Source: Pseudobdellovibrionaceae bacterium (GTDB lineage: Bacteria > Bdellovibrionota > Bdellovibrionia > Bdellovibrionales > Bdellovibrionaceae). Taken from it: a stretch of 53,168 bases of DNA. A program made the position numbers and the translations under genes. Positions 1 through 53,168 of this stretch are shown here, one piece after another (position 1 is the stretch's first letter; every line of letters begins with the position of its first letter). The stretch covers positions 1 through 53,168 of the forward strand of contig JBMOJS010000001.1 in assembly GCA_049315665.1 (NCBI GenBank), in the 5' to 3' direction. The notes beneath the pieces are model-generated. The model saw only the letters and a list, made by a program, of their open reading frames with translations, was not told the origin of the DNA and did no database searches.

Positions 1-171
1 AAAGTTGCGTAACCAGATCCTAGTTCAGGGACATTTATCTATGAGTCAATACGCCCGAATTTTGCAAAGATCAACTGGGCTTTAAAATCATTTGGAACAA
101 AAATTATCGGTATGAATTTTGAAAAGTAAGTTTCAAAGGCTTTGAATTTATTTTTTGAAAGGTGCTGATTT

Positions 172-795
172 ATGAAAAAGATGATTTTAATGAGTTTATT
201 TTTATGTATGCAAATTGCCACTTTTTCTGCTTCGGGGCAAATTCCGCCACCGCCAACAGGGCCTGCTGATCCAGCGGATTTTGCAGATGTGATTCCGCCA
301 CCACCAAAAGAATCTGTAGATCCAGGAGATGGGATACCTTCTCGACCGCGTTTATCTAATCCAGACACTGCACCTGATTCTAAAAAAGACAGTTTAAATT
401 GCAGCTCACCTAAAAATGGCTTTGAAGTGGATCGCTGTGCCGTTGTTGATTTGCAAAAAACTCAGTGGAAGTTGAAGGAGATATCAAACAAAATAGACGC
501 TAGGATTAACAAAGCCGAACATTATGAATTGCGATATATTTTGGCGAATAAAAAAATAACTCAGGCCAAAGCTAAGGAATTGCATAAAAAATTAAATGAA
601 CTTCAGATAGCGGCTCAGGTAAATAAAGAGGTCGGAGAATATAAAATCAGTGAAGCTTCTGAAGTTTTTGAAAACCAAGCAGGGCTTGAGTTTATAAAAT
701 GTTTAAACGAACAAACTTTGATTAGAATCGAAGAAGTGAAAAAAGAAGATGCTACTGTTGCGCAGAAAATTGCAGAAATACTGACCTTTAACTGA
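172..795 (+). CDS. secreted hypothetical protein with Pro-rich N-terminus
   Basis: ATG ORF of 207 aa. Sec-type signal peptide (MKKMILMSLFLCMQIATFSA), PPPP repeats, then a K/E-rich helical region. No family recognised. Confidence 0.55.
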   Translation: MKKMILMSLFLCMQIATFSASGQIPPPPTGPADPADFADVIPPPPKESVDPGDGIPSRPRLSNPDTAPDSKKDSLNCSSPKNGFEVDRCAVVDLQKTQWKLKEISNKIDARINKAEHYELRYILANKKITQAKAKELHKKLNELQIAAQVNKEVGEYKISEASEVFENQAGLEFIKCLNEQTLIRIEEVKKEDATVAQKIAEILTFN

Positions 796-806
796 TTGAG
801 GTTCAA

Positions 807-2057
807 ATGTGTTCATTCAGAAGACTCATTCCAGTGGCAGGAGTCTCAATACTTATGGTCGCGGTGCTCACGGCCTTTTCGGCTTTTGCCATTGTTGGTG
901 GTCAGCCCGCTGCAGGCTCCACTGCCGAAGACTATGCTGTGTTGGTGCGCGTAGGGCAAAGAGACTTAAACGTCGAAGACAAGGCGCTTTCCGTTGCTTC
1001 AAAATATTATTATTGCGGCGGGGTCATGATCACTAAGAACATGGTGTTGACTGCGGCCAGTTGCTTAAAAAGTGGCGGTTATAGTGTGACTGGCAATCAG
1101 CGCCATTGGGCTGATTTAGGACCCATCAGTAGTAGTCCAAATCAACGCTCACAAAAGTTCATTGACGTGGTTTTTGGACCGCGATTTGAGTTTTCTAAAA
1201 GTAAAACCATCGATGCTAAAAGCTACATCGTGCATCCCCAATACATGGGTTCAAACAATACAAAATCAGATGTTTATAAAAATGTGGATTTGGCATTGAT
1301 AGAGCTGACTGAAGACAAACCAGATTCTACCATCATAGCCAAACTTGCAAAATCAAGTGCTGCTTATAAGTTGCCCTTGAATGCCACTGCATTAGGATAT
1401 GGCGATTCTGATTTTACCAATAAAAGCACCACAGCCAGTCCCGCTGAGCTGCATTTTGCGGATATTGATTTGGATCAGTATCAGGGTGCAAATAATGTTT
1501 TTGTGTATTATCCAAGCAAGCATGGTGTAAACAGTCCTAGTTTAGTTAGTATGGATGCCGGTGGGCCTGTTTTTATGAATGCCGGCAAAGATGGATCAAC
1601 TCCGCTGTTGCTGGGCTTGGCCATGGGTTGCGTGATTCAGTATTCTTTAAACCAGCCCATTCCTGATTATACAGAAAAAGATCGATGTCGATCACAAAAT
1701 ATTTTTCTAAATATCAATAAGCATGTGGATTGGATTGTAAAGACTTTGTCCTACATCTCGGGCGGACAGCAGCATCTTGAGCTCTTTGATGATTCTGAAA
1801 TTCCAAAAGCCAGTTCCGATGTAAATAACCAGAGTTATCAGAAAGCTGCGCGGACTTACCCACCTTCGGTCGCTGGTTACCCACAAAAATCCCCACAGCC
1901 CAACAGCAATTCAGGTCATTATACATATATGCCCGGAAGGCCGGGTCAGGCCCCCGTGTATTTGTACAATCCTAACAACCACAAAAGCCCATCTGCTCCA
2001 AGAGTTACAAATCAAAATTCAAGTTCAAACAGCCCGACTTTGGACGGACTGTATTAG
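807..2057 (+). CDS. trypsin-like (S1 family fold) secreted protein, probably catalytically inactive
   Basis: Signal/TM segment followed by IVGG and a CGG..LTAASC motif, DLALIEL (the Asp is kept) and MDAGGP in place of GDSGGP. Low-complexity P/N/S-rich C-terminal tail. Confidence 0.75.
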   Translation: MCSFRRLIPVAGVSILMVAVLTAFSAFAIVGGQPAAGSTAEDYAVLVRVGQRDLNVEDKALSVASKYYYCGGVMITKNMVLTAASCLKSGGYSVTGNQRHWADLGPISSSPNQRSQKFIDVVFGPRFEFSKSKTIDAKSYIVHPQYMGSNNTKSDVYKNVDLALIELTEDKPDSTIIAKLAKSSAAYKLPLNATALGYGDSDFTNKSTTASPAELHFADIDLDQYQGANNVFVYYPSKHGVNSPSLVSMDAGGPVFMNAGKDGSTPLLLGLAMGCVIQYSLNQPIPDYTEKDRCRSQNIFLNINKHVDWIVKTLSYISGGQQHLELFDDSEIPKASSDVNNQSYQKAARTYPPSVAGYPQKSPQPNSNSGHYTYMPGRPGQAPVYLYNPNNHKSPSAPRVTNQNSSSNSPTLDGLY

Positions 2058-2113
2058 AATGAGAATCTGCAAAGAATCTTAACTGTTTTTGCTGATTTGC
2101 CGATTTATTAGGA

Positions 2114-3340
2114 ATGAAAAGAAGTTGGATCGTACTGATTTTTTCATTGCAAGTGGGTATGGCAGCCCAAGCCTGGGTCAGCCGCACTCAGATTGAGTTC
2201 TTTCGCGAAATCTCGGGTGTCAATATTTCGAACAGCGAAACCTACTACCATGTTTTCTTAAAAGCTGGCAGTAAAGTAGATGTTTTATCTGTTAAAGACA
2301 ATGGTAAAAAGATAGATGATCCGGATAGAATGAGTGTGCGATTGGTGCGATTATCAAATGATCCTAATGGAAAAACTTTTTATATCTTTAATAGTAGTAA
2401 AGACTCAAGATGGCAGTCGAATGCAGATGGTACACTAACCGCGACGAAGGATACTCGTTCTAATATTACAAGTGAATGGGTGCAGTCACAAAAACCGGGT
2501 TTTACATTATCATCCTCAGCGCCAAGTTTATCCGCACCAGTGGCGCCAGCCAAAATAGTCGCTGATCCAGAGCCTCAAAATCAAAAGGGAGCCGAAAGTG
2601 TTTCTGCAGAGCCTAAAAAACCAAGCCCTCCTTTTGATCCGCTGGCAGTCAAAGTTGCGCCAGTTGCACAGAAGCGCGAAGAGAAAATAATAAATTTGAA
2701 TGCTAGGCAAGCGGCGGCAGAAGTTGTTCCAACAAATGTCGCCAACGAACCATCCGTTGAAAGAACTTTAGCTGGGATCAACAATCTAAATGGTCACAAT
2801 AATGATTGTACAACGGGACGTTGTGAAACTTCAGATGCAACAGCTGCCGGTGATGGGCCTGCGATGCAGGATCCTGTGCCAGTGACAGCATCACCCACAA
2901 CTTTGAAATTTCAGAAAAAAGCGATTGATGGCAAGTCTGTGCAAACCGCTGCTGCTAATGCAAAGATTTTTAAAGTGGACTTTACTGGTCAAACAAGAAC
3001 AATTGTATTGAATAACACTCCGCCTATCAATGGAGGCTTAGTTCCCGGAAGAATCATAAATCCTGGACAACAAATTGAAGCTTATTTTTCTACTGAAAAT
3101 GATCCAAAGAGGGCCATTCAACAGTGTGCAAGCAAGTATGGCAGCAAAGACCAAGTTGATATTAAAATGTCATTCTGTTTAATGCTTGTTACTCAAAAAA
3201 AATGTGGTGGTCTTATAAATCCTGATTTTATCAGTGCTGGTAAAAAGAAGGTGTTTGCTAAGCTAGGAAATTTTACTAAACAAGAATCAGACGTTTTTTA
3301 TTGCAAAGCATACTATGACTTAACTGACAAAGATTGGTAA
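2114..3340 (+). CDS. secreted hypothetical protein
   Basis: 408-aa ORF with signal peptide MKRSWIVLIFSLQVGMAAQA and a central A/P/S-rich linker. No family recognised. Confidence 0.55.
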   Translation: MKRSWIVLIFSLQVGMAAQAWVSRTQIEFFREISGVNISNSETYYHVFLKAGSKVDVLSVKDNGKKIDDPDRMSVRLVRLSNDPNGKTFYIFNSSKDSRWQSNADGTLTATKDTRSNITSEWVQSQKPGFTLSSSAPSLSAPVAPAKIVADPEPQNQKGAESVSAEPKKPSPPFDPLAVKVAPVAQKREEKIINLNARQAAAEVVPTNVANEPSVERTLAGINNLNGHNNDCTTGRCETSDATAAGDGPAMQDPVPVTASPTTLKFQKKAIDGKSVQTAAANAKIFKVDFTGQTRTIVLNNTPPINGGLVPGRIINPGQQIEAYFSTENDPKRAIQQCASKYGSKDQVDIKMSFCLMLVTQKKCGGLINPDFISAGKKKVFAKLGNFTKQESDVFYCKAYYDLTDKDW

Positions 3341-3362
3341 ATTTCAGAGAAATAAAAAGGAC

Positions 3363-3875
3363 ATGAAGAAGTTGGTGAACATAGCGCTAAATATAACGAA
3401 AATACTTGTTCTCCTGATCTTCACATCAGCGCAGGCTCAGTATGTTAATACTCCGGCGCAACTTCCGCCGTGGATGTTGCCGCAAAATCAAAGTCCATTT
3501 TCAATTTCAAATATATTGCAGCCTGCTAGCACAGGCCCTTTAATGCAACAGAGTCAGCCCTTTTATTTGAACTCGCCCTTGGGGTCCAATTACACTTCTG
3601 GGCTACAAAGTATTTATAACCCCAGTTCTATTTTTCAAAATATATTATCCCCTTTGGATTCTATGGGTGGCACTGGTAATACCAGTGCATTGTGGGGTAA
3701 TTCGGCGTTGACCACTTCTACTTCCCCTTTAAGCATGAGCTTGCAACAGATGGGCGGAGTGCAAGGCTCACCGGCCGGAAGTAATCCTATGTTGGATGCG
3801 CAAAAACTAGAGATCGCCAAAGGGCTGCTACAGCAATATGCGATTGAAAATCAATTGCGTAAAGAGTATTTGTGA
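3363..3875 (+). CDS. secreted Q/S/P-rich low-complexity protein (possibly the N-terminal part of a longer product)
   Basis: ATG preceded by aaaagga. Signal peptide (LVLLIFTSAQA). Ends at a TGA that is in frame with the next ORF. Confidence 0.5.
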   Translation: MKKLVNIALNITKILVLLIFTSAQAQYVNTPAQLPPWMLPQNQSPFSISNILQPASTGPLMQQSQPFYLNSPLGSNYTSGLQSIYNPSSIFQNILSPLDSMGGTGNTSALWGNSALTTSTSPLSMSLQQMGGVQGSPAGSNPMLDAQKLEIAKGLLQQYAIENQLRKEYL

Positions 3876-3941
3876 AGCTCAGAAGATGAAAGTAAAGATG
3901 ACGATGAACCTAAAGAAACCAGCGCAGAACGTCGCCAGCGC

Positions 3942-4847
3942 TTGCGCGAAGAGCGCAATGAAAAGATTCGTGAAAAACGCCGCAAGCAAAACAAAACGCC
4001 GACCAATGAAGATATAGTTTTAGAATTGGACGAAGCAGAAAAAAAACTTCCGCAAAACAAAAAACCCTGTGACGATTGCAAGGGCGCCAGTGAACATCAG
4101 TACGACGGCGAAGTGGCAGAAAAAAGAACTATTACAATCATTAATTCTAGTGCAGGGAACTCTGTAGTTATCTCGAACGAAAATTCAGCAAACTCATTTT
4201 CAAAAAACTATATTAAGTATTCTGACGGAGGTTTTCAAAGTGGTGTTGGCAAGATGCCAATCAATACTTGTAGGGGCACATCAGGGAATGTGTCTTTATG
4301 TGGCCGCGGTTTTTCATTCACTAATCAAAGTCCAACAACGGGATTTGGTAGAGCATGGAACTTTTATGATTTAAAGGGGGAAAATTATATCACAGTTTCT
4401 GACGCCCCTGATGGCACTGTTAGTCACACTCAAGAAAGTTACATTTATTTACTGCCTAGAAGATGTACGCAAAAAATAGCTCATTCGGGTGGAAAAAATA
4501 TTGTTGTGCTACCGACCTGTGAACAAGTGGAGTTTGATGCTAAAACCCAACGAATAATACGTGGTGCCTTCACCGATGGACCCGTGCAAGACAAGCGAAG
4601 CTCAGCCAATGTGCAATATCAGGGGGATGGCGTGATGATTCGGGCCAACAGCAAGGGCAGCGATGCGCGTTTAGGGAGCGGGCGAGTAGCAACTGTGAGT
4701 AAAAGAGGATTTCCATCCTGCACGGTTCCTGTAAAAGAATTATGGCCAGATCAAAGTGAAGATTCAGAAGTGAAATTCAATTGGAGCAATCAACAGGTCA
4801 GTTCTATCATTCGTCGCCACGGCTGTAGATTTCAGATAGATAATTAA
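3942..4847 (+). CDS. hypothetical protein, in-frame continuation of the upstream ORF
   Basis: Same frame as 3363..3875, and the frame is open from 3876 immediately after the TGA. The only candidate start is TTG at 3942, with no Shine-Dalgarno. Charged linker followed by a Cys-containing globular region. Confidence 0.4.
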   Translation: MREERNEKIREKRRKQNKTPTNEDIVLELDEAEKKLPQNKKPCDDCKGASEHQYDGEVAEKRTITIINSSAGNSVVISNENSANSFSKNYIKYSDGGFQSGVGKMPINTCRGTSGNVSLCGRGFSFTNQSPTTGFGRAWNFYDLKGENYITVSDAPDGTVSHTQESYIYLLPRRCTQKIAHSGGKNIVVLPTCEQVEFDAKTQRIIRGAFTDGPVQDKRSSANVQYQGDGVMIRANSKGSDARLGSGRVATVSKRGFPSCTVPVKELWPDQSEDSEVKFNWSNQQVSSIIRRHGCRFQIDN

Positions 4848-4915
4848 CCACCAATTTCAATAAATAATTTCCTAAAATCATTTGATTATTTGTTCGGAAT
4901 AGCGTACAAATAGCT

Positions 4916-5215
4916 ATGGTCTCTTTTCTTAAACTCATAGAGTTCGCAGCTTGGTATGATTCGCAAACAGCAAAGATTAGGGCTCAGATTGACGGCCGGT
5001 TAGAGAAAATTCGTGAACATGGTCATTACGGGCACGTACGCAAATTGAGCGCAGTGCTTTTTGAGATCAAGTTTAATAATGGCAACCGAATTTACTGCAC
5101 CGAAAAGATCATCAATCGAAAAGTTGTGATCTTAATTCTTGGAGGAAATAAAAATGGACAAGACAAAGACATTAAAAAAGCGCAAAAAACAGCCGAAAAA
5201 ATCCATATTGATTAA
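4916..5215 (+). CDS. type II toxin, RelE/ParE superfamily (addiction module killer type)
   Basis: 99 aa. Size and pattern (..HGHYGHVRKLSAVLFEIKFNNGNRIYC..VVILILGGNKNGQDKDI) match the addiction-module killer family as I recall it, and it is followed by a cognate HTH antidote gene. Confidence 0.65.
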   Translation: MVSFLKLIEFAAWYDSQTAKIRAQIDGRLEKIREHGHYGHVRKLSAVLFEIKFNNGNRIYCTEKIINRKVVILILGGNKNGQDKDIKKAQKTAEKIHID

Positions 5216-5483
5216 CGGTGTTGAGCTTTTCAGTCACGATCCTTCATTGATCTTTAAGCGGCACAAAGAAATCAAAAAAGCCCTGTCCGAAGCTTTAATG
5301 GATGGCGATCGCGAAGCTTTTGTGGATATTCTGGCTGGATATGTGCGGGCTCACAATATTTTGGAAGTCTGCCGACGAACGGATTTAAGTCGCACAGTGG
5401 TTTATGAAGCTATCGGTGATAACGCCAATCCATCGCTGGATACTCTTTGCAAAATAATGACATCCTTCAAAAAATCAGCTTGA
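5154..5483 (+). CDS. type II antitoxin, HTH addiction module antidote protein
   Basis: ATG at 5154 is preceded by ggagg. The C-terminal HTH-like region (RTDLSRTVVYEAIGDNANPSLDTLCKIM) is typical of the antidote family paired with the upstream toxin. A TTG at 5208 is an alternative start. Confidence 0.6.
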   Translation: MDKTKTLKKRKKQPKKSILINGVELFSHDPSLIFKRHKEIKKALSEALMDGDREAFVDILAGYVRAHNILEVCRRTDLSRTVVYEAIGDNANPSLDTLCKIMTSFKKSA

Positions 5484-5519
5484 TGCAGTATTTTGAATTC
5501 AATTGTTGCGCCAAAAATC

Positions 5520-7142
5520 CTACTTCACTAAACCCGCGAAAATTTGATCGGCAATGTTGACGCCATCACAGGCGGCACTGGTGATGCCGCCAGCATAACC
5601 CGCGCCTTCACCGGCAGGGTATAGCCCTGCGTGGGAAATACTTTGCAAAGTTTTTGCATCCCGCACCACTCGCACTGGGCAACTGGTTCTGGATTCGACG
5701 CCGTAAACTTTGGCTTCGGGATGAATAAAGCCCTTCATCTTTTTTTCAAAAGCCTGCAGGCCCTCGACCAAACTTTGATAAGCCGAAGCAGGTAATATTT
5801 GATCCACTTGAATCCATTTTACACCCGACGGGGAAGAGCTGATTCCTGTTCGTCTATCACTGGCTGATTTTTCGATCTGCAGCTGCTCTGCGTGCAGCGT
5901 GGGCCGCTTTTCTAAAAAAGCCATCATGCTTTGGGCCGGCAATTCTTTACTGCCGCCGGCGTTTTGCACGCTTTGCCAGGCCGCTTGCTCCATTTGCCGG
6001 CGCAGATCCAATCCTGCAAAAATATTTTTTTCACCAAACCAAGTTTTGTGGTCCACACTGACCACCACCGCCGCATTGGCATAGGGTCCATTGCGATGAT
6101 AGTTGCTCATGCCATTGCAAACCAAAGCCTGGGCTTCGGTTCCACTGGATAAAACATACCCCCCGGGGCACATACAAAAGCTGTAAACACCAACGCCGGT
6201 GGCAGAGTTATGGTGGGTCAATTTATAATTGGCCGATCCTAATTTAGGATGTTCCGAAAACTCACGATACTGAATTTGATTGATCTGTTTTTGCAGATGC
6301 TCCACGCGCACGCCAAAAGCAAAAGATTTGCCTTCAAGGTGAACCTTTATATCGCGCAAATGATAAAGCATATCTTCGGCCGAATGCCCCGTGGCCAGGA
6401 TCACCTGATCGGCGTAAAATTTTTCACCCTTTTCGGTCAACACACCTTGGAGGGATCGGCCATCGTCGCCAACCAACAGTTCTGTGATTTGAGTGTTGAA
6501 AAAAATCTCGCAGCCATTGGCCCGCAAATAATCGCGCATTTTGGGGATCACTCGACGAATTTTATCCGAGCCCACATGGGGATTGGACAACCATTCAATT
6601 TCTTTCGGGGCACCAAATTGCACCAGGCGATTCAATACATAGGGAATATGCGGCGACTTGATTCGCGTGATCAACTTGCCGTCAGAATACAAACCCGCGC
6701 CGCCTTCGCCGTAGCACACATTATTGCGTGGATCTAATTTGCCATAGCGCCAAAATTGGTTGATGCCTTTGATGCGTTCTGTGGACTCTGAACCCCGTTC
6801 AAAAAGACGGCAGGGGATGCCATGCTCCACTAAACGCAAAGCTGCAAATAAGCCCGCAGGCCCTGAGCCCACGATGATGGGTTTGTGAAAATCAGAAGAT
6901 TCAACTTTAGCCCCAGATATTTTTTCTACCGGAAAGTGAAATTGCGATAAAGTTTCATTCTTATCTGCAATTTCTAAGGTGTAAACAAAGTGGGGAGAAT
7001 GCCGGCGGCGGGCATCCACACTTTGACGTAAAATTCGATAGGGGCCATGATCGGGCATCAGCCATTGAAGGTGATCTTCCAACTCTTTATCTATGGGCAC
7101 TTCGATATTTTGCAAAATTTTAGACATGCGTGGTCTTAACAT
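5520..7142 (-). CDS. FAD-dependent oxidoreductase (uncharacterised FAD-dependent dehydrogenase family)
   Basis: 540 aa. Dinucleotide-binding motif IIVGSGPAGLFAALRL and C-terminal GLYPAGEGAGYAGGI. Confidence 0.8.
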   Translation of the reverse strand: MLRPRMSKILQNIEVPIDKELEDHLQWLMPDHGPYRILRQSVDARRRHSPHFVYTLEIADKNETLSQFHFPVEKISGAKVESSDFHKPIIVGSGPAGLFAALRLVEHGIPCRLFERGSESTERIKGINQFWRYGKLDPRNNVCYGEGGAGLYSDGKLITRIKSPHIPYVLNRLVQFGAPKEIEWLSNPHVGSDKIRRVIPKMRDYLRANGCEIFFNTQITELLVGDDGRSLQGVLTEKGEKFYADQVILATGHSAEDMLYHLRDIKVHLEGKSFAFGVRVEHLQKQINQIQYREFSEHPKLGSANYKLTHHNSATGVGVYSFCMCPGGYVLSSGTEAQALVCNGMSNYHRNGPYANAAVVVSVDHKTWFGEKNIFAGLDLRRQMEQAAWQSVQNAGGSKELPAQSMMAFLEKRPTLHAEQLQIEKSASDRRTGISSSPSGVKWIQVDQILPASAYQSLVEGLQAFEKKMKGFIHPEAKVYGVESRTSCPVRVVRDAKTLQSISHAGLYPAGEGAGYAGGITSAACDGVNIADQIFAGLVK

Positions 7143-7203
7143 GTTGTTGCTTTTTAGCCAAGAAACAGAAAAAAATTCACTGCATCGACAACTGGAGGTT
7201 GCT

Positions 7204-8073
7204 ATGTCTGCTGTGACTCAATATTTACCGCGAAGAGCTTTAAGTCGTTTGGTGGGGCGTATCGCTTATTGGCAGGGGCCGCGCTGGTTGGTGTCTTGGG
7301 TGATTTTGCTTTTTGCACGGGCCTATAAAATCAACCTGCAAGAGGCCGAGTTGAATTACTGGCAGTATCCCAGTCTTGGAGATTTTTTTATCCGTCGTTT
7401 GCGACCAGGGCTGCGACCCGTGGGACCAGGCGAGATCTTGCATCCCTCTGACAGCGTGATCACCCAAGCTCATCCCGTGGTGCAAGGCCAGTTAATTCAG
7501 GCTAAGGGTAAAAAGTATGACTTGAATTCTTTTTTACAAGACCCCCAAGGCGCAGACCCATTTGTGGGAGGAGTTTTTTTAACATACTATTTGTGCCCCA
7601 CCGATTATCATCGGGTGCATTCGCCAGTGACCGGGGAAATTTTAAAAATCCGCCACATCCCCGGCGATCTGTGGCCAGTAAACAACTGGAGCACTGAAAA
7701 TATTTCCCAGTTGTTTTGCCAAAATGAAAGATTGGTGGTGTATATTCAAACCCCTTTCGGTGTCGCTGCTGTGGTTTTTGTGGGGGCCACCAATGTAGGC
7801 TCTATTGCCTTGTCCTTTGACACAAGCATTCAAACCAATGCCAATGATGATCAAAAAGTTCAGGAAGTGGTTTATGATCCCCCAGTGAGTGTGGAAAAAG
7901 GTCAAGAGCTGGGATGGTTTAGAATGGGCTCCACGGCTGTGGTTGTTTACCCAGAATCTTTGATAAAAAGTTCGACAGCGGATTTTAAGGATGGATCCAA
8001 ATGGTGGGGAGCCGCCGTAAAAGTGAATGCCGATCTGTCTGAAGTTGAAAAAAACTCCAGCACGGCAGAATAA
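7204..8073 (+). CDS. psd: phosphatidylserine decarboxylase proenzyme
   Basis: ATG at 7204 behind ggagg. Motifs YLCPTDYHRVHSP and the self-cleavage site FRMGSTAVV (GST). Confidence 0.85.
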   Translation: MSAVTQYLPRRALSRLVGRIAYWQGPRWLVSWVILLFARAYKINLQEAELNYWQYPSLGDFFIRRLRPGLRPVGPGEILHPSDSVITQAHPVVQGQLIQAKGKKYDLNSFLQDPQGADPFVGGVFLTYYLCPTDYHRVHSPVTGEILKIRHIPGDLWPVNNWSTENISQLFCQNERLVVYIQTPFGVAAVVFVGATNVGSIALSFDTSIQTNANDDQKVQEVVYDPPVSVEKGQELGWFRMGSTAVVVYPESLIKSSTADFKDGSKWWGAAVKVNADLSEVEKNSSTAE

Positions 8074-8110
8074 AGTGGCGGTGCAGGATAACTTCGTGTA
8101 GTGTCCGGCG

Positions 8111-9712
8111 ATGCAAACAACATCTACGTTCTCTGACTTTTTATTGAATGAATCTACTTTAACTCATTTAACCAAAATAGGTTTTACAGTACCGACTCCT
8201 ATTCAGGTTTTGGCGATCCCAGAAATCCTTTTAGGATTTGATGTGATGGCCCAAGCCCAAACGGGTACGGGTAAAACAGCGGCTTTTACTTTGCCGACTT
8301 TAAATAAAATCACCGCCACTGGTTTACAAGTGATGGTTTTAGCACCCACTCGTGAATTGGCCCAACAGGTGAGCGAAGAGTTTTCTCGCTTAGGCCAAGG
8401 GCAAAACGTAAAGGTAGCCACAGTCGTTGGCGGCAATGCTTACCATATTCAATTGGAAGCTTTGAAAAAGGCTCAAGTTTTGGTGGCGACCCCAGGTCGT
8501 TTGCATGATTTACTAAGAACTTCTAGAATTAAAATCGACCAAGTTCACACCGTGATTTTGGATGAAGCCGATAAAATGTTGGACATGGGTTTTGCCACAG
8601 ATTTAGAAGCTATTTTTGCTTATTTACCTAAAGAAAAACAAACTTTGTTATTTTCTGCCACCTTCCCTGAATCGATTCGCCGTTTAGCTGCGAAAAATTT
8701 AAAACCAGATCATAAAAAACTAAAAGTACAAAACACTTCCGATGCCAATTTGGACGTGGAACAAAGTTATTCTGTTGTTCGTATGGATGATAAAGATGCA
8801 GCTATCTGTCGTTGGATTGATTACAATACTCCGATCAAAACAATTGTTTTTTGTGAGATGAAAAAAGATGCTGATCGTTTAGCAACCACATTGACGCAAA
8901 AAGGTTACCCAGTGATGGTTTTGCATGGTGATACTGAACAGCGCCGTCGTGAATTTGTGATGCAACAATTTAAAGTTAGAAAAACAGCTTTGTTGATTGC
9001 CACAGACATTGCAGCCCGTGGTTTGGATGTCAGTGACGTTAGCCATGTGGTGAACTATCAAATCCCTTATCAAATGGAAAGCTATGTTCACCGTATTGGT
9101 CGTACCGGGCGCGCTGGCAAAAAAGGTTCTGCATTTAGCTTGGTGACACCGGGTGAATTGCGATATTTTTTAAGTTGGTCTGAACGCACACGCAGCCAAT
9201 TGATTCGTAAAGAAATTCCAACTTTAAGTGGTTTAAAAACTAAAGTTCTAGATCAGTTGTTTCAAGAGTTGATCACCATGGATGTTCCGACAGATTTATT
9301 ATTGACTGTGAGCACATGGGAAGAAAAACACACTTTGCATGATTTAACTGCCGCTTTATTGCACAAAATGATGCAGCAAAAAAATATTCAAGGTCCTGAA
9401 GTGATTGCTGTTAAAGAAACTTCTTTTCGCACACCACGTCCTCCGCAAACTCAAAGGGGCGGAAGATCCCCTTACGGTGGCGGCGGTGGATACCGTCGTG
9501 ATGCTGGTGGCGAAAGCCGCAGCAGTGGCGGTTACCGTGGTGGCAACAGTGGCGGACGCAGTGAAGGCGGTCGTTCTGGCGGTGGATATCGCCGTGATGA
9601 CAGTTCTGGATTTGCAGGGCCCGCAGCAGGTGAAGGTAAGCCCCCATTCCGCCGTAGCGGCGGTGGTGGAGGAGCTCCAGCACGCAGTGCTTTTAGAGCC
9701 GTGAGTAAATAA
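8111..9712 (+). CDS. DEAD-box ATP-dependent RNA helicase with RGG-rich C-terminal tail
   Basis: Motifs AQTGTGKTAAF, PTRELA, DEAD, SAT and HRIGRTGRAG. The last ~90 aa are G/R/S repeats. Confidence 0.9.
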   Translation: MQTTSTFSDFLLNESTLTHLTKIGFTVPTPIQVLAIPEILLGFDVMAQAQTGTGKTAAFTLPTLNKITATGLQVMVLAPTRELAQQVSEEFSRLGQGQNVKVATVVGGNAYHIQLEALKKAQVLVATPGRLHDLLRTSRIKIDQVHTVILDEADKMLDMGFATDLEAIFAYLPKEKQTLLFSATFPESIRRLAAKNLKPDHKKLKVQNTSDANLDVEQSYSVVRMDDKDAAICRWIDYNTPIKTIVFCEMKKDADRLATTLTQKGYPVMVLHGDTEQRRREFVMQQFKVRKTALLIATDIAARGLDVSDVSHVVNYQIPYQMESYVHRIGRTGRAGKKGSAFSLVTPGELRYFLSWSERTRSQLIRKEIPTLSGLKTKVLDQLFQELITMDVPTDLLLTVSTWEEKHTLHDLTAALLHKMMQQKNIQGPEVIAVKETSFRTPRPPQTQRGGRSPYGGGGGYRRDAGGESRSSGGYRGGNSGGRSEGGRSGGGYRRDDSSGFAGPAAGEGKPPFRRSGGGGGAPARSAFRAVSK

Positions 9713-9725
9713 CGCCAATCCAGGG

Positions 9726-10106
9726 TTACCCGGTTGAATGGCCGTAAGAACACTCCGTAAACGGAGTTTCTAAAACAGTCACTTTTTGCAAGCCCACAGT
9801 GGTCTTTGCAAAAAGGGGCTGAAGCTGATTAAAAATCCAAAAAGCCAATAATTCAGAAGTGGGGTTTTCTAACCCTGGAACTTCATTCAAGTAGCGATGA
9901 TCAATTTGTTCTATTGTGGGCTTGCAGACTTTTGCAATATCATTGTAGTCCATCATCCAGCCCAGGACAGGATCCAAGGGGCCCTCTAAAGTTAAAATAA
10001 TTTTAAAACTATGACCATGCACTTGCGAACATGGATGAGTGCTGGGTAAGTGGGGCAGGCGTCGGGCGGACTCTATTTGAAAGTGTTGTTTTATTTGATA
10101 TTTCAT
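9726..10106 (-). CDS. queD: 6-carboxy-5,6,7,8-tetrahydropterin synthase
   Basis: ATG at 10106 (MKYQIKQHF..). Motif C-x3-HGH (PCSQVHGHSF), typical of QueD/PTPS. Confidence 0.7.
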   Translation of the reverse strand: MKYQIKQHFQIESARRLPHLPSTHPCSQVHGHSFKIILTLEGPLDPVLGWMMDYNDIAKVCKPTIEQIDHRYLNEVPGLENPTSELLAFWIFNQLQPLFAKTTVGLQKVTVLETPFTECSYGHSTG

Positions 10107-10159
10107 GATGATTTTATAAAACACACCCCTAGGCGGCGGCAAGTGGTAAGGAGCTATCA

Positions 10160-10642
10160 ATGACAACTTTGCATTTATCCAAACAAAATTTTAAATTCTC
10201 GGCGGCTCACTTTTTAATTTTTGATGATAAGCATGCCGAGCGCCTTCACGGCCATAACTACAACGTGAAAGTGGATATCGTGGTGCCAAAAAACAAGGAC
10301 TGGGTTGAGCAGGGGTTTTTTATTGATTTCAATGTGTTCAAAAAACACATCAAAGCCCAGTTGGATTTGTGGGATGAGTATATTTTGTTACCGGCTTTGC
10401 ATAAAGACATAAAAACTAAAATCAATGGGGATTCTTTAGAGCTGCGCTTTCGCGAGCGCTTTTATGTGTTTCCGAAAAATGAAGTGATTTTATTGCCGGT
10501 GACCAACACCAGTGTGGAGCAATTTTCTAAACTGTTGGCTAAAGATTTTTACATCCATTTTAAAAGTTATGGGGTAGCAAAGTTAAGAGTCACGGTTGAA
10601 GAAACAGCTGGCCAGGGGGCCAGCTATATTATTGAAGATTGA
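10160..10642 (+). CDS. 6-pyruvoyl-tetrahydropterin synthase family protein (second paralog)
   Basis: FKFSAAHF...AERLHGHNYNV matches the PTPS His motifs but lacks the QueD-type Cys. Divergent from queD. Confidence 0.6.
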   Translation: MTTLHLSKQNFKFSAAHFLIFDDKHAERLHGHNYNVKVDIVVPKNKDWVEQGFFIDFNVFKKHIKAQLDLWDEYILLPALHKDIKTKINGDSLELRFRERFYVFPKNEVILLPVTNTSVEQFSKLLAKDFYIHFKSYGVAKLRVTVEETAGQGASYIIED

Positions 10643-10671
10643 AGCTGTTTTGCACGCTTTGTGCTTTGAAA

Positions 10672-11145
10672 CTATTTTTCTGCTAAAAGTGAACGCAACA
10701 TCCAGGCGGTTTTTTCATGAACCTCGAGCCTTTGGGTTAATAGATCCAAAGTGACTTCGTCTTGGCCAGCCTCTGCCAAAGGGTATATTGTGCGAGCTGT
10801 TTTAGCCACAGCTTCATGGCCTTCTAGAAGTTGCAAAATCATTTGTTTGGAGTTCAGACCTTCTTCGGCTTCGGCGATAGAAGACAGCTGCGAGTACTTT
10901 TTATAGGACCCGGGGGCATAGCTGCCCAAGGAGCGAATGCGCTCGGCGATCAAATCCAGGGCGTTCCAAAGCTCTGTGTACTGAACCATGAACATTTGAT
11001 GAAGAGTATTGAACATGGGCCCTTCGACATTCCAATGAAAGTTGTGAGTTTTTAGATAAAGAATATAGCTGTCGGCCAGGAGGCGAGAAAGCCCCTCGGC
11101 GGTCTGTTTGCGGTCTTTTTCTGGGATGCCAATTTCGATTTTCAT
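10672..11145 (-). CDS. dps: Dps family DNA-protection/ferritin-like protein
   Basis: 157 aa. Motif [17 protein letters not shown]...LH..F and Dps-typical length. Confidence 0.9.
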
Positions 11146-11277
11146 AGATGCTCCTTTGTGGTGGGGTAGAGTTGCAAAAATATTTTACCTGCAATTTGCG
11201 GGAAAAACGTGATCATCCTAGTGTAAGTTTTGGTATTCGCAAGCAGGCTTGCGGCGAAATGATTAAAATACAGGCGC

Positions 11278-11304
11278 GCACAGCAAAATGCTGTGCTTTT
11301 TGTT
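11278..11304 (+). terminator. Rho-independent terminator-like hairpin with no upstream plus-strand CDS
   Basis: Stem gcacagc(a)/(t)gctgtgc of 7-8 bp with a short A-rich loop, followed by tttttgtt. It reads as a terminator only on the plus strand. Confidence 0.5.
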
Positions 11305-11381
11305 AAAAAACGAATTGACTTCATTTTTAAATTACCAGAAAGTAGCAAATCTTAAGAATAAGTGATCTTAATCGTACAGAT

Positions 11382-11457
11382 GATCCGCTAGCTCAGCTGG
11401 TAGAGCACTTCACTTTTAATGAAGGGGTCGATGGTTCGAATCCATCGCGGATCACCA
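11382..11457 (+). tRNA. tRNA-Lys (anticodon UUU)
   Basis: Cloverleaf readable by eye. Acceptor gatccgc/gcggatc, anticodon loop cuUUUaa, T-arm ggttcgaatcc, encoded CCA. Confidence 0.93.
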
Positions 11458-11468
11458 ATTTTCTAGTT

Positions 11469-11544
11469 GTTCCCATCGTCTAGTGGCCTAGGACACCTCC
11501 CTTTCACGGAGGATACAGGGGTTCGAATCCCCTTGGGAACGCCA
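11469..11544 (+). tRNA. tRNA-Glu (anticodon UUC)
   Basis: Acceptor gttccca/tgggaac, anticodon loop cuUUCac, T-arm ggggttcgaatcccc, encoded CCA. Close to the canonical bacterial tRNA-Glu. Confidence 0.93.
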
Positions 11545-13101
11545 ATTTTCACTGCCCTCATTTAATTTGATCTGAGCTAAAACACGAAATGGCTTTCGCA
11601 AGTCATATCGAAGGCTTGCGCCTTCCATGCGGAGGTTCGAGCAGACTTTTTTCACGAGGTTCAATCGCTGCTCATCAACTGACTGTTCCCATATAGATTT
11701 CGCGCGCTTAGAAAGTTCGAGCAAAGATTTCGTTGATCGCTCAATTAAGGCGTTATCCATGTTCTCCAGCGTAGCCAATTTTTTTGCGGCTTCATCACGC
11801 TCAAGCCTAATTTTGTCTAAATATCTGCCATAAGTTTCTTTATTTAAAAGGCCGCCTATCCAATGCTCGTAGAGTTCGTCTTCTTTTCGATTGAGTTCTG
11901 AAATACGGTGGCTTGTGGTTTCTTGCGTTTCCTTTAGCGTCGCTACTGAGCTCAAAGTCAGGCGACGAACCTCTTCCATTATCTGATTAGCCAATTTTTC
12001 AGAAACTGAGATGTTGGCAATTGGTTCCCAAATTAACTCCCAGAGTCGCTTCTCAGAGACATTCACCTGTGGGATATTTTGATTTTTATGCAAACGTTTT
12101 GAATCCCCACAATGATAATAATGGTACACTTGTTTGCTCGTGTTCGACTTGTTAACTTTCGTTTTTGGATCATAAATAATCGCGCAGCCACAACCGGGAC
12201 CTGCGCATGTCATAAGATGACTAAACTGACCAACGGGCCCATCTTTTTTTGAGATACCACGACGGCCATCAACCAATCTCACCCATTCAATAGGCACAAT
12301 CAATTCGTGTTTCCCCTCATACCAGTCTCCGCGCCATAAAAATTTTCCGCCATAAAAAGGATTAGTCAGAACTGTTTCAACCGAAGCCTTGCTAAAGACT
12401 TTTAGGCGTCTTTCCGGAAGCAATTTCCCTTTGAGTTCTTTATTCTCCTCAATAATCTGATTGCGTATCGCAAAATACGATAGACCTTTCAGAGCGCGAA
12501 GCTCAAAAATACGTTGTACAACCTTTTCCGTCGACTCGTCCGGTACAATTTTAGATTCCTTCTTTCCATTCTTGCCGACATTGCCTTCGCGAATATTTTT
12601 GTATCCGAGAGGAGCACGTCCTGGAAGCCATCCACTGCGGCACATTTCGGTCATACCTTTACGCGATTCGCGCGCGATATTCAGAGCAATATATTTGCTC
12701 ACGGACGTCATCATGTCGTCGGTAAAAATATCTGCAGGACTGCAATCATGATCGAGAATCCTTCGATCCTTATAATAATGAATAACCAAACGTTTTGTGA
12801 TAACGAAAAACTGAAGCTGTTCGCGGTTGGTGAAATTGCGAGTCAATCGATCTGGCTTTTCGACCACCAAATGCAAAATCTTGGTTTTGTGAGCAGCCAC
12901 ATACTGACGGATTGAATCCATCATATCATCAAACTTTTCGCGCTTATGGGATTTGCTTCCGGTCTCTACCATGCGAAACGTTTCTTTAATGCTAAAATTC
13001 TTTTGCTTGCAGTAGTCTCGGCCAAGCCGCTCTTGAACGTCTAGTGAAAATCCGTCTTCTTGTTTTGCATCTGAGATCCGACACAATAGAATTGCTTCCA
13101 T
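11488..13101 (-). CDS. large serine recombinase (integrase)
   Basis: N-terminal resolvase catalytic domain (LLCRISDAKQ..., VVEKPDRLTRN), recombinase domain, Cys-rich zinc ribbon (CAGPGCGC...YHYYHCGD) and coiled coil. The 3' end overlaps tRNA-Glu. Confidence 0.9.
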   Translation of the reverse strand: MEAILLCRISDAKQEDGFSLDVQERLGRDYCKQKNFSIKETFRMVETGSKSHKREKFDDMMDSIRQYVAAHKTKILHLVVEKPDRLTRNFTNREQLQFFVITKRLVIHYYKDRRILDHDCSPADIFTDDMMTSVSKYIALNIARESRKGMTEMCRSGWLPGRAPLGYKNIREGNVGKNGKKESKIVPDESTEKVVQRIFELRALKGLSYFAIRNQIIEENKELKGKLLPERRLKVFSKASVETVLTNPFYGGKFLWRGDWYEGKHELIVPIEWVRLVDGRRGISKKDGPVGQFSHLMTCAGPGCGCAIIYDPKTKVNKSNTSKQVYHYYHCGDSKRLHKNQNIPQVNVSEKRLWELIWEPIANISVSEKLANQIMEEVRRLTLSSVATLKETQETTSHRISELNRKEDELYEHWIGGLLNKETYGRYLDKIRLERDEAAKKLATLENMDNALIERSTKSLLELSKRAKSIWEQSVDEQRLNLVKKVCSNLRMEGASLRYDLRKPFRVLAQIKLNEGSENWRSQGDSNPCILREREVS

Positions 13102-13103
13102 TC

Positions 13104-13505
13104 TTACCCTCCTTTTTTCTCGAGCTTCATTAGCTCATAATAAAATTCAACAATTTCCATAAAATGATCTTGGGTGAGCCCATATTCCAGGTAGGTGTCA
13201 GACTTACCGTGAAACTCTTCAACCGGTTTGATTTCGGGACATAGACTGGTTTCGATGCGGGCAAGCGACTGAGATTTATTTTTTCTTTCATTCCGAACCT
13301 CGCGTTTACACGTCTTACAGATCGCCTCGAGCCAGCGGCCTTTTTGGTAAAACTCCCTAGCGGATTTGAACTTTTCGCAGCGAGAGCACGCCTTACCGTT
13401 TGCTTCCACGTCTAACTCCTTGGGTAGGGAAGTCCAGTTAATCTTGAAATTGGGCGGGAAAATTCGACTTGCAACTGCACATTGGATTTCATTGGACTCC
13501 TTCAA
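13104..13505 (-). CDS. zinc-ribbon hypothetical protein immediately upstream of the recombinase
   Basis: 133 aa with CSRCEKF...CKTCKRE. Its stop is 2 nt from the recombinase ATG, so the two are probably co-transcribed. Confidence 0.5.
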   Translation of the reverse strand: MKESNEIQCAVASRIFPPNFKINWTSLPKELDVEANGKACSRCEKFKSAREFYQKGRWLEAICKTCKREVRNERKNKSQSLARIETSLCPEIKPVEEFHGKSDTYLEYGLTQDHFMEIVEFYYELMKLEKKGG

Positions 13506-13670
13506 AAAAGGAAGCCGTTCTATAGGGGGAAACGATTGACTGATGGTTACAGAAAATGAAAATCCACTGCCTACGGGACCGAGATGAACGGCAACAGGAC
13601 CAAATTAAATTTCTGCGGCTTCAGATGAATAGAAATAGTTTTTATTTAAAATTCGAGGGATCAGGTTGTC

Positions 13671-13988
13671 ATGGGAACAAGTCAAAAAATTAAATTGGCC
13701 GAAAATCTCAACAGGCTTATGAATTCTAAGAATCTGACGGTTACATCTGTTGCAAGAAAAATTGGTATGAACAAAAGCACGTTGCACAACTACAGCAACG
13801 GTGTGATCCCAAGAAATTTGCCAAAAATAAAGGAACTGGCTGATCTTCTTGAGGTGTCATTGAGCGAGCTTGTTTTTGGACATGAAACTGAAGTTGAACA
13901 TAGAAATCTGTCTGATGGAATCGAAGGAAAATTTGAAGTGACTATCAGGCGTGTGGATCGTCTATCCAAGGGAGAACCAAAACGATGA
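13671..13988 (+). CDS. XRE-family HTH transcriptional regulator
   Basis: LAENLNRLMNSKNLTVTSVARKIGMNKSTLHNYSNG..., a typical Cro/C1 HTH. Divergent from the recombinase operon. Confidence 0.75.
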   Translation: MGTSQKIKLAENLNRLMNSKNLTVTSVARKIGMNKSTLHNYSNGVIPRNLPKIKELADLLEVSLSELVFGHETEVEHRNLSDGIEGKFEVTIRRVDRLSKGEPKR

Positions 13989-14077
13989 GGCGGAATTTGT
14001 GGATGCTTAGATGGATTTTTATCCAGGTAAGTAGATTTAGGCATACAAAATATTCAGGCTACTTCATAAATAATTGG

Positions 14078-14377
14078 ATGTATCAAATTAAAATTGGCAA
14101 AGTTTTAAAACGTCTGATCGAACAAAACCATAAAACACTAAAAGCAGTGAGCCATGAAACCAAAATTCCCTATTCTACTTTGCATACTTGGCTAGAAAAT
14201 CGAAAGCCTAGGGACATTCTAAAAGTCAAACAACTGGCCGAATACTTTGGTATTACTTTGCATCAGCTTCTGTTTGATCGGTCTGAATATCAGGATGAAA
14301 AGCTCACTGTGCAAATGCCGATACAGCAGGAAATTTTAAATGGTGTTTTCGAGATGACCATTAAACGTATTGAATAG
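14078..14377 (+). CDS. XRE-family HTH transcriptional regulator (paralog of the preceding gene)
   Basis: ATG at 14078. IGKVLKRLIEQNHKTLKAVSHETKIPYSTLHTWLEN. The C-terminal G.FE.TI.R motif is shared with 13671..13988. Confidence 0.7.
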   Translation: MYQIKIGKVLKRLIEQNHKTLKAVSHETKIPYSTLHTWLENRKPRDILKVKQLAEYFGITLHQLLFDRSEYQDEKLTVQMPIQQEILNGVFEMTIKRIE

Positions 14378-14729
14378 AATTTATCTAACCCACAATCCGG
14401 AAAAATCTATGAATACAACAAAAAATGTGGCCCACAAAAGTTCAAATTTAGATTTTTTAAACAATCCCGAAACTTTGGTTTTATTAAAACAAACTTTAGC
14501 TTCCTTTATTGCGTTTTACTTAAGAAAAAGCACCGAGAGGTCTTCGGTATCAGTTAGAAAAGATATTGAGGAAATGGAAAAAAATATTGGCCAAATTTTG
14601 CAAAGTTTGAAAAGAAAAAATCAAAAGCTACCGTCGATTGACGGTAGCTTGAAAGGTTTAGTTATTTTTTTGCAAGATTGTAGAAGCTTAAATGCATACC
14701 CTGTTAAACCAGTAAAGAAGAAGGGGTAA
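14370..14729 (+). CDS. hypothetical protein
   Basis: 119-aa ORF overlapping the previous stop by 8 nt. No family recognised. Confidence 0.4.
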   Translation: MNRIYLTHNPEKSMNTTKNVAHKSSNLDFLNNPETLVLLKQTLASFIAFYLRKSTERSSVSVRKDIEEMEKNIGQILQSLKRKNQKLPSIDGSLKGLVIFLQDCRSLNAYPVKPVKKKG

Positions 14730-14824
14730 TAATGTTATATCGTCGTATTTACTTAGAATGTAAAATACTGCGACCACATCTGCAAAGCGAAAATCCGGTT
14801 TCTACCTGGTCTGAGAGCATCCAG

Positions 14825-14854
14825 AAGAATGGCCATTCTTTCGTTTTGGTTTTT
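14825..14854 (+). terminator. candidate terminator (16-nt palindrome plus T-rich tail)
   Basis: aagaatggccattctt followed by tcgttttggttttt. The AT-rich stem is weak. Confidence 0.35.
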
Positions 14855-14946
14855 GAGATTAATTTAGGAATTACTTCCGCGAATGTCTAGCTAAGGAAGG
14901 CTCAGTAAGATTGATAGCTGAGCACTCTGTTGGAAACTCAGTGCTT

Positions 14947-15525
14947 CTATTCGCTTTTCGTATAAGAAACTGGCCTACCAGTCGAAGAAAAATTGATTAC
15001 TGTGTTTTGTCCTTTAGAACCTTGCCTGCTCCATGAAACGACTTCGTGATTTTTGGTGAAGTTAAAAATGTCCTCTTTAACATTCTTCTGCCCTTTTCCA
15101 TTGTAACGTAGAGCAAAAGACTCGTTTCCATTGTCTATCAAAACTTTAGCATTGCATGCTTTTGCGATCGCAAGCAGTTTAAGCTTGATCGCAGTCATAT
15201 TAAAAATAGCATATTCAGATTTTACATCGATGTTTGGAAAGGTAACATACCCGTTTTTGTCTGCATCTGGATGTCCAGGCAGATATTTTATCAGCGACTT
15301 TCCGATATCACGACTCACGTCACACCCACCATTTGAGCACGATCTAATAATATAGGGGCGATAGGCCCCGCCTTCAGGCGTTCGAGTTGTGTTTACGTTT
15401 GCCAAATTCGACGCGGTTAGAGCGAGTCTGATTTGCTCTGATTTCAACTCTTGGCAATCATCTGAAGACTTGGAAAATACTTGAACTGATGTGAATCCGA
15501 CTAGCAACAAACAAATCATTCTCAT
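14947..15525 (-). CDS. FlgC-like (flagellar basal-body rod family) protein with Sec signal peptide
   Basis: MRMICLLLVGFTSVQVFS signal. RLALTASNLANVNTTRTPEGGAYRP matches the rod-protein N-terminal motif. HPDADKNGYVTFPNIDVKSEY matches the FlgC C-proximal motif. Extra ~55-aa C-terminal extension. Confidence 0.6.
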   Translation of the reverse strand: MRMICLLLVGFTSVQVFSKSSDDCQELKSEQIRLALTASNLANVNTTRTPEGGAYRPYIIRSCSNGGCDVSRDIGKSLIKYLPGHPDADKNGYVTFPNIDVKSEYAIFNMTAIKLKLLAIAKACNAKVLIDNGNESFALRYNGKGQKNVKEDIFNFTKNHEVVSWSRQGSKGQNTVINFSSTGRPVSYTKSE

Positions 15526-15650
15526 TGCAACTCCTTGTTTAAGTATCTACTTTAAATCTTTTGCGGGCCAGTTAACAGGCCAGTCTGGTCTAGAACCAAA
15601 TATTTGCGGTATTGCTTTCAGTCGTCTTGAATAAAAAATCTAGGCTAAAA

Positions 15651-16247
15651 CTATGACCTAGGTTTAATTGTAAGGTTCGAAGCCTGAAATTTAATACTCA
15701 TATCCTCGCTTGTTAGGGTATACATTATCAAGTCGACCCAATGATTTCGAAGGAATATGGCCCGTTTCTTTAGGCCTTCACGTCGCATTCCCAATGTCTT
15801 TGCAAGTTTTATTGATCGTATATTTCCTGGTTCAATACCAGCCTCGATTCTGTGAAGTTTGATTTCGTTAAATCCGATGTCCAGCATGGCTGAAACGGCT
15901 TCTTTTCCGTATCCCAATCTCCAATAGTTATTAAAAATTCGATATCCAAGGAACGCTGTGTGCGAAATACCTCGCACAACTTCCATAACCGAAACGGCGC
16001 CGACCAATGATCCATTTTTATCAAAAACGCCTAAATCATAAAATGTATCTTTTGTACGACGTTCTTTTTGAGGCTTTATTATATTCTTAAAATTGATCTT
16101 GGTTAGTTCACTTGCAGGCTTCGGACCGTGATCCCAGGAATTTTTTGGTGAACTCATCTTAAGATGTGCGTTTTTCCAACTATCAAAATCTTCTATCTTT
16201 AAAGGACGAATGGAGAGGTGTTTTGTGGTTCTGTTTAGATTTTTCAT
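15651..16247 (-). CDS. GNAT family N-acetyltransferase (RimJ/RimL-like)
   Basis: 198 aa with IRPLKIEDF..., GYGKEAVSAMLDIGF, RIEAGIEPGNIRSIKLAKTLGMRREG. Confidence 0.8.
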   Translation of the reverse strand: MKNLNRTTKHLSIRPLKIEDFDSWKNAHLKMSSPKNSWDHGPKPASELTKINFKNIIKPQKERRTKDTFYDLGVFDKNGSLVGAVSVMEVVRGISHTAFLGYRIFNNYWRLGYGKEAVSAMLDIGFNEIKLHRIEAGIEPGNIRSIKLAKTLGMRREGLKKRAIFLRNHWVDLIMYTLTSEDMSIKFQASNLTIKPRS

Positions 16248-16464
16248 TTCTTCTGAATTTAATACGACAATTGATTAAGGTCTAGAGACAAATTTAAGTA
16301 CATCCAAGGCAAGGCGGAGAGAACTAACCCTGGAATAACTCCGCCACGTAAAACTTAGCCTGTAGTTTCTTTAAGTGCCAATCTTTCTACATGTGTCAGG
16401 CTAGATCTGAACCAGAATTTGGCTTTGAAGGAGCAAGTTTAATTTTTTACGCTTAAAAATAGAG

Positions 16465-16833
16465 TTAAACATCCCCATCTTCAGCCTCATCGACTTCCTT
16501 TTTTGGTTCGACTTTTTTAGCTTTTACAACCAGTTCAAATTTACTGTCAGACTTTCCTTTGGCTTTAGCTTGGGTCACTTCGCGCAGCAAGTGGCGAAGA
16601 AATTTAGCCTCATCGTAAAAACGATCAATCAATGCAGATAGGTCGCTGCCGCTTAAATTATCAGGTGATTTTTCAATCAACCAATTGATAAAATCTTTGC
16701 GAGATATTTTGACTCCCTTTTTCTTAGCACTGGCTTGTTCCAGCCAAGCATTGATTTTTTGAACAGACGCAGCTGACAGGGCAACATGTTCAAGCTTAGT
16801 GCGTAAACCTTCAGAATTTTCATTTTCGCTCAT
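16465..16833 (-). CDS. hypothetical protein translationally coupled to the methyltransferase
   Basis: 122 aa. ATGA overlap with the methyltransferase stop (16830-16833). Acidic/basic C-terminal tail. Confidence 0.5.
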   Translation of the reverse strand: MSENENSEGLRTKLEHVALSAASVQKINAWLEQASAKKKGVKISRKDFINWLIEKSPDNLSGSDLSALIDRFYDEAKFLRHLLREVTQAKAKGKSDSKFELVVKAKKVEPKKEVDEAEDGDV

Positions 16834-18197
16834 AGCCTTACCCCTTTCAGTCTTTTGGTGGCGATCTGGTGGTAGTTTTCGTCGCGCTCAATGCCGATGA
16901 AATTGTATTTTTCAAAAAGAGCAGCGACACCCGTAGTCCCCGAACCCATGAATGGGTCAAGCACTGTTCCATTGGGTGGAGTCAACATTTTGCAGAGATA
17001 CCGCATCAACCGAAGTGGTTTTACGGTTGGATGATTGTTGAGCGGATCGCGTTCGTCTTTTCCAGGTTTTTTGCAGTAAAGAAAAGGCGCTTCAGGCTTG
17101 AAATTTTTAAAGTACTGCGCAACCTCAACTTCGCGCTCGCTTTGATCGTTCATAACTCTGGCAGGGCAATCGAGATCATTTGATCGGGTTAGGATAACAT
17201 TTGCCGGGAATCGCCCGCTCGGATGTTGGTGATAGACTGAACTTTGACTGCGAGTACCAGCATCCCATAAAAATCCACCCTCACGAAAATCTAGATTTGT
17301 AGCAGAAGGAATTTTTCCGTGAATGGGAATGCGTGATTGGTCGATGTTGATGCCACCAACTCCATGTTTTAAAACATTGGCTGCGATATTATGTTCAGAA
17401 ATTGGCTTTTGGATGAGAATCCAGTGCTCACTTGCAGGTTTCAAAGCGGTGCCCCAACCAGTCCAAGGTTTTGATAAATCCGATATGGGTTCAGTCATTG
17501 CATTGTGCACACTTTTAAAAGCTAAGCCACCAATTCCACCAGCATCTTTTTTATATTGCCCTACGACTGTTCGCTTTGACCAATTTTCTCCGAGTTCATT
17601 GGCGGGTTTGATCATGGCAAACACCCACTCAGGTGCTGGCCCTAAAACAGCTTCCAATTTTTCCCACCGTTCTTTTGTTGGAACGTTTGGTTGGCCATGG
17701 GGAGGCATTGCCGTCCAGTGACAAGCACCGCCTTTAACTCCGGCAATTTCATCGAGCTTTTTGTTAGTTAGACCCAATTCGTCGCGCCGTGATTTAATCC
17801 AGCCAGTGACTTTAAAAAGCTCATCCGTGCTTGTGTATTTTGCTCTGTCGATGGCTTTATCAACCGCGACATTTTTAGGAAAGCCACTGCCAAAAATATG
17901 AGTGATAACATCTTTCACTTGAAAACCAGCATCTTCAAGGGCAGCCCCGGTCCAATGTGAAGTGCGTGGAATGGCCCAGACAAACCCATGCGCGCCGGGT
18001 TTTAAAATGCGATGGCACTCGGTCATGATTTGCGTAAGCCACGCGATCCATTCTTTTCTTCCGCCTTTATTTTTATCCCATTCAAGTCCGAGTAAGCCAA
18101 TGCCTGCTGGGGGATCAGTTACCAAAGAATCAATAGAATTTGCGGGGATCTTTTTTAAAATTTCGAGGGAGTCACCTAGGTAGGTTTGAAAATTCAC
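16830..18197 (-). CDS. site-specific DNA methyltransferase (N6-adenine/N4-cytosine, beta class), orphan
   Basis: N-terminal motif IV-like LVTDPPAG and C-terminal motif I VLDPFMGSGTTGVAA, with a long intervening region. No adjacent restriction endonuclease recognised. Confidence 0.8.
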   Translation of the reverse strand: MNFQTYLGDSLEILKKIPANSIDSLVTDPPAGIGLLGLEWDKNKGGRKEWIAWLTQIMTECHRILKPGAHGFVWAIPRTSHWTGAALEDAGFQVKDVITHIFGSGFPKNVAVDKAIDRAKYTSTDELFKVTGWIKSRRDELGLTNKKLDEIAGVKGGACHWTAMPPHGQPNVPTKERWEKLEAVLGPAPEWVFAMIKPANELGENWSKRTVVGQYKKDAGGIGGLAFKSVHNAMTEPISDLSKPWTGWGTALKPASEHWILIQKPISEHNIAANVLKHGVGGINIDQSRIPIHGKIPSATNLDFREGGFLWDAGTRSQSSVYHQHPSGRFPANVILTRSNDLDCPARVMNDQSEREVEVAQYFKNFKPEAPFLYCKKPGKDERDPLNNHPTVKPLRLMRYLCKMLTPPNGTVLDPFMGSGTTGVAALFEKYNFIGIERDENYHQIATKRLKGVRL

Positions 18198-18260
18198 GAG
18201 TAGTCCTTTGTAAGAGAAAACTTCGTGGCTCTTGAAATAAAGTCGAGTATTAAATTTCCG

Positions 18261-18659
18261 TCAGTCCTTAGACCACTCTCCCGGATTTTCCAGAATGAAT
18301 ATGCGGTGAGATTTAATAAACTTATTGCCTTCAATTGTATCGGGCACGATGTAGGACCGAATCTTCGGTCTTGTTAAAAAGGGCGCCAGCTCTTCTGGGC
18401 TTTCCTTTTTTGCGCTGGCGTTTGCTACCTCCTTCTTTTGCTTGTCATTAAAAGCCAAGTAGCCAATGATTGAGCCAAGTCCTGCGCCGACAAGAGTGCC
18501 AATAGCTGTTCCACCAGAGTTTTGTGATTGAGATTGGCCCAATCCTGCTCCGGCGGAACCACCGGCAACTGCTCCCATCAAAATTGATTTCGGCGCCGTC
18601 GAACAGGCATTCAACATCAGCGGCAGCGTAAGAACTGCAGCCAGTTCATTGATTTCCAT
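18261..18659 (-). CDS. glycine-zipper lipoprotein
   Basis: ATG at 18659. Lipobox LMLNAC. Gly-zipper GAVAGGSAGAGLG...GTLVGAGLGSIIGY. Confidence 0.6.
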   Translation of the reverse strand: MEINELAAVLTLPLMLNACSTAPKSILMGAVAGGSAGAGLGQSQSQNSGGTAIGTLVGAGLGSIIGYLAFNDKQKKEVANASAKKESPEELAPFLTRPKIRSYIVPDTIEGNKFIKSHRIFILENPGEWSKD

Positions 18660-18738
18660 GCAGACACATCCTTTCTTTAAGTGTTTATGACCTTGATTCT
18701 TTGGTTTTTTCAAAATTTAGTTTGAAGTTGTAAGAGGT

Positions 18739-18773
18739 GGGGTTTCGGGGGGGGGATTTGAGGTTTTGAGGGG
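18739..18773 (+). repeat. G-tract cluster including a G9 homopolymer
   Basis: gggg(18739-42)...ggggggggg(18747-55)...gggg(18770-73), in the intergenic space between two minus-strand genes. Confidence 0.85.
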
Positions 18774-18810
18774 CTATTGGGATAAGCAGACTATAGGTTG
18801 CTTAAGTATG

Positions 18811-19692
18811 TCAGGCTTTTAGGACATTTGGTTTGGTGGGATAGGTTGTTGAATGGATTGGTCTTCTGCGTGAATCAAGAAGTGCCAGGGTGCCACAGCT
18901 GAGATGTGATTGAGACGACATTGTGGCGGTCTTGTGACTCAAAAAATCAGAAAGGCATCGACCTTGAAATTGGCCCTCGGTAAATGGAGCCAGCCAACCA
19001 TTTTTTATAAAATCACAGTGAAGAATGAATTGGTGTTTGGACCACTCACGTATCTGAAGCTTTTCAAAATTACGTTTGAGCGTATTCAGCGTGTTCTTTG
19101 AGTCGACCAACCAAAAGACGTAATCAATTGCTGGTTGGTTATCATAGAAAGTGACAACGCTTTCATAACGCTTTTTAGCCTTTGGTGAGATCTCGGCTTC
19201 GAAAGCAATAACGACTCTCTTTTCTTTTGATTGATATGCCGAATAGCCATCGGGTCTATGTAGTGCTGAACGAGGTATCCAAGTGGGCCATAGATCTGAA
19301 GGATAACATCGTAGTTGTTGTTCACTGTAGGTCTGAGTGTTATTTGGCTGCTGAGTTAACCAATCACCGAGATGAAATGCTGTCGCCAAGAAATCGTGTG
19401 GATAGTTTGCGGACTTAAATCCTTGTGAGTCAAGATCGCCGAGGTGAGGAAGAATATATTTGAATCCCTTTTCTTTTAAAATCCATGCTTCATGAAATCT
19501 GCCGCTGACAACATATGACCCAAGATAACCATCAGATTCTAAAAATAAAAGACGTCGGTAAGCCGAAAACGCATGCACACCTGGAAAAAATTTTTGCGCC
19601 AAAGCTTGCGTCGAGACAGCCTTCCACTTCCAAACAAACCTCAAAATTTTATAATCACGATCGGTGATTTCACAATGCTTTTTATTTTTCAT
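18811..19692 (-). CDS. replication-relaxation family-like protein (candidate relaxase/DNA-processing protein)
   Basis: N-terminus ITDRDYKILRFVWKWKAVSTQALAQKFFP...YRRLLFLESDGYL (winged-helix pattern of this family), later YPHDFLATAFHL and PDGYS...VIAFEAEIS. Lies directly downstream of the FtsK-like gene. Confidence 0.5.
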   Translation of the reverse strand: MKNKKHCEITDRDYKILRFVWKWKAVSTQALAQKFFPGVHAFSAYRRLLFLESDGYLGSYVVSGRFHEAWILKEKGFKYILPHLGDLDSQGFKSANYPHDFLATAFHLGDWLTQQPNNTQTYSEQQLRCYPSDLWPTWIPRSALHRPDGYSAYQSKEKRVVIAFEAEISPKAKKRYESVVTFYDNQPAIDYVFWLVDSKNTLNTLKRNFEKLQIREWSKHQFILHCDFIKNGWLAPFTEGQFQGRCLSDFLSHKTATMSSQSHLSCGTLALLDSRRRPIHSTTYPTKPNVLKA

Positions 19693-19716
19693 TGAGTTCC
19701 TCTAGCGGCTGTCGAA

Positions 19717-21180
19717 CTAATCAGTCTGGCCTGGATCAAGTGTTTGCTCAGCGTTTTCAGAACTTGAATTTGATTTGGAATTTTCTAAACTTCTTTTTGG
19801 TTTTTCCTTTTGCAAAGCATCTGCTGGTCCAAGAAGAGTTTCAGTCACTTCAACAGATAAAAACGGAGTTTGAACTTCAATCATTTCGATGCCATTCTTC
19901 CAAATAGCACGACCAGGAATTTTTGGAAGATCTGTAGCGCGTCCGTTGCCAAGAACTGCAATACTTGAAGCGTCGTTCATCATCTGAAAACAAATAACTC
20001 CTGTAAGATTTGCTTTGACCTGGGGATCAAGTGATCGACTGTCTGGACGCTGGGTCGCTACAACAATGTGAACACCAACGGCACGACCTTGTCTTGCAAT
20101 CCGGCTTAATATGGCTCGAGCTGCTTGAACCTCGGTGGATTTTGCATGGTGACCAGCCAAAAACATCTCTGCAGCTTCATCCACGACAACGATTTGCCGT
20201 GACAGGTTCATAGATTTTTCTGCTTTCTTTTCCTTTTTGAAATAACTGTCGATGTCTTTGCAGTGATTTTCTTTTAAGAAGGTCATGCGGTCATCAAGTA
20301 ATGTGTTGATATGCTGAAGTTGTTCAACTGCTGCCAATACATGGGGAACTACTACAAAGGACTTTCTATTTTCAAACATAGAAAACTCTAGGCCGCCTTT
20401 AAGATCAATCAGCAAAAACTTGCAGCCTTTTTCGTGAATATACAGATGCACAATCAGTTGGCGAAGAAATGTTGATTTACCACCACCAGTTTGCCCGGCT
20501 ACAAGTAAGTGCGGGGTATCTCGAAGTGTTGTGGTGATAGAATGGGCTCTTGTTTGACCGACCAAGAACTCATATGAACGCGAAGTTGAGCTTTGCGTGT
20601 ACAAGACTGTTTCCGCCATTGGAAAATGGGAGTAGATGATATCGACGGCGCGGCGTTCACGATTTTCTTTAATTTCATCGATGAAGACGCCAAGTTCAGA
20701 TTCAATGTATTTTGATTGATCGCGAAAGCTTGAGACCGGAAATCCAGCATTTGTTAAGCGCATTTTTCGAGTCAGCGGATCAAGAGGATAGTCAGAGATT
20801 AGATTTGGAAGACGACCAATTTTTGATTCAAGTCCGGCATTTTTAAATGCGTTGGTCAGAATCTTGAGTTTGTCATTCTTCTTTTTGACCTCGCCCCAGG
20901 CCCATAGCCAAAATGCCAACGTCGAAAAAGAAAACGCATAAATCTTGTAAAGAATCGGATGATAAGGGTACAGGCCACTGAACCGTGTATGACTCAGAAT
21001 AAATAGATCAATTTTAAGATAGAGCACTACTACCGAGCCCAACATCCATCCCGTGCAAACGGGCCATGGAATGGTGTTGGTCTTGATTCCGCGAATCAGT
21101 TCTTTAATGGGCTCAAGAAGTACAGACAAATTTTTGAGCGTCGTTTGAATACGCGCATGAAGGTCGTTTTGTTTTTGCAT
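19717..21180 (-). CDS. FtsK/SpoIIIE family DNA translocase (conjugative coupling-type ATPase)
   Basis: N-terminal TM helices. Walker A VAGQTGGGKST, Walker B VVVDEAAEM, and VHIVVATQRPD. Confidence 0.85.
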   Translation of the reverse strand: MQKQNDLHARIQTTLKNLSVLLEPIKELIRGIKTNTIPWPVCTGWMLGSVVVLYLKIDLFILSHTRFSGLYPYHPILYKIYAFSFSTLAFWLWAWGEVKKKNDKLKILTNAFKNAGLESKIGRLPNLISDYPLDPLTRKMRLTNAGFPVSSFRDQSKYIESELGVFIDEIKENRERRAVDIIYSHFPMAETVLYTQSSTSRSYEFLVGQTRAHSITTTLRDTPHLLVAGQTGGGKSTFLRQLIVHLYIHEKGCKFLLIDLKGGLEFSMFENRKSFVVVPHVLAAVEQLQHINTLLDDRMTFLKENHCKDIDSYFKKEKKAEKSMNLSRQIVVVDEAAEMFLAGHHAKSTEVQAARAILSRIARQGRAVGVHIVVATQRPDSRSLDPQVKANLTGVICFQMMNDASSIAVLGNGRATDLPKIPGRAIWKNGIEMIEVQTPFLSVEVTETLLGPADALQKEKPKRSLENSKSNSSSENAEQTLDPGQTD

Positions 21181-21361
21181 TTGGGAGGCTGTTGGAAGAT
21201 TCGAATAATTCAGCTATGACGCGCCGAGTACCAATAGATTTGCACATCCGTGCCTGCGGTTAAGGACCGCTGGCTACCATTTTTGAAGCAATACTCAGTA
21301 ATATTTAATAATTGAATTCTTAAGCATGTTAGGGTCTACTCAAAGGCCATCAGGGGATCCT

Positions 21362-21805
21362 ATGAAACTAATCATTTTGTGTTGTATTGCTACACTAAGC
21401 TTTGCTGGCGATGTCTTTGCCTCATGCCCTGATATTTCAGGCTCTTATCAGTCTGGTGATCAAATTTTTGTCGGTTATGAGCAAACGGACTGTCAATTTT
21501 TGAAAAGATATTACGGAAATATTGTTGCCGACGGTTCGGTAAGTTACAGCTTCGACAAGCAATTTAAAAACGGGAATGCAGTTTGTTCTAAATCTGGTGC
21601 TTGTGAAACAGTCAAGTTTACTCAAGACGCCGTTGTTTTCGAGCTCAATTTTAATGGTGGGGTCTTAACTGATGATCACGGCCACTGTAGCCACCGGAAG
21701 TATTCGTTATCCAAAGATACCGGCGGTAATCTCGCTGCCGTCTTTTCTGTTTTCGCTTGCAAAGATGGCTTCAAAGGTGAAGCAAGAAAAGTATTTCTTA
21801 AATAG
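21362..21805 (+). CDS. secreted hypothetical protein
   Basis: ATG at 21362. Signal MKLIILCCIATLSFAGDVFA. Several Cys residues. No family recognised. Confidence 0.5.
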   Translation: MKLIILCCIATLSFAGDVFASCPDISGSYQSGDQIFVGYEQTDCQFLKRYYGNIVADGSVSYSFDKQFKNGNAVCSKSGACETVKFTQDAVVFELNFNGGVLTDDHGHCSHRKYSLSKDTGGNLAAVFSVFACKDGFKGEARKVFLK

Positions 21806-21857
21806 ATAACCAAAAGCGCAGGTTATAATTCCATTGCTTTGGCCTTGCCAACTCTGC

Positions 21858-22775
21858 TTACTGTCCTAATTCAAAAATCACAAAAATTTCCTGTCCCGCT
21901 GAAATTTGAATAATCGGGGCGGAGTTTTTAAGATCCGTCATCGTTTCATTGGCCATTTCAAGAGTGGCTTTGCTGGCTCCATTGAGAAGAGCATTCTGGG
22001 CTGTAGGCTTTGTCACAACTTGCTGGCCGACGACTTCGCGATCTTGAAGGCCTTCAGCCATACCACCGACAAAATTAAGACCAATGGCAGTCGCATATTT
22101 CATGGCGTATTTTCCTACCCGTGACCCGCGTAGACCAACGATTTTATCTTCGACATCGGCAGCTTGAGCCTGAATGTTTTCAAAATTTCCGTCTTTAAAT
22201 ATAACTTGTGTGAATCGCACCATAAGCCGCTCTTCAGTGGATTGGCCAGAACCAAGCAAAGTTGCACCAGCGGGGATCAATGTTTCCCCCTGAATACGAA
22301 GCGCTTCAGTGGTTGTAGCTTTGACCGGGCCATTTGAGGCGCCAGTTGTTAATACGGCTTTTACAAGGCTTCCAGGAGGAATTAGTCCGGCTTTATGACG
22401 ATCAATTTTTTGAAGGCCAGGAAGTCTAATCACCAAATATTGTCGACCTTTGTTGTTTTGTTCCTTGATACGCTTATTTTCTTGGGATGCAGAATACATT
22501 TCAAAAGTGTCCAAGTCTGAATTTGAACTGACTTGTGAAGCTTCGGGTGTTTTTACACCTGGGCCTTCCCGAAGGTTTTTATCAGGACTTTTCATTAGAA
22601 AAACTACAACCAGTGAAACGCCGGTGGCAATTGAACAAACTTTTATTGTCCTGCTAGAAAGAACTTTGTTATCCTTGCCAAATCCAAACCGTGATTCAAT
22701 TTTTGGCTCAGTGGTGAGTTCGACCAGTTGTTTTTTATTTTCCATTTTTTTTCGCCAAGACCTTGTCTGCGTCAC
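21858..22775 (-). CDS. virB10: T4SS VirB10/TrbI-like protein
   Basis: N-terminal TM, then LIPPGSLVKAVLTTGASNGPVKA...LIPAGATLLGSGQ...RLMVRFTQVIFKDG...D..GLRG, the TrbI-family pattern. The start codon is uncertain (GTG at 22775 or ATG at 22745). Confidence 0.7.
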   Translation of the reverse strand: MTQTRSWRKKMENKKQLVELTTEPKIESRFGFGKDNKVLSSRTIKVCSIATGVSLVVVFLMKSPDKNLREGPGVKTPEASQVSSNSDLDTFEMYSASQENKRIKEQNNKGRQYLVIRLPGLQKIDRHKAGLIPPGSLVKAVLTTGASNGPVKATTTEALRIQGETLIPAGATLLGSGQSTEERLMVRFTQVIFKDGNFENIQAQAADVEDKIVGLRGSRVGKYAMKYATAIGLNFVGGMAEGLQDREVVGQQVVTKPTAQNALLNGASKATLEMANETMTDLKNSAPIIQISAGQEIFVIFELGQ

Positions 22776-23106
22776 AGTCTTTAATGAAATACAGTGTCAC
22801 ACCTGATGATGAGGTCGCGAGGTCAAGTACGAACCTTCGTCCCTGAAGATAAACGAACAAATTTGATTTTGAACCCATCACAGTCGGTGAAATCGCCAAA
22901 TCACTTCTAATATATTCAATCGAGAATGAATTTTTAGTTCCCAGGACAACCTTCTCGGGCTCAGAGGGAAAATCTAAAACGGTGCCTTTCGGTGATATGT
23001 AAATGGTGGCCACACTCTTTTCACAAAGTTTAATAGTTTTGACGTTCTCTGCAAATACTTTTGATGACAAGCAAAGGGCCAGAATCACTTGAATCAAGGC
23101 AATCAT
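22735..23106 (-). CDS. T4SS VirB9/TrbG N-terminal-domain-like protein
   Basis: Signal peptide. Pattern ATIYISPKGTVLDF..VVLGTKNSFSIEY...ISP...SNLFVYLQGRRFVLDL resembles the VirB9 N-domain. Only 123 aa, so there is no C-terminal domain. Position fits trbG. Confidence 0.45.
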   Translation of the reverse strand: MIALIQVILALCLSSKVFAENVKTIKLCEKSVATIYISPKGTVLDFPSEPEKVVLGTKNSFSIEYIRSDLAISPTVMGSKSNLFVYLQGRRFVLDLATSSSGVTLYFIKDCDADKVLAKKNGK

Positions 23107-23639
23107 TTGTCCTCCTTGTCTTCAATTTGATTGATCGAACTAATAATGAGGCCGTATGGATTTGATTCCGTCCGGTTTGATTTCTGCACGACTACTTTTA
23201 GATTGAGCGAAAGTGCTGATCTAATTTTTCCGACAGAAAGTAGCCGATCTGTAGTTACCAAAATTTCTTTTCCATCAGATTTTACATCCTGAACTAGAAT
23301 TCGTTGTTGAATCTGGCGCTGCTTTAGGGTCATTTGTTCTTTCTCGCGTGAAACCGTTTCTTCAATAGAAAGAAACCCTTCTTTTAAGTAACCGTTGGAG
23401 TCAAATCGCATGGAAAGCGCTTCGACCAAAAAGGCTTCGATTTCATTTTTTGTCGGATCAATGGGCTTTGCTTGAAGCGGACGAGAGAAGCATCCCCGCT
23501 CAATGACGGGCAAATCGCGAGCCGCAAGTCCACCAATCACAAACAATTGTACGATCGATACAAGCGCCAAGACAAGGGTCGCAATTTTAAGTGTCACATT
23601 CTGAGCTGCAGTTTTAGCCCAAGCAGTTGTGAATTTCAT
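23103..23639 (-). CDS. T4SS VirB8/TrbF-like protein
   Basis: Single N-terminal TM, a ~130-aa periplasmic domain, and a C-terminal NPYGLII motif resembling the VirB8 NPxG. Position fits trbF. Confidence 0.55.
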   Translation of the reverse strand: MKFTTAWAKTAAQNVTLKIATLVLALVSIVQLFVIGGLAARDLPVIERGCFSRPLQAKPIDPTKNEIEAFLVEALSMRFDSNGYLKEGFLSIEETVSREKEQMTLKQRQIQQRILVQDVKSDGKEILVTTDRLLSVGKIRSALSLNLKVVVQKSNRTESNPYGLIISSINQIEDKEDK

Positions 23640-23671
23640 TTTCCCTCCAAGATTTATTTATTACGCCCAAT

Positions 23672-24616
23672 TTAAGAATCGCTCTGGACAGGCTTTTCTT
23701 GTGGGGCTTGCAATCGTTTTGAAAACTGATTTTTTACAATTCCTGGAGCGGTCTTCGCGCCTTTATAGGTTTTTTTCGTTCCTTGCCAAGCTTTGCTCGC
23801 TCCCCATCCATAGGCTTTTTTTGTTCCTTTGGATGCGAGTCCTGCTAAGGCCCCAGGACTTGCCAGTCCGGCTGACAATCCAATGGCAGAAAGGCCAGCC
23901 GTTTGACTTGCAACGTTTGAAAGAGCTCCAGATATTAGATTTCGAACAACAATGGGTGTGAGAAGAATTGAAAATGCCAGCATTAATGTCAAAGCCAAAA
24001 GCGTAATGAAGTTTTGCCCCTTGGCTTCAAAATTATGTAAAGCCGTGCTCCATAGTAGTGTGCCTAGAACGGACCACACAATTTTCCAGGCAGCAATTTC
24101 AAAAAGTGTTCGGAATAATCCCCCGGTCATTGCTGCTGTTTGAGGCAAAATATAAAATGCGATCATGATGGGTGAAAAAATATAAAGAAGAACCAGGCAG
24201 TAAACAATAGCCGCATCAAAAAAGAAAACCGTGAAATACAGAATAAAATAAGCCAGGATCGCTACCACCGAAAGCAGGGTGTCGCCAAGTGAGGTCCACG
24301 ACCATGAGTGTTCCTTGAATGTCGCGCCTGCGGTTTTAAGGACTGCCTTATAGTTGTTGATGCTACCAAGGTGATCAGAGACTGCATCCGCGACTGCGGC
24401 AATCCAATTTGATATCTGAGGATATGCAATCAGAAGTATTGCCGCAATGAGTGCTCTACCAACTAACTGTTGAAAGGCCGGAACGCCACCAATGGGCATT
24501 TTAAAATATTCGATCAATACACCAATCACTAGCAGAAGAACAGCTAGCGCATAGAATATCGACACGAAAAATGTATGAATCTCTTTTGCCTGTGATGAAA
24601 TCCAAGAAATATCCAT
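23672..24616 (-). CDS. T4SS VirB6/TrbL-like polytopic membrane protein
   Basis: 314 aa with at least 6 hydrophobic helices and a G/A/K-rich C-terminal tail. Position fits trbL. Confidence 0.6.
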   Translation of the reverse strand: MDISWISSQAKEIHTFFVSIFYALAVLLLVIGVLIEYFKMPIGGVPAFQQLVGRALIAAILLIAYPQISNWIAAVADAVSDHLGSINNYKAVLKTAGATFKEHSWSWTSLGDTLLSVVAILAYFILYFTVFFFDAAIVYCLVLLYIFSPIMIAFYILPQTAAMTGGLFRTLFEIAAWKIVWSVLGTLLWSTALHNFEAKGQNFITLLALTLMLAFSILLTPIVVRNLISGALSNVASQTAGLSAIGLSAGLASPGALAGLASKGTKKAYGWGASKAWQGTKKTYKGAKTAPGIVKNQFSKRLQAPQEKPVQSDS

Positions 24617-24627
24617 AGCGTTAAGTC

Positions 24628-25314
24628 CTATTCAAATCGTGGGAGCTTAAATTGCGGTTCTGCTCCGGCAAGAGCCGCGTTAATATTGTCAGCACCAGCC
24701 ACCATTTGACGGGTTTGATCTTTATCCTTTCGATTTTGCAGCGCCAGGGTTTGTGCTTGAAGCTTGAGACCAGTCGCTTGGGTCCTAAGCATTTCGTTTT
24801 GAAGATTCAGCATAACCCCAATTGACTGGGCTGTGAGTTTCGCAGCCCCTCCGGGGGATACGGAATGACTCTGTGATTTGATCAGTTCACCAATTTCGTC
24901 AATCATCGTCGTGTATTTATAGATGGAGTTATTGAGCGCAACGGCTTCAGCGATACTCTGATCCGTATCTTTTTGAACCCTGGCATCATGTGAATCGACC
25001 ACAATGCCGTAAATGCTTTCAATCTTTAATAGGGCATCAGACGCTTTTTCCCAGTCCTTATAAAGTCCGGGATCAGTATTTGGACCAATTGTTCGAACAA
25101 GGTTCAGCGAGTCGTTGATACCGCGATTGATGTCGCGGACTAGGTTTAAGTTGTCGCGCCCGGTATTTAAAATACTTTGCAGTTGGGCTAGTTGCTCAAG
25201 GGCATTTATCAATATTTTAGCTAGAATAATATTTTCTTCCCCAAACATGCTGGCCCGAGATTGAGGAACACAAAACATTATCACTGTAGTTGCAATTGCT
25301 ATTGTCTTTTTCAT
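24628..25314 (-). CDS. T4SS TrbJ/VirB5-like secreted helical protein
   Basis: Signal peptide, ~200-aa helical/coiled region. Position between VirB4 and VirB6 analogues. No diagnostic motif. Confidence 0.4.
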   Translation of the reverse strand: MKKTIAIATTVIMFCVPQSRASMFGEENIILAKILINALEQLAQLQSILNTGRDNLNLVRDINRGINDSLNLVRTIGPNTDPGLYKDWEKASDALLKIESIYGIVVDSHDARVQKDTDQSIAEAVALNNSIYKYTTMIDEIGELIKSQSHSVSPGGAAKLTAQSIGVMLNLQNEMLRTQATGLKLQAQTLALQNRKDKDQTRQMVAGADNINAALAGAEPQFKLPRFE

Positions 25315-27728
25315 CGAACCACCTTTTGGGATGCAGATATCCCTTTTGGATATTGCTTTGACATCATTTTAAGAATTTCAAATTGTGGAAGACCAGGCTC
25401 ATTAAGTCGCAAGGTTTCAATAGCTGAAAGATCTCGAGGGTCCGTTGTTGCAATCCAAAGTTCAAGGGGTGTGGGTTCAATCACTGCGATGGTTCTACGT
25501 TCTGGTCCCGCAACAAGAAAAGCCTCAGAAAATTCACCTTTTTCTTGGTGAAGAGACTGAATAAGAGCCACTTCGTTATCGTTGAGCCCCAATGCTTCCT
25601 TCATTTTTGTGAAGTCACTCTGGTTTTGCATCAGAATCCATTTGACTGAACAGTTTGGAAGCAGGGCTGATGAAATTTTTGAATTTAAAAAATCCAAAAG
25701 ATCCTGACTGATGGCCGTGGCTGAGCAGTAGTATTTTCGAACCGTTCTAAAAATTTCCTCGATGAAAACAAGACCGGCTTCATCCTTAAGTAGCTTCCAG
25801 CACTCGTCAAAAACAATAAACTTCATTTTTGATCGGTCGCGCTGAACTTCTCGCCAAACCAGGTCTGTAATAATATATAAACAGACCCCTTGAAGATCAG
25901 GGTAACTTTCTAAACCCTTCAAATCAAAAGTGACTATGTCTCTTTGAAACTCTATCGTCGTTTTTTGATCTAGAAATTTTCCATAAGGAGTATTCCCGCA
26001 CCATGGGGCCAAGATTTTTCCATAAGTCTGAATTTCTTTTTCAGGGTGTTTTAATAAGATTTCGCGAAGGTCTGATATTCTTGGATTTTTCGAAGTTTGG
26101 TAGACTTTCTGAACAGCATCTTCAATTTCAGCTCTTGCCAGTTTTGGAATTCGGTCTGAGCCCTCTTCCTTGGTCATAAGTTCAACAAGACCCACAATAA
26201 ATTTAATCTTATGGGATGAGGGTTTTGTTTCACCAGGAACAAGATCAAATGGATTCACCGATAGTTGATCGTCGACTCCAAGCTCAACGTATTGTCCGGA
26301 TAGGTTCTCTGTCAGTTTTCGATATGATCCACCAATGTCGATAAAAAATACCTTTGGATTTTCTTTGAGCATTTGTAGTAGCAACAAATTCGTCATGAAT
26401 GACTTTCCTGACCCTGACCCACCGCTAATTAATTGATTGGCGTTAGAGAGCGAGCTGTCGAAAATGTTCAAAGCCGTTAGACTTCCCATTCTAGATTTTA
26501 GCAAAATACTGGGTGTTTCGTGCCCGGGCCAAGGACCATATAGCGGAATCAAGTCACAAAGATTTGATGTTTTGATCCGCCTTGAACGTTCTTTTGACCT
26601 AGCGTTGGGAAGTGAAACTTGCGAAAAAATATCAAATGCTGCCAAGGTTTCAGTCATAGCTTCAGCACCGCCAAGTTCCCTGAATTTTGCAAGAGTCATG
26701 TCCACTTGATTTTCTAGATCGCTTTCCGATTCACTTTGTAGTAGCACCGTGATTGAGACATGAAATACTTTTTGACCTTGGGCGATCATTTGTTCAAGTA
26801 AGACTTCAAGATCCTGAAGCTTCGCATTGCTCTCGATGTCTGAAACACCCGTGTGTTTTCCTACTACCATGGAAAAGGCAATTCGCCTTTGAATTTGCAG
26901 ACTTTCGATTTCTTTTGTTTGATCCGGCACATGAATGGTAGCGAGCAGTCTTGATTTAAATGGAAGCTCACGAAGTTTTGCTGCCATCGATGCAAAAGTT
27001 TGATCTGGAAGTGCTTTAAGGGACAACACTCGAAAGTGTGTTGCCCCAATGACAAATCCGCTAAGATTGATTCCTACATCGGAAAACAAAATACTCTGTC
27101 TGACCTCTTCAGGATCATAGGAACTAAAAGGAATTCGTCGGGATGGATTCCACTGCATATACAACAGTTCAGCGATGTCGTTCGCAGCCATTGATTGCGC
27201 TTTAACACCTAAGGCACTCAGTCCTTGAATAATGTTTTCCTTCAAACGCAAAGTGATTTCTATTTCATGGGCAAGTTGTTTCTCTGAAGTCTCTTGAAAT
27301 AATTTTTCCCTTGAAAATAGCGTTGGTTTTGAAAGTAAATTTTGTGAAAGTGATTTTCTAACAACGACTTTTAATCGGTGGGTTGGAATCTGCCCCTCAT
27401 CGTCCGAAGCGCGAAGTAAGGCCACTCTTTCATCACAGAGAGACTTAGCTAATTCATTGTTTGCGTTCGCTGCGAGCTTTTGATGGCAGGTGATAATTTT
27501 TTCATTTCCTGGTACAATATCCTGTATAAATTGAATGTCAATTTTTGAAGGCAAACTGTTTAGGAACTGAGCTACGTTTTCTGAAAAACTATTGATACGT
27601 TCATCACTCCAAGTGCTGACGTCCACTGGAACGCAATTCAATAAGAACCCTAGAGACCCGTCAGAATAAATGATTAAGTCCTTTTCGAAACCCCAAATTT
27701 GCAAGTTATCGGCTAAAGCATAAGTCAT
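25311..27728 (-). CDS. virB4: T4SS VirB4/TrbE ATPase
   Basis: 805 aa. Walker A GGSGSGKSF, Walker B FIVFDECWKLL, and C-terminal ..ATAISQDL... Confidence 0.9.
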   Translation of the reverse strand: MTYALADNLQIWGFEKDLIIYSDGSLGFLLNCVPVDVSTWSDERINSFSENVAQFLNSLPSKIDIQFIQDIVPGNEKIITCHQKLAANANNELAKSLCDERVALLRASDDEGQIPTHRLKVVVRKSLSQNLLSKPTLFSREKLFQETSEKQLAHEIEITLRLKENIIQGLSALGVKAQSMAANDIAELLYMQWNPSRRIPFSSYDPEEVRQSILFSDVGINLSGFVIGATHFRVLSLKALPDQTFASMAAKLRELPFKSRLLATIHVPDQTKEIESLQIQRRIAFSMVVGKHTGVSDIESNAKLQDLEVLLEQMIAQGQKVFHVSITVLLQSESESDLENQVDMTLAKFRELGGAEAMTETLAAFDIFSQVSLPNARSKERSRRIKTSNLCDLIPLYGPWPGHETPSILLKSRMGSLTALNIFDSSLSNANQLISGGSGSGKSFMTNLLLLQMLKENPKVFFIDIGGSYRKLTENLSGQYVELGVDDQLSVNPFDLVPGETKPSSHKIKFIVGLVELMTKEEGSDRIPKLARAEIEDAVQKVYQTSKNPRISDLREILLKHPEKEIQTYGKILAPWCGNTPYGKFLDQKTTIEFQRDIVTFDLKGLESYPDLQGVCLYIITDLVWREVQRDRSKMKFIVFDECWKLLKDEAGLVFIEEIFRTVRKYYCSATAISQDLLDFLNSKISSALLPNCSVKWILMQNQSDFTKMKEALGLNDNEVALIQSLHQEKGEFSEAFLVAGPERRTIAVIEPTPLELWIATTDPRDLSAIETLRLNEPGLPQFEILKMMSKQYPKGISASQKVVR

Positions 27729-28045
27729 CAGAAATTTCCTTTAAGTTTTGGGGGTACGGCTGTGTTTGTTGAGTCTTGAAAAGCTGAGAGATATTTTGGC
27801 TGCGCATAAAACTTCCCCAGATGAACAAGATAATTTTCAGGTTTGCCGCGCTTTCCGATTCTTAAAACAATAGCAAAAGCCGCAACTGGTCCCCATACCA
27901 ATGCAAGTTTGTAGTTGGTCTGACCAAAACTAAAATTTAAAATTGAAAGCAAAAGAAAAATTGCAAGCACATCAGGAACTTCGAATCCCATGATCAGAAG
28001 TTTTTTTTCCAGATTTTGACTTGTGGGCTCTGAACGCAAGGCCAA
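27728..28045 (-). CDS. T4SS VirB3/TrbD-like small membrane protein
   Basis: 105 aa with two hydrophobic segments. ATGA overlap with the virB4 start. Confidence 0.45.
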   Translation of the reverse strand: MALRSEPTSQNLEKKLLIMGFEVPDVLAIFLLLSILNFSFGQTNYKLALVWGPVAAFAIVLRIGKRGKPENYLVHLGKFYAQPKYLSAFQDSTNTAVPPKLKGNF

Positions 28046-28098
28046 ATTGTAAACTCCTTGAAAAGATAAAGGGGCTCTTGAGATTGCGCAAACGATCG

Positions 28099-28389
28099 TT
28101 AATTAACGATGCCGCGAATGAAAGTCATAATGCTGGGAGCACCAAAGCCGATGATCATTCCAATTATTGCGAGCCACAGATGAGATCTTGCGCCGGGATT
28201 GCCAGTAAAAAATGAAAAGGCCGCAAACACAAGACCTAGAACTGCGCACAGGGGTAAAATCGTATTGATAAGCTTAGATTGAATGGCCCCAAGGGTTGAC
28301 TCGACACTGCAATATCCTAGGACAGGAACCAGTAAAACCGACAACGCAATAATAAAAATAAAAGCTGAATTTGACAACTTCATAAGCAC
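28099..28389 (-). CDS. T4SS pilin, VirB2/TrbC-like
   Basis: 96 aa. Long signal/leader followed by two hydrophobic helices (LPLCAVLGLVFAAFSFF...WLAIIGMIIGFGAP), the classic pilin layout. Confidence 0.55.
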   Translation of the reverse strand: MLMKLSNSAFIFIIALSVLLVPVLGYCSVESTLGAIQSKLINTILPLCAVLGLVFAAFSFFTGNPGARSHLWLAIIGMIIGFGAPSIMTFIRGIVN

Positions 28390-28500
28390 TTCCTTTTTTA
28401 AAAGTTAATTTTTGAGAGGCTTGATGTTGCTTAAAAAGATGCTCTGAATTGAAAAGTTTTGAAGTAGAGTTTGCATCAGTGATAATGTACCTAAGATAAA

Positions 28501-28530
28501 CCAGATCGTTTTTTATGATCAACGACCTGG
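28501..28530 (-). terminator. hairpin (possible attenuator/terminator) between the unknown-gene block and the pilin gene
   Basis: On the minus strand: ccaggtcgtt-N10-aacgatctgg, a 10-bp stem with one G-U pair, followed only by ttt. Confidence 0.3.
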
Positions 28531-28555
28531 CTGTTTAGAAGATATTTTACAAAAT

Positions 28556-29128
28556 TTATCTTTCCCACTTATCTATAACTTCAATTTCGTCAATAGTAAC
28601 AGTTTTGCTTTTTTGATGATTTTTTACATGAAACAATGTTGTAAGTCTTGAGTTATAATCGTTATTAAAACTTAGATAACAGTGACCTTTGTGAACTTTC
28701 GCAGTTGTTGCGGGTGATAGTTTTAAAGGGGCCGCTTCAGAATACGCTAACCATGATACTGGTAATTTTACTCGCTCGTCGGCATGTGTAGACTTTATAT
28801 CTGAACAGCTTTTTTTGCCTAGATCATAAATAACACTGCTATCACCAATCACAAGATTTACTCTGAAATAGTCTTCAAAATCTTCGCCGGCCTCAAATAA
28901 AATATCCGGTTTATTTTTGGTTAATTTCACATCTTGACTCAGAAAACGAAAACTGTAGCTGGCGGAAACATAGTCCCCACCTGTGAATCTTGAAATGAGT
29001 GTTATTTCATTGCCAGGCTCCGATCTCGTAGCGCAGTTTTGAATATTTTCCGAATCTACGGCAAATCCGCGATTGGAAAGCAAAGAAATGGCTATAGCCA
29101 CTAAACTCTTAAATTTTAAACTTTTCAT
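28556..29128 (-). CDS. secreted hypothetical protein
   Basis: ATG at 29128 behind aaggag. Signal MKSLKFKSLVAIAISLLSNRGFA. No family recognised. Confidence 0.5.
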   Translation of the reverse strand: MKSLKFKSLVAIAISLLSNRGFAVDSENIQNCATRSEPGNEITLISRFTGGDYVSASYSFRFLSQDVKLTKNKPDILFEAGEDFEDYFRVNLVIGDSSVIYDLGKKSCSDIKSTHADERVKLPVSWLAYSEAAPLKLSPATTAKVHKGHCYLSFNNDYNSRLTTLFHVKNHQKSKTVTIDEIEVIDKWER

Positions 29129-29196
29129 AACATGATCTCCTTCTTTTTGGTTGTTGTGAATGTGACTTTTAAAATTGGACTCGTAATTCAATAAAT

Positions 29197-29526
29197 TCAT
29201 TTTTCTGGTGGTAGTGGAAGTCCTGCCAGTTGAATTGCGACTTTGCATTCTTTGTCGCTCCAACCCCATTGGGGAAGTGGATTTGTTACAACTTTTTCCA
29301 GTTGGTCATAGGTTAAGTGCGGGTGAATTAACATCCGCGGCAGTTTTTTATTTTCTAGCCATGAATTAATAGTTTGTAAGTATTGTAAATTTTTATCGTC
29401 AGTAGTTCCCGTATAGGCAATTGTATCAATTGCTACTCGAAACTGAACCAATCCGACTAAAATTGCAGTATCGCGCAGTTCACATCGATACAAAACTGTA
29501 ATAGGGGCTTGGGTTTTAATTTTCAT
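29197..29526 (-). CDS. hypothetical protein
   Basis: 109 aa. Its start abuts the stop of the upstream gene (29526/29527). Confidence 0.45.
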   Translation of the reverse strand: MKIKTQAPITVLYRCELRDTAILVGLVQFRVAIDTIAYTGTTDDKNLQYLQTINSWLENKKLPRMLIHPHLTYDQLEKVVTNPLPQWGWSDKECKVAIQLAGLPLPPEK

Positions 29527-29925
29527 TTAAGCCACCACTCCACCATCGACGCCAAGCAAGCTGTCGACCGTAACTTTATCTGGAAAAAGGCTCATGAAAA
29601 CCCGCTGACGTGGAAACGTGAACTGAATTTCAAGGTGTTTTTTAAGATCGCGAGATACGAACCCAAATCCAACAGGCCTGCGAAATATCGGATCAGAATC
29701 ATTTCCAAGTTTTTTAGCAAAAAGAGTAAAATTGCCATCCTCACTTCGATTTGAAGTGAGGTAAAAAACTTCCCTTGGAAAAGCCCACATCTTCACTATG
29801 TAATAGAGCTTCGCAGGGCCTTCGACTCCATAAGCTTCTCCGGCTTGAAGTTCATGACAGATAACTGAGCCTTTGCGGTAGCCCGTATAGATATGAAATC
29901 GACCCTTGATGTTTGAATTTTCCAT
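29527..29925 (-). CDS. hypothetical protein
   Basis: 132 aa. No family recognised. Confidence 0.45.
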   Translation of the reverse strand: MENSNIKGRFHIYTGYRKGSVICHELQAGEAYGVEGPAKLYYIVKMWAFPREVFYLTSNRSEDGNFTLFAKKLGNDSDPIFRRPVGFGFVSRDLKKHLEIQFTFPRQRVFMSLFPDKVTVDSLLGVDGGVVA

Positions 29926-29937
29926 TTTCCCCCCGGG

Positions 29938-30309
29938 TTATTTAAAATTAGAGTATATTCCGCTTCGCATCTGCAGCTCACGGTTCTTTTCTTTCGCTTC
30001 ATTAAAGCTCTGTTCAATTCTTCTCGCATTTTGAATGTCTTTTTCAAGCCCATCAATCATTTCAGCGATCAGGCTTTTCAGTTTTTCCCAAGTGTGAAGC
30101 AAGTGGGTTTTTTGACTCAAAGTTTTTGCTTTTGCAGTCATCGACTTTTCAATTGTTTGAAAATTCGATACAAGAACTCGAAAATCTTCGACGGGTCGCT
30201 TATTTTCAGGAATTGATTCTAGACTGACTGCCTTTGTCATGTGTTCGTTTTGTTCAATATCAGCTAACAGAGAATCCAACGTTGGCATTTTTAATACTTT
30301 TGAATTCAT
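29938..30309 (-). CDS. hypothetical coiled-coil protein
   Basis: 123 aa, helical K/E/Q-rich. Confidence 0.45.
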   Translation of the reverse strand: MNSKVLKMPTLDSLLADIEQNEHMTKAVSLESIPENKRPVEDFRVLVSNFQTIEKSMTAKAKTLSQKTHLLHTWEKLKSLIAEMIDGLEKDIQNARRIEQSFNEAKEKNRELQMRSGIYSNFK

Positions 30310-30312
30310 AAA

Positions 30313-30633
30313 TTAGGCTCCCTTTTTTGCTTCTGTTGATTGGTCGTCAGAATCAGCCGCTGACTTTTTCGAGATGAGCATTTTACATTGGCTCCGAAGC
30401 TGTGTGGGTTTTGGTATGAAAGTTTCTTTTGCGGCTTGATTCAAATCATCCATTCCCCCACGGGATACGTCCCAGGCCAATGAGTCCCAGTCGCACGATG
30501 AACACAAAACATCTGGAATAAAATGAATCAGATCGCAATCCCCACATTTTGGACACTTCTTAAAATAATCAACTGGCTTAGTTCGCTTTTCCGCCTTCTC
30601 AAAAATGTCTACAGTTCGTAATTCCACTTTCAT
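30313..30633 (-). CDS. zinc-ribbon hypothetical protein, first gene behind the sigma54 promoter
   Basis: ATG at 30633 behind gggggtg. CPKCGDC...CSSCDW. Confidence 0.5.
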   Translation of the reverse strand: MKVELRTVDIFEKAEKRTKPVDYFKKCPKCGDCDLIHFIPDVLCSSCDWDSLAWDVSRGGMDDLNQAAKETFIPKPTQLRSQCKMLISKKSAADSDDQSTEAKKGA

Positions 30634-30690
30634 AACATCACCCCCAGAGTCAGTTGTTGATATAAAAAATTGCTTTATATCTATTGCTAG

Positions 30691-30706
30691 GGCAACCATC
30701 GTGCCA
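30691..30706 (-). promoter_or_regulatory. sigma54 (-24/-12) promoter
   Basis: The minus strand reads TGGCACgatggTTGCc, an exact GG-N10-GC spacing matching 15 of 16 positions of TGGCAC-N5-TTGCW. It lies ~58 nt upstream of the ATG at 30633, and a sigma54 activator gene is adjacent and divergent. Confidence 0.7.
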
Positions 30707-30792
30707 CCTGATCATCTAAAGCCTGATAAAGTGTTAAATACATGAAATACATTTGAAATTTAATTTTCAGTGCATTTCTAAAAGTATCAAAA

Positions 30793-30864
30793 ATGAGTTC
30801 GAAGTTCGAAACTACGAACCAGATGAGTTCGATTTTATAGCTATATAGATTTTATATTACGAAC
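30793..30864. promoter_or_regulatory. cluster of GTTCGAA / ACGAAC repeats (candidate activator binding sites)
   Basis: atgagttcga occurs twice (30793-30802 and 30823-30832), plus agttcgaa (30803-10), tacgaac (30813-19) and ttacgaac (30857-64). The cluster is 90-170 bp upstream of the sigma54 promoter. Confidence 0.35.
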
Positions 30865-30968
30865 TAAAAAGTTTGCTTTCAAACATCAGCTCAGTTAAAT
30901 ATTTTTATCACTAGGGTGGGTAGCAGACACTTTTATAAGCCCACCGCGAAACACAATAGAGGGTTAGG

Positions 30969-32507
30969 TTGGAAGAATTATCAATGACAAACACAGTTTC
31001 AATTCTGGTTATCGACGATAGCAAAGCGGATCGCTTAGCCAACATTATTGAGTGCAGAAGGATCTTTAAAAATATTCCTGATGTTGAATTTCACATCGAA
31101 GAATCGGCGACTTTGGAAAATGCATTTCAGAAGGCATCAGAGAGTACGTTTCACATTATTCTTTTGGATAAAGACCTTGGAGTTGATTCAGAAGGTAAAC
31201 GTATTTCTGGAATTGATAATATTCAAACACTTAAAGCCCTTCAGCCCCATGCACAAATATTTATGGTCACAGCTGACGAGAGGTATGAGGAAATTGTAGC
31301 TGCAATGAAGCTTGGTGCCTACGACTATTTTTTAAAGAGTTCAAATCCCGTAAAAGTTGAATACCGTTCTGTCATGCTAGAGCGCGCCTTCGAACGATCG
31401 GTTGAAGACCTTAAAGCTACGATGACAAGATCCACTAAGACAGGACTGTATTCTGAGTTTGTCAGCCAAGCGCCAGTTATGAAAATGCTCGATCAAAAAA
31501 TCAAGGCCATTGCTGAGTCATCACGGCCAGTTTTAATTCTTGGTGCTACAGGCCTTGGCAAAGGTGCCACTGCACGCAGAATCAGTCAGTTTCGCGCGAA
31601 CTTTCTAAAGCAAACCTCAAGACACTTTGTAAATATTAATATTGGAGCCATGTCAGACACCCTTGCTCAAAGCGAACTTTTTGGGCAGGACGCCTATTCA
31701 TATACAGGATCAGGTTCAAAAATGAAACCCGGTCTACTTGATGTCGCAAAAGGCGGCGACATCTTTCTTGATGAAGTTGGCGATGCGTCTGCCGAAATGC
31801 AATCTAAGCTTTTAAAAGTTATTGAAGAAAAGCAATACCTCCGCGTTGGCGGCAGACAGCCCATTCAAACCAACGCTCGGTTTATTTTTGCCACGAATAA
31901 AAATATGCGCGAGCTGGTGCGAAGTGGAAAGTTTCGCGAAGACTTATATATGCGCATGCAAGCATTTGAAATTGAAATCCCGGCTCTTGAGGAACGAAAA
32001 GAGGACCTTCCGCAAATTATTGAAGCTTGCCTACGAAATGCCCTGACCGAGGTAAAACATAAGCAAATCTCTATTAGTGATTTCCCTGAAGATCTGATGC
32101 GCTACTTGATGCGTGATAATATCCCTGGCAATATTCGGGGAATAGAAAATGACATTACAAAGTTAGTTTCTTTCATTCCGGTGGACTCACTTGGTAGGCC
32201 GATTCTGAAAGAGTGGAAAAACATTCTTGGTGGAAATACGCCTTTCAGAAAATCGCGTTCAAAAATGAGCCTTGATGATTTGCTATCGGCTGATACAGAA
32301 TTGGTTGGCTCTTCGTTTCCTGGCTATAAAAAAGCCCAAGAGATTTTTGAGAAAAAAATGATCGAAGAAGTTTTAGAGAAGACTGGGAATATGGTAACGG
32401 CAGCAAAGCAACTTAAAATTGCGAAGTCGACTTTAAGTGTAAAAATGAGACACCTCAATATCAAGACTCCAAAGGAAGTTAGGTACCATGAATCAAAAGC
32501 AACTTAA
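30969..32507 (+). CDS. sigma54-dependent response regulator (REC + AAA+ activator + Fis-type HTH)
   Basis: REC (ILVIDDS...ILLDKDLG...MVTAD), AAA+ (LGATGLGKG, ELFG, IFLDEVGD, FREDLYMRM), C-terminal HTH (AAKQLKIAKSTLSVKMRHL). Start is TTG at 30969 or ATG at 30984. Confidence 0.88.
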   Translation: MEELSMTNTVSILVIDDSKADRLANIIECRRIFKNIPDVEFHIEESATLENAFQKASESTFHIILLDKDLGVDSEGKRISGIDNIQTLKALQPHAQIFMVTADERYEEIVAAMKLGAYDYFLKSSNPVKVEYRSVMLERAFERSVEDLKATMTRSTKTGLYSEFVSQAPVMKMLDQKIKAIAESSRPVLILGATGLGKGATARRISQFRANFLKQTSRHFVNINIGAMSDTLAQSELFGQDAYSYTGSGSKMKPGLLDVAKGGDIFLDEVGDASAEMQSKLLKVIEEKQYLRVGGRQPIQTNARFIFATNKNMRELVRSGKFREDLYMRMQAFEIEIPALEERKEDLPQIIEACLRNALTEVKHKQISISDFPEDLMRYLMRDNIPGNIRGIENDITKLVSFIPVDSLGRPILKEWKNILGGNTPFRKSRSKMSLDDLLSADTELVGSSFPGYKKAQEIFEKKMIEEVLEKTGNMVTAAKQLKIAKSTLSVKMRHLNIKTPKEVRYHESKAT

Positions 32508-32736
32508 AAACTTCATCTTGAAGCTCAACCATGATTTGGCTGGGCAGCGGCGGTGCTTAGATTTGGTGAATGTACTTTTACATGAGGGATCTGCAAGCTT
32601 AGACGATGCAAAGAGATTGTTAGTTGAAACGATTGTGCAATTTGATTTAGCTCAAAAGACTATTTCAAGTGTCGAAATCGGGTCTTTTGAAGAAACAAAA
32701 CCAAAGAGAGTAATCTCGCAAAATAAGGAGGCCTAA
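32488..32736 (+). CDS. small helical hypothetical protein (possible Hpt-like phosphotransfer protein)
   Basis: 82 aa. aggaag lies 9 nt upstream. Overlaps the regulator gene by 20 nt. Contains NHDLAGQ, reminiscent of the Hpt HxxKG motif. Confidence 0.4.
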   Translation: MNQKQLKNFILKLNHDLAGQRRCLDLVNVLLHEGSASLDDAKRLLVETIVQFDLAQKTISSVEIGSFEETKPKRVISQNKEA

Positions 32737-32960
32737 TGGAAATTACGTCAACAGCATTGGTAAGTCTTGCTTGCCTATTATCGAACGGTCCAGCCGATTC
32801 AAAGAATGCGCAAGATTTTATAAAAAATTTGAATCAAGAACAAGTTGTTGTGATTCGACAGATTGTTCATAGCGGCGCATGTTTACCAAAAGCATTCGAA
32901 AACAAGATTCAGTCTGGATTTAGTAGAATAGAGAATAACGCTCCAACGACTGACCTTTGA
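32736..32960 (+). CDS. small hypothetical protein
   Basis: 74 aa. Strong SD aaggagg 4 nt upstream. TAATG stop/start overlap with the preceding ORF. Confidence 0.45.
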   Translation: MEITSTALVSLACLLSNGPADSKNAQDFIKNLNQEQVVVIRQIVHSGACLPKAFENKIQSGFSRIENNAPTTDL

Positions 32961-32967
32961 GTTTTGC

Positions 32968-34467
32968 ATGGCACCTAAAAAGATATATACAGGAGCAGCC
33001 CTTCTGGGGCTGCTAACATTGGGGGTTTTCATTTTCTTAAAGGAAGGAAGCATGAAATCAAAGCAGATTGATGTTGTAAGGACATCATTTCGAAAAATAG
33101 AACAGTTTCCCGACCCGACAGAAATTAATACTTCTGGAAAGTGGTATTTACTCAATCACATTTCAAGTCCACTTATTGAGTATAGCCATAAAACGTCATC
33201 ATTTAAGCCTTTGATAGCAAGTACGTGGGAAATCAACGATTCGATTTATACTTTTCACTTGAATCCATTGGCAAAGTTTAGCGATGGTTCAATGATAAAA
33301 CCTTCTGACGTTGGCCAATCCATTAAAAGAATTTTAGTCAAAAAGAAATCGACCCATTTTCCACTTTGGAATCATGTTAAAGGCTGCGATCAATTAAATA
33401 ACATGAATCAGAATTGTGATGGCTTAAGCTGGGACGATGATAAAAACATAGTCACTGTGAAGTTAAAAGGAAAAAGTGATTCGTTTTTATTGCAGATTTC
33501 TTCACCGGAAAGTGGGATTTGGGCTGCGCTTGATATTGATTCAGAATGCAACCTTGCACCCACGAAGTACAGCGGCCCATATAGTCTAGAAGGTTTAAAG
33601 GTCGATACCAATAAAGAGTTCATTTTAAATAGAAACTCAAATTCCATTTTGCAGACTGAGTTTCCAAGCTCACCAAATAAAATTGTTGTAAAATCAATGG
33701 AGAGAAGTGAAATTGAAAAGGCCATAGTTGATGGCAACGCTGATATTTTTATTGGCGATTTCATACCGTACAATGATTTTGACTGGGAACAAATGAAGGT
33801 TGGCATTCACTACACGACACCATCATCGATCATTTATTTTTTCGGTCTTAATTCTGAGAAAAAAATTGGCCAAGATCTTTTGGCTAGCTTAGCAACAGTT
33901 CCCGAGAAACGGCTTTTGCGGGCTGACACCTTTTTACCTTTTGCGCCCGAAGTTGCTTTGAACCAAACTGATTATGCAGAAGCATTGCCACTAAAATCAT
34001 CTCGAATACTAAAAGTGGCAGCACCTGGGTTTTATTTTAAAGATCAAGCCCTTGAGTTTCTTAAAAGTGCTGCACAGAAAATTGGAATTGATCTTGAGGT
34101 AACAAAGATTGAAAGGGCTGAATATTTTGAACTAGTAACATCAAAAGAAGATTTTAAAAGTAAATATGACTTTCTGCTTGGCAGTTATGTTGCGTCTGAG
34201 CGCTATCCAGCGGTTCAACTCAGGTTTTTAACCGGGGAAAGACAATCACCTGTAAATTTGTCCGACGTTGAGCAGCCTGATCAAGACCCAGTTAAAATTA
34301 AGCGACTGAAGGATTATCAAAAGTGGCTTTTGAAGTCTCAAACTGTTGTACCTATTTATTTTATGAGAAGCCACATTGTATCTGCTCCATATATTGATGT
34401 TGGTGATCAACCGATCACCGACGCTGATATTCAACTTTGGAGACTAACAAAAAAGGATGCTCAATGA
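32968..34467 (+). CDS. membrane-anchored solute-binding protein, family 5 (peptide/nickel type), orphan
   Basis: N-terminal TM (GAALLGLLTLGVFIF). PLIASTWEINDSIYTFHLNPLAKFSDGSMIKPSDVGQSIKRIL matches the SBP_bac_5 N-lobe signature. No permease or ATPase nearby. Confidence 0.65.
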   Translation: MAPKKIYTGAALLGLLTLGVFIFLKEGSMKSKQIDVVRTSFRKIEQFPDPTEINTSGKWYLLNHISSPLIEYSHKTSSFKPLIASTWEINDSIYTFHLNPLAKFSDGSMIKPSDVGQSIKRILVKKKSTHFPLWNHVKGCDQLNNMNQNCDGLSWDDDKNIVTVKLKGKSDSFLLQISSPESGIWAALDIDSECNLAPTKYSGPYSLEGLKVDTNKEFILNRNSNSILQTEFPSSPNKIVVKSMERSEIEKAIVDGNADIFIGDFIPYNDFDWEQMKVGIHYTTPSSIIYFFGLNSEKKIGQDLLASLATVPEKRLLRADTFLPFAPEVALNQTDYAEALPLKSSRILKVAAPGFYFKDQALEFLKSAAQKIGIDLEVTKIERAEYFELVTSKEDFKSKYDFLLGSYVASERYPAVQLRFLTGERQSPVNLSDVEQPDQDPVKIKRLKDYQKWLLKSQTVVPIYFMRSHIVSAPYIDVGDQPITDADIQLWRLTKKDAQ

Positions 34468-35543
34468 ATTTGAGTGGCTGTCAGATCTTTAATTTGGATA
34501 GTACTTTTGACGACTCGATCGCCGTAGCCAATGAATCTGATTGCAGCAATCTTCTTTTAGATTGGATCGTCAATAATTCGCTTTTAAAATCTGAAATTTT
34601 TGAGAGTGGTCTTGAAATTTCAAATCAGCGATTTTTCCGCTTTTCTATTGCCGCTACGGATCTTGATGGCAACCAGTATCATGGCTTTGGCAGATCAAAA
34701 GATCGCTTGAAGGCTGCGTCCATCGCAGCTGGAGAAATCATCGAGCGATATGTAGCAAAAAAAGTTCTAAAATCTGCTAAGCCCTTTTTAGTAAAACACC
34801 ATGTTTGTGTTCAGGATGCGGAAATCTCAGTCACTGAGTCAGGTCATGAGGTGCCACTGCCGTCGTCGGGATTTCACTCCAGCAATGGATGGGCTGTTCA
34901 CTTTTCTCTAAAAAAAGCTGTTGAGAACTCTACTCTTGAAGCTTTGGAGCGGCATACACTTTTGTATTCATATCTACATAGTGGTTGGAATGGATTTAAG
35001 AGAGACAGCCCAGTTCCATTTGGTAATCACGTGCTCACGCCATATGTGTCGCGTTTTAATTTTGGTGGTTTTGGCGCCGGAATTGTTACAACACAGGGAA
35101 GAGAGTTTCCTGGGTGCACATTTGGATACCTTTGCGATGATGTGGCCACTATCAACGGGTCTCAAAAGTGGTTGAATGCTTTTTTTGAAAGTTACGGCCA
35201 GTGGGAGTCGCTGTCTTTAAACAATGTCCAAAATCAGAATGAAAATTTGCTATCGCAATATCAGAAGTACTTTTTAACAACTTCCCAGCAGAGCGAGGTC
35301 AGGGATCTAATTATAGCTCCGAGTAAGAATAGTGCAAAAATTAAATCAAACATCTTGATGTTCGATTTGAAGCAGGCGTTGGGGCTTCCGTTTCCATTTT
35401 ACGCGGCCTACACATTTGGTGGAGATCTTATCCCACTGTTTTTTCGACAAAAGCTATCTATACAAGAAACGGTATTGCTACAACAAACTTTGAAATACTG
35501 GAGTCTTCCAACAAGTCTTCCGGAGTACCACCCAGTTTTATGA
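34464..35543 (+). CDS. YcaO-like family protein (standalone)
   Basis: ATGA overlap with the SBP stop. GFGRSKDRLKAASIAAGEIIERY and SSNGWAVHFSLKKAVENSTLEALERHTLL match the two conserved YcaO ATP/Mg-binding segments. Confidence 0.65.
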   Translation: MNLSGCQIFNLDSTFDDSIAVANESDCSNLLLDWIVNNSLLKSEIFESGLEISNQRFFRFSIAATDLDGNQYHGFGRSKDRLKAASIAAGEIIERYVAKKVLKSAKPFLVKHHVCVQDAEISVTESGHEVPLPSSGFHSSNGWAVHFSLKKAVENSTLEALERHTLLYSYLHSGWNGFKRDSPVPFGNHVLTPYVSRFNFGGFGAGIVTTQGREFPGCTFGYLCDDVATINGSQKWLNAFFESYGQWESLSLNNVQNQNENLLSQYQKYFLTTSQQSEVRDLIIAPSKNSAKIKSNILMFDLKQALGLPFPFYAAYTFGGDLIPLFFRQKLSIQETVLLQQTLKYWSLPTSLPEYHPVL

Positions 35544-37222
35544 AAAACTTCAATTTAATCAGCAGATTTATAGTTGGTAGTATGATCCTGGGCCTAGTGG
35601 TGCCGATGATCTATCACATTGGGCTCAATGTGGCCCGGCACAACCACTTTAACAAGCTCACAGAGCAGGTGTGCAAGGCAATTGAACCTCGAATACAGAT
35701 TGGTGCGCATCGTGAAGCTTTGGAATATCTGAAGAGTGCCATAGTCAATCAAGGAATTGATGCAGAGCCTTTGATTGAGTTCAAAGATCACGGCAATCTT
35801 GTGACGCCGCCCATTTTGAATGCTGGATCAAAATTCCGCGAGAGTTGTGAGTTTCAAGGCATCACTGGTGTTGAAGCCAGCGTTTTTTACAACCATGTAC
35901 CGGTGCTTAATATTTTGTATCTCTATTTATATATTATATCTGTTCCGACTTTGTTCTTAGTCTTTGTTTGGGCTAGGCGTGGAGTTATGCAATTGCAGAG
36001 AAAAGTTGCTGATCTGATTGAAGCTCAAATGAAACAACTTTTGGGAATCGGCGCAGCTTCAGAGGCGCCAAAGACGAGCCTATTCTACAAAATTTTTGAT
36101 CTTGAGATACCGCTATTAACATATCTGAAAAGACATATTGAAAATCTAGAATCGGACTTACAAAGCTACTCAAAAAAAATAGCCGATCAGCAAAAGCGCG
36201 AAGTTCTTATGGATGTTGCCGCTCAAATGGCCCATGATATAGTAACGCCAATTTCAAATTTGCAGATGATCCTACAGAACGATGATGCGAATAAAAATCA
36301 GAATTTAATTCTGCTGGAGCTTGGACAAATTAAAAATCTTTCTGAAAAGTTGCTTCGTGAATATAGAGGCGAGTCTTCAATGGCTGAACAAAAACGTGAA
36401 ACGATTGATGTCGTCGAAAGCATTCACTCAGCCCTAGAAAGTGCGAAGGTGTTCGCCAAAAGTATGAGACCTGTCGTATTTAACTTTGATTGCAAAAAGA
36501 ATGAAAAAGTTGAACTCGTAGGTGATCGAAGCGATTTTATTGCCGCACTTTCAAATATCTTAAGAAATTCAGTGGAGGCCTTAGAAAAAGACAATGGTGT
36601 CATCACTGTAAGGCTCCTCAAGGATTTTCAAAGTTTGAAAGTCCATGTCTCTGACAATGGGTGCGGAATTAAAGAAGAAAATTTATCGAAAATATTTGAA
36701 AACAAATTCTCGGTTGGAAAGAAGAATGGCACTGGCTTAGGTCTCTTTCAGGTAAAGTCCATGATTGAAAGTATGAAGGGCGCAATTCATGTCGAATCAA
36801 AAATTGGTATTGGCACAACTATAGGGCTTACTTGGCCTCTTTGCTCGGAATCATTTACGAATGGTTTAAACCAAAAAACTATCGCAACCCAACGGCCCGA
36901 TTTAATTTTGATTGATGATACAAACTCAAATCATGTCAGATGGGATATCGAAGCAAGGCGTGCTCAGAAGAAATTGGCTTCGTTTCGATCTTTGGACGAC
37001 TTTAATTCTGCATCTCAAAACATCGATAGGGATACCCCCATTTTTGTCGATTACACTTTTGACAATGGACCGCACACAGGCAAGGAAATTGCTGAGCGCA
37101 TAGTTTCAGCGGGTTTTGAAAATGTGCATATTGCGACCGCCCTCCCGGTTGATCGTGTCGATAGGCCCACTGGAATCAAATCTGTTCGAGGTAAAGATTT
37201 TCCATTGGCAGTGCTTCTGTAA
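35540..37222 (+). CDS. hybrid sensor histidine kinase (2 TM + HisKA + HATPase + C-terminal REC)
   Basis: ATGA overlap with YcaO. H-box AAQMAHDIVTPISNL, N-box LSNILRNSVEA, G-boxes DNGCGI and GTGLGL. C-terminal LILIDD...IFVDY...IATA receiver. Confidence 0.85.
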   Translation: MKNFNLISRFIVGSMILGLVVPMIYHIGLNVARHNHFNKLTEQVCKAIEPRIQIGAHREALEYLKSAIVNQGIDAEPLIEFKDHGNLVTPPILNAGSKFRESCEFQGITGVEASVFYNHVPVLNILYLYLYIISVPTLFLVFVWARRGVMQLQRKVADLIEAQMKQLLGIGAASEAPKTSLFYKIFDLEIPLLTYLKRHIENLESDLQSYSKKIADQQKREVLMDVAAQMAHDIVTPISNLQMILQNDDANKNQNLILLELGQIKNLSEKLLREYRGESSMAEQKRETIDVVESIHSALESAKVFAKSMRPVVFNFDCKKNEKVELVGDRSDFIAALSNILRNSVEALEKDNGVITVRLLKDFQSLKVHVSDNGCGIKEENLSKIFENKFSVGKKNGTGLGLFQVKSMIESMKGAIHVESKIGIGTTIGLTWPLCSESFTNGLNQKTIATQRPDLILIDDTNSNHVRWDIEARRAQKKLASFRSLDDFNSASQNIDRDTPIFVDYTFDNGPHTGKEIAERIVSAGFENVHIATALPVDRVDRPTGIKSVRGKDFPLAVLL

Positions 37223-37324
37223 ATTGTTTTTATATTCAATTGGTTGCATCTGCTAACCTGACTCGGCGATGCAGATATTGAGACTGGACTTCGCGTATAA
37301 AGGAAGCTTTCTTTTAGGAGTTAT

Positions 37325-37519
37325 ATGGAGGCAAGTCTTATGGAAAACATTGTCTTTCGATCCTTTGAGGTTGTATTTAAGACTGTCGGAATTTTATTAC
37401 TGACGGGTGCAATTGTAGCGGCCGTGACTGACATCCAAAAGCGTGCATTTGAAAGTAAGCGAACGGGCCTGACCAGTATGTTAAAAGTGAATGAACAATT
37501 GGTGGGTAAATCGCAGTGA
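37325..37519 (+). CDS. small membrane protein (tentative)
   Basis: 64-aa ORF behind aggag with one hydrophobic helix (VGILLLTGAIVAAV). Confidence 0.3.
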   Translation: MEASLMENIVFRSFEVVFKTVGILLLTGAIVAAVTDIQKRAFESKRTGLTSMLKVNEQLVGKSQ

Positions 37520-37772
37520 GGGTGTTGGGTTATATTGAATCTGCTAGATCTTTTAGAAAATTGAAAAATTTGAAGTAGATTGAAAAATTTCCACAAAATT
37601 TTCCTAAAATTTCAAACAAAAAGTCTGAATAAACAAAAATGACAATGGATGCTTTATTTTCTAGGAATTCTTTGTTCCGGGATGATAAAGGTCTAAGTTA
37701 TCTAAATGGATGGTTGAAACTGGGGATGTTTTGAATTAAGAGATGGCTATTCCCAATAGCAAGGACAAAGGC

Positions 37773-38633
37773 ATGAAAATTCTTCTTATATTGACTCTAG
37801 TCTGCATCACAAGTTTTTTGTCGGCGGCAGACAAGCCCCGTGTTCTTTTGCAGGAAATTCAATTGCTTCAAGACAAAAAGCGAATTCTTGTGCCAGTCAA
37901 AGTCGAAGCTAAAATTCAATCCCAAGTCAACGCGGACATCGAAGGTCATATCACTAAAATTTTAAAACCGCTTGGCGCCAATGTGAAAGCTGGCGAAATT
38001 GTACTTTATCTTGAAAATAAGGATCCTGGCTTTACTTATGCTGCAGTCCCTGTTCGCTCCCCCATATCGGGAGTTCTTAGTCAAATGTGGACGAGTCAAA
38101 TGGCAAAAGTCAATCGAGGCGATAAGCTTTTTACTATTATCAACCCGAAGTCTTTAAAACTCAGTGCAGAGTTACCAAGCAATGATCTCATGCTTGTGCA
38201 TGCAGGACTTTTAGGACGATTTAAAATGGAAACAGATAGTCGCCTTGATTTACCCATTCGCATTGTTGGCATAAGCCCCCTTGTAGACGCTCGAACCGGC
38301 ACGGCGTCTGCAGAATTTCAATTTACAAATTTAAAATCAACTCTGCCACCTATTGGAAGTATTGGGCAGGTCACTTTTGAAATTGATCAAGGTTCTGTAA
38401 TGCTAATCCCCGAAGCTTCTTTAACATTTCAAGATGGGAAAGCCATGGTGCGAATATTAAAGGGTGAAGCCCATTTTGATAAAAAGGCCGTTGAACTTGG
38501 CGAGCAACGAGACACAGCCTTTGTTGTAAAATCTGGCATCAAAAAAGGGGATAAAGTGATTGTTCGCTCTAGCCGCCCATTAAAAGAAGGCGATGTTCTT
38601 GAAATTGAAAAAACAGGAACAAAAACGCAATGA
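37773..38633 (+). CDS. RND efflux periplasmic adaptor (HlyD/MFP family)
   Basis: ATG at 37773 behind aagga. Signal/lipid anchor, lipoyl-like hairpin segments (V..G..V..G..L). ATGA overlap with the RND pump. Confidence 0.7.
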   Translation: MKILLILTLVCITSFLSAADKPRVLLQEIQLLQDKKRILVPVKVEAKIQSQVNADIEGHITKILKPLGANVKAGEIVLYLENKDPGFTYAAVPVRSPISGVLSQMWTSQMAKVNRGDKLFTIINPKSLKLSAELPSNDLMLVHAGLLGRFKMETDSRLDLPIRIVGISPLVDARTGTASAEFQFTNLKSTLPPIGSIGQVTFEIDQGSVMLIPEASLTFQDGKAMVRILKGEAHFDKKAVELGEQRDTAFVVKSGIKKGDKVIVRSSRPLKEGDVLEIEKTGTKTQ

Positions 38634-41600
38634 GTTCGCTTTATACCCGCCCCTTGAGAGTGTATATCATTCTTGGGGCCCTGGGGCTTTGGGGTATTTT
38701 CAGTGGCTTGCAACTACCTATTTCTCTTTTTCCAAATAGCAGTCAGGTTATAGTTTCCGCCAATGTTCCCTTGGGCTCATTGTCTTCTCAGCAATTTTTT
38801 GAAGCTTACGGACGCGAGCTTGAAGCGAGCCTGCAAAACATGAAAATTGAATCTATAGCCGTCAAAGAACTGAACGCTGATTATGGCAATCAGACGGCAA
38901 GTTATCAGATCACTTTTCAGTGGGGAGCTGACTCCGAAAAGGCTATTAATGAAGTCAAAAATATCGTTAATACTCGATTCGCTGGGGCAACAGAAGAAGT
39001 TCGTCGCGGTATCGGCATCAATTCTTGGAGCGAAAATCGTGGCTTTTTTGCTGTGAGCTTTTTTAGTCCGCTGCGCTCTTTGGACGATCTTTATCAAACA
39101 CTGGAACCAATGATTACCCCGATACAATCGCAAATAGAAGATGCAGGAAGCTTCGGCCTGTGGAATCCCAATCGCAAAGAAATTACTGTTAGCCTCTTAC
39201 CTGAAAAAATGGCCCAATTCGAGATAACTACGCTACAGGTACAAAAAGCCATACAAGCAGCAGTGGTTGGTCTAAACGGTGGCACATTAAGACTAGGTGA
39301 AAAAGACTACGTCATAGACCTACCTAAAAATATACAAAGCTTCGAACTACTTTCAGAGATTCGTGTTTCTCCCCGTGGCAAAGTGGCCATTTTTCTGAAA
39401 GATATTGCTAAAATCAGCTTGGGTATTTCAAAAAACAGCAATCAGAAGTTTAAAACCAGTGGTGTAGAAAGTCTGATTCTTTTTGCCAGCCCTAAAGAGG
39501 GCGGAAATATTAAAAAAATGGCTGATCAAATCGTCGAACAATTGAAAATAATATCGACCCAGTGGCCTGCGGACGTTGAATTTAAAATCTTGGTGAACCC
39601 TTCTGAATTCATCAATAACAGTATACAAAGTGTCGTTAAAGAAGTTTTTCTGGCGGCATTTTTAGCGGTTATTGTTCTATTTTTTTTTCTTGGCAGCTTC
39701 AAGAATGTCATAACTGCTGCAATTGAAATTCCTTTAAGTTTGTTGATGGCTTTTATTCTGATGCGCTTAACTGGAATGAATCTTAATCTTATTTCGCTGG
39801 GCGGCCTGGCGCTATCTGCTGGAATGAATGTCGATGCATCAGTGGTGGTTTTAGAAAATATTATGCGTCACTTTGAGGGGCACAAGGGGCCACTTTCTTC
39901 GGCAGAAAAAACTCATCGTGTAATCACTGCAGTGAGTGAAGTTCGAATACCAATTATAGCTTCGACGCTAGCCTCTTTGGTGGTGTTTTTACCTTTAATT
40001 TTTACCCAGGGGCTAACTCAATCCCTTTTAGGTGATCTTGCTAAAGCAGTTATTTTTTCCCATGGGCTTTCTGCAGTCGTTGCCTTAGTCCTTGTGCCAA
40101 CGATTCGGTTGCATCTATTGGATAAAGGAAAACAGCTTGAGTCGCGTTCGCCCATTGAAGGTTTTTTACACAAAGTAGAAAAAATCTACCGTCGTAGTTT
40201 GGAAGCTTTCTTGAATCAACGACGTTGGCAAGCCTATGTTTTCGGTGGACTGATTCTACTTCTGCCTCTTTTAATTATAGCGGTCTTGCCCCAGCTTAAT
40301 AAAGAAATTATTGGCAAACCAGATAGCGATTGGCTTATTATTGGAATATCATCACCATCTTTTTCAACTTTAAAACAAATGGAATCTGAGCTTGAAGCGA
40401 TGGAATCAGCTATCAATTCAAGTTTTGCAGATGAAAAGCTTTATACTTTCACGCAAATAAATGGGCCTCGCAATGGCAATATTATGGTGCGCATCAAACA
40501 CAAAGAAAAGATTCATCAGTTAGTAGCAAAGGCGGAGGAAATTTTTAAGAATAGCCCTACTAAGTTTTATTGGGTTGATTCTTGGAATCCATCGGAACTT
40601 TCTTTACCTGATCCACCTCAATATCGGCTAGAAATCACCGGTGGAGACGCTACTAAGAGATTGCAAACAGCTCAAGATGTACAAGCGTTGCTATTAGAGA
40701 ATGGCACCTTTGACAAAGTTCGAGTAACACCAACCTCAGACAAAGAAAAAGAAATTCGCGTCAAAAAATTTTCAGATTCTGGGTCTGAATCCGAAGTTCT
40801 TTCTAAGGAAGAATTATCACACTATTTGCGAGTCGTGACTGACGGGGTTTACGCCGAGCGACTTTTCCAAAAGCAACAAGAAATTCCGATATACTTACGT
40901 CTAAATTTTTCAGAAGTGTCCTCCGTCGAGCAGTTAAAAGCTTTTCCTATTGGTTTTGAAGGTCGACTTATTCCACTGGGTGCTTTGGCACAAATATCCT
41001 TACAGGATAGGCCACCGCGTATCTATCGTGAAAACCAAAAATCTTTGCTTGTTCTTTCTGGCCGCGTCAACAAGGCACAGATGGCACATGCAAAAATTAA
41101 AATTGCTCAAGCCGAAGATATTGTCCATAAATTCAAAAATAAAATGGAACCGAGCGATCCGAGTTTACCAGCTTTGGTTGAGGTTCAACCAGATAAGGAT
41201 CTGCAGCAGTCCTTGGAACAATTGAAATGGGCAGTTGCAATTTCAATTGTCTTAGTATTTTTAACGATGGTGTTGCAACTTGGGGACATTGTTCATTCAC
41301 TTTTAGTTCTTGTCGCCATTCCGCTTGGCTTTATTGGCGTATTGGTGTCGTTATTTATATTCAATAGTACTCTATCCCTCAATTCAGGCTTGGGAACTAT
41401 TCTTCTCAATGGAATCGCTGTCGCTAATAGCATTATTTTAGTGGATTTTATTCGCAAACTTCATTTGAGCGGGAAAGATGCAAAGACCGCAACAATAGAA
41501 GCCTCACTTGCTCGTATACGCCCCATTCTCATGACATCATTGACCACGGTTTTAGGGATGCTTCCCATTGCTCTTGGCTTCGGCGATGGAGGGAAAATTT

Positions 41601-41716
41601 TGCAACCCCTTGGTATTGCGGTTTGTGGTGGACTCTGGGTATCAACCCTATTGACACTCTATATTGTACCAACACTTCAGTACTTATATTTATCGCGAAA
41701 AGAGAAGTTATCATGA
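38630..41716 (+). CDS. RND family efflux transporter permease (AcrB/CzcA superfamily)
   Basis: 1028 aa with a 12-TM architecture and two large periplasmic loops. Typical segments GGLALSAGMNVDASVVVLENI and LTTVLGMLPIALG. Confidence 0.9.
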   Translation: MSSLYTRPLRVYIILGALGLWGIFSGLQLPISLFPNSSQVIVSANVPLGSLSSQQFFEAYGRELEASLQNMKIESIAVKELNADYGNQTASYQITFQWGADSEKAINEVKNIVNTRFAGATEEVRRGIGINSWSENRGFFAVSFFSPLRSLDDLYQTLEPMITPIQSQIEDAGSFGLWNPNRKEITVSLLPEKMAQFEITTLQVQKAIQAAVVGLNGGTLRLGEKDYVIDLPKNIQSFELLSEIRVSPRGKVAIFLKDIAKISLGISKNSNQKFKTSGVESLILFASPKEGGNIKKMADQIVEQLKIISTQWPADVEFKILVNPSEFINNSIQSVVKEVFLAAFLAVIVLFFFLGSFKNVITAAIEIPLSLLMAFILMRLTGMNLNLISLGGLALSAGMNVDASVVVLENIMRHFEGHKGPLSSAEKTHRVITAVSEVRIPIIASTLASLVVFLPLIFTQGLTQSLLGDLAKAVIFSHGLSAVVALVLVPTIRLHLLDKGKQLESRSPIEGFLHKVEKIYRRSLEAFLNQRRWQAYVFGGLILLLPLLIIAVLPQLNKEIIGKPDSDWLIIGISSPSFSTLKQMESELEAMESAINSSFADEKLYTFTQINGPRNGNIMVRIKHKEKIHQLVAKAEEIFKNSPTKFYWVDSWNPSELSLPDPPQYRLEITGGDATKRLQTAQDVQALLLENGTFDKVRVTPTSDKEKEIRVKKFSDSGSESEVLSKEELSHYLRVVTDGVYAERLFQKQQEIPIYLRLNFSEVSSVEQLKAFPIGFEGRLIPLGALAQISLQDRPPRIYRENQKSLLVLSGRVNKAQMAHAKIKIAQAEDIVHKFKNKMEPSDPSLPALVEVQPDKDLQQSLEQLKWAVAISIVLVFLTMVLQLGDIVHSLLVLVAIPLGFIGVLVSLFIFNSTLSLNSGLGTILLNGIAVANSIILVDFIRKLHLSGKDAKTATIEASLARIRPILMTSLTTVLGMLPIALGFGDGGKILQPLGIAVCGGLWVSTLLTLYIVPTLQYLYLSRKEKLS

Positions 41717-42924
41717 TCATCATACTATTTAGTCTAATGAGTTTTGCACACGCAAGCCCTGGGGCTTTTTTTGCAGATCTTGAAAATTTCAGAAATAAGA
41801 ACTTGAGCCTGCAAACAGAAAAGCAAAATCTAAATGCCAGTACAGATCTTTTGCTTTCACGTCAACTGTTCTGGACCCCTAAGCTTAGTTTGTCAGCAGA
41901 AGGCGCTCAAACCTCTATCAACTCAGGAACGCTCTTAGAAAGTGACAACCTTTCTGCCAACTTAAATTGGAATTTATCCCGTGGCGGATCCGATTGGAGC
42001 GCCCTCAAAGGGGCCCGAGCACAAAAAGCGGCACAAGAGCTGCAGGTCTTGAATGAATCCTTGCGGGTGGAGGTCAAAGCTGCCGATCTTATTTTTAAAT
42101 CTATCTACCTCGTTGAATTAAAACGTATTCAAGAACAACTATTGAAACTTAAAGATGAGTCACTGAAAATTGTCTCTGATCGCTATCATCAAGGCAAGTT
42201 GCCATTGCAAGATGTAACAAAATCGGAAGTTGATCTTACCCAACAAAAAAATAAACTGCGCATAGCTCAATTGGATGTATTGGAAAACAAATCACAGATT
42301 TCTTCCTTGTTTATTGAAGATTTAAGAACTACAAAATGGCCTTTCACAGAAAAAACAAATCCACGATCTTCTAAAACTGAAAAAGTACCATTGGTCGAAC
42401 AAAAATATTGGTTAAGCCAGTCCCAAGAAGCGATATGGAAAGCCAGTAAGGGCCTGCACTGGCCCTCCTTAGACTTAAAATTTCAATATCAACAATCGCC
42501 AATTAAAGAGCGTAGTAATAGTCAGTGGACGGGACTGCTATCATTAACTTTTCCGTTATGGGATCAATTCGAAACCTCTGCAAAAGTTTCTGATTCCTAC
42601 GCCAAATATATGGCTGCACTAAATGAATACAAAGATACCCAACAATCATTGCTACAAAAAAATGATTTTTTAAAAGACAAAATTCAAACACTTCGTGTAA
42701 ATTTAATAGAAGCCAAAAACAATTTAGAGACTTCCAGGAAGCTCTATCAAGATGTTTTAAAAGGTTTTCGGCTAGGTCGAATTTCAACCAATGATTTGTT
42801 CACAGAACAAAATCGACTGTTGGAAAGTGAAAACACCTTTGCAGTCAGCCAATTGAGTTTTCACCAAAGTCTTATTGAAGTCTGTGCACTTGCCGGAATA
42901 ACTTGTTCAGAATGTTTAGAATAG
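41713..42924 (+). CDS. TolC-like outer membrane efflux protein
   Basis: ATGA overlap with the pump stop. Signal MIIILFSLMSFAHA. Two OEP-like repeats with long coiled segments. Confidence 0.7.
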   Translation: MIIILFSLMSFAHASPGAFFADLENFRNKNLSLQTEKQNLNASTDLLLSRQLFWTPKLSLSAEGAQTSINSGTLLESDNLSANLNWNLSRGGSDWSALKGARAQKAAQELQVLNESLRVEVKAADLIFKSIYLVELKRIQEQLLKLKDESLKIVSDRYHQGKLPLQDVTKSEVDLTQQKNKLRIAQLDVLENKSQISSLFIEDLRTTKWPFTEKTNPRSSKTEKVPLVEQKYWLSQSQEAIWKASKGLHWPSLDLKFQYQQSPIKERSNSQWTGLLSLTFPLWDQFETSAKVSDSYAKYMAALNEYKDTQQSLLQKNDFLKDKIQTLRVNLIEAKNNLETSRKLYQDVLKGFRLGRISTNDLFTEQNRLLESENTFAVSQLSFHQSLIEVCALAGITCSECLE

Positions 42925-43015
42925 CTAAGCTAAATATTTTTTCAGCGTCGACAAAAACAACTACCAATTATTCATTAAAAATTGTAAATGTTTTTTTAAA
43001 ACTAAGGAGTCCTTT

Positions 43016-43321
43016 ATGAAAAGGTTATTTTTTATTTCATTTATAATTTCTCTTCAGTGCCTAGCGGCAGAAACAAAAAAAATTCCAGTTAAGGCCGGAT
43101 ACGAAAAAATGGATATGGAACAATTTAAAGATATAGGTAGGGGTAGTTCTAATTCAAGTTCAAATATGAAGTTTATAAGCAAGTGTAAAAGTAAAAATGG
43201 TAGTGAATATAAAACTGGTGATAAAGAATTTGAATCTTGCTTAAGAGAAGTCGAATTAGATAAATCTTCGGGGCTTAAAAATGGCGCGTCACCTTCAGTC
43301 GGCGTTTCGTTCGGAAAATAA
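43016..43321 (+). CDS. small secreted hypothetical protein
   Basis: 101 aa behind aaggag. Signal MKRLFFISFIISLQCLAA. Confidence 0.45.
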   Translation: MKRLFFISFIISLQCLAAETKKIPVKAGYEKMDMEQFKDIGRGSSNSSSNMKFISKCKSKNGSEYKTGDKEFESCLREVELDKSSGLKNGASPSVGVSFGK

Positions 43322-43521
43322 ATTATTTTATTTGTACATTTGTTTGTTAGCCAATTGCTATGCAAGTTGAATCAAGCTAAATTCTATGTAGTTGACTGCT
43401 GAAAAATAACTAACTCTTACTGAATGTATTTTTTTCAAACATATTTTAAAAATTTAAGCCTTATCTTTATGCATGCTAAAAGATCATAACTAGATTTTGA
43501 GGTTTCGTATTAGAGGTTTTA

Positions 43522-44715
43522 ATGTCGAACAAATCCATATGCGTTCAAATAGTGTCTTTTGTTTTATTTTGCAATTGTGCTTTTGCGGATACCGATAGAT
43601 GCACTTCGCCTACTATAATCAAATCAACTCATCTTACAAACCCAGTTGACAGCAAGAGAAGTTCTTCTATTGAGTTTAAATATCGATATATTAAGGGCGC
43701 TGACAATTATCCAGTTGTTATTAAAATTCCCGGCGGTCCTGGAGGAACAGCGATAAATAATGACCCAAATCCAAGTTTTGATCCCAGAGTAGGTTGGATT
43801 CAAATAGATCCGCGCAACACGGGTTGTAACTCGATAAATCTTCCAATCGAATTCGTAACAACTCAGATTGAAGTTTATGATATTTTACAAATCATCAAAG
43901 ATCTCAAGCTTAATAACTATGTTTTGTTTGGCACCTCCTATGGAACAGTTGTGGCTACTCAATTGGCAGTTGAAGCTGAAAAACAAAAACTTCCTGGCTC
44001 TAGAATGGTTATTTTAGAAGGTGTTCTTGGACGTTCATTTAATGATCTTGAGCAAGAAAAATCTTTCGCATTTTTTTGGAATTTATATAAACAAAAGATT
44101 AGTACGACATTACTTGAAGAGTTGAAAAAAGAATCCCCATTTAGTATTCCATCTGAAGCTTGGGGAAAATACTTTTCGCAAATGCTTTATCTCGGCACCC
44201 ATCCTGAATATGGCGACATTGGCTTAATGACTTTTAAAATGCTTGAAGATCCTAAGACGAGGTCGATCATCTTAGATCAGGTTAAAGCAAAATCAATAGA
44301 TACGGATCACCTATCACAGGTTTTCCAATCAATCAGTTGTTCGGACTTAGTTGAAAACGCAGGCGACGTTGATTTTAAAAATGCGAATATGATTCCTTAC
44401 ATTCCAGCTAACAACGTGTGCAAACATACAAAGCTAAACAAGTATGATTCAGCAAAGTTTCAGATCAGCGCGCCTATTGTATATTTTAATGGTTCAAATG
44501 ATCCCGCTACTCCAATTGCACAAGCCAAATATCACTTCTTGAATCAAAAAAGTAAAACTAAAACTTTTGTCGAAGTTGTAAATGGAGGACATAGTGCTCT
44601 TACAGTGAATCTATCGGACTGCTATAGTCTTATTATGAACTCACTTATTTTAAATACTGTTCCCCTTCGATCTGCAATTAGTACTTGTAAATTAACAACA
44701 AACCTCACTGAGTGA
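43522..44715 (+). CDS. secreted alpha/beta hydrolase (prolyl aminopeptidase-like)
   Basis: Signal peptide. Oxyanion-like GGPGG, nucleophile elbow LFGTSYGT, and C-terminal GGHSA. Confidence 0.65.
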   Translation: MSNKSICVQIVSFVLFCNCAFADTDRCTSPTIIKSTHLTNPVDSKRSSSIEFKYRYIKGADNYPVVIKIPGGPGGTAINNDPNPSFDPRVGWIQIDPRNTGCNSINLPIEFVTTQIEVYDILQIIKDLKLNNYVLFGTSYGTVVATQLAVEAEKQKLPGSRMVILEGVLGRSFNDLEQEKSFAFFWNLYKQKISTTLLEELKKESPFSIPSEAWGKYFSQMLYLGTHPEYGDIGLMTFKMLEDPKTRSIILDQVKAKSIDTDHLSQVFQSISCSDLVENAGDVDFKNANMIPYIPANNVCKHTKLNKYDSAKFQISAPIVYFNGSNDPATPIAQAKYHFLNQKSKTKTFVEVVNGGHSALTVNLSDCYSLIMNSLILNTVPLRSAISTCKLTTNLTE

Positions 44716-44857
44716 GGCTTGACGAGATAGGTGTGCTCTTGAGAGTACAAAATCGGCCTGAGCTATATTGCAAAATTAAAAAATTAATTTTATTATCCGC
44801 TCAAATAAAAAGCTCAACAACTCGTGTTGGCTTCATAACTAACTAAGGAGCAAAATC

Positions 44858-45307
44858 ATGAAAACTAATCTACTGTCTTTGATCATACTTTGTTTACCCG
44901 TCATCACTTTAGCAAAACCGACTCAAAGTCGACTGCTGTGCAATCCGGTGGGTAAAACAGATCAGATTTTAATTGAATATGTAGGCGAAAGTGATGAGCC
45001 TGGCGTTTATCAAGTCATCGCATCAGTTAAAATATTCAAAGGCAAACAACTTGAAAATATGAGTAGTAATGCGCGAGTTGGATATCATTTAGAAGCTAAC
45101 AATAATCGAGACGGCGTAAAGTTAATGTTGGTAGAAGCTGATCTTGGCAGAACAGGTAGTGCCAAAATTGAATTGCCAAATGGCGAAGACGGTTTCATTC
45201 AGAGTAATATTTTTATGACCAGTTTCAATTTTTCGAACCCTACTCCGGTCAAGTGTCTCTTCACGTCACATGCTGGCCCTAGACCGGCGCTTTCAGGAAG
45301 CAACTAA
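44858..45307 (+). CDS. secreted hypothetical protein
   Basis: 149 aa behind aaggag. Signal MKTNLLSLIILCLPVITLA. Confidence 0.5.
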   Translation: MKTNLLSLIILCLPVITLAKPTQSRLLCNPVGKTDQILIEYVGESDEPGVYQVIASVKIFKGKQLENMSSNARVGYHLEANNNRDGVKLMLVEADLGRTGSAKIELPNGEDGFIQSNIFMTSFNFSNPTPVKCLFTSHAGPRPALSGSN

Positions 45308-45309
45308 GC

Positions 45310-46164
45310 ATGACTTCTCAACGAGCTAAATTTGACCAAGACGCCTTGAAGCGATTCGCGGAGGTTCAAAGCTACCGTGTTTTTATTAAGACCATTTTGG
45401 AGTTTCGCTCTGAAAACGGCAGACGCTTTGGGTATTCAGATTTAGCTCGACTTGGAGGACTATCAGCAAGAAGCTTCCCTCGCGATGTTACGCTTGGGAA
45501 GAAGAATTTGACCTTAGCTTCTATTCCTAAATTTGTATTGGGTATGGGGCTGACTGGTGATCTTGCGGATTATTTTCGTCTTCTAGTAGAATTGGAACAT
45601 CGTGATTGCAGAGCGCGAAAAAGCGGTGAAGCTCAATTGAATAAATTGATTTATAATCTACGAAAAAGAATTTTAGATAGAGCTTCGCCGTCTGCTTCAA
45701 AAGAAATAATAAGTAAAAATTTATTTCAATCGCAGTATGTTCCCCTGGTCTATGCGGCGCTTGGCAACGCGACAATTGGCTCGACGTGTTCAGAAATTGA
45801 AAAAAAGACAAGTCTAAATAAAGAAGTAGTGATAAGTACTCTGTCAAAACTATTAGAGTTTGGTGTCGTTGATAAAAAACAATCAAGATATTTTGCAAAT
45901 GAAAATCATCTTAATTTCCCAGGACTTAGTCAGAACGAGATTTTTAGGAATTTTTATATTCATCTTTTAGAAAAAGCTCAGCACAAAGCAAAAACTGATT
46001 TTGCTTCGGATAGCAATCTTCATTTTTGCTCGTCTTTTTCAGTTCAAGAAAAAGAGTTGCCCAAGTTTAAAGATGAATTGAGATCTTTATTGCTACGCTA
46101 TGTGGATTCCGCAGAGGATAGCAACGGGAACAAGGTTGTATCCTTGGCCTGTTCATTATTTTAA
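45310..46164 (+). CDS. TIGR02147-family protein (Bdellovibrio/Fibrobacter-expanded family)
   Basis: YRVFIKTILEFRSENGRRFGYSDLARLGGLSARSFPRDVTLGKKNLTLASIPKFVLGMGL...YFRLLVELEH matches my recollection of the TIGR02147 N-terminal HTH-like pattern. Confidence 0.6.
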   Translation: MTSQRAKFDQDALKRFAEVQSYRVFIKTILEFRSENGRRFGYSDLARLGGLSARSFPRDVTLGKKNLTLASIPKFVLGMGLTGDLADYFRLLVELEHRDCRARKSGEAQLNKLIYNLRKRILDRASPSASKEIISKNLFQSQYVPLVYAALGNATIGSTCSEIEKKTSLNKEVVISTLSKLLEFGVVDKKQSRYFANENHLNFPGLSQNEIFRNFYIHLLEKAQHKAKTDFASDSNLHFCSSFSVQEKELPKFKDELRSLLLRYVDSAEDSNGNKVVSLACSLF

Positions 46165-46192
46165 AGTACACTTTTTGAATTCAATAATTTAG

Positions 46193-46456
46193 CGAAAAAA
46201 TTCAGGCCTACTAAGTCTAATACTCTACACCGGGTGGATGAGGCCTATATGGAGCCATCCTGTTATTACGCAAGCTTCTTTTAATGCGGCTAAGGCCAAA
46301 TGGCTTATGCCCAATGACTTTACTCTGTTGGTATTAGGTGATTCGACAAAAATAAAATCAACTTTAGAGAAAGCTATTGGGCCTGTATCGGATGTTCAGG
46401 TGCTTCCACCTGATTCCGATTGGAATGATGTGAGTAAAGCTGTACTAGGGCACTAG
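46193..46456 (+). pseudogene. possible 3' remnant of a truncated gene
   Basis: Short open frame with no convincing start or RBS. The tail FTLLVLGDSTKIKSTLEKAIGPV resembles C-termini of M16-type peptidases. Weak. Confidence 0.2.
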
Positions 46457-46613
46457 ACTGAAAATGATGAATGCAACTAATATTAGGTTCGTCCGAAAAT
46501 TCAAATAATTTCAATAAATTATAAAATATATTAATAATATCAATATTATTACATTGAAAAATTAATAAAATTAATATAGACTTTTAATGAATCAATAATT
46601 AAGGCGATAAATT

Positions 46614-46997
46614 ATGAATTTTAAATCCAACGGAATAAAAGACTGGGCAGAGCTTACCAAGCTCACCCAGGGGCAAAATTTGGTGATTGAGCGAGTTAGT
46701 CTCCCGGGCATAGGCGTTAGCCTAGAGGGCCAATTTGAACTGCCGCAACTTGCGAAACTGACGCTGGAAGATCAGGTTTTCGTGATGGCGTTTGTCCGGT
46801 CGCATGGGTCGATAAAAGAAATGGAGCAAACCTTTGGCGTGAGCTATCCTACCATCAAAACTCGGCTGACGCGAATTGCGGAAAGTTTAGAGTTCGTCGA
46901 GATAAATCCTCGTCCCCTAAAAAATGACATCTTGGAACGCCTTAAACGAGGAGAGATTTCAGTAACAGAAGCTGTAGCTGCTTTAGAGGAAAAATGA
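46614..46997 (+). CDS. DUF2089-like HTH protein
   Basis: LTLEDQVFVMAFVRSHGSIKEMEQTFGVSYPTIKTRLTRIAESL matches the DUF2089 core. No N-terminal CxxC zinc ribbon. Confidence 0.6.
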   Translation: MNFKSNGIKDWAELTKLTQGQNLVIERVSLPGIGVSLEGQFELPQLAKLTLEDQVFVMAFVRSHGSIKEMEQTFGVSYPTIKTRLTRIAESLEFVEINPRPLKNDILERLKRGEISVTEAVAALEEK

Positions 46998-47257
46998 TTC
47001 CACTTTTTGTTGTTGTACAATTTTCAAATATTGGCTCGCCCCCGCGAGGACGAATATGGATTCCAATTTTCTTGCTATGGCTGATCCTTCTACCTTTTGT
47101 CATCCTATTTTTCCCGATATTTTTAATTGCCTGTGTTTTCACAGGAGTTAACCCAATCGGTGGAACCGTCTCTTGCTTTGAAATTTTTAGTGCCCTGCGA
47201 GGCCTGGAGGTACAAATCCAAAACCCAGATCAGCAGATCTTTATATCAATAAAATAA
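46994..47257 (+). CDS. small membrane protein
   Basis: 87 aa. ATGA overlap with the DUF2089 gene. Two hydrophobic helices. Confidence 0.45.
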   Translation: MIPLFVVVQFSNIGSPPRGRIWIPIFLLWLILLPFVILFFPIFLIACVFTGVNPIGGTVSCFEIFSALRGLEVQIQNPDQQIFISIK

Positions 47258-47286
47258 CAGCCGACTCGCGTTAGTTAGGAGGAATT

Positions 47287-47712
47287 ATGAAAGAAGAACG
47301 TCGCCAAATTTTAGAAATGCTATCAGAGGGCAAAATCAACTCGGAGGAAGCTGAGAGGTTAATCGCCGCATTGGAAAAAAGCAACGGCTCAACCTCAACG
47401 AGTAGCAAACCTTCGACCGCAGCAAAATATCTTCGCATATTGGTCGAAACAGATGAAAAAAATGAAGGAAAAAGTCCAACGAAAGTGAACGTGCGCGTGC
47501 CTCTTCAGCTTCTGCGGGCGGGGATAAGACTTGCTAGTCTTGTACCCGCAAACGCAAAAACACAGGTCAATGAAGCGCTTCGTGAAAATGGAATCGATGT
47601 GGATGTTTCCAAGTTAAGTCCCGAAAATATAGAGGAGCTTATTCAAAACCTAAACGAACTTACCGTTGACGTTGACGACGATGAAAATAAAGTTAGAATT
47701 TTTTGCGAATAG
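47287..47712 (+). CDS. SHOCT-like / LiaX-YvlB N-terminal-like domain protein
   Basis: aggagg RBS. EERRQILEMLSEGKINSEEAERLIAAL motif. Confidence 0.5.
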   Translation: MKEERRQILEMLSEGKINSEEAERLIAALEKSNGSTSTSSKPSTAAKYLRILVETDEKNEGKSPTKVNVRVPLQLLRAGIRLASLVPANAKTQVNEALRENGIDVDVSKLSPENIEELIQNLNELTVDVDDDENKVRIFCE

Positions 47713-47905
47713 AAAGGGACGGATAATTTCAGGGAAGGCGACTTTCTTCAAGCTTTATCTAAACGTCCTGAATTGGGAATTTATAACCCGCTGTTCGCGC
47801 TGAAGAACAGTATTCATTTGCTATTGACCGGGTATTTTTCTTTCGATAGCCTTTTTCTATGAAGAAAATTTTTTCAATTTTGTTTTTTTATTTAGCGTAG
47901 AGTTA

Positions 47906-48295
47906 TTGGCTATGCAGTCTATAAAGTTTCAATCAATTGGTTACGGAAAGTTACTTCACATAGACGGGGAAATTCGATTGCCCTCTGGACAGAAACTAAA
48001 TAAGGCTGCGCCTTCAAAAATAGAGGTTTACGAGAATGAAGGAAAAGGTTGGACGTTAACCGAGAAAGTAAACCTCAACGAATTTTTTGCAATCACTGAG
48101 TTAATTGGTTTCCAAAAACCTATCAGGCTTAAATCTGATAAGTCGGAACTTAAGATTGTGGCAAGCCTTTATCACTGCCCAAGAATGGGCCATGGAATTT
48201 GCGTTATCGACGACTATGAAGGATTAATTCCTCGCTCTAAAACAAAGGTTACTTCAGAAGTACAAATTGTACTCAACGGTAGTAATCCAAAATAA
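47906..48295 (+). CDS. hypothetical protein (its probable signal peptide is separated by a T7 frameshift)
   Basis: The frame is open from 47828. TTG at 47906 or ATG at 47912. The upstream mini-ORF at 47859..47900 encodes MKKIFSILFFYLA in another frame. Confidence 0.45.
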   Translation: MAMQSIKFQSIGYGKLLHIDGEIRLPSGQKLNKAAPSKIEVYENEGKGWTLTEKVNLNEFFAITELIGFQKPIRLKSDKSELKIVASLYHCPRMGHGICVIDDYEGLIPRSKTKVTSEVQIVLNGSNPK

Positions 48296-48427
48296 CATCA
48301 AAAACCCACTCAAGGCAGTTGAAAAATTAATTGTAGTTTTTGGACAATGCCTAATTCACTTAAATTCCTTGAAATGATGCTAGATTCTTTTTTTGCCCTG
48401 AGGTGAATAGTCTGTTATTTACACTAT

Positions 48428-50159
48428 ATGATTGATCCAGTTGTTTCACTCGCCATGGCAATGAATTCCGTTAAAGGCGCATATGCAGTCTTATTGGGCT
48501 CAGGCGTGTCAAGGGCCGCAGGAATTCCAACCGCCTGGGAGATCCTTATTGATCTTTCTAGTAAGCTCGCGGCTGCTTTAGATGAAAGATGCGAACCTGA
48601 TCCTGCGGAATGGTTCAAGTGTAAATTTGGAAGAGAGCCAAACTATTCTCAATTGATAGGTCAGCTGGGAAAAACGTCGACCGAAAGAGGTGGTCTGTTA
48701 AAGCCATATTTTGAGCCAACGTCCGACGACTTGGAAGAGGGGAAAAAACAGCCTACAGTCGCGCATCGAGCAATAGCTTCGTTGGTTCGTCGTGGGTTTT
48801 ATAAAAGTAATACTGACGACAAATTTCGATAGATTGATGGAGCAAGCTTTAACTGAAGAAGCGGTTCAATATCAGGTTATTTCTACTCCCGATGCTGCGG
48901 AAGGAGTTCTACCTATGGTGCATGCTTCATGCACTGTTATTAAGCTGCATGGGGATTATCATGATATTCGAATTAAAAACACAGAGGATGAATTACTCGA
49001 ATACGATCCGAGGATTCAGACTTTGTTGGATCGCGTATTTGATGAGTATGGCTTAGTTATTGGTGGGTGGTCAGGTCAGTGGGATACCGCACTTGTTGCA
49101 AGTCTTAAAAGATGCAAAAGCCATAGATTTATGACGGCTTGGTTGGAAGTCAGTGAACTTTCTCCGTTGGCAAAAGGACTAGCAGACTTGAGAAGAGCAA
49201 CTATAATTCAAGGTTCAGATGCAGATACTTTTTTTTCTGACCTTGAATCTAAAATCAAAAGTTTGGAGCAATTTGACTCGCCGACAGAAATTTCAAGTCA
49301 ACTTGCAGTAGCGACTTTAAAAAGATATTTACGAGATCCAAAACACGTAATTAAGCTGCATGACTTGGTTCAAACTGAAACCAAAAAAGCTATTTCGAAA
49401 GTTAATTCTTTCGATCTCCCAATGAATCTATATGTAACCAAAGAACTTGTGGCCGATAGAATTCAGAAATATGACTCCGCAATTTCGATTTTACTTCCGA
49501 TTGTTATATATGGTTCATACTGGGAAAAAGACAATTTAGATTTGTGGACCCAGGCTATCGCGCGATTAACTGGATTTAATAGTCGCGGTGCAAATGACTC
49601 CCTTTTAGGTCTGCGCCGATATCCGGCCTTTATTCTTTTTCAAGCTGAGGGGATTGCCGCTGTCGCAAAAAAGAATTGGGAATTTTTATTTGAGCTACTG
49701 AAGAGTACACAGATAAATATAGATGGGAAGTCGATGAATGCGACGAAGGCGCTAGCTAGTTATGAAGTTTTTCAAGACGGGGTTACTTCTTTTCTGCCAA
49801 TTACTGGGCCGGCCATTGTTGCGGTAAGTAGAATAGTGAGGGCAAAGATTAGCGGAGTTTTTGATCAGATTTTGGTTTCGCCGAGGGAGTTTGATCAAGC
49901 GACTGATAGATTTGAGTATATTAATGGACTCGTTTATGCTGACATTTGTGATTGTGGGTATGGTCCAGTCGGGGAATTTATTTTGCGTGAAGCTGCTATA
50001 GGTCATCCCCCAATATTCAAAGAATTAGACAATGAAATAGTGGCCAAGGGAGAAAGACACCCACTGGTTCGTAGTAGAATATTCTCTTCCGTGGATCGAC
50101 TGATTGAGGTCAAAAAAGATTATGATGCTCATGCCTTGAAATTAATGGCACGAAGGTGA
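48428..50159 (+). pseudogene. SIR2-like (SIR2_2 type) NADase-family protein, interrupted by a 1-nt frameshift
   Basis: ORF 48428..48832 carries LLGSGVSRAAGIPTAWEIL. ORF 48792..50159 carries ILTTNFDRL and VIKLHGDY. Removing one T from the TTTT at 48797-48800 joins them as ..VRRGFIKVILTTNFDRL... Confidence 0.75.
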
Positions 50160-50200
50160 TTCAGTTAAAAATGTGAAAGTGGTATCGTTGCCAATCACCA

Positions 50201-50218
50201 ATACCGGAATCCCGGTAT
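50201..50218. terminator. hairpin between convergent genes
   Basis: ataccgg-aatc-ccggtat, a 7-bp perfect stem. No U-tract on either side. Confidence 0.25.
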
Positions 50219-50241
50219 ACCCGGATCCATGAATGAATTTA

Positions 50242-52713
50242 CTAAAACCAGCTTTTCCTTTTAGGGCGAGGCGTACAGGTGCGTGCGTATTTACGATCAC
50301 AATTGCCCCACCAGTCCTGTTCGCAATAAGTGTTCTTTTCCGTCTTCCATGCTTCTGCGTTCATGCAGTCCGGATCGATCACCGGCTGCTCCAAAGGTAA
50401 CTTTTCAGATTGAACTTGTGGCGAAGGTTTTACGGCTGCAACTTTAGTTGGTGAAGTAGAGTTTTCGTAAGTGATTTCATAACCACTTTCCAACAGTGAT
50501 TGGAGGGCTCTGTTGCGAAGTAAAAAATTTCGCCTTTGGCAGATTCTTTGATCGATAGGTAGGCTAAGCAGTTGTTTTGAAAAAACGGGAGAAGCTAAAC
50601 CCTTTGGAAAAACCGAGGGAATATAGCTGTTTATACAGCGCTCAAGGCCTAAATTTGCATCCCAAGCGGGTGTTGACAACAGAGACAGACAGATCATTGT
50701 TTTTGCATAGCGATGTGGTGATTCCAATGAATTTTCATTGAAAGCTATAATATTTTTATCTAAGTTAACTAGACTACGTTGAATTTGCTCGGCAAAAACT
50801 TCAGTAAAAACTTTCAATGATCGCAAGGAAATTTGTTGAGAGTTTTTACTATCAATTAAAATTTCTTGCAGACTTGAACTTCCAGAAAAATCTTGCAGAT
50901 ATTTTAAAATGTCCTGCGCGACAAGTAGCCTTAGAGCCTCTGGCGTTCCTTTGTGAAACTCGGATAGAACTTTTTCTTCGATAAGCAAACGCACCAAAAA
51001 TTCAATTCTGTTTTTGAACAAATTGCTGCTCTTGTTTAGCATGGCTGCAAGTGCAATGTCTTTCAGAATGATCTGTGGATCTGCATCTTTATCAAGGACT
51101 GCATCGATGCTATTGAGGATTGTTGTTAGGCGGTCCTCGGAGTCTTTCTGTAATCTTGAAAGAGCCTTTGATTTTTCTTTAGTGGGCTTTGTATCACGAA
51201 GAAAATTAAGCAATGCTTTGATCGAATGCGAAGGGGAAAGACCCTTTTGTCTTCCAACAAGCGATCTTGGTCGGGCCTCTGCAAAAATAAGCAGTGGGTC
51301 TTCTGTAATCTTCAAACTTTTTTCTAACTCTAATTTTTCTAGGCCTTCTTGGTACCAAAGAATAAATTGCTCGCGAGTGATATTGAGGTCTGGTCTAAAA
51401 TCAGTTACATCTACAAATGGATTAAATTGGTCGAAGGTTTTGTAAACTCCACTACTTATTGTTGGAATGCGTGACTGCTCGATACCGATTAAATAATAAC
51501 TAGCAATTGTAGCATCGCCGCGAAACTGCACTAACGGATTAGTGGTGCCTTCGCCATTTGATGTATAAACACTAGTGTATATAAGTTTAACAATCTTACT
51601 TACAACATCCTTCTGAACAATCCACTGTGATTGGGGTGTGGTAGAGAGGCGAAATTGGGGATCTGCATCTGCGATTGTTCCTAGAGTAAAATCATTGGTG
51701 GTTTTTAACACCTGTTCACTATTGTAAATCTGTTTTCTATCATTGGCGATGGCCACACTAGCCGGTTCAGCACCGGCGCGAACTTTTTCTAACCACGAGG
51801 TCAGATTAGGGAGCTCTCTTTCGATAAGTCGCATACTAGACCAAACAGGATCTGTTTTTTGATTTTGAGTTAAAGCTTTAGCCACAAGATTGACTGAATC
51901 AATCGCATCTTTCGCTGCACAGTATTGATTGGACATCATCTCTAAGGCGCATGTTAACGCGCTAGACTCTAGAGCCTGTGTCAGTTTACTGATAGGTACT
52001 TGTTGAGATTTCTTATAAAAATAATCAATAACGCTAGCAAATAATGAAATCCCTGATCCTGCGGCCACTGAAGTGCCACCAGAATAAACACCAAGCACCA
52101 CGGAACTGCCAATCGCATTTCCAAAGGCTGCAACCTGCTGGATCAGATTTGGATTCTTGGACCAACATGCTTCATTGGCGGCAATTTGATTTAATACGCC
52201 TCGAGTGGAAAACATAACATTTTGCCACATTTCATTACGCCTCTCTCTGCGTCCATTATTTATATCCGCTTCCATCTGCCCCTGGCGAAGGGCAAGATCT
52301 AATTTTACGTTTCTAAGCTCACTTGATAGTGCAGATATTTCAGAGGATGAGGCGGCAATCGACAGAAGGTAGGTCAATTCTTTCTTTTTATTTTCAAGCG
52401 CAAGAGACTCCCTTTCACTGTCCGTGTATTCTTTTTCTGAATAAGTCACTGAGTTAGCGATCATCTGTAATGTGTCGACCGCCGAAACTGCACTTTTACA
52501 GTCTGGATCTTGTTGTAAGGATTTGAGGGTATTGACCAACGACATTGTGGTTAAATAAGACCCTTGAGTGCGCAAACCATTTACACTGCAGCCCGTTCCA
52601 AAAAATGACATGAGTGCATTGATTTGTTGCTCCTCAGCCGAGAAACTCATTGGAAAATAAAAAAGTATTGAAAAGAAAACAGCAAGTTTTCTAAAATTTA
52701 AAGAGTTTCGCAT
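50242..52713 (-). CDS. large secreted hypothetical protein
   Basis: 823 aa. Signal (LAVFFSILFYFPMSFSA). Mostly helical with a Cys-rich, basic C-terminal ~50 aa. No family recognised. Confidence 0.6.
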   Translation of the reverse strand: MRNSLNFRKLAVFFSILFYFPMSFSAEEQQINALMSFFGTGCSVNGLRTQGSYLTTMSLVNTLKSLQQDPDCKSAVSAVDTLQMIANSVTYSEKEYTDSERESLALENKKKELTYLLSIAASSSEISALSSELRNVKLDLALRQGQMEADINNGRRERRNEMWQNVMFSTRGVLNQIAANEACWSKNPNLIQQVAAFGNAIGSSVVLGVYSGGTSVAAGSGISLFASVIDYFYKKSQQVPISKLTQALESSALTCALEMMSNQYCAAKDAIDSVNLVAKALTQNQKTDPVWSSMRLIERELPNLTSWLEKVRAGAEPASVAIANDRKQIYNSEQVLKTTNDFTLGTIADADPQFRLSTTPQSQWIVQKDVVSKIVKLIYTSVYTSNGEGTTNPLVQFRGDATIASYYLIGIEQSRIPTISSGVYKTFDQFNPFVDVTDFRPDLNITREQFILWYQEGLEKLELEKSLKITEDPLLIFAEARPRSLVGRQKGLSPSHSIKALLNFLRDTKPTKEKSKALSRLQKDSEDRLTTILNSIDAVLDKDADPQIILKDIALAAMLNKSSNLFKNRIEFLVRLLIEEKVLSEFHKGTPEALRLLVAQDILKYLQDFSGSSSLQEILIDSKNSQQISLRSLKVFTEVFAEQIQRSLVNLDKNIIAFNENSLESPHRYAKTMICLSLLSTPAWDANLGLERCINSYIPSVFPKGLASPVFSKQLLSLPIDQRICQRRNFLLRNRALQSLLESGYEITYENSTSPTKVAAVKPSPQVQSEKLPLEQPVIDPDCMNAEAWKTEKNTYCEQDWWGNCDRKYARTCTPRPKRKSWF

Positions 52714-53029
52714 TAGCTTGCCTACCTAAATCTGCTGGAGACCATTTCAAATACTGTTGGACTAATTTTTATTTATTCAACAAAAGTAACACAACAGCAA
52801 AAACAACATTTCAACGACTATGCCAACGCCTTTATTTGTTTTATTTGTTATAAGCCAATATTAGGTGTCTACGTACTTTACAAGTGCCGTTGAAATTTGT
52901 TGAACTTTTTGACACTTTTTTAAAGAACTTAGGGACATCGTTTGGTTATGTAATTGGAATTGTCTTTTCTTTGCAGCATGATGTTTTCCTTATCAATTTT
53001 ATGCCTGATTTAAATTAGGGTTTAAATGG

Positions 53030-53068
53030 TGTCATTTATAGTTGACATACTGTCATTTATAGTTGACA
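53030..53068 (+). promoter_or_regulatory. tandem palindromic operator-like repeats
   Basis: tgtcatttatagttgaca occurs twice (53030-53047 and 53051-53068). Each is a TGTCA-N8-TGACA inverted repeat. They end 8 nt before the next ATG. Confidence 0.55.
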
Positions 53069-53075
53069 ATCAAGT

Positions 53076-53168
53076 ATGAGTCAAAAACGCCAAGCGATCT
53101 ACTATAGGAATCTAGTAAGTGGAAAAGAGCCGGCCAAAGAATGGATCGGTTCACTTAAAGATAATATG
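53076..53168 (+). CDS. RelE/ParE-superfamily toxin (phage Gp49-like), partial at the window end
   Basis: MSQKRQAIYYRNLVSGKEPAKEWIGSLKDN resembles the N-termini of Gp49-like toxins (..G..P..EWL.SL.D). Truncated by the window edge. Confidence 0.5.
   Translation, partial: MSQKRQAIYYRNLVSGKEPAKEWIGSLKDNM

Follow-up and report, generated by a model that had tools for sequence, protein, structure and literature searches.

The interval 18811-28389 of the analysed DNA (the window, a stretch of 53,168 nucleotides) is, judging from its sequence, likely to be the transfer core of an integrative conjugative element (ICE) of about 19 kb or more in a Bdellovibrionota chromosome. The element probably extends from a tRNA-Glu gene and a serine recombinase (about 11.5 kb) as far as the head of the operon (about 30.7 kb) or beyond, and it is apparently self-transmissible, with transfer as the predicted function. 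The conjugation module is real; all ten of its ORFs are present, each on the minus strand (Table 1).

Table 1. Features of the predicted element and its flanks in the window
Feature	Position	Strand	Evidence or remark
tRNA-Lys	11382-11457		ARAGORN; listed with tRNA-Glu
tRNA-Glu	11469-11544	+	ARAGORN; chromosomal gene, predicted left end of the element
Large serine recombinase (element integrase)	11488-13101	-	Resolvase 1e-10, Recombinase 4e-9
Variable/accessory region	13104-16247		133-aa Cys-rich ORF beside the recombinase, two Cro/C1-type HTH regulators, FlgC-like secreted protein, GNAT acetyltransferase
Conserved 122-aa protein	16465-16833	-	Found at this position in 13 of the first 28 loci
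N6/N4 DNA methyltransferase, orphan	16830-18197	-	PF01555 2.8e-30
Outer-membrane lipoprotein	18261-18713	-	Gly-zipper_Omp 6e-7; just outside the interval, directly downstream of the relaxase gene
Winged-helix + PD-(D/E)XK nuclease, putative relaxase, 293 aa	18811-19692	-	NCBIfam MobC_subf 2.5e-6
TcpA-like FtsK-family coupling ATPase	19717-21180	-	FtsK_SpoIIIE 1.2e-21; Walker A GQTGGGKS
674-bp window-specific insertion between trbI and the tcpA-like gene	21183-21856		Absent from L034
VirB10/TrbI	21858-22775	-	PF03743 2.6e-21, profile positions 2-183 of 188
VirB9 N-terminal-domain-only protein, 123 aa	22735-23106	-	Signal peptide and ~100-aa beta-sandwich
VirB8-like bitopic protein	23103-23639	-	Position and one N-terminal TM helix
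VirB6/TrbL-like polytopic membrane protein	23672-24616	-	At least 5 hydrophobic segments
VirB5/TrbJ-like secreted helical protein	24628-25314	-	TIGR02791 1e-3
VirB4-family ATPase	25311-27728	-	PF19044 TraG P-loop 2e-39; TIGR02746 TraC 1e-83; TIGR00929 2e-60
VirB3/TraL-like two-TM protein	27728-28045	-	TIGR02762 TraL 7.6e-5; DUF3487 8e-3
VirB2/TrbC-type pilin	28099-28389	-	PF04956 (TrbC) 2e-4; T4SS_pilin 7e-4
Operon leader genes	29197-30699	-	132-aa protein (29527-29925), 109-aa protein (29197-29526), two small ORFs
Sigma-54 -24/-12 promoter, TGGCACGATGGTTGC	30692-30706	-	Predicted from sequence
Repeat upstream of the sigma-54 promoter, AGTTCGAAGTTCGAAACT	30796-30813	-	Enhancer-like
NtrC-type sigma-54 activator	30969-32507	+	Receiver, AAA+ and Fis HTH; divergent from the operon

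The channel and its reduced outer-membrane core

The initial annotation had described a Trb/VirB-like order of channel genes, in an architecture atypical for diderms, and both points hold. Profile support is strong for VirB4, VirB10/TrbI and the FtsK_SpoIIIE ATPase, and weaker in the window copy but strengthened by orthologues for the pilin, VirB3/TraL, VirB5, VirB6 and VirB9. Of the subunits expected in a conjugative T4SS of diderms, a VirB4-family ATPase and an envelope-spanning VirB10/TrbI (full PF03743 domain, one TM helix at residues 43-61) were found. The pilin has a signal peptide and two TM helices, with 47-86% identity in 23 loci. Eight VirB5 orthologues match TIGR02791 (best 1e-5); the window copy of VirB6 gave no profile match, and PF04610 TrbL was matched in six of its orthologues (best 1e-6) and in the related locus L030. 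The putative VirB8 is the weakest assignment of the module: its invariant C-terminal NPYGL aligns to NPLGF of TrwG, TraE and DotI matches were both sub-threshold, and a PDB sequence search returned no match.

The module had also been read as a P-type trb system, which holds for its gene order but not for its sequence. VirB4 scored best with the F-type TraC model (282 bits, yet the cutoff is 567), while TrbE models gave 49-118 bits against cutoffs of 810-1322 and R388 TrwK only 48-58 bits, so that, by model scores, VirB4 does not group with the VirB4/TrbE models typical of MPF_T. It appears closest to the TraC type, in an unclassified clade. Its best plasmid matches were, together with F-like TraC, the unclassified T4SSs of Myxococcus pYRE (234-253 bits) and of Deinococcus and Thermus plasmids. 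Neighbours of the B5 and B6 kind in pYRE are detectable by HMMs of the element (VirB6 at 5e-10), although pYRE, unlike the element, encodes a VirD4-type coupling protein.

VirB11, VirD4 and VirB1, which the initial annotation had reported missing, gave no profile match in any ORF from 9.7 to 38.6 kb, and between 11.3 and 31 kb no ORF other than VirB4 and the FtsK-like one has a Walker A motif. Absence of VirB11 is normal outside P/I-type systems. The element shares with minimised MPF_T systems (R388 Trw, Ti/RP4 Trb operons) the order B2-B3-B4-B5-B6-B8-B9-B10, the VirB9 N-domain fold and the TrbI domain, but it lacks the VirB11/TrbB ATPase and VirD4/TraG coupling protein of MPF_T as well as VirB1 and the VirB9 C-terminal domain. 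With F-type systems it has in common the absence of VirB11, TraC and TraL as the best models for VirB4 and VirB3, and a weakly TraV-like lipoprotein; in contrast, the F-specific TraW, U, N, F, H and G are all absent and the TraC score is below cutoff.

In its two-domain form, VirB9 contributes an inner layer through the N-domain and an outer ring, together with VirB7, through the C-domain. The 123-aa protein matched the VirB9 profile at 0.02-0.07 in the window and in eight orthologues (best 6e-4). The ten best PDB fold matches of its model (pLDDT 87) are all VirB9-N-domain homologues, headed by the TrwF NTD (E 1e-6, TM 0.68/0.73) and followed by DotH, Xanthomonas VirB9, CagX and TraK. All 120 relatives among the matches listed (of 490, E<=1e-3) are 120-144 aa long, so that the missing C-domain is a family trait and not an artefact, and the N-domain-only VirB9 of the initial annotation stands. 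Its statement that VirB7 is absent is doubtful, since 18261-18713 encodes a conserved lipoprotein, probably starting at the Met at 18659, that has a glycine zipper, an invariant lipobox Cys and, at its C-terminus, a TraV-like motif (P.LT.PK.RS..VPD.IEGNKYIK.H.VFILE..G.WS). Synteny of this candidate VirB7/TraV analogue was seen in 16 of the first 28 loci, and two orthologues matched TIGR02747 TraV at 1e-3.

The predicted coupling ATPase and the putative relaxase

An FtsK-type ATPase paired with a replication-relaxation-like protein had been proposed at the downstream end of the module, and profiles confirmed this pair. The reading of the former as a membrane-anchored FtsK/SpoIIIE ATPase was correct as to family, but a generic FtsK is not what the scores point to: the protein is TcpA-like, that is, a member of a recognised alternative family of coupling proteins. 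Its best PDB match was the "DNA translocase coupling protein" 6o1w/x/z (pCW3-type TcpA, 117 bits), with 55 bits for FtsK and 11.6 bits for TrwB; the family HMM gave 177 bits for TcpA and 10.8 bits for TrwB. Among 72,556 plasmids, the best matches were tcpA genes of C. perfringens Tcp plasmids. TcpA is the closest characterised relative (26-29% identity over 80-90% of the length), and the two share an N-terminal membrane anchor, seen here as one hydrophobic segment in a hydropathy scan and a second read by eye, followed by an FtsK/SpoIIIE motor.

Like the Tcp system of pCW3-type plasmids, the element has neither VirD4 nor VirB11. The setting is nevertheless not the usual one of TcpA, a Firmicutes MPF_FA channel with a relaxase of the MOB_T or MOB_M family. 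The element resides in a diderm of the Bdellovibrionota, the channel includes VirB9, VirB10, a pilin and VirB5, all absent from Tcp, VirB4 has no detectable similarity to TcpF, and the relaxase is MOB_C-like whereas TcpM of the Tcp system belongs to MOB_M.

The 293-aa nuclease is the point at which the initial annotation, which saw no MOB-family relaxase, was wrong in spirit. The window protein has no Pfam match, and its match to MobC_subf (NF041423), which covers the catalytic core, reached 27 bits, far below the curated cutoff of 200. PF13814 was matched by 8 of 20 orthologues (E<=1, best 1.5e-5) and by 41 of 141 family representatives (E<=0.01, best 2.3e-6), the window protein itself falling short of the curated threshold. 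These recurrent but weak matches over the core indicate kinship with MOB_C at the superfamily level, and we regard the family as a divergent branch of Pfam Replic_Relax. As Replic_Relax (PF13814) is the MOB_C family of CONJscan (PMC5357655), a recognised MOB family is probably present in the element.

The residues and domains of the protein are those expected of MOB_C (pAD1 TraX, CloDF13 MobC): an N-terminal winged helix, matching MecI/BlaI and MarR, and a PD-(D/E)XK-type core with D...ExE..K residues. H99, D148, G149 and E165 are invariant, and D100, E124, Q125, E167 and K171 nearly so. The top fold matches of the AF2 model (pLDDT 90.9) were FokI, PaqCI, BsaWI, MunI, BamHI and MarR, none significant (best E 5e-3). 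No plasmid homologue was found by tblastn, and the family is without names in public databases. The MOB_C relaxase TraX also combines a winged helix with PD-(D/E)XK, and MOB_C is known from Gram-negative as well as Gram-positive bacteria (PMC12857230). The partner of MOB_C in streptococcal elements is VirD4, never TcpA (PMC5357655), whereas here a MOB_C-like protein accompanies a TcpA-like one.

This pairing raises the question of the form in which DNA is moved. Streptomyces TraB pumps dsDNA, and the same has been suggested for pCW3 TcpA since its hexamer resembles FtsK (PMC12857230). The ATPase of the element is far nearer to TcpA and FtsK than to VirD4, and no covalent DNA intermediate has been seen for MOB_C (PMC12857230); the motor might thus pump duplex DNA, the PD-(D/E)XK protein cutting both strands or acting non-covalently, with no piloting of a strand. 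We consider this unlikely, as the rest of the machine (VirB2-B10) is a T4SS of the ssDNA type, Firmicute TcpA elements that carry MOB_T are regarded as ssDNA systems (PMC3548315), and the ATPase lacks the FtsK gamma domain, its chain ending soon after the motor domain. It is similarly improbable that the element represents a distinct, as yet unnamed kind of conjugation machine in diderms, which would amount to a ninth MPF type found solely in Bdellovibrionota, with an FtsK/TcpA-type motor, a restriction-endonuclease-type nuclease, no covalent pilot protein, possibly duplex DNA, and a core of VirB10, a ring of VirB9 N-domains and a lipoprotein resembling TraV.

The element, its ends and its relatives

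All core ORFs of the element are intact, and the order of 12-13 genes recurs in at least 21 independent loci at protein identities of 30-86%, so that the synteny is not due to chance. It is kept in more than 30 loci, every one from Bdellovibrionota, and no complete locus departs from the strict synteny of coupling-type ATPase, relaxase-type nuclease and channel genes. The TcpA-like ATPase has more than 800 clusters (90% identity) at E<=1e-5, and the nuclease 403 clusters (50% identity) at E<=1e-30. The hosts are predatory Bdellovibrio-like bacteria, in which the family is an abundant native mobile element. A literature search returned no description of this element or gene order. The initial annotation was silent on an ICE beside a tRNA gene and on a spread in Bdellovibrionota.

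As is typical of ICEs, an integrase adjoins a usual target gene at one end: the serine recombinase abuts tRNA-Glu, the probable integration target, and the two genes overlap on opposite strands at the 3' end of the recombinase ORF. A tRNA-Asp overlaps a recombinase homologue of 640 aa in the same arrangement in L030, tRNA genes lie at the equivalent end of L004, L007, L010 and L027, and L003 has a 65% identical recombinase at the same end. In the relative SG_bin7, the integrase is of the tyrosine type instead. Comparison of related loci revealed variable cargo beside the conserved core, and several MAGs (LWDK01, JAKFYD01, CAYNEF01, JADZEO01) hold two copies of the element. Related loci do not share the accessory region of the window, nucleotide homology to L034, the closest relative, ends at 16516, and the methyltransferase occurs in a subset of elements (L002-L005, L011, L029, L030, L034). 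The 132-aa leader protein is conserved in 19 loci; neither the leader genes nor the 122-aa protein had a family or PDB match.

The predicted sigma-54 promoter is the sole match in the 53-kb window (0.15 expected). Both promoter and upstream repeat are perfectly conserved in L002, and similar promoters were found in L016 and L030. Of about eight loci with an adjacent activator, only four have the promoter, which counts against the proposed control. The NtrC-type activator, a probable regulator of the operon, is adjacent and divergent in L002, L004, L005, L009, L011, L016, L030 and L194. The activator may lie inside or outside the element.

The window copy differs from L034, where trbI and the tcpA-like gene are 8 bp apart, by the 674-bp insertion. 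It encodes a secreted Cys-rich 159-aa ORF on the plus strand (21326-21805) that has no homologue in any related locus and no family match, and the presence of the insertion may disturb expression of the DNA-processing genes of this copy. Furthermore, no att sites or direct repeats could be defined, the tRNA-Glu end having no second copy or displaced fragment at the far end, and a search for an empty site in a syntenic relative recovered none. Both observations would suit a decaying, non-functional remnant, but none of the conserved ORFs is truncated, the invariant catalytic residues are retained, and serine recombinases do not require long repeats; we hold decay to be rather improbable.

Least probable of all is a T4SS that merely sits beside an integrase and serves delivery of protein or DNA to prey or neighbours, or DNA release or uptake: the hosts are predators, some T4SSs without VirD4 do serve DNA uptake or toxin delivery (PMC12857230), and besides the att search that for an oriT-like hairpin or repeat in the intergenic regions was empty, yet the strict synteny of ATPase and nuclease with the channel, the two integrase types, tRNA-adjacent ends, variable cargo and several copies per genome, and the lack of conserved effector, immunity or toxin genes argue against it.

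Proposed route of transfer and its significance

For a self-transmissible ICE, homology suggests the following route. The NtrC-type response regulator encoded next to the operon appears to activate it through the sigma-54 promoter, both in the window copy and in its close relatives. The serine recombinase would excise the element, and the 293-aa protein would bind an origin of transfer via its winged helix and cut there through its PD-(D/E)XK site, in the manner reported for TraX, a relaxase of the MOB_C family. The membrane-anchored TcpA-like ATPase, presumably hexameric, would replace VirD4 and feed DNA into an inner-membrane platform of VirB3, VirB4, VirB6 and VirB8. Periplasm and outer membrane would be spanned by a reduced complex of a VirB10 barrel, a VirB9 N-domain ring and the TraV-like lipoprotein, and a VirB2 pilus with VirB5 may contact the recipient.

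All Gram-negative T4SSs have been said to use VirD4-family coupling proteins, with TcpA-type proteins restricted to Firmicutes MPF_FA systems (PMC3548315; PMC12857230, Dec 2025). The element family would break this rule in a double-membraned host, joining kinds of motor and nuclease so far tied mainly to Gram-positive systems to a stripped-down Gram-negative channel. An FtsK-like motor would have been combined with a T4SS channel a second time and independently, here together with a MOB_C-type nuclease, and the family offers a diderm system for testing single- versus double-strand movement by TcpA-type motors. The naturally minimal outer-membrane core, in which VirB9 lacks its C-domain, is useful for structural work. 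Finally, the element could be a genetic tool, or a route of gene flow, in predators that are considered as living antibiotics.

Gene order and channel proteins

All ten minus-strand ORFs that the initial annotation picked out between 18811 and 28389 were found at their positions. In the window copy, strong profile support was obtained for three of them (VirB4, VirB10/TrbI and the FtsK/SpoIIIE ATPase; see table). The pilin (TrbC, 2e-4), VirB3/TraL (7.6e-5), the VirB5-like protein (1e-3) and the VirB9-like protein (0.02-0.07) were matched weakly in profile scans, and the 314-aa and 178-aa proteins had no profile match. Because the small components were weak in this copy alone, relatives were gathered.

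A genome scan with VirB4 yielded 28 loci. Their source MAGs belong to Bdellovibrio, Pseudobdellovibrio, Bacteriovoracia or Oligoflexia, the exceptions being one bin under the name Streptomyces griseus and some with no finer label than Proteobacteria/Pseudomonadota. At least 21 of the 28 share one gene order, at 30-86% identity: 132-aa protein, pilin, VirB3, VirB4, VirB5-like, VirB6-like, VirB8-like, VirB9-like, TrbI, FtsK-like, 293-aa protein, lipoprotein, (methylase) and 122-aa protein. More loci of this order came from a second genome scan. The 132-aa protein recurs at its place in 19 related loci and the 122-aa protein at its place in 13; no family or structure match was obtained for either, and both may be accessory proteins of the relaxosome or regulators.

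When orthologues were scanned singly, TrbL/VirB6 was matched by six (best 1e-6), VirB5 by eight (best 1e-5) and VirB9 by eight (best 6e-4), with further matches to CagX (6e-5), Bacteroides TraK and DotH. The weakest call among the channel proteins is the VirB8-like assignment of the 178-aa protein. Its single N-terminal TM helix and its place in the operon fit VirB8, and the family gave repeated sub-threshold matches to TraE and DotI/IcmL, both VirB8-fold families. The C-terminal NPYGL is invariant and was set by hhalign on NPLGF of TrwG; in this comparison of the family with a single TrwG sequence, the NPxG motif alone was aligned, with a probability of 0.2. When the VirB9-like, VirB8-like, 132-aa and 122-aa families were used as profiles against PDB sequences, nothing useful came up.

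The 123-aa VirB9-like protein had been described as consisting of the N-domain only, and this reading proved right for the whole family, as indicated by its fold matches and the length of its relatives. A profile search found 490 relatives, and the 120 matches listed were all of 120-144 aa and without Pfam annotation. In the AlphaFold2 model (alignment of 120 sequences, pLDDT 87), the best ten PDB matches were all VirB9-N-domain homologues within solved T4SS core complexes: the NTD of R388 TrwF (E 1e-6, TM 0.68/0.73), together with DotH, Xanthomonas VirB9, CagX and F/pED208 TraK. The matches after these were generic Ig-like domains (E>=1e-2).

The absence of VirB11, VirD4 and a lytic transglycosylase was borne out: none of them was matched when each ORF between 9.7 and 38.6 kb was scanned with profiles; a six-frame Walker-A scan (11.3-31 kb) returned VirB4 and the FtsK-like ORF and no others. 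VirB7 had also been reported missing, but directly downstream of the ten-ORF interval lies a lipoprotein gene that may encode a VirB7-type component. The lipobox cysteine of this lipoprotein is invariant, and the protein also has a glycine zipper and a motif conserved at the C-terminus. Its gene has kept its syntenic position in 16 of the first 28 loci, and two of its orthologues touched the TraV model (1e-3).

Features of the window
Feature	Position	Strand	Remarks
Two 6-pyruvoyl-tetrahydropterin synthase paralogues	9726-10642	divergent	5' ends overlap by 7 bp; beside Dps/ferritin gene
tRNA-Lys and tRNA-Glu	11382-11544		left end, abutting serine recombinase
Large serine recombinase	11488-13101		3' end overlaps tRNA-Glu
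FlgC-like cargo ORF	14947-15525	-	signal peptide
122-aa protein	16465-16833	-	
Lipoprotein	18261-18713	-	candidate VirB7-type component
293-aa protein	18811-19692	-	putative relaxase
FtsK/SpoIIIE ATPase	19717-21180	-	PF01580 1.2e-21
Insertion	21183-21856		674 bp
Cys-rich 159-aa ORF	21326-21805	opposite to operon	within insertion
VirB10/TrbI	21858-22775	-	PF03743 2.6e-21
VirB4	25311-27728	-	PF19044 2e-39; TIGR02746 TraC 1e-83; TIGR00929 2e-60
132-aa protein	29527-29925	-	
TGGCAC-N5-TTGC	30692-30706	operon strand	operon head
18-bp repeat block	30796-30813		
NtrC-type sigma-54 response-regulator activator	30969-32507	+	divergent from operon
Genes downstream of activator	32968-37222	+	

The coupling-type ATPase and the relaxase-like protein

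Against PDB sequences, the best match of the ATPase was the 'DNA translocase coupling protein' (6o1w/x/z; 6e-33, 117 bits, residues 101-439), with FtsK (55 bits), EssC/EccC (42-56 bits) and TrwB (11.6 bits) ranking lower. Among 72,556 plasmids, the top matches were all Tcp plasmids of Clostridium perfringens. In pCpb2-CP1 the matched gene, which occupies the tcpA position, has tcpM on one side and the second FtsK-like gene on the other; tcpD, tcpE and the VirB4-like gene come next. The HMM of the ATPase family scored 177 bits with TcpA of pCpb2-CP1 versus 10.8 bits with TrwB of R388. At the N-terminus one hydrophobic segment was detected by hydropathy scan, and a second was read by eye in the sequence. 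Together, these scores and segments identify the gene product as a predicted TcpA-family coupling-type ATPase. The genome scan also gave distant 'TcpA' matches in Fibrobacter, Saccharibacteria, Chloroflexi and others, mostly in much longer ORFs (~600-1400 aa). With no VirB4 nearby, these are probably ordinary FtsK and so provide no evidence for other diderm TcpA systems.

The initial annotation recognised no MOB-family relaxase; this has to be revised, since the 293-aa protein is a divergent candidate of MOB_C type. In its family (115-141 members) H99, D148, G149 and E165 are invariant and D100, E124, Q125, E167 and K171 nearly so, which is a pattern like that of PD-(D/E)XK nucleases. Winged helices of MecI/BlaI/MarR are matched by the N-terminus, and residues 144-213 align with the NCBIfam 'MobC family replication-relaxation protein' (2.5e-6). 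The sole recurrent non-HTH family was PF13814 Replic_Relax, matched by 8 of 20 orthologues and 41 of 141 representatives, which is the MOB_C family of CONJscan according to Coluzzi et al. (PMC5357655). MOB_C comprises PD-(D/E)XK relaxases of Gram-negative and Gram-positive bacteria, of which TraX has an N-terminal winged helix, and no covalent DNA intermediate has been seen for them (PMC12857230). The AlphaFold2 model was confident (pLDDT 90.9), and its top PDB matches were FokI, PaqCI, BsaWI, MunI and BamHI over the nuclease region and MarR over the N-terminal part, none of them significant. On the basis of the conserved residues, the winged helix, the PF13814 and MobC matches and the MOB_C literature, we read the protein as a divergent MOB_C-type putative relaxase. 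Strict MOB_C membership is not claimed because the protein passes no curated relaxase-family threshold.

The 293-aa family comprises 403 clusters at 50% identity (E<=1e-30) and carries no name in public records. A tblastn search of the 72,556 plasmids with the relaxase-like and TrbI proteins gave no match. With ORFs of CloDF13, the relaxase-family HMM matched only the ExE..K motif of the fragmented mobC region, non-significantly.

Regulation, ends and cargo of the element

At the operon head lies a sigma-54 promoter that fits TGGCAC-N5-TTGC perfectly, the sole match to this pattern in the 53-kb window, where 0.15 would be expected by chance. This site and a repeat block ~100 bp upstream are both perfectly conserved in the related locus L002, the spacer being otherwise diverged, and similar promoters are present in L016 and L030. 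At least eight loci have a sigma-54 activator gene beside the operon. In four others with the activator, no such promoter was found; it is not a universal trait of activator-bearing loci. The promoter site, its conservation in L002 and the adjacent activator make sigma-54 control of the transfer operon likely for this subgroup; for a conjugation operon such control would be unusual. Downstream of the activator come genes for a solute-binding protein of family 5, for a 368-aa protein that matches YcaO faintly and for a histidine kinase. The solute-binding gene, at least, also occurs in the SG_bin7 relative, whose contig ends there.

Its surroundings make the operon part of a probable integrative conjugative element. 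In the window and in L030 (recombinase ORF 15620-17542, tRNA-Asp 17430-17506), the serine recombinase ORF runs at its 3' end into a complete tRNA gene encoded on the other strand, and the tRNAs differ (Glu and Asp). The arrangement points to an element that supplies the 3' end of the tRNA or abuts it. A tRNA gene is found at the corresponding end in four further loci. Targeting of tRNA genes is more typical of tyrosine integrases. One of these (15075-16358 of L194) replaces the serine recombinase in a close relative from 'Proteobacteria bacterium SG_bin7', which looks like a swap of integration module within the family; arsenate-reductase, MerR and heavy-metal ATPase genes follow it.

The stretch from the 122-aa gene to the integrase varies in content: the window has genes for a GNAT, for two HTH regulators and for a secreted protein resembling FlgC, and the related locus L029 has Fic and others. 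The FlgC-like ORF matches flagellar rod protein FlgC by its N-terminal segment (TIGR01395 5e-15), with no flagellar genes near. Nucleotide homology with the closest relative, L034, stops at 16516, and several MAGs contain two copies of the element. Searches for a direct repeat of the tRNA-Glu end and for inverted repeats between genes gave none, so that no attL/attR or oriT could be defined. An empty integration site, sought via the neighbouring Dps gene, was not recovered, as Dps is too widely conserved and synteny is lost. Two 6-pyruvoyl-tetrahydropterin synthase paralogues lie on the chromosomal side of the element. An insertion specific to the window copy separates trbI from the tcpA-like gene (8 bp apart in L034); it carries an ORF for a secreted protein, and none of the related loci has a homologue of this protein.

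Comparison with known systems

The ATPase is TcpA-like but the VirB4 of the window has no detectable similarity to TcpF, which marks the predicted machine as a mosaic of a diderm channel and a TcpA-type motor. The same VirB4 scored 234 bits with VirB4 of the Myxococcus stipitatus plasmid pYRE versus 48 bits with TrwK of R388. In pYRE (11354-18115), an unannotated operon contains the VirB4 that is closest among plasmid-borne ones (234-253 bits), together with detectable VirB5- and VirB6-like neighbours and, unlike in the window element, a VirD4-type protein. Although typed as non-mobilizable in PLSDB, pYRE probably represents a conjugative plasmid that has gone unrecognised and whose T4SS belongs to a related clade.

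In the work of Guglielmini et al. (PMC3548315), TcpA homologues were found in Firmicutes only. A nomenclature review of December 2025 assigns VirD4 to 'all Gram-negative T4SSs' and limits TcpA to a subset of MPF_FA (PMC12857230), and in streptococcal elements TcpA was not found with MOB_C in any case (PMC5357655). Full-text searches of the literature on Bdellovibrio/Bdellovibrionota with conjugation or T4SS found no description of this system, and genome scans found no locus combining these parts outside Bdellovibrionota. Taken with homology, from which all functional steps are deduced, this comparison suggests a system that would work like a conjugative T4SS/integrative conjugative element, yet fits none of the defined types.

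Follow-up and report, generated by a model that had tools for sequence, protein, structure and literature searches.

A predicted sigma-54 promoter and a divergent activator gene at the head of a type IV secretion gene cluster in a Bdellovibrionota-like mobile element

The divergent control region and its activator gene

The window, by which we mean the whole stretch of 53,168 bp that was analysed, contains a divergent control region of 350 bp between positions 30633 and 30984. On one side a run of 13 minus-strand genes, starting at ATG 30633, encodes type IV secretion (T4SS) proteins. On the other side lies the gene for an NtrC-type sigma-54 enhancer-binding response regulator (30984-32507, plus strand), which heads an operon with genes for a peptide, a periplasmic binding protein, a YcaO-like enzyme and a kinase. 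A predicted sigma-54 -24/-12 promoter, TGGCACGATGGTTGCC (30706-30691, minus strand; GG at 30705-30704, GC at 30693-30692), is intergenic, correctly oriented and placed 57 nt upstream of ATG 30633. Its core, TGGCACGATGGTTGC (30706-30692, minus strand), matches the sigma-54 consensus at 11 of 11 core positions and is the sole exact -24/-12 core match in the window. Counted over both strands, the core TGGCACG-N4-TTGC occurs once against 0.02 expected from dinucleotide shuffles, and an exact copy was present in only 2 of 100 such shuffles. When two mismatches are allowed, the window holds 10 matches versus 12.4 expected, which is chance level, so only the exact core match is informative. The canonical promoter with exact spacing claimed in the initial annotation is thus verified in sequence and unique as an exact core. 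Nothing was found competing for the promoter region, be it a sigma-70-like match above chance, an Rfam family or a strong minus-strand terminator, and no second sigma-54 promoter that might serve the activator operon was found in the window.

Taking C30692 as the -12 position, transcription would start near 30680, and the predicted leader of about 47 nt (30634-30680, minus strand) is placed from the -12 spacing only. An AT-rich hairpin at its 5' end (arms 30659-30666 and 30674-30681) is not distinct from shuffles (z = -0.7); small 5' hairpins recur without significance, and the leader RNA matched no Rfam family. The Shine-Dalgarno sequence GGGGGTG (30645-30639, minus strand) precedes the start codon at 30633-30631. 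All of this agrees with what had been noted earlier, namely a leader of about 45 nt, this Shine-Dalgarno sequence and ATG 30633. A 128-aa open reading frame from ATG 30699, inside the promoter spacer, was rejected as a gene-calling artefact: the start is spurious because there is no ATG at that place in L003, L005, L006 and L013, and the proteins align from 30633.

Further upstream, a candidate activator sequence (30793-30864, no strand assigned) contains five GTTCG/CGAAC half-sites, at 30797, 30804, 30815, 30827 and 30860 on the plus strand, so that the cluster lies about 87-158 nt upstream of the -24 element; measured to the T of -24, the centres of the half-sites are 93-156 nt away. Five copies within 80 bp make this the densest cluster in the window, which has 84 copies in all; five copies in any 80-bp span arose in 1 of 200 first-order Markov simulations. 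The 10-nt sequence ATGAGTTCGA is repeated exactly at 30793-30802 and 30823-30832, and positions 30804-30819 are the sole exact match in the window to the inverted repeat GTTCG-N6-CGAAC. The five GTTCGAA/ACGAAC-type copies and the 10-nt repeat at enhancer distance, as first described, were confirmed and reappear as conserved islands in an alignment of seven elements. The half-sites would be bound by the activator. The spacer between these sites and the promoter (30707-30792, minus strand) is AT-rich (73%) and includes a degenerate IHF-like site, TTTCATGTATTTA, with two mismatches, about 41 nt upstream of -24. The corresponding motif WATCAANNNNTTR at -40/-41 is exact in L001 and has one mismatch in L006, L007 and L016 and two in the window; it is a putative bending site.

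The activator has the domains expected of its class in Pfam (Response_reg, 4e-11; Sigma54_activat, 1.1e-47, residues 166-336; HTH_8, 1.3e-7), and the matches for REC, AAA+ and HTH_8 bear out the view that the divergent gene encodes a sigma-54-dependent response regulator. It has no NCBIfam equivalog match; the best model is NtrC at 229 bits, far below the 559-bit cut-off. The sigma-54 contact (L1) loop reads YSYTGS, not GAFTGA. Family-wide the loop is [YN]S[FY]TG[SA], in which the FTG/YTG core is kept and the flanks differ from GAFTGA. A change of Phe to Tyr in GAFTGA is tolerated in some activators, and flanking changes are unusual. Two-component control had also been put forward for this locus; the earlier reading had missed the kinase, periplasmic binding protein, peptide and YcaO-like enzyme encoded in the activator's own operon.

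A putative signal cassette behind the activator

Next to the activator gene lies the gene for an 82-aa helical protein (32488-32736, plus strand) with an invariant His15-Asp16 in an HDLxG motif (alignment A6), a candidate phosphotransfer protein. A single-sequence AF2 model has three helices, with His15 just before the second (pLDDT 64). The protein had no Pfam, NCBIfam or Hpt match, and a PDB profile search returned only noise (E > 0.4). It is absent in L013, whose kinase is without the C-terminal extension. In the window the kinase (35540-37222, plus strand) is a membrane histidine kinase with two transmembrane segments, the H-box MAHDIVTPIS, a HATPase_c domain and a receiver-like C-terminal extension of about 120 aa. 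The receiver assignment comes from a DD/D/T/K motif pattern (alignment A5), and scores for the extension are weak (hhalign against the activator REC domain, 18.8%; Pfam Response_reg, 0.0044, in the L007 orthologue only; AF2, pLDDT 52). The kinase receiver domain and the His-Asp phosphotransfer role are both putative.

Between these genes lie those for a candidate precursor peptide, a binding protein and an enzyme. The 74-aa peptide (32736-32960, plus strand) has a conserved N-terminal part of 55 aa, a variable linker and the C-terminal core APTTDL. A core of the form SPT[TS]D[LFY] is common to 45 homologues and is repeated two to three times in P0152, P0155, P0161, P0168 and P0171-P0174. The periplasmic binding protein (32968-34467, plus strand) belongs to the peptide/nickel-type SBP_bac_5 family (2.2e-19) and carries a membrane anchor or a signal sequence at its N-terminus; in the loci examined, no gene for an ABC permease or ATPase was seen beside it. 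The 359-aa protein that follows (34464-35543, plus strand) is a divergent member of the YcaO superfamily. Alone it is a weak match (E = 0.0014), Pfam YcaO is found in 8 of 9 orthologues (best 2.5e-13), and the profile matches McbD (6gos_D) at 6.5e-6 over the ATP/Mg motif.

This arrangement looks like an element-borne signal cassette, in which the peptide would be the signal and the kinase would feed a phosphorelay. It is possible, if doubtful, that the cassette instead senses an external cue, such as environmental or prey peptides or a metal like nickel, and that the peptide and the YcaO-like enzyme are cargo, for example an antimicrobial RiPP. Ligands of SBP_bac_5 proteins include oligopeptides, nickel and opines, and NCBIfam matched the binding protein best, though weakly, to nickel and metallophore binders. 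A clear export signal is missing from the peptide, and neither an exporter nor a leader protease is encoded nearby; the peptide core is conserved rather than diversified between elements, unlike that of typical pherotype systems. Against an external cue speaks the constancy of the layout. YcaO is replaced by a radical SAM gene in L007 and the P0051 contig and by ATP-grasp, SDR and MFS genes in L019, and the binding protein, kinase and activator stay where it is replaced. The biosynthetic set thus always lies between the activator and the binding-protein/kinase pair despite its changing chemistry (YcaO, radical SAM, ATP-grasp with MFS), and this constant position is better explained by a signal-plus-receptor unit than by random cargo.

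Secretion genes, element and conservation

The first gene behind the promoter encodes a 106-aa zinc-ribbon protein with four cysteines (CPKCG...CSSCDWDS; 30313-30633, minus strand), which has no Pfam match and is the first gene in all relatives checked for it (alignment A1). The rest of the run, small open reading frames included, spans 21858-30309 on the minus strand. It encodes a VirB2/TrbC-like pilin (28099-28389; TrbC/VirB2 2e-4, a weak match), a VirB3-like protein (27728-28045), VirB4/TraC (25311-27728; TraC-F-type 1.1e-83, below the curated cut-off), a TrbL-like protein assigned by orthology (23672-24616) and TrbI/VirB10 (21858-22775; TrbI 2.6e-21). A candidate coupling protein of the FtsK/SpoIIIE type (19717-21180, minus strand; FtsK_SpoIIIE 1.2e-21) is set off from the operon by a plus-strand open reading frame (21326-21805); it has counterparts at the orthologous position in L001, L003 and L007, and L006 has a TrwB/TraG-D type protein instead.

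We read the run from 30633 to 21858 as a probable single transcription unit, whose transcription would depend on sigma-54. The pilin gene is preceded by a gap of about 170 nt, so the structural genes may have promoters of their own inside the run. On that reading the sigma-54 promoter is real and serves just the zinc-ribbon gene with a few small genes behind it, which could be regulators or entry-exclusion-type factors, and the T4SS structural genes are transcribed from within the run; the link of the promoter to transfer would therefore be indirect. The first five genes have no assigned function, and the opposite-strand reading frame before the coupling-protein gene points the same way. We nevertheless judge it unlikely, as most genes between 30633 and 21858 abut or overlap, no strong or convincing minus-strand terminator was found in the run, sigma-70-like matches within it are at chance level (25 vs 27.7 expected), and all relatives keep the same gene order directly behind the promoter.

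The cluster lies in what appears to be a mobile element. The left end is marked by tRNA-Lys, tRNA-Glu and a large serine recombinase gene (11488-13101, minus strand; whole boundary 11382-13101), and housekeeping genes lie to the left of this boundary. No repeat of the tRNA region that could mark the right end or attachment site was found in the window, and the right end may lie beyond the contig. No relaxase family was matched among the scanned open reading frames of the window. The sole relaxase-related lead is a weak MobC-like match at 18811-19692 (2.5e-6; cut-off 200 bits), and an 823-aa protein (50242-52713) checked as a relaxase had no Pfam, NCBIfam, PADLOC or PDB match. Without a relaxase match, DNA transfer by this element is putative. 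The designation of the operon as conjugation-associated, made when the region was first annotated, is kept as probable: the VirB2-like pilin, VirB4/TraC, TrbI/VirB10 and the FtsK-like coupling protein support it, and the missing relaxase counts against it. Could the T4SS instead serve a predatory host for effector delivery, or DNA uptake or release, and be coupled by sigma-54 to the host's predatory life cycle? We consider this very unlikely. The lack of an identified relaxase would fit, as would a VirB4 at most 26% identical to any plasmid VirB4 and named relatives that are predatory Bdellovibrionota. It is opposed by the position of the cluster in an element with tRNA genes and a serine recombinase at its boundary; by cargo comprising a DNA methylase, defence genes, variable RND and czc efflux genes and IS21; by the FtsK- or TrwB-type coupling protein encoded together with the weak MobC-like protein; and by a plasmid collection in which VirB4 was matched in 2,356 records, 1,868 of them typed as conjugative. 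From its gene content, the run is thus probably conjugation-associated.

About ten related elements carry the same scheme, with activator identities from 100% to 33%, and their intergenic DNA is unalignable between clades. In the window and in 6 of 9 relatives, 50-60 nt separate the -24/-12 element from the start codon of the zinc-ribbon gene; L013 is closer, at 36 nt, and L019 slightly further, at about 65 nt. Of eight lineages in which the spacing was measured, seven fall within 50-60 nt. In total it is kept in 8 of the 9 relatives and is degenerate in L012. It was seen at the same place in L001/L002/L009/L011, L003/L004, L005, L006, L013, L014, L016, L017 and L019. The -12 part is weakened to TTGT in L007/L008 and to TTGA in L010, and with the degenerate L012 element this suggests that in some lineages the promoter may be in decay or read in another way. 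A scored motif scan gave 22 matches at threshold in the window on both strands, about 2e-4 per position, so that about 0.4% of lineages would be expected to have one by chance in a fixed 20-nt slot. Within the close clade, seven elements whose activators are 69-100% identical, conservation in the spacer is concentrated in islands at the half-sites and the promoter (alignment A4). Wherever a -24/-12 element was found, a palindrome lies some 90-135 nt further upstream, measured from -24; in L005 and L006 alike it is at -132. The sequence of the palindrome is clade-specific and co-varies with the recognition helix of the activator: the helix AKSTLSVKM is common to elements with GTTCG sites and is different where the palindrome differs, as with the L005-type upstream site, TTTCTTAAAC-N6-GTTTAAGAAA, in place of the window-type GTTCG. 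All loci inspected (L001-L007, L012-L017, L019 and the P0051 contig) keep the same layout of T4SS operon, activator and sensor cassette, in that order. It is hardly credible, and already contradicted by the comparative data, that the -24/-12 motif arose by chance or is part of a coding sequence and does not act as a promoter. In favour of this view, a longer reading frame from ATG 30699 exists, a gene caller chose the equivalent start in L001 and two-mismatch matches are at chance level. Against it, the exact core is rare, its position is conserved in lineages that have no equivalent of ATG 30699, a strong Shine-Dalgarno sequence precedes ATG 30633, from which the proteins align, and a cognate activator gene adjoins. 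We hold it likely that a functional, activator-dependent sigma-54 promoter precedes the T4SS gene cluster.

Scans of public collections contributed little further. A public genome scan with the activator returned one locus and a metagenome scan with the zinc-ribbon profile two; a megablast search of 21000-33000 against PLSDB found nothing, and no activator gene adjoins the T4SS of Myxococcus stipitatus pYRE, the nearest on a sequenced plasmid. One relative has rpoN in its cassette: in L013 the kinase gene is followed, 15 nt on, by a gene that matches all three sigma-54 Pfam domains. The 53-kb contig of the window is without rpoN. Bdellovibrio bacteriovorus HD100 and Bacteriovorax marinus have the gene (PMC3464611, PMC3526173).

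A model for the switch and its relation to known systems

Based on these observations, we propose a model in which the region 30633-30984 is the divergent control region of an integrative conjugative element (ICE) in a Bdellovibrionota-like host. RNA polymerase-sigma-54 holoenzyme would be held at the promoter as a closed complex. The element's own activator, once phosphorylated, would bind the five half-sites at 30797-30864, form oligomers, reach the promoter by looping of the AT-rich spacer and open it with energy from ATP, allowing transcription into the zinc-ribbon gene and the T4SS genes, from 30633 to at least 21858. The phosphoryl input would come from the kinase encoded at the end of the activator's operon (35540-37222), which probably partners the periplasmic peptide-type binding protein, possibly via the small His-Asp protein. 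The most likely ligand would be the product of the adjoining peptide gene (core APTTDL), matured by the YcaO-like enzyme. A self-made ligand would make T4SS expression dependent on the density of element-carrying cells; the signal could act in either direction, turning transfer on or off. This peptide-signal part of the model is tentative. With comparable reserve, we suggest that the window may represent a family of ICEs in Bdellovibrionota and related uncultured bacteria, some with an rpoN of their own, in which RiPP-based quorum sensing with a sigma-54 output gates Gram-negative horizontal gene transfer. The signal would be a SPT[TS]D[LFY] peptide modified by YcaO or radical SAM enzymes, or an ATP-grasp product in distant relatives, sensed in the periplasm by the binding protein and kinase and relayed to a dedicated sigma-54 activator.

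What are the implications of such a switch? Conjugation spreads resistance and other traits, and the timing of transfer is set by the regulators of the element. A sigma-54 promoter is silent until its ATPase activator fires; such control keeps the element very firmly off by default and ties it to one dedicated input. As the scheme is conserved in many uncultured Bdellovibrionota-type elements, with an exchangeable module for signal synthesis, it suggests a family of transfer switches not yet explored, and perhaps a new class of peptide signal. The defined promoter, the predicted activator sites and the candidate peptide are testable parts that can be moved into a tractable host. The initial annotation had called sigma-54 and two-component control non-standard for conjugative elements, and we concur: within the literature that could be searched, no earlier case of conjugation under sigma-54 control was found, and a 2017 review of ICEs has RpoN only in one reference, on symbiosis genes.

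Judged from its sequence and conservation, this real sigma-54/EBP promoter is an assembly of known parts in a new wiring. NtrC/glnAp2, PilR-pilA and XylR-Pu of the TOL plasmid are sigma-54 promoters with upstream activator sites. The locus resembles the NtrC/glnAp2 type in its consensus -24 GG/-12 GC, in inverted repeats that lie about 100-150 bp upstream, in the nearby gene for a REC-AAA+-HTH_8 activator, and in an AT-rich spacer with an IHF-like site in several relatives. It differs in its target, a T4SS on a mobile element, in its YSYTGS loop and in its five half-sites with a GTTCG-N6-CGAAC core. The Vibrio LuxP/LuxQ-LuxU-LuxO-sigma-54 pathway is a quorum-sensing relay, and the NCBIfam LuxO and LuxQ models give sub-threshold matches. 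Common to both would be a periplasmic binding protein with a membrane kinase (here with a putative receiver), a small candidate His protein, an output through a sigma-54 response regulator and signal-synthesis genes linked to the receptor. Here, however, the output is a T4SS operon rather than Qrr small RNAs, the binding protein is SBP_bac_5 and not LuxP-type, and the cassette is on a mobile element. As in microcin B17 McbD (6gos_D) clusters, a YcaO enzyme is encoded beside a small peptide that has a conserved leader-like part and a core rich in Ser/Thr and in some cases repeated; unlike in those clusters, the YcaO is short, very divergent and located inside a two-component operon, and no E1-like/RRE partner, dehydrogenase, protease or exporter was recognised in the YcaO cluster.

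To our knowledge, the established transfer switches are repressor/SOS circuits, LuxR-acyl-homoserine-lactone systems and the peptide pheromones of Firmicutes, each of which works at sigma-70 promoters. Conjugation of pCF10 is controlled by a peptide with the OppA-like PrgZ. RapI-PhrI of ICEBs1 is a further case of peptide control of conjugation in Firmicutes (PMC5812530). The present element resembles these two in encoding a small peptide with a C-terminal active part, an OppA-family binding protein and a transfer-gene output. In ICEBs1 and pCF10 the peptide is imported, the receptors are cytoplasmic and the promoters are of the sigma-70 type, whereas here sensing would be periplasmic, through a kinase, with a sigma-54 output and a peptide that is probably modified by YcaO. 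In Ti plasmids, TraR/TraI place transfer under acyl-homoserine-lactone control. The same holds for ICEMlSymR7A (PMC5812530). As in those systems, element-borne genes for signal synthesis and reception would gate transcription of the transfer genes in a Gram-negative host; the LuxR-type one-component activator and sigma-70 promoters of TraR/TraI would here be replaced by a kinase-activator-sigma-54 chain that responds to a signal of other chemistry.

A predicted sigma-54 promoter ahead of the T4SS genes

We consider it probable that a functional and conserved promoter of the sigma-54/enhancer-binding-protein type stands in front of the T4SS gene cluster. The initial annotation had placed here a -24/-12 promoter followed by a leader, a GGGGGTG and an ATG at 30633, and all of these elements were recovered. 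The minus strand at 30706-30691 reads TGGCACGATGGTTGCC, and the sigma-54 core TGGCACG-N4-TTGC finds its one exact match in the 53,168-bp window at this position, where dinucleotide shuffles predict 0.02. Once two mismatches are tolerated, the motif is no commoner than chance (10 found versus 12.4 expected), so the weight is carried by the exact match only. The promoter lies inside a 350-bp intergenic region and the ATG, preceded by GGGGGTG, is located 57 nt downstream. Taking C30692 as -12, transcription is predicted to start near 30680 with a leader of ~47 nt.

A longer reading frame from an ATG at 30697-30699, within the N4 spacer, yields a spurious N-terminal extension (128 aa in the window). 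This start is an artefact: the ATG is missing in several relatives and the proteins align from 30633. A gene caller took the equivalent false start in L001 (9418-9795, 125 aa), one of the related loci encoding activator homologues (L001-L019), and database entries of this zinc-ribbon family may therefore have false N-termini. A short hairpin at the predicted leader 5' end (30659-30681) has counterparts at this place in L003, L010 and L014; in these three its 5' arm consists of a conserved AAGAAGC-like motif. Measured against shuffled sequences, the hairpin does not reach significance (z from -0.3 to -2.0).

The -24/-12 element recurs across the relatives. The exact core is common to the window, L001, L002, L009 and L011 (TGGCACGATGGTTGC), and related versions are found in L016 (TGGCACGACGGTTGC), L014 (TGGCACAAAGGTTGC), L017 (TGGCATCGCGGTTGC), L003/L004 (TGGCACATTGGTTGC), L005 (TGGCCTCTCGGTTGC), L006 (TGGCATCTCGGTTGC), L013 (TGGCACGCTTTTTGC) and L019 (TGGCACAGATGCTGC). 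The -12 is weakened in L007/L008 (...TTGT) and L010 (...TTGA), and the element is degenerate in L012. In seven of eight measured lineages it lies 50-60 nt ahead of the start codon. Between clades the remaining spacer is unalignable. At the scoring threshold that was applied the window holds 22 matches over both strands, ~2e-4 per position; given this background, recurrence in the same 20-nt slot is not due to chance.

Further sigma-54-like motifs were seen on two related elements. In L001 (18392-18582) two of them, TGGAACGTCTCTTGCT on the minus strand and TGGCATCTACCTTGCT on the plus strand, face each other in the stretch that separates a metal-repressor gene from a czc-type efflux operon. In L007, TGGCACTCAAATTGCT (17975-17990) is ~100 nt upstream of a 363-aa gene without assigned function, followed by four similar-sized genes of 113-115 aa each; this is possibly a second target of sigma-54 in L007.

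The divergent activator and its candidate binding sites

The sigma54-dependent response regulator that the initial annotation had recognized as the divergent gene is an NtrC-type activator (30984-32507, plus strand) with REC, Sigma54_activat (1.1e-47) and HTH_8 domains. Its sigma-54 contact loop is YSYTGS; across homologues the loop reads [YN]S[FY]TG[SA], retaining the FTG/YTG core. The upstream repeats described previously were recovered too: five GTTCG/CGAAC half-sites (30797, 30804, 30815, 30827 and 30860) fall within 80 bp as the densest cluster in the window, a density reached in one of 200 Markov simulations, and the exact 10-mer ATGAGTTCGA is present twice. The arrangement GTTCG-N6-CGAAC is found exactly in the window at 30804-30819 only. 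When the intergenic regions of seven closely related elements were aligned, the conserved islands were the five half-sites, the promoter and a TCAAATAGTTA-like block. In L001 this block fits the IHF consensus perfectly; at the same position it carries one mismatch in L016, L006 and L007, and the version in the window has two.

More distant elements carry other palindromes: TTTCTTAAAC-N6-GTTTAAGAAA at -132 in L005 and its close variant TTTTCTAAAC-N6-GTTTAGAAAA, also at -132, in L006; GTTTCCA-tt-TGGAAAC in L003; CAATGTTT-c-AAACATTG in L007; and AATCAAAAA-N6-TTTTTGATT in L013. The recognition helix of the activator is identical among elements with a common site type and different where the site type differs, which matches the prediction for a cognate activator-site pair.

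The evidence best supports a model of the classical enhancer-dependent kind. Sigma-54 holoenzyme would bind 30706-30691 and the phosphorylated, element-encoded activator 30797-30864; the DNA would loop across the AT-rich spacer, and ATP-driven promoter opening would allow transcription into the zinc-ribbon gene and the T4SS genes. The motifs with their statistics, the domains and the conservation are what the analysis shows directly; sigma-54 dependence, activator binding, the extent of the operon and the direction of regulation are what we infer. The gene rpoN is present in cultured Bdellovibrio and Bacteriovorax (PMC3464611, PMC3526173).

The mobile element and gene order in its relatives

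The minus-strand run begins with a 106-aa four-cysteine zinc-ribbon protein and four more small ORFs, followed by a VirB2/TrbC-like pilin (weak match), a VirB3-like protein, a VirB4/TraC ATPase (TraC-F-type 1.1e-83, under the family cut-off), four further proteins and TrbI/VirB10. Beyond one opposite-strand ORF there is an FtsK/SpoIIIE-type coupling-protein candidate, then a protein with a weak resemblance to MobC and a DNA methylase. Among plasmid VirB4 proteins none exceeds 26% identity to the one encoded here; the top-scoring plasmid relative is from Myxococcus stipitatus pYRE, whose T4SS has no adjoining activator gene. No relaxase was identified among the scanned ORFs of the window. On the left, the element starts at tRNA-Lys and tRNA-Glu (11382-11544) with a large serine recombinase (ORF 11488-13101, its 3' end overlapping tRNA-Glu), and housekeeping genes lie further left. 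This edge probably marks where the element integrated; a right-hand copy of the tRNA end was looked for in the window and not found. The right part contains RND efflux genes and a SIR2-type defence candidate (PADLOC PDC-S65, 1.7e-128). The latter is split into overlapping ORFs (48428-48832 and 48792-50159) matching consecutive parts of one PADLOC model, which could reflect a frameshift, a sequencing error or a pseudogene. Also within the element, an ORF of 192 aa (14947-15525, minus strand) gives a short match to the flagellar basal-body rod motif (Flg_bb_rod, 3.9e-5), which is odd in such surroundings.

Activator homologues come from uncultured Bdellovibrionota, those named being Pseudobdellovibrionaceae, Pseudobdellovibrio and Bdellovibrio. 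In every contig inspected, with activators 89% to 33% identical to that of the window, a T4SS or tra-type operon runs divergently from the activator gene, and in nearly all of them the activator-headed operon closes with genes for a periplasmic binding protein and a kinase. Only L012 departs from this, having other genes in place of the sensor cassette. The genes placed between activator and binding protein vary by lineage. They encode a peptide and a YcaO protein in L003, L005, L006, L013 and the window's own clade; L007 and the contig of protein homologue P0051 have a radical SAM enzyme there, and L019, whose binding protein is Peripla_BP_6, has haem-oxygenase-like, MFS, ATP-grasp and SDR genes. 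The L019 locus (8001-16974, activator 33% identical) keeps activator, binding protein, kinase and a divergent tra operon with the -24/-12 motif; its tra genes look F-like (faint TraU match, thioredoxin, zf-dksA_traR). In L013 a complete rpoN (13647-15077; Sigma54_AID, CBD, DBD) lies 15 nt behind the cassette kinase and is itself followed by OLD/AAA_15-type and HNH genes; the element apparently brings a sigma-54 of its own.

Possible signal input and known systems

The input side of the model is less certain. In the window, an 82-aa helical protein with invariant His15-Asp16 (32488-32736) overlaps the activator stop codon and is followed by a 74-aa peptide (32736-32960), an SBP_bac_5 binding protein with an N-terminal anchor (32968-34467), a YcaO-like protein (34464-35543) and a histidine kinase (35540-37222) with two transmembrane segments, H-box, HATPase_c and a C-terminal extension of ~120 aa. 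Taken by itself, the window protein supports the YcaO call weakly (E = 0.0014); eight of nine orthologues match Pfam YcaO (best 2.5e-13) and the orthologue profile matches McbD (6.5e-6). The kinase extension has a DD/D/T/K pattern resembling a receiver domain, and the small His-Asp protein is missing exactly where the extension is missing (L013), which taken together hints at a phosphorelay. Neither assignment was confirmed by profile comparison, Pfam or single-sequence AF2. No ABC transporter genes adjoin the binding-protein gene in the loci examined, and its place beside the kinase suggests, by analogy, a LuxP/LuxQ-style sensor pair.

The peptide has 45 homologues of about 75-100 aa (among P0129-P0174). 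The N-terminal 55 aa are conserved among them, and a variable linker leads to the C-terminal core SPT[TS]D[LFY]. Two or three copies of this core occur in P0152, P0155, P0161, P0168 and P0171-P0174 (PSPTSDF...GSPTSDF...PTPTSDY in P0168), and the gene adjoins a divergent YcaO gene in every locus inspected for it. This is the pattern of a multi-core precursor, and the peptides look like an undescribed RiPP precursor family. Biosynthetic genes of exchangeable chemistry recur between activator and sensor, which points towards a self-made signal, and a self-signalling, quorum-sensing-like cassette is a reading that we put forward tentatively, at somewhat below even chances; an external ligand for the same binding protein and kinase is a serious rival.

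The unusual contact loop aside, promoter and activator are typical of the sigma-54/NtrC class; the novelty is in the wiring of the parts. The system is worth experimental follow-up. That such control is not standard for conjugative elements, as had been suggested, agrees with our full-text literature searches, in which no paper described sigma-54 or enhancer-binding-protein control of a conjugative T4SS. A 2017 ICE review names RpoN solely in a reference on symbiosis genes and gives PhrI/RapI and TraR quorum sensing as the known schemes that depend on a signal (PMC5812530). By logic, though we do not claim membership, the closest analogues are the Vibrio LuxPQ-LuxU-LuxO-sigma-54 relay and the peptide-pheromone control of conjugation in Firmicutes.

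Follow-up and report, generated by a model that had tools for sequence, protein, structure and literature searches.

Why would a mobile element of predatory, Bdellovibrio-like bacteria encode a YcaO-like enzyme between a solute-binding protein (SBP) and a histidine kinase? The original prediction for this locus was a circuit of signal production and sensing that gates functions of the element. We analyzed the whole stretch of DNA concerned (53,168 nucleotides, here called the window) together with related loci, designated by L numbers. Our results support this overall idea and suggest that the element carries its own conserved six-gene sensor circuit.

A conserved six-gene cassette

Six co-oriented and overlapping ORFs are present at 30969-37222, where they had been placed before, and are followed by a smaller one:

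30969..32507, + strand: sigma-54 enhancer-binding response regulator (EBP), REC-AAA+-HTH_8, from Pfam and motifs
32488..32736, + strand: orfA, 82 aa, candidate stand-alone DHp-like histidine phosphotransfer protein, with an invariant His15 in LxHD[LV]
32736..32960, + strand: orfB, 74 aa, candidate precursor peptide, with a leader-like N terminus and the core APTTDL
32968..34467, + strand: membrane-anchored family-5 (peptide/nickel type) SBP, candidate periplasmic co-receptor, from Pfam SBP_bac_5
34464..35543, + strand: divergent stand-alone YcaO-fold enzyme, 359 aa, from predicted fold and motifs
35540..37222, + strand: membrane histidine kinase with TM1, periplasmic loop, TM2, DHp (H232), HATPase_c, and a degenerate C-terminal REC
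37325..37519, + strand: conserved membrane ORF of 64 aa, ~100 nt past the end of the kinase gene and perhaps a seventh member

Rechecking the ORF coordinates confirmed the gene order, the five junctions, and the translational coupling as originally described. The EBP gene overlaps orfA by 20 nt (32488-32507), orfA and orfB share a TAATG overlap (32734-32738), a 7-nt gap separates orfB from the SBP gene, and ATGA overlaps join the YcaO gene to the SBP gene (34464-34467) and to the kinase gene (35540-35543). Both ATGA overlaps occur in the window and most loci, and an EBP/orfA overlap of 20 or 23 nt recurs in loci with the same gene order. Neither orfA nor orfB matched Pfam in the profile search of the window. 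Family searches with the 64-aa membrane ORF gave no match; homologues of 59-71 aa lie at the corresponding place in L002/L003, L005, and L007, and 59-aa ORFs called at this spot in L013 and L014 are candidate homologues by position.

Independent contigs repeat the gene order, with YcaO-like proteins that share 40-79% identity with that of the window. The full six-gene order, divergent from a T4SS operon, was found in the window, L001, L002/L003, L005, L013, L014, and L015; with L017, in which the cassette adjoins the same promoter and repeat array and which is counted on those two features, these make up the eight loci referred to below. The SBP-YcaO-kinase trio is retained in L004, L006, L008, L010, L012, L021, L025, and L026, and no exception to its order was seen in L007, L009, L011, and L016, which are truncated by contig ends. 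Wherever the flanking sequence suffices, the YcaO gene of this clade lies between those of the SBP and the kinase; in L006, the trio is followed by a REC-Sigma54_activat protein. That six unrelated genes without a common function came together fortuitously is extremely improbable and effectively refuted by this synteny, because all independent contigs examined, with YcaO identities of 25-79%, have the same order, orientation, and overlaps.

A divergent stand-alone YcaO-like enzyme

The longest YcaO ORF begins with a TTG at 34437; homologues align from the ATG at 34464. A word-indexed search returned 33 homologues, mostly of 351-360 aa, and the clade is compact, with ~216 clusters at 50% identity. 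The protein scored 18.4 bits against the Pfam YcaO profile, below the gathering score of 25.7, and all 24 aligned clade members matched this family weakly. The top Foldseek matches of its AF2 model (pLDDT 88, pTM 0.90) were the YcaO structures 6ci7 of M. kandleri (E 1.6e-8) and 4q84-86 of E. coli, with TruD also among the matches (E 1.3e-3); compared with characterized enzymes, TM was ~0.48 and identity 10-14%. The sequence contains the YcaO motifs GFGRS(74)...E91xxE94R95, S139SNGW...E159xxE162R163H164, and a C-terminal PEYHPVL. In the alignment, the two ExxER motifs (ATP/Mg), SNGW, and the C-terminal HP[IV]L are invariant down to 25% identity. The YcaO assignment is therefore borne out by the fold and the invariant motifs, although the score lies under the Pfam threshold, and invariance at such low identity leads us to expect a working enzyme.

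Certain members of the YcaO family function without themselves catalyzing a reaction. The very low similarity to active YcaOs, the subthreshold Pfam score, and the absence of partner enzymes would all suit a non-catalytic scaffold or nucleotide sensor at the kinase, with orfB an unrelated small regulator. However, a scaffold needs none of the motifs that are invariant here, and we regard this explanation as very improbable.

As predicted, the window contains no genes for the usual YcaO partners (E1/ThiF, TfuA, dehydrogenase, or protease). No RRE or E1-like partner accompanies the enzyme; therefore, leader recognition by YcaO would have to be intrinsic.

A candidate precursor peptide with repeated cores

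The orfB family comprises 51 proteins with a conserved, leader-like N terminus (MEITSTALVSLACLLS..., SGACLPKAF). The motif xP[TS][TSE]Dx occurs in 43 of them, as one copy (36 proteins), two (6), or three (1). The copies follow a 12-residue period, and the last one lies at, or at most 3 residues from, the C terminus. The hexapeptide consensus is [SA]-P-T-[TS]-D-[LFY]. Its position 4 is also E or G in some members, and a variant tail, SPTCDL, indicates that this position accepts T, S, or C, which are the residues used by YcaO cyclodehydratases. In the AF2 model of orfB (pLDDT 65), four short helices precede an unstructured tail of 12 residues. The strict motif is missing in 8 of the 51 relatives; the distant L006 has a 42-aa ORF upstream of the SBP gene that ends in APTTSF, and the small ORFs of L010, L012, and L021 have different endings.

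This leader and repeated-core architecture lends real support to the earlier suggestion of the 74-aa ORF as a substrate for YcaO, and we infer that YcaO acts on orfB. The aligned N terminus has no basic n-region, making Sec export doubtful, and no classical signal peptide; no protease or exporter is conserved alongside the cassette.

Candidate sensing and phosphorelay components

The SBP matched Pfam SBP_bac_5 above the cut-off (E 2e-19), and its alignment shows an N-terminal hydrophobic anchor and a conserved Cys. No ABC permease or ATPase is encoded in the window, confirming the predicted orphan, membrane-anchored family-5 protein. Its nearest solved relatives by profile are AapF, OppA3, DppE, OppA, and PrgZ (E 1.5e-11), the last of which is the pheromone receptor of a conjugative plasmid. 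YejA is also a relative, and PMC10128002 describes YejABEF as importing phazolicin, a YcaO-made peptide. The SBP may bind the processed peptide product.

The membrane kinase has a periplasmic loop of ~90 aa with invariant C45/C103. It had been described as a hybrid kinase, and this holds for the H-box, invariant in the alignment, and for the catalytic domain (Pfam HATPase_c, E 2e-20). Neither HisKA nor REC was called by Pfam in the window's kinase; the HisKA signal was weak, at 0.012 for the window's protein and ~1e-5 for its L006 and L009 orthologs. The REC is degenerate, and it is supported by motif geometry (D459/D460, D504, T533, and K552 in CheY-like spacing), by weak profile statistics (PDB receiver 3kto, E 0.008; hhalign to the EBP REC, E 1.7e-4), and by the L021 ortholog, which has two canonical Response_reg domains (E 1e-21). 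A partial NCBIfam match to LuxQ (4e-14) was far under the equivalog cut-off.

In orfA, His15 is invariant in 20 aligned family members at identities down to 14%. The proposal that this 82-aa ORF is an Hpt-family protein was rejected: it has no Pfam match, its His lies in an H-box-like HD[LV], and its best matches, all weak, are DHp domains, namely that of EnvZ (best PDB matches, E ~0.02, His on His) and that of the cassette's own kinase (hhalign E 7e-4, prob 27%). The gene is present in 10 of 10 loci with a C-terminal kinase REC and absent in 3 of 3 without it. As far as its sequence indicates, orfA may be a stand-alone DHp-like phosphotransfer protein.

These parts could also be arranged as an intracellular modification switch, a possible but rather unlikely reading. 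The SBP and kinase would sense a ligand made outside the cassette, e.g. cell-wall peptides of prey or recipient, and the target of YcaO would be a part of the pathway, either the kinase, the EBP, or orfB in the role of a small adaptor or inhibitor. orfB would then stay in the cell, its tail cassettes serving as docking or modification sites. The nonconserved exporter and protease and the missing classical signal peptide fit this arrangement, as do the ATGA overlaps of the YcaO gene with both neighbors, a coupling common for subunits of one complex, and a conserved GxQPTTDA segment of the SBP that resembles the orfB tail. Moreover, there is precedent for YcaOs whose substrates are proteins instead of secreted peptides, namely the thioamidation of McrA and the pairing of ribosomal protein S12 with E. 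coli YcaO. However, fixed 12-residue tandem cassettes ending at the C terminus are typical of a multi-core precursor, and the simplest view of a peptide-binding SBP encoded beside a peptide-like gene is that the two form receptor and ligand. Because the SBP is periplasmic and YcaO cytoplasmic, a direct complex of the two is impossible.

The sigma-54 activator and the divergent T4SS operon

The EBP matched Pfam Response_reg, Sigma54_activat (E 1e-47), and HTH_8. It has the REC residues D16/D17/D67/T101/K123, Walker A GATGLGKG, Walker B DEVGD, and a variant GAFTGA loop, YSYTGS (general form YS[YF]TGS). Partial NCBIfam matches were to NtrC and LuxO, the latter (1e-54) far under the equivalog cut-off. 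It is the sole sigma-54 activator found in the window, and the following features lie divergent from it:

21858..30635, - strand: T4SS (mating-pair formation) operon, presumed EBP target, from Pfam TrbC, TraC_F_IV/P-loop_TraG, and TrbI
30313-30635, - strand: first gene of the operon, small Cys-rich (CxxC...CxxC) protein, ~106 aa
28099-28389, - strand: TrbC/VirB2 pilin (Pfam TrbC)
25311-27728, - strand: VirB4/TraC (Pfam TraC_F_IV/P-loop_TraG)
21858-22775, - strand: TrbI/VirB10 (Pfam TrbI)
30692..30706, - strand: sigma-54 (-24/-12) promoter TGGCACGATGGTTGC, facing the T4SS operon
30796..30865, no strand assigned: putative upstream activator sites, five GTTCG/CGAAC half-sites (30797-30801, 30804-30808, 30815-30819, 30827-30831, and 30860-30864) with a conserved AT-rich box between

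The sigma-54 promoter previously placed at 30691-30706 is real: TGGCACGATGGTTGC is the only exact match to TGGCAC-N5-TTGC in the window, where 0.15 are expected by chance. At the same relative position, the element is exact in L001, L002, L013, and L017, with one mismatch in L005 and L014 and two in L015. The repeat block, AGTTCGnAGTTCGnAACTnCGAACT...AGTTCG...TTTATAAACATATAA...CGAACT, lies ~90-170 bp upstream of the promoter and is conserved in an alignment of seven loci; the EBP probably binds these GTTCG repeats. The same T4SS operon is divergent from the cassette in L001, L002, L005, L013, L014, and L015. The predicted link between the cassette and this promoter has become much stronger, because TGGCA[CT]-N5-TTGC and the GTTCG array are kept in the divergent intergenic region of eight loci. 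The RND exporter, originally cited in favor of the circuit, is variable cargo and no evidence for it: downstream of the cassette, L002 has CBASS, L015 a glyoxalase-family gene, and L014 an RND transporter.

A YcaO gene with a precursor-like small ORF is also the minimum by which a RiPP cluster for a natural product (antibiotic or toxin) is recognized, and autoinducing two-component regulation of such clusters, as for nisin and subtilin, is well known. The cassette would then be cargo, and the T4SS not its target. The trio indeed occurs apart from T4SS genes in L004, L010, and L021, and none were seen in L006 and L012, whose contigs stop within ~0.6 kb upstream of the SBP. Nevertheless, this reading is improbable. 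Eight loci keep the divergent position beside promoter and repeats, whereas true downstream cargo varies, and the one sigma-54 activator detected in the window adjoins its only exact sigma-54 promoter match. Immunity, export, and leader-protease genes are lacking, and for an antibiotic, a core of 6 residues, of which one or two are modifiable, would be small.

Together, these data provide good support for a regulatory role. The cassette is most likely the conserved regulatory module shared by a family of T4SS-bearing integrative elements in Bdellovibrionales.

Proposed circuit

We propose, with moderate confidence, a self-contained peptide signaling circuit of the agr/comQXPA kind with LuxPQ-U-O-like wiring that licenses conjugation. 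orfB would be a ribosomal precursor, its N-terminal part the leader and its C-terminal hexapeptide(s) the signal unit. The stand-alone YcaO, with ATP, would modify the core backbone, the invariant Thr/Ser after Pro being the obvious candidate for (methyl)oxazoline formation. Once released, the peptide would be bound in the periplasm by the anchored SBP, a putative co-receptor for the small periplasmic loop of the kinase, as LuxP is for LuxQ. Phosphoryl groups could then pass from kinase H232 to kinase REC D504, orfA His15, and EBP D67. The direction and sign of this relay are putative, and the circuit presumes that the peptide is cleaved and exported. Several findings count against the proposal: no protease, exporter, RRE, or E1-like partner accompanies the cassette, the strict tail motif is missing in some orfB relatives, the YcaO resembles characterized enzymes little, the orfA DHp and kinase REC assignments have weak statistics, and the GAFTGA loop of the EBP is a variant. 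On the GTTCG repeats, the EBP would open the sigma-54 promoter of the T4SS operon; conjugation genes would therefore be expressed only under the signaled condition.

Comparison with known systems

In ChvE-VirA-VirG of Agrobacterium, transcription of a T4SS operon (vir) likewise depends on a periplasmic binding protein together with a kinase that bears a receiver. However, ChvE binds sugar, VirG is an OmpR-type regulator of sigma-70 promoters, and that system is without a signal-producing arm.

orfB resembles the cyanobactin precursor PatE, the substrate type of the YcaO heterocyclases PatD/TruD, in its conserved leader and several short cores at a regular period, and bottromycin provides stand-alone YcaOs that function without an E1-like partner. 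Unlike in both, the cassette has no RRE/E1 domain, protease, macrocyclase, or oxidase; its 6-residue cores always contain Thr but need no Cys; its YcaO has only 359 aa and is 10-14% identical to solved YcaOs; and its genomic context is regulatory rather than biosynthetic.

Peptide pheromones also control conjugation in pCF10 (PrgZ/PrgQ/PrgX) and ICEBs1 (RapI-PhrI), in which an element-encoded precursor yields a signal from its C-terminal 5-8 residues that decides expression of transfer genes; pCF10 also encodes a family-5 SBP, PrgZ. Their peptides are unmodified, Opp-imported, and read by cytoplasmic receptors, whereas the cassette lacks a permease, includes a YcaO, and apparently connects its SBP to a kinase.

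The Vibrio LuxP/LuxQ-LuxU-LuxO pathway shares with the proposed circuit the periplasmic co-receptor, the hybrid kinase, the small His phosphotransfer protein, and the REC-AAA+-HTH sigma-54 activator. LuxP, however, is an AI-2-binding protein from another SBP family. LuxU folds as a genuine Hpt four-helix bundle, in contrast to the DHp hairpin suggested for orfA, and the Vibrio signal synthase, LuxS, is unlinked and unrelated.

The original prediction held that no described system joins a modifying enzyme to a two-component module. This logic is in fact known from agrBDCA of Staphylococcus and comQXPA of Bacillus, in which precursor, modifying enzyme, membrane kinase, and response regulator share one operon and the signal unit comes from a C-terminal or internal part of the small precursor. 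To our knowledge, no circuit has been described in which a mobile-element sensor with a YcaO and a precursor appears to switch on DNA-transfer machinery. In place of AgrB or ComQ, the cassette has a YcaO; a separate SBP, rather than the kinase directly, would sense the signal; a His-Asp-His-Asp relay would lead to a sigma-54 activator; and the setting is a Gram-negative predator lineage with a mobile-element T4SS operon as output. The novelty lies in the YcaO chemistry, in an SBP as the proposed co-receptor, in a phosphorelay that ends in sigma-54 activation, and in an ICE/T4SS output.

A conserved cassette divergent from the T4SS operon

The six genes of the cassette lie on the plus strand and were placed by ORF calls, as follows.

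30969-32507, plus strand, EBP, the sigma-54 enhancer-binding response regulator
32488-32736, plus strand, orfA, the 82-aa ORF
32736-32960, plus strand, orfB, the 74-aa ORF
32968-34467, plus strand, SBP, the family-5 solute-binding protein
34464-35543, plus strand, YcaO-like protein (longest ORF from TTG 34437)
35540-37222, plus strand, membrane histidine kinase

All five junctions described in the original prediction are exact (a 20-nt overlap, TAATG, a 7-nt gap, ATGA, and ATGA), and no terminator or promoter above shuffled expectation was found in the cassette interior. In Pfam and NCBIfam searches, EBP matched Response_reg, Sigma54_activat (1e-47), and HTH_8, all three above threshold, which is the domain set of NtrC-class enhancer-binding proteins, and neither orfA nor orfB had a match. 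Among the families named in the original prediction, profile searches bore out SBP_bac_5 and HATPase_c along with Sigma54_activat, whereas YcaO stayed below threshold and Hpt had no match.

We compared the cassette with related loci on independent contigs (denoted L001, L002, and so on), found through homologs of the YcaO-like protein. The order EBP-orfA-orfB-SBP-YcaO-kinase, divergent from a T4SS operon encoding a TrbC/VirB2 pilin, VirB4/TraC, and others, was observed in the window, L001, L002/L003, L005, L013, L014, and L015. In L017, this cassette again stands beside the promoter and the repeat array. YcaO identity to the protein of the window is 40–79% among the T4SS-linked loci and L017. 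This conserved neighborhood is the strongest evidence of the analysis, and we consider it very probable that the cassette forms a conserved regulatory unit directed at the promoter of the T4SS operon.

Downstream of the kinase, the gene content varies by locus: RND efflux genes in the window, a patatin and a CD-NTase (CBASS) in L002, a glyoxalase-family gene in L015, and an RND transporter with a metal ATPase in L014. Therefore, the cassette belongs to the element backbone and the RND exporter does not, and the link to this exporter that had been proposed for the window was not upheld. RND genes do recur in L014, and L007 has a likely efflux-type pair (judged by sequence only); these genes could export a peptide, but such a role is not supported, as they are not conserved across loci. 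About 100 nt after the kinase gene, a conserved small membrane ORF was called.

37325-37519, plus strand, 64-aa ORF with one TM helix (MEASLMENIVFRSFEVVFKTVGILLLTGAIVAAV...LTSMLKVNEQLVGK)

Its homologs are found at the corresponding position in L002/L003, L005, and L007; in L013 and L014, ORFs of 59 aa were called there. The 64-aa ORF has no family match and is possibly a seventh gene belonging to the module.

The trio SBP-YcaO-kinase also occurs away from T4SS genes, in L004, L006, L010, L012, and L021. In L004 (6243-12819), orfA-orfB-SBP-YcaO-kinase lies beside flagellar and other housekeeping-type genes, with no EBP and no T4SS genes; this copy may be a remnant or a module served by a regulator encoded elsewhere. 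The ORF upstream of the L004 cassette resembles a hydrolase. In L025, among the most distant members examined, an SBP C terminus was found upstream and the same kinase family downstream. All six reference-genome matches are Bdellovibrionales-type MAGs. We also noted in L010 (7419-8180), one of the distant loci with the trio, a gene for a GYF_2 and PilZ (c-di-GMP-binding) protein upstream of a small ORF and the SBP gene.

The YcaO-like protein represents a distant YcaO clade

The 359-aa protein scored 18.4 bits against Pfam YcaO (PF02624; cut-off 25.7) over a span of only 32 residues and 21.7 against TIGR03604 (cut-off 219). When Pfam YcaO was compared with the aligned family, a weak match was obtained in 24 of 24 members, the best at 1e-6. 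A phmmer search of PDB sequences with the single protein returned nothing, and the family profile retrieved only McbD (E 0.024) and Escherichia coli YcaO (0.85). As these searches were nearly empty, structure prediction was needed to identify the protein. The AlphaFold2 model built on the 24-member alignment (pLDDT 88, pTM 0.90) matched in Foldseek searches of the PDB the Methanopyrus kandleri YcaO 6ci7 (E 1.6e-8, prob 1.0, TM 0.48), followed by E. coli YcaO (4q84-86, ~1e-4) and TruD (1e-3). With TM-scores of ~0.48 and 10–14% identity, these matches indicate a YcaO fold far from the characterized members.

The invariant residues point the same way. After the most distant relatives (25–31% identity) were added, Gly-76, Glu-91, Glu-94, and Arg-95 remained invariant, and down to 25% identity so did Ser-140, Asn-141, Gly-142, Trp-143, and His-146, as well as Glu-159, Glu-162, Arg-163, and His-164. 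We take the two ExxER-type segments and the Ser/Asn segment to be the Mg2+/ATP ligands, an equivalence drawn from local Pfam and McbD alignments and from the E. coli structure. The fold and the invariant ExxER/SNG motifs thus sustain the YcaO call of the original prediction despite the sub-threshold Pfam score. A Pro-rich C terminus with a PxPxP motif is needed for YcaO cyclodehydratase activity; here, the conserved C terminus LPEYHP[IV]L, with Pro-357 and Leu-359 invariant down to 25% identity, resembles this motif but differs from it. The motif invariance argues for a working enzyme, for which ATP-dependent backbone chemistry is predicted, and makes a non-catalytic YcaO unlikely.

A word-indexed search of 5.8 billion proteins returned only 33 YcaO-like relatives, none of them named. 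When 1.84 billion cluster representatives were searched exhaustively with the profile, 216 proteins were found at E ≤ 1e-3, 104 of them at ≤ 1e-30, and the apparently full-length clade members measure about 310–375 aa. By these searches, the clade is compact, showing no merging into the large canonical YcaO families.

The partners that accompany YcaO in RiPP pathways had been noted as missing, and the scan agrees. Neither the 359-aa protein nor any of the window ORFs scanned showed an E1-like/Ocin-ThiF or fused RRE domain, and FMN dehydrogenase and protease were likewise not found among these ORFs; in the loci compared, no FMN dehydrogenase, leader protease, or exporter is present in the cassette or conserved next to it. 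The small ORFs, SBP, and YcaO have no match to known defense or phage families. Known YcaO enzymes belong to RiPP pathways for antibiotics or toxins or, in two cases, modify proteins. That the cassette is a self-regulated RiPP antibiotic cluster is less likely, because its position beside a sigma-54 promoter is fixed and genes for immunity and export are absent.

orfB is a candidate multi-core precursor

A profile search retrieved 51 orfB relatives of 68–100 aa, all unnamed. They have in common a conserved N-terminal part of ~55 aa, a variable linker, and a C-terminal cassette [SA]-P-T-[TS]-D-[LFY]. The N-terminal part carries the motifs M-x-[IL]-[TS]-[ST]-x-A-[LI]-[VI]-S-L-A-C-L-L-S, L-S-x-E-Q-V, and S-G-x-C-L-P-x-x-F. 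The strict tail pattern xP[TS][TSE]Dx is present in 43 of the 51 relatives, once in 36, twice in 6, and three times in 1; another relative, P0067, combines two strict copies with one degenerate copy. Copies are spaced by exactly 12 residues, and the last one forms the protein end or stops 1–3 residues short of it. SPTCDL is one variant of the tail in this family. In the distant locus L006, a 42-aa ORF directly 5′ of the SBP gene ends in APTTSF, its remainder differing from orfB, and the small ORF of L021 has the N-terminal helix and a KLPASF motif in common with orfB and ends in QPSFNAGGR. AlphaFold2 modeled orfB as four short helices followed by an unstructured tail of 12 residues, with modest confidence (pLDDT 65).

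From this architecture, we infer that orfB is a candidate multi-core precursor with a leader and one or more Ser/Thr cores and a putative substrate of the YcaO-like protein. The near-invariant Thr (or Ser) after the Pro would be the natural candidate nucleophile for YcaO cyclodehydration.

Several known leader types were considered for the N-terminal part and rejected. A Sec or lipoprotein signal peptide is incompatible with the lack of a basic n-region residue in every member; in addition, the lipobox does not fit, and its Cys is replaced in L005. Double-glycine, Nif11, and NHLP leaders had no NCBIfam or Pfam match. The consensus of Nif11/double-glycine-type leaders is LSxxELxxIxGG, which the LSxEQ...SG spacing of orfB misfits, and there is no C39-peptidase transporter.

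With no basic n-region in orfB and no protease or exporter conserved with the cassette, release of a peptide does not readily fit. This misfit, together with the distant small ORFs that do not have the tail motif and a YcaO that has neither RRE nor E1-like partner, leaves standing a serious alternative, namely that orfB is an intracellular modified adaptor, or that YcaO modifies a pathway protein, and that SBP senses foreign peptides. In a still more unusual version, the YcaO reaction itself would be a regulated step within signaling, in which the backbone of a pathway protein is modified reversibly or in response to the signal.

An orphan solute-binding protein and a putative hybrid kinase as candidate sensor

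SBP has an N-terminal membrane anchor and is more strongly conserved than any other protein of the cassette (mean column identity 62%). It matched PF00496 (SBP_bac_5) at E 2.2e-19 with 70.3 bits (cut-off 32.4). Its solved relatives in the PDB are peptide binders (AapF, OppA3, DppE, OppA, PrgZ, and YejA); PrgZ is the pheromone receptor of pCF10. Neither the window nor any of the related loci examined contains an ABC permease or ATPase, and the orphan family-5 SBP of the original prediction is thus confirmed. The missing cognate permease and ATPase indicate that SBP is of the sensor type, not the transport type. The YejABEF transporter imports phazolicin, a YcaO-made peptide (PMC10128002).

A hexapeptide is the right size for a family-5 SBP pocket. 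We propose that SBP binds an orfB-derived peptide and signals to the periplasmic loop of the kinase. Near their C terminus, the SBPs contain a conserved G-[DE]-Q-P-T-T-D-A-[DE]-x-Q-L-W segment that resembles the orfB tail S-P-T-T-D-L (QPITDA in the window, residues 481–486, 34408-34425). This likeness, a stretch of 4–5 residues spotted after the fact, could be chance, a pseudo-ligand, or a shared recognition motif.

The kinase has two TM segments flanking a periplasmic loop of ~90 aa (residues ~26–115, within 35540-35950), in which Cys-45 and Cys-103 are invariant and QxGxxRE is conserved, even at 22% identity. The loop is probably a disulfide-stabilized docking surface for SBP. His-232 lies in an invariant HD[IF]xxP H-box, and the N and G boxes are present. 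HATPase_c was matched at 1.6e-20 (Pfam) and HisKA weakly, at 0.012 in the window and about 1e-5 in orthologs. The C-terminal segment has no Pfam call and contains Asp-459/Asp-460, Asp-504, Thr-533, and Lys-552 in CheY-like spacing; its best PDB sequence match is the receiver 3kto (weak, E 0.008), and hhalign aligned it with the EBP REC at E 1.7e-4. Some kinase orthologs carry two REC-like segments, and in the L021 ortholog these are two canonical Response_reg domains (E 1e-21).

orfA as a candidate phosphotransfer protein

The orfA family comprises 29 unnamed members of 66–82 aa, found in this context only. Its His-15 is invariant in LxHD[LV] among 20 aligned members, down to 14% identity, and one subgroup reads HDLRGLLTP, which comes close to an H-box of kinases. 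The suggestion that orfA could be an Hpt protein had to be abandoned, as neither orfA nor any of 20 relatives matched PF01627; at 66–82 aa, these proteins are too short for a monomeric Hpt. The best PDB matches of the orfA profile are EnvZ DHp domains (1joy, 5b1o, and 3zrw; E ~0.02), with the His placed on the EnvZ phospho-acceptor, and hhalign gave a weak match to the DHp of the cassette kinase (E 7e-4, prob 27%). These weak matches would place orfA nearer to DHp-type (Spo0B/ChpT-like) phosphotransfer proteins, in which the H-box His lies on a helical hairpin. Further, orfA is present in 10 of 10 loci whose kinase has a C-terminal REC and absent from 3 of 3 without it (L006, L010, and L012), L021 being the exception. 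On the strength of the His/DHp matches and this co-occurrence, we read orfA as a DHp-like phosphotransfer protein that would link the kinase REC to the EBP REC; given the weak statistics, this relay step is one that we infer.

EBP and its putative target promoter

The region between the T4SS operon and the EBP gene contains the following features.

30692-30706, minus strand, sigma-54 promoter TGGCAC-N5-TTGC, the only exact match in the window
30797-30864, between the promoter and the EBP gene, GTTCG/CGAAC half-site array with an AT-rich box, from alignment across loci
30313-30699, minus strand, longest ORF of the first T4SS-operon gene, overlapping the promoter

The promoter lies upstream of the first T4SS-operon gene. 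It recurs in the same place without mismatch in L001, L002, L013, and L017, with 1 mismatch in L005 and L014 and with 2 in L015. Promoter and half-site array together match the usual layout for an enhancer-binding protein, the half-sites being putative EBP sites. The first T4SS gene probably starts at ATG 30633-30635, which is preceded by GGGGGTGA. It encodes a small protein rich in Cys (CPKCGDC...CSSC), and a first gene of this kind, of 96–106 aa, is conserved in L001, L005, L013, and L014.

Walker A and B are intact in EBP, as are the residues Asp-16/Asp-17/Asp-67/Thr-101/Lys-123 of its REC domain, and EBP matches RtcR-type models through the AAA+ domain only. In the ICE-linked EBPs, YS[YF]TGS replaces the sigma-54 contact loop GAFTGA (residues 242–247, 31692-31709 in the window). 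Canonical GAFTGA is found in the EBP of the non-ICE locus L006, a REC-Sigma54_activat protein encoded directly after a non-hybrid kinase. From these features, phosphorylated EBP would activate the T4SS operon. An exact TGGCAC-N5-TTGC also stands ~270 nt upstream of an orfB-like ORF in L021 (2584-2598, plus strand), L020, and L023, and the trio operon of the distant, higher-GC L021 locus may be sigma-54–dependent.

The cassette lies on a putative integrative element

With a recombinase at a tRNA locus and a T4SS, the window looks like an integrative conjugative element.

11382-11544, tRNA-Lys(ttt) and tRNA-Glu(ttc), tRNA call
11488-13101, large serine recombinase of 537 aa, ORF overlapping the tRNA-Glu gene
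19717-21180, minus strand, FtsK-like ATPase, T4SS region
21858-22775, minus strand, TrbI, T4SS gene
25311-27728, minus strand, VirB4/TraC, T4SS gene
28099-28389, minus strand, pilin (TrbC), T4SS gene
48792-50159, SIR2-domain gene, defense-type cargo

The element likely begins on the left with the tRNA and recombinase region (11382-13101); a search of the window for direct repeats of the tRNA end gave none of 14 nt or longer, and the right end was not located. Elements of this family carry defense cargo, and the CBASS genes occupy the position of the RND genes in L002 (13387-15248) and L003 (6999-8860). Relaxase families were not detected among the window ORFs scanned, several of which have no match at all. 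An 823-aa ORF with no Pfam match (50242-52713, minus strand) could be the relaxase or primase that is missing. A 455-aa N6/N4 DNA methylase is encoded inside the T4SS region (16830-18197, minus strand).

A proposed circuit and its relation to known systems

Taken as a whole, we regard the full mechanism, in which the cassette is a peptide-signaling circuit, as evenly balanced between right and wrong. We hold somewhat more tentatively, at a little under even, the joint reading that a new small stand-alone YcaO clade makes the first YcaO-dependent quorum or pheromone signal licensing conjugation. Its signal would be a backbone-modified hexapeptide cut from a multi-core precursor. The orphan SBP would read the hexapeptide directly and pass the signal to the hybrid kinase, from there to a DHp-only phosphotransfer protein and to the sigma-54 activator, and the circuit would license conjugation of an integrative element in predatory Bdellovibrionales.

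In the literature library searched, no description of such a system was found that combines YcaO with a histidine kinase, an SBP, sigma-54, or quorum sensing, and no paper was found that ties YcaO to a signaling function or a two-component system. As the YcaO clade (~216 clusters) stands beside the same SBP and kinase in every locus examined, the biology would be new. If the joint reading holds, this is the first YcaO-dependent quorum/pheromone signal, and a DHp-only phosphotransfer protein would be an unusual phosphorelay solution. The system is small and testable, with a single enzyme, a candidate substrate of 74 aa, a single binding protein, and a single promoter, and the defined hexapeptide core could serve as a reagent to probe how a minimal YcaO recognizes a leader without an RRE partner.

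Both the components and the logic have precedents. In having a candidate precursor, a modifying enzyme, a kinase, and a regulator in one operon, the cassette matches agrBDCA and comQXPA, and the wiring proposed for its binding protein, hybrid kinase, phosphotransfer protein, and sigma-54 activator is as in LuxPQ-LuxU-LuxO. The proposed control of conjugation by a peptide, with a family-5 SBP involved, is reminiscent of pCF10 and ICEBs1. The candidate precursor and its enzyme resemble the cyanobactin pair in the conserved leader and short cores at a fixed period; cyanobactin PatE is a multi-core RiPP precursor, and its heterocyclase is a YcaO. The architecture of orfB is also that of Phr-type pheromone precursors, which give rise to a mature peptide consisting of the five C-terminal residues. 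Compared with the azoline RiPP systems (TOMM/LAP/cyanobactin), the cassette has a candidate precursor but no E1/RRE, dehydrogenase, protease, or exporter. New features are the YcaO clade itself and the obligate association of this clade with an SBP-kinase sensor, as well as a DHp-only candidate for the relay, a host lineage among Gram-negative bacteria, and the ICE setting. To our knowledge, peptide-pheromone control of conjugation has so far been a Gram-positive paradigm, and a Gram-negative counterpart in which binding protein, kinase, and sigma-54 act together would broaden this picture.
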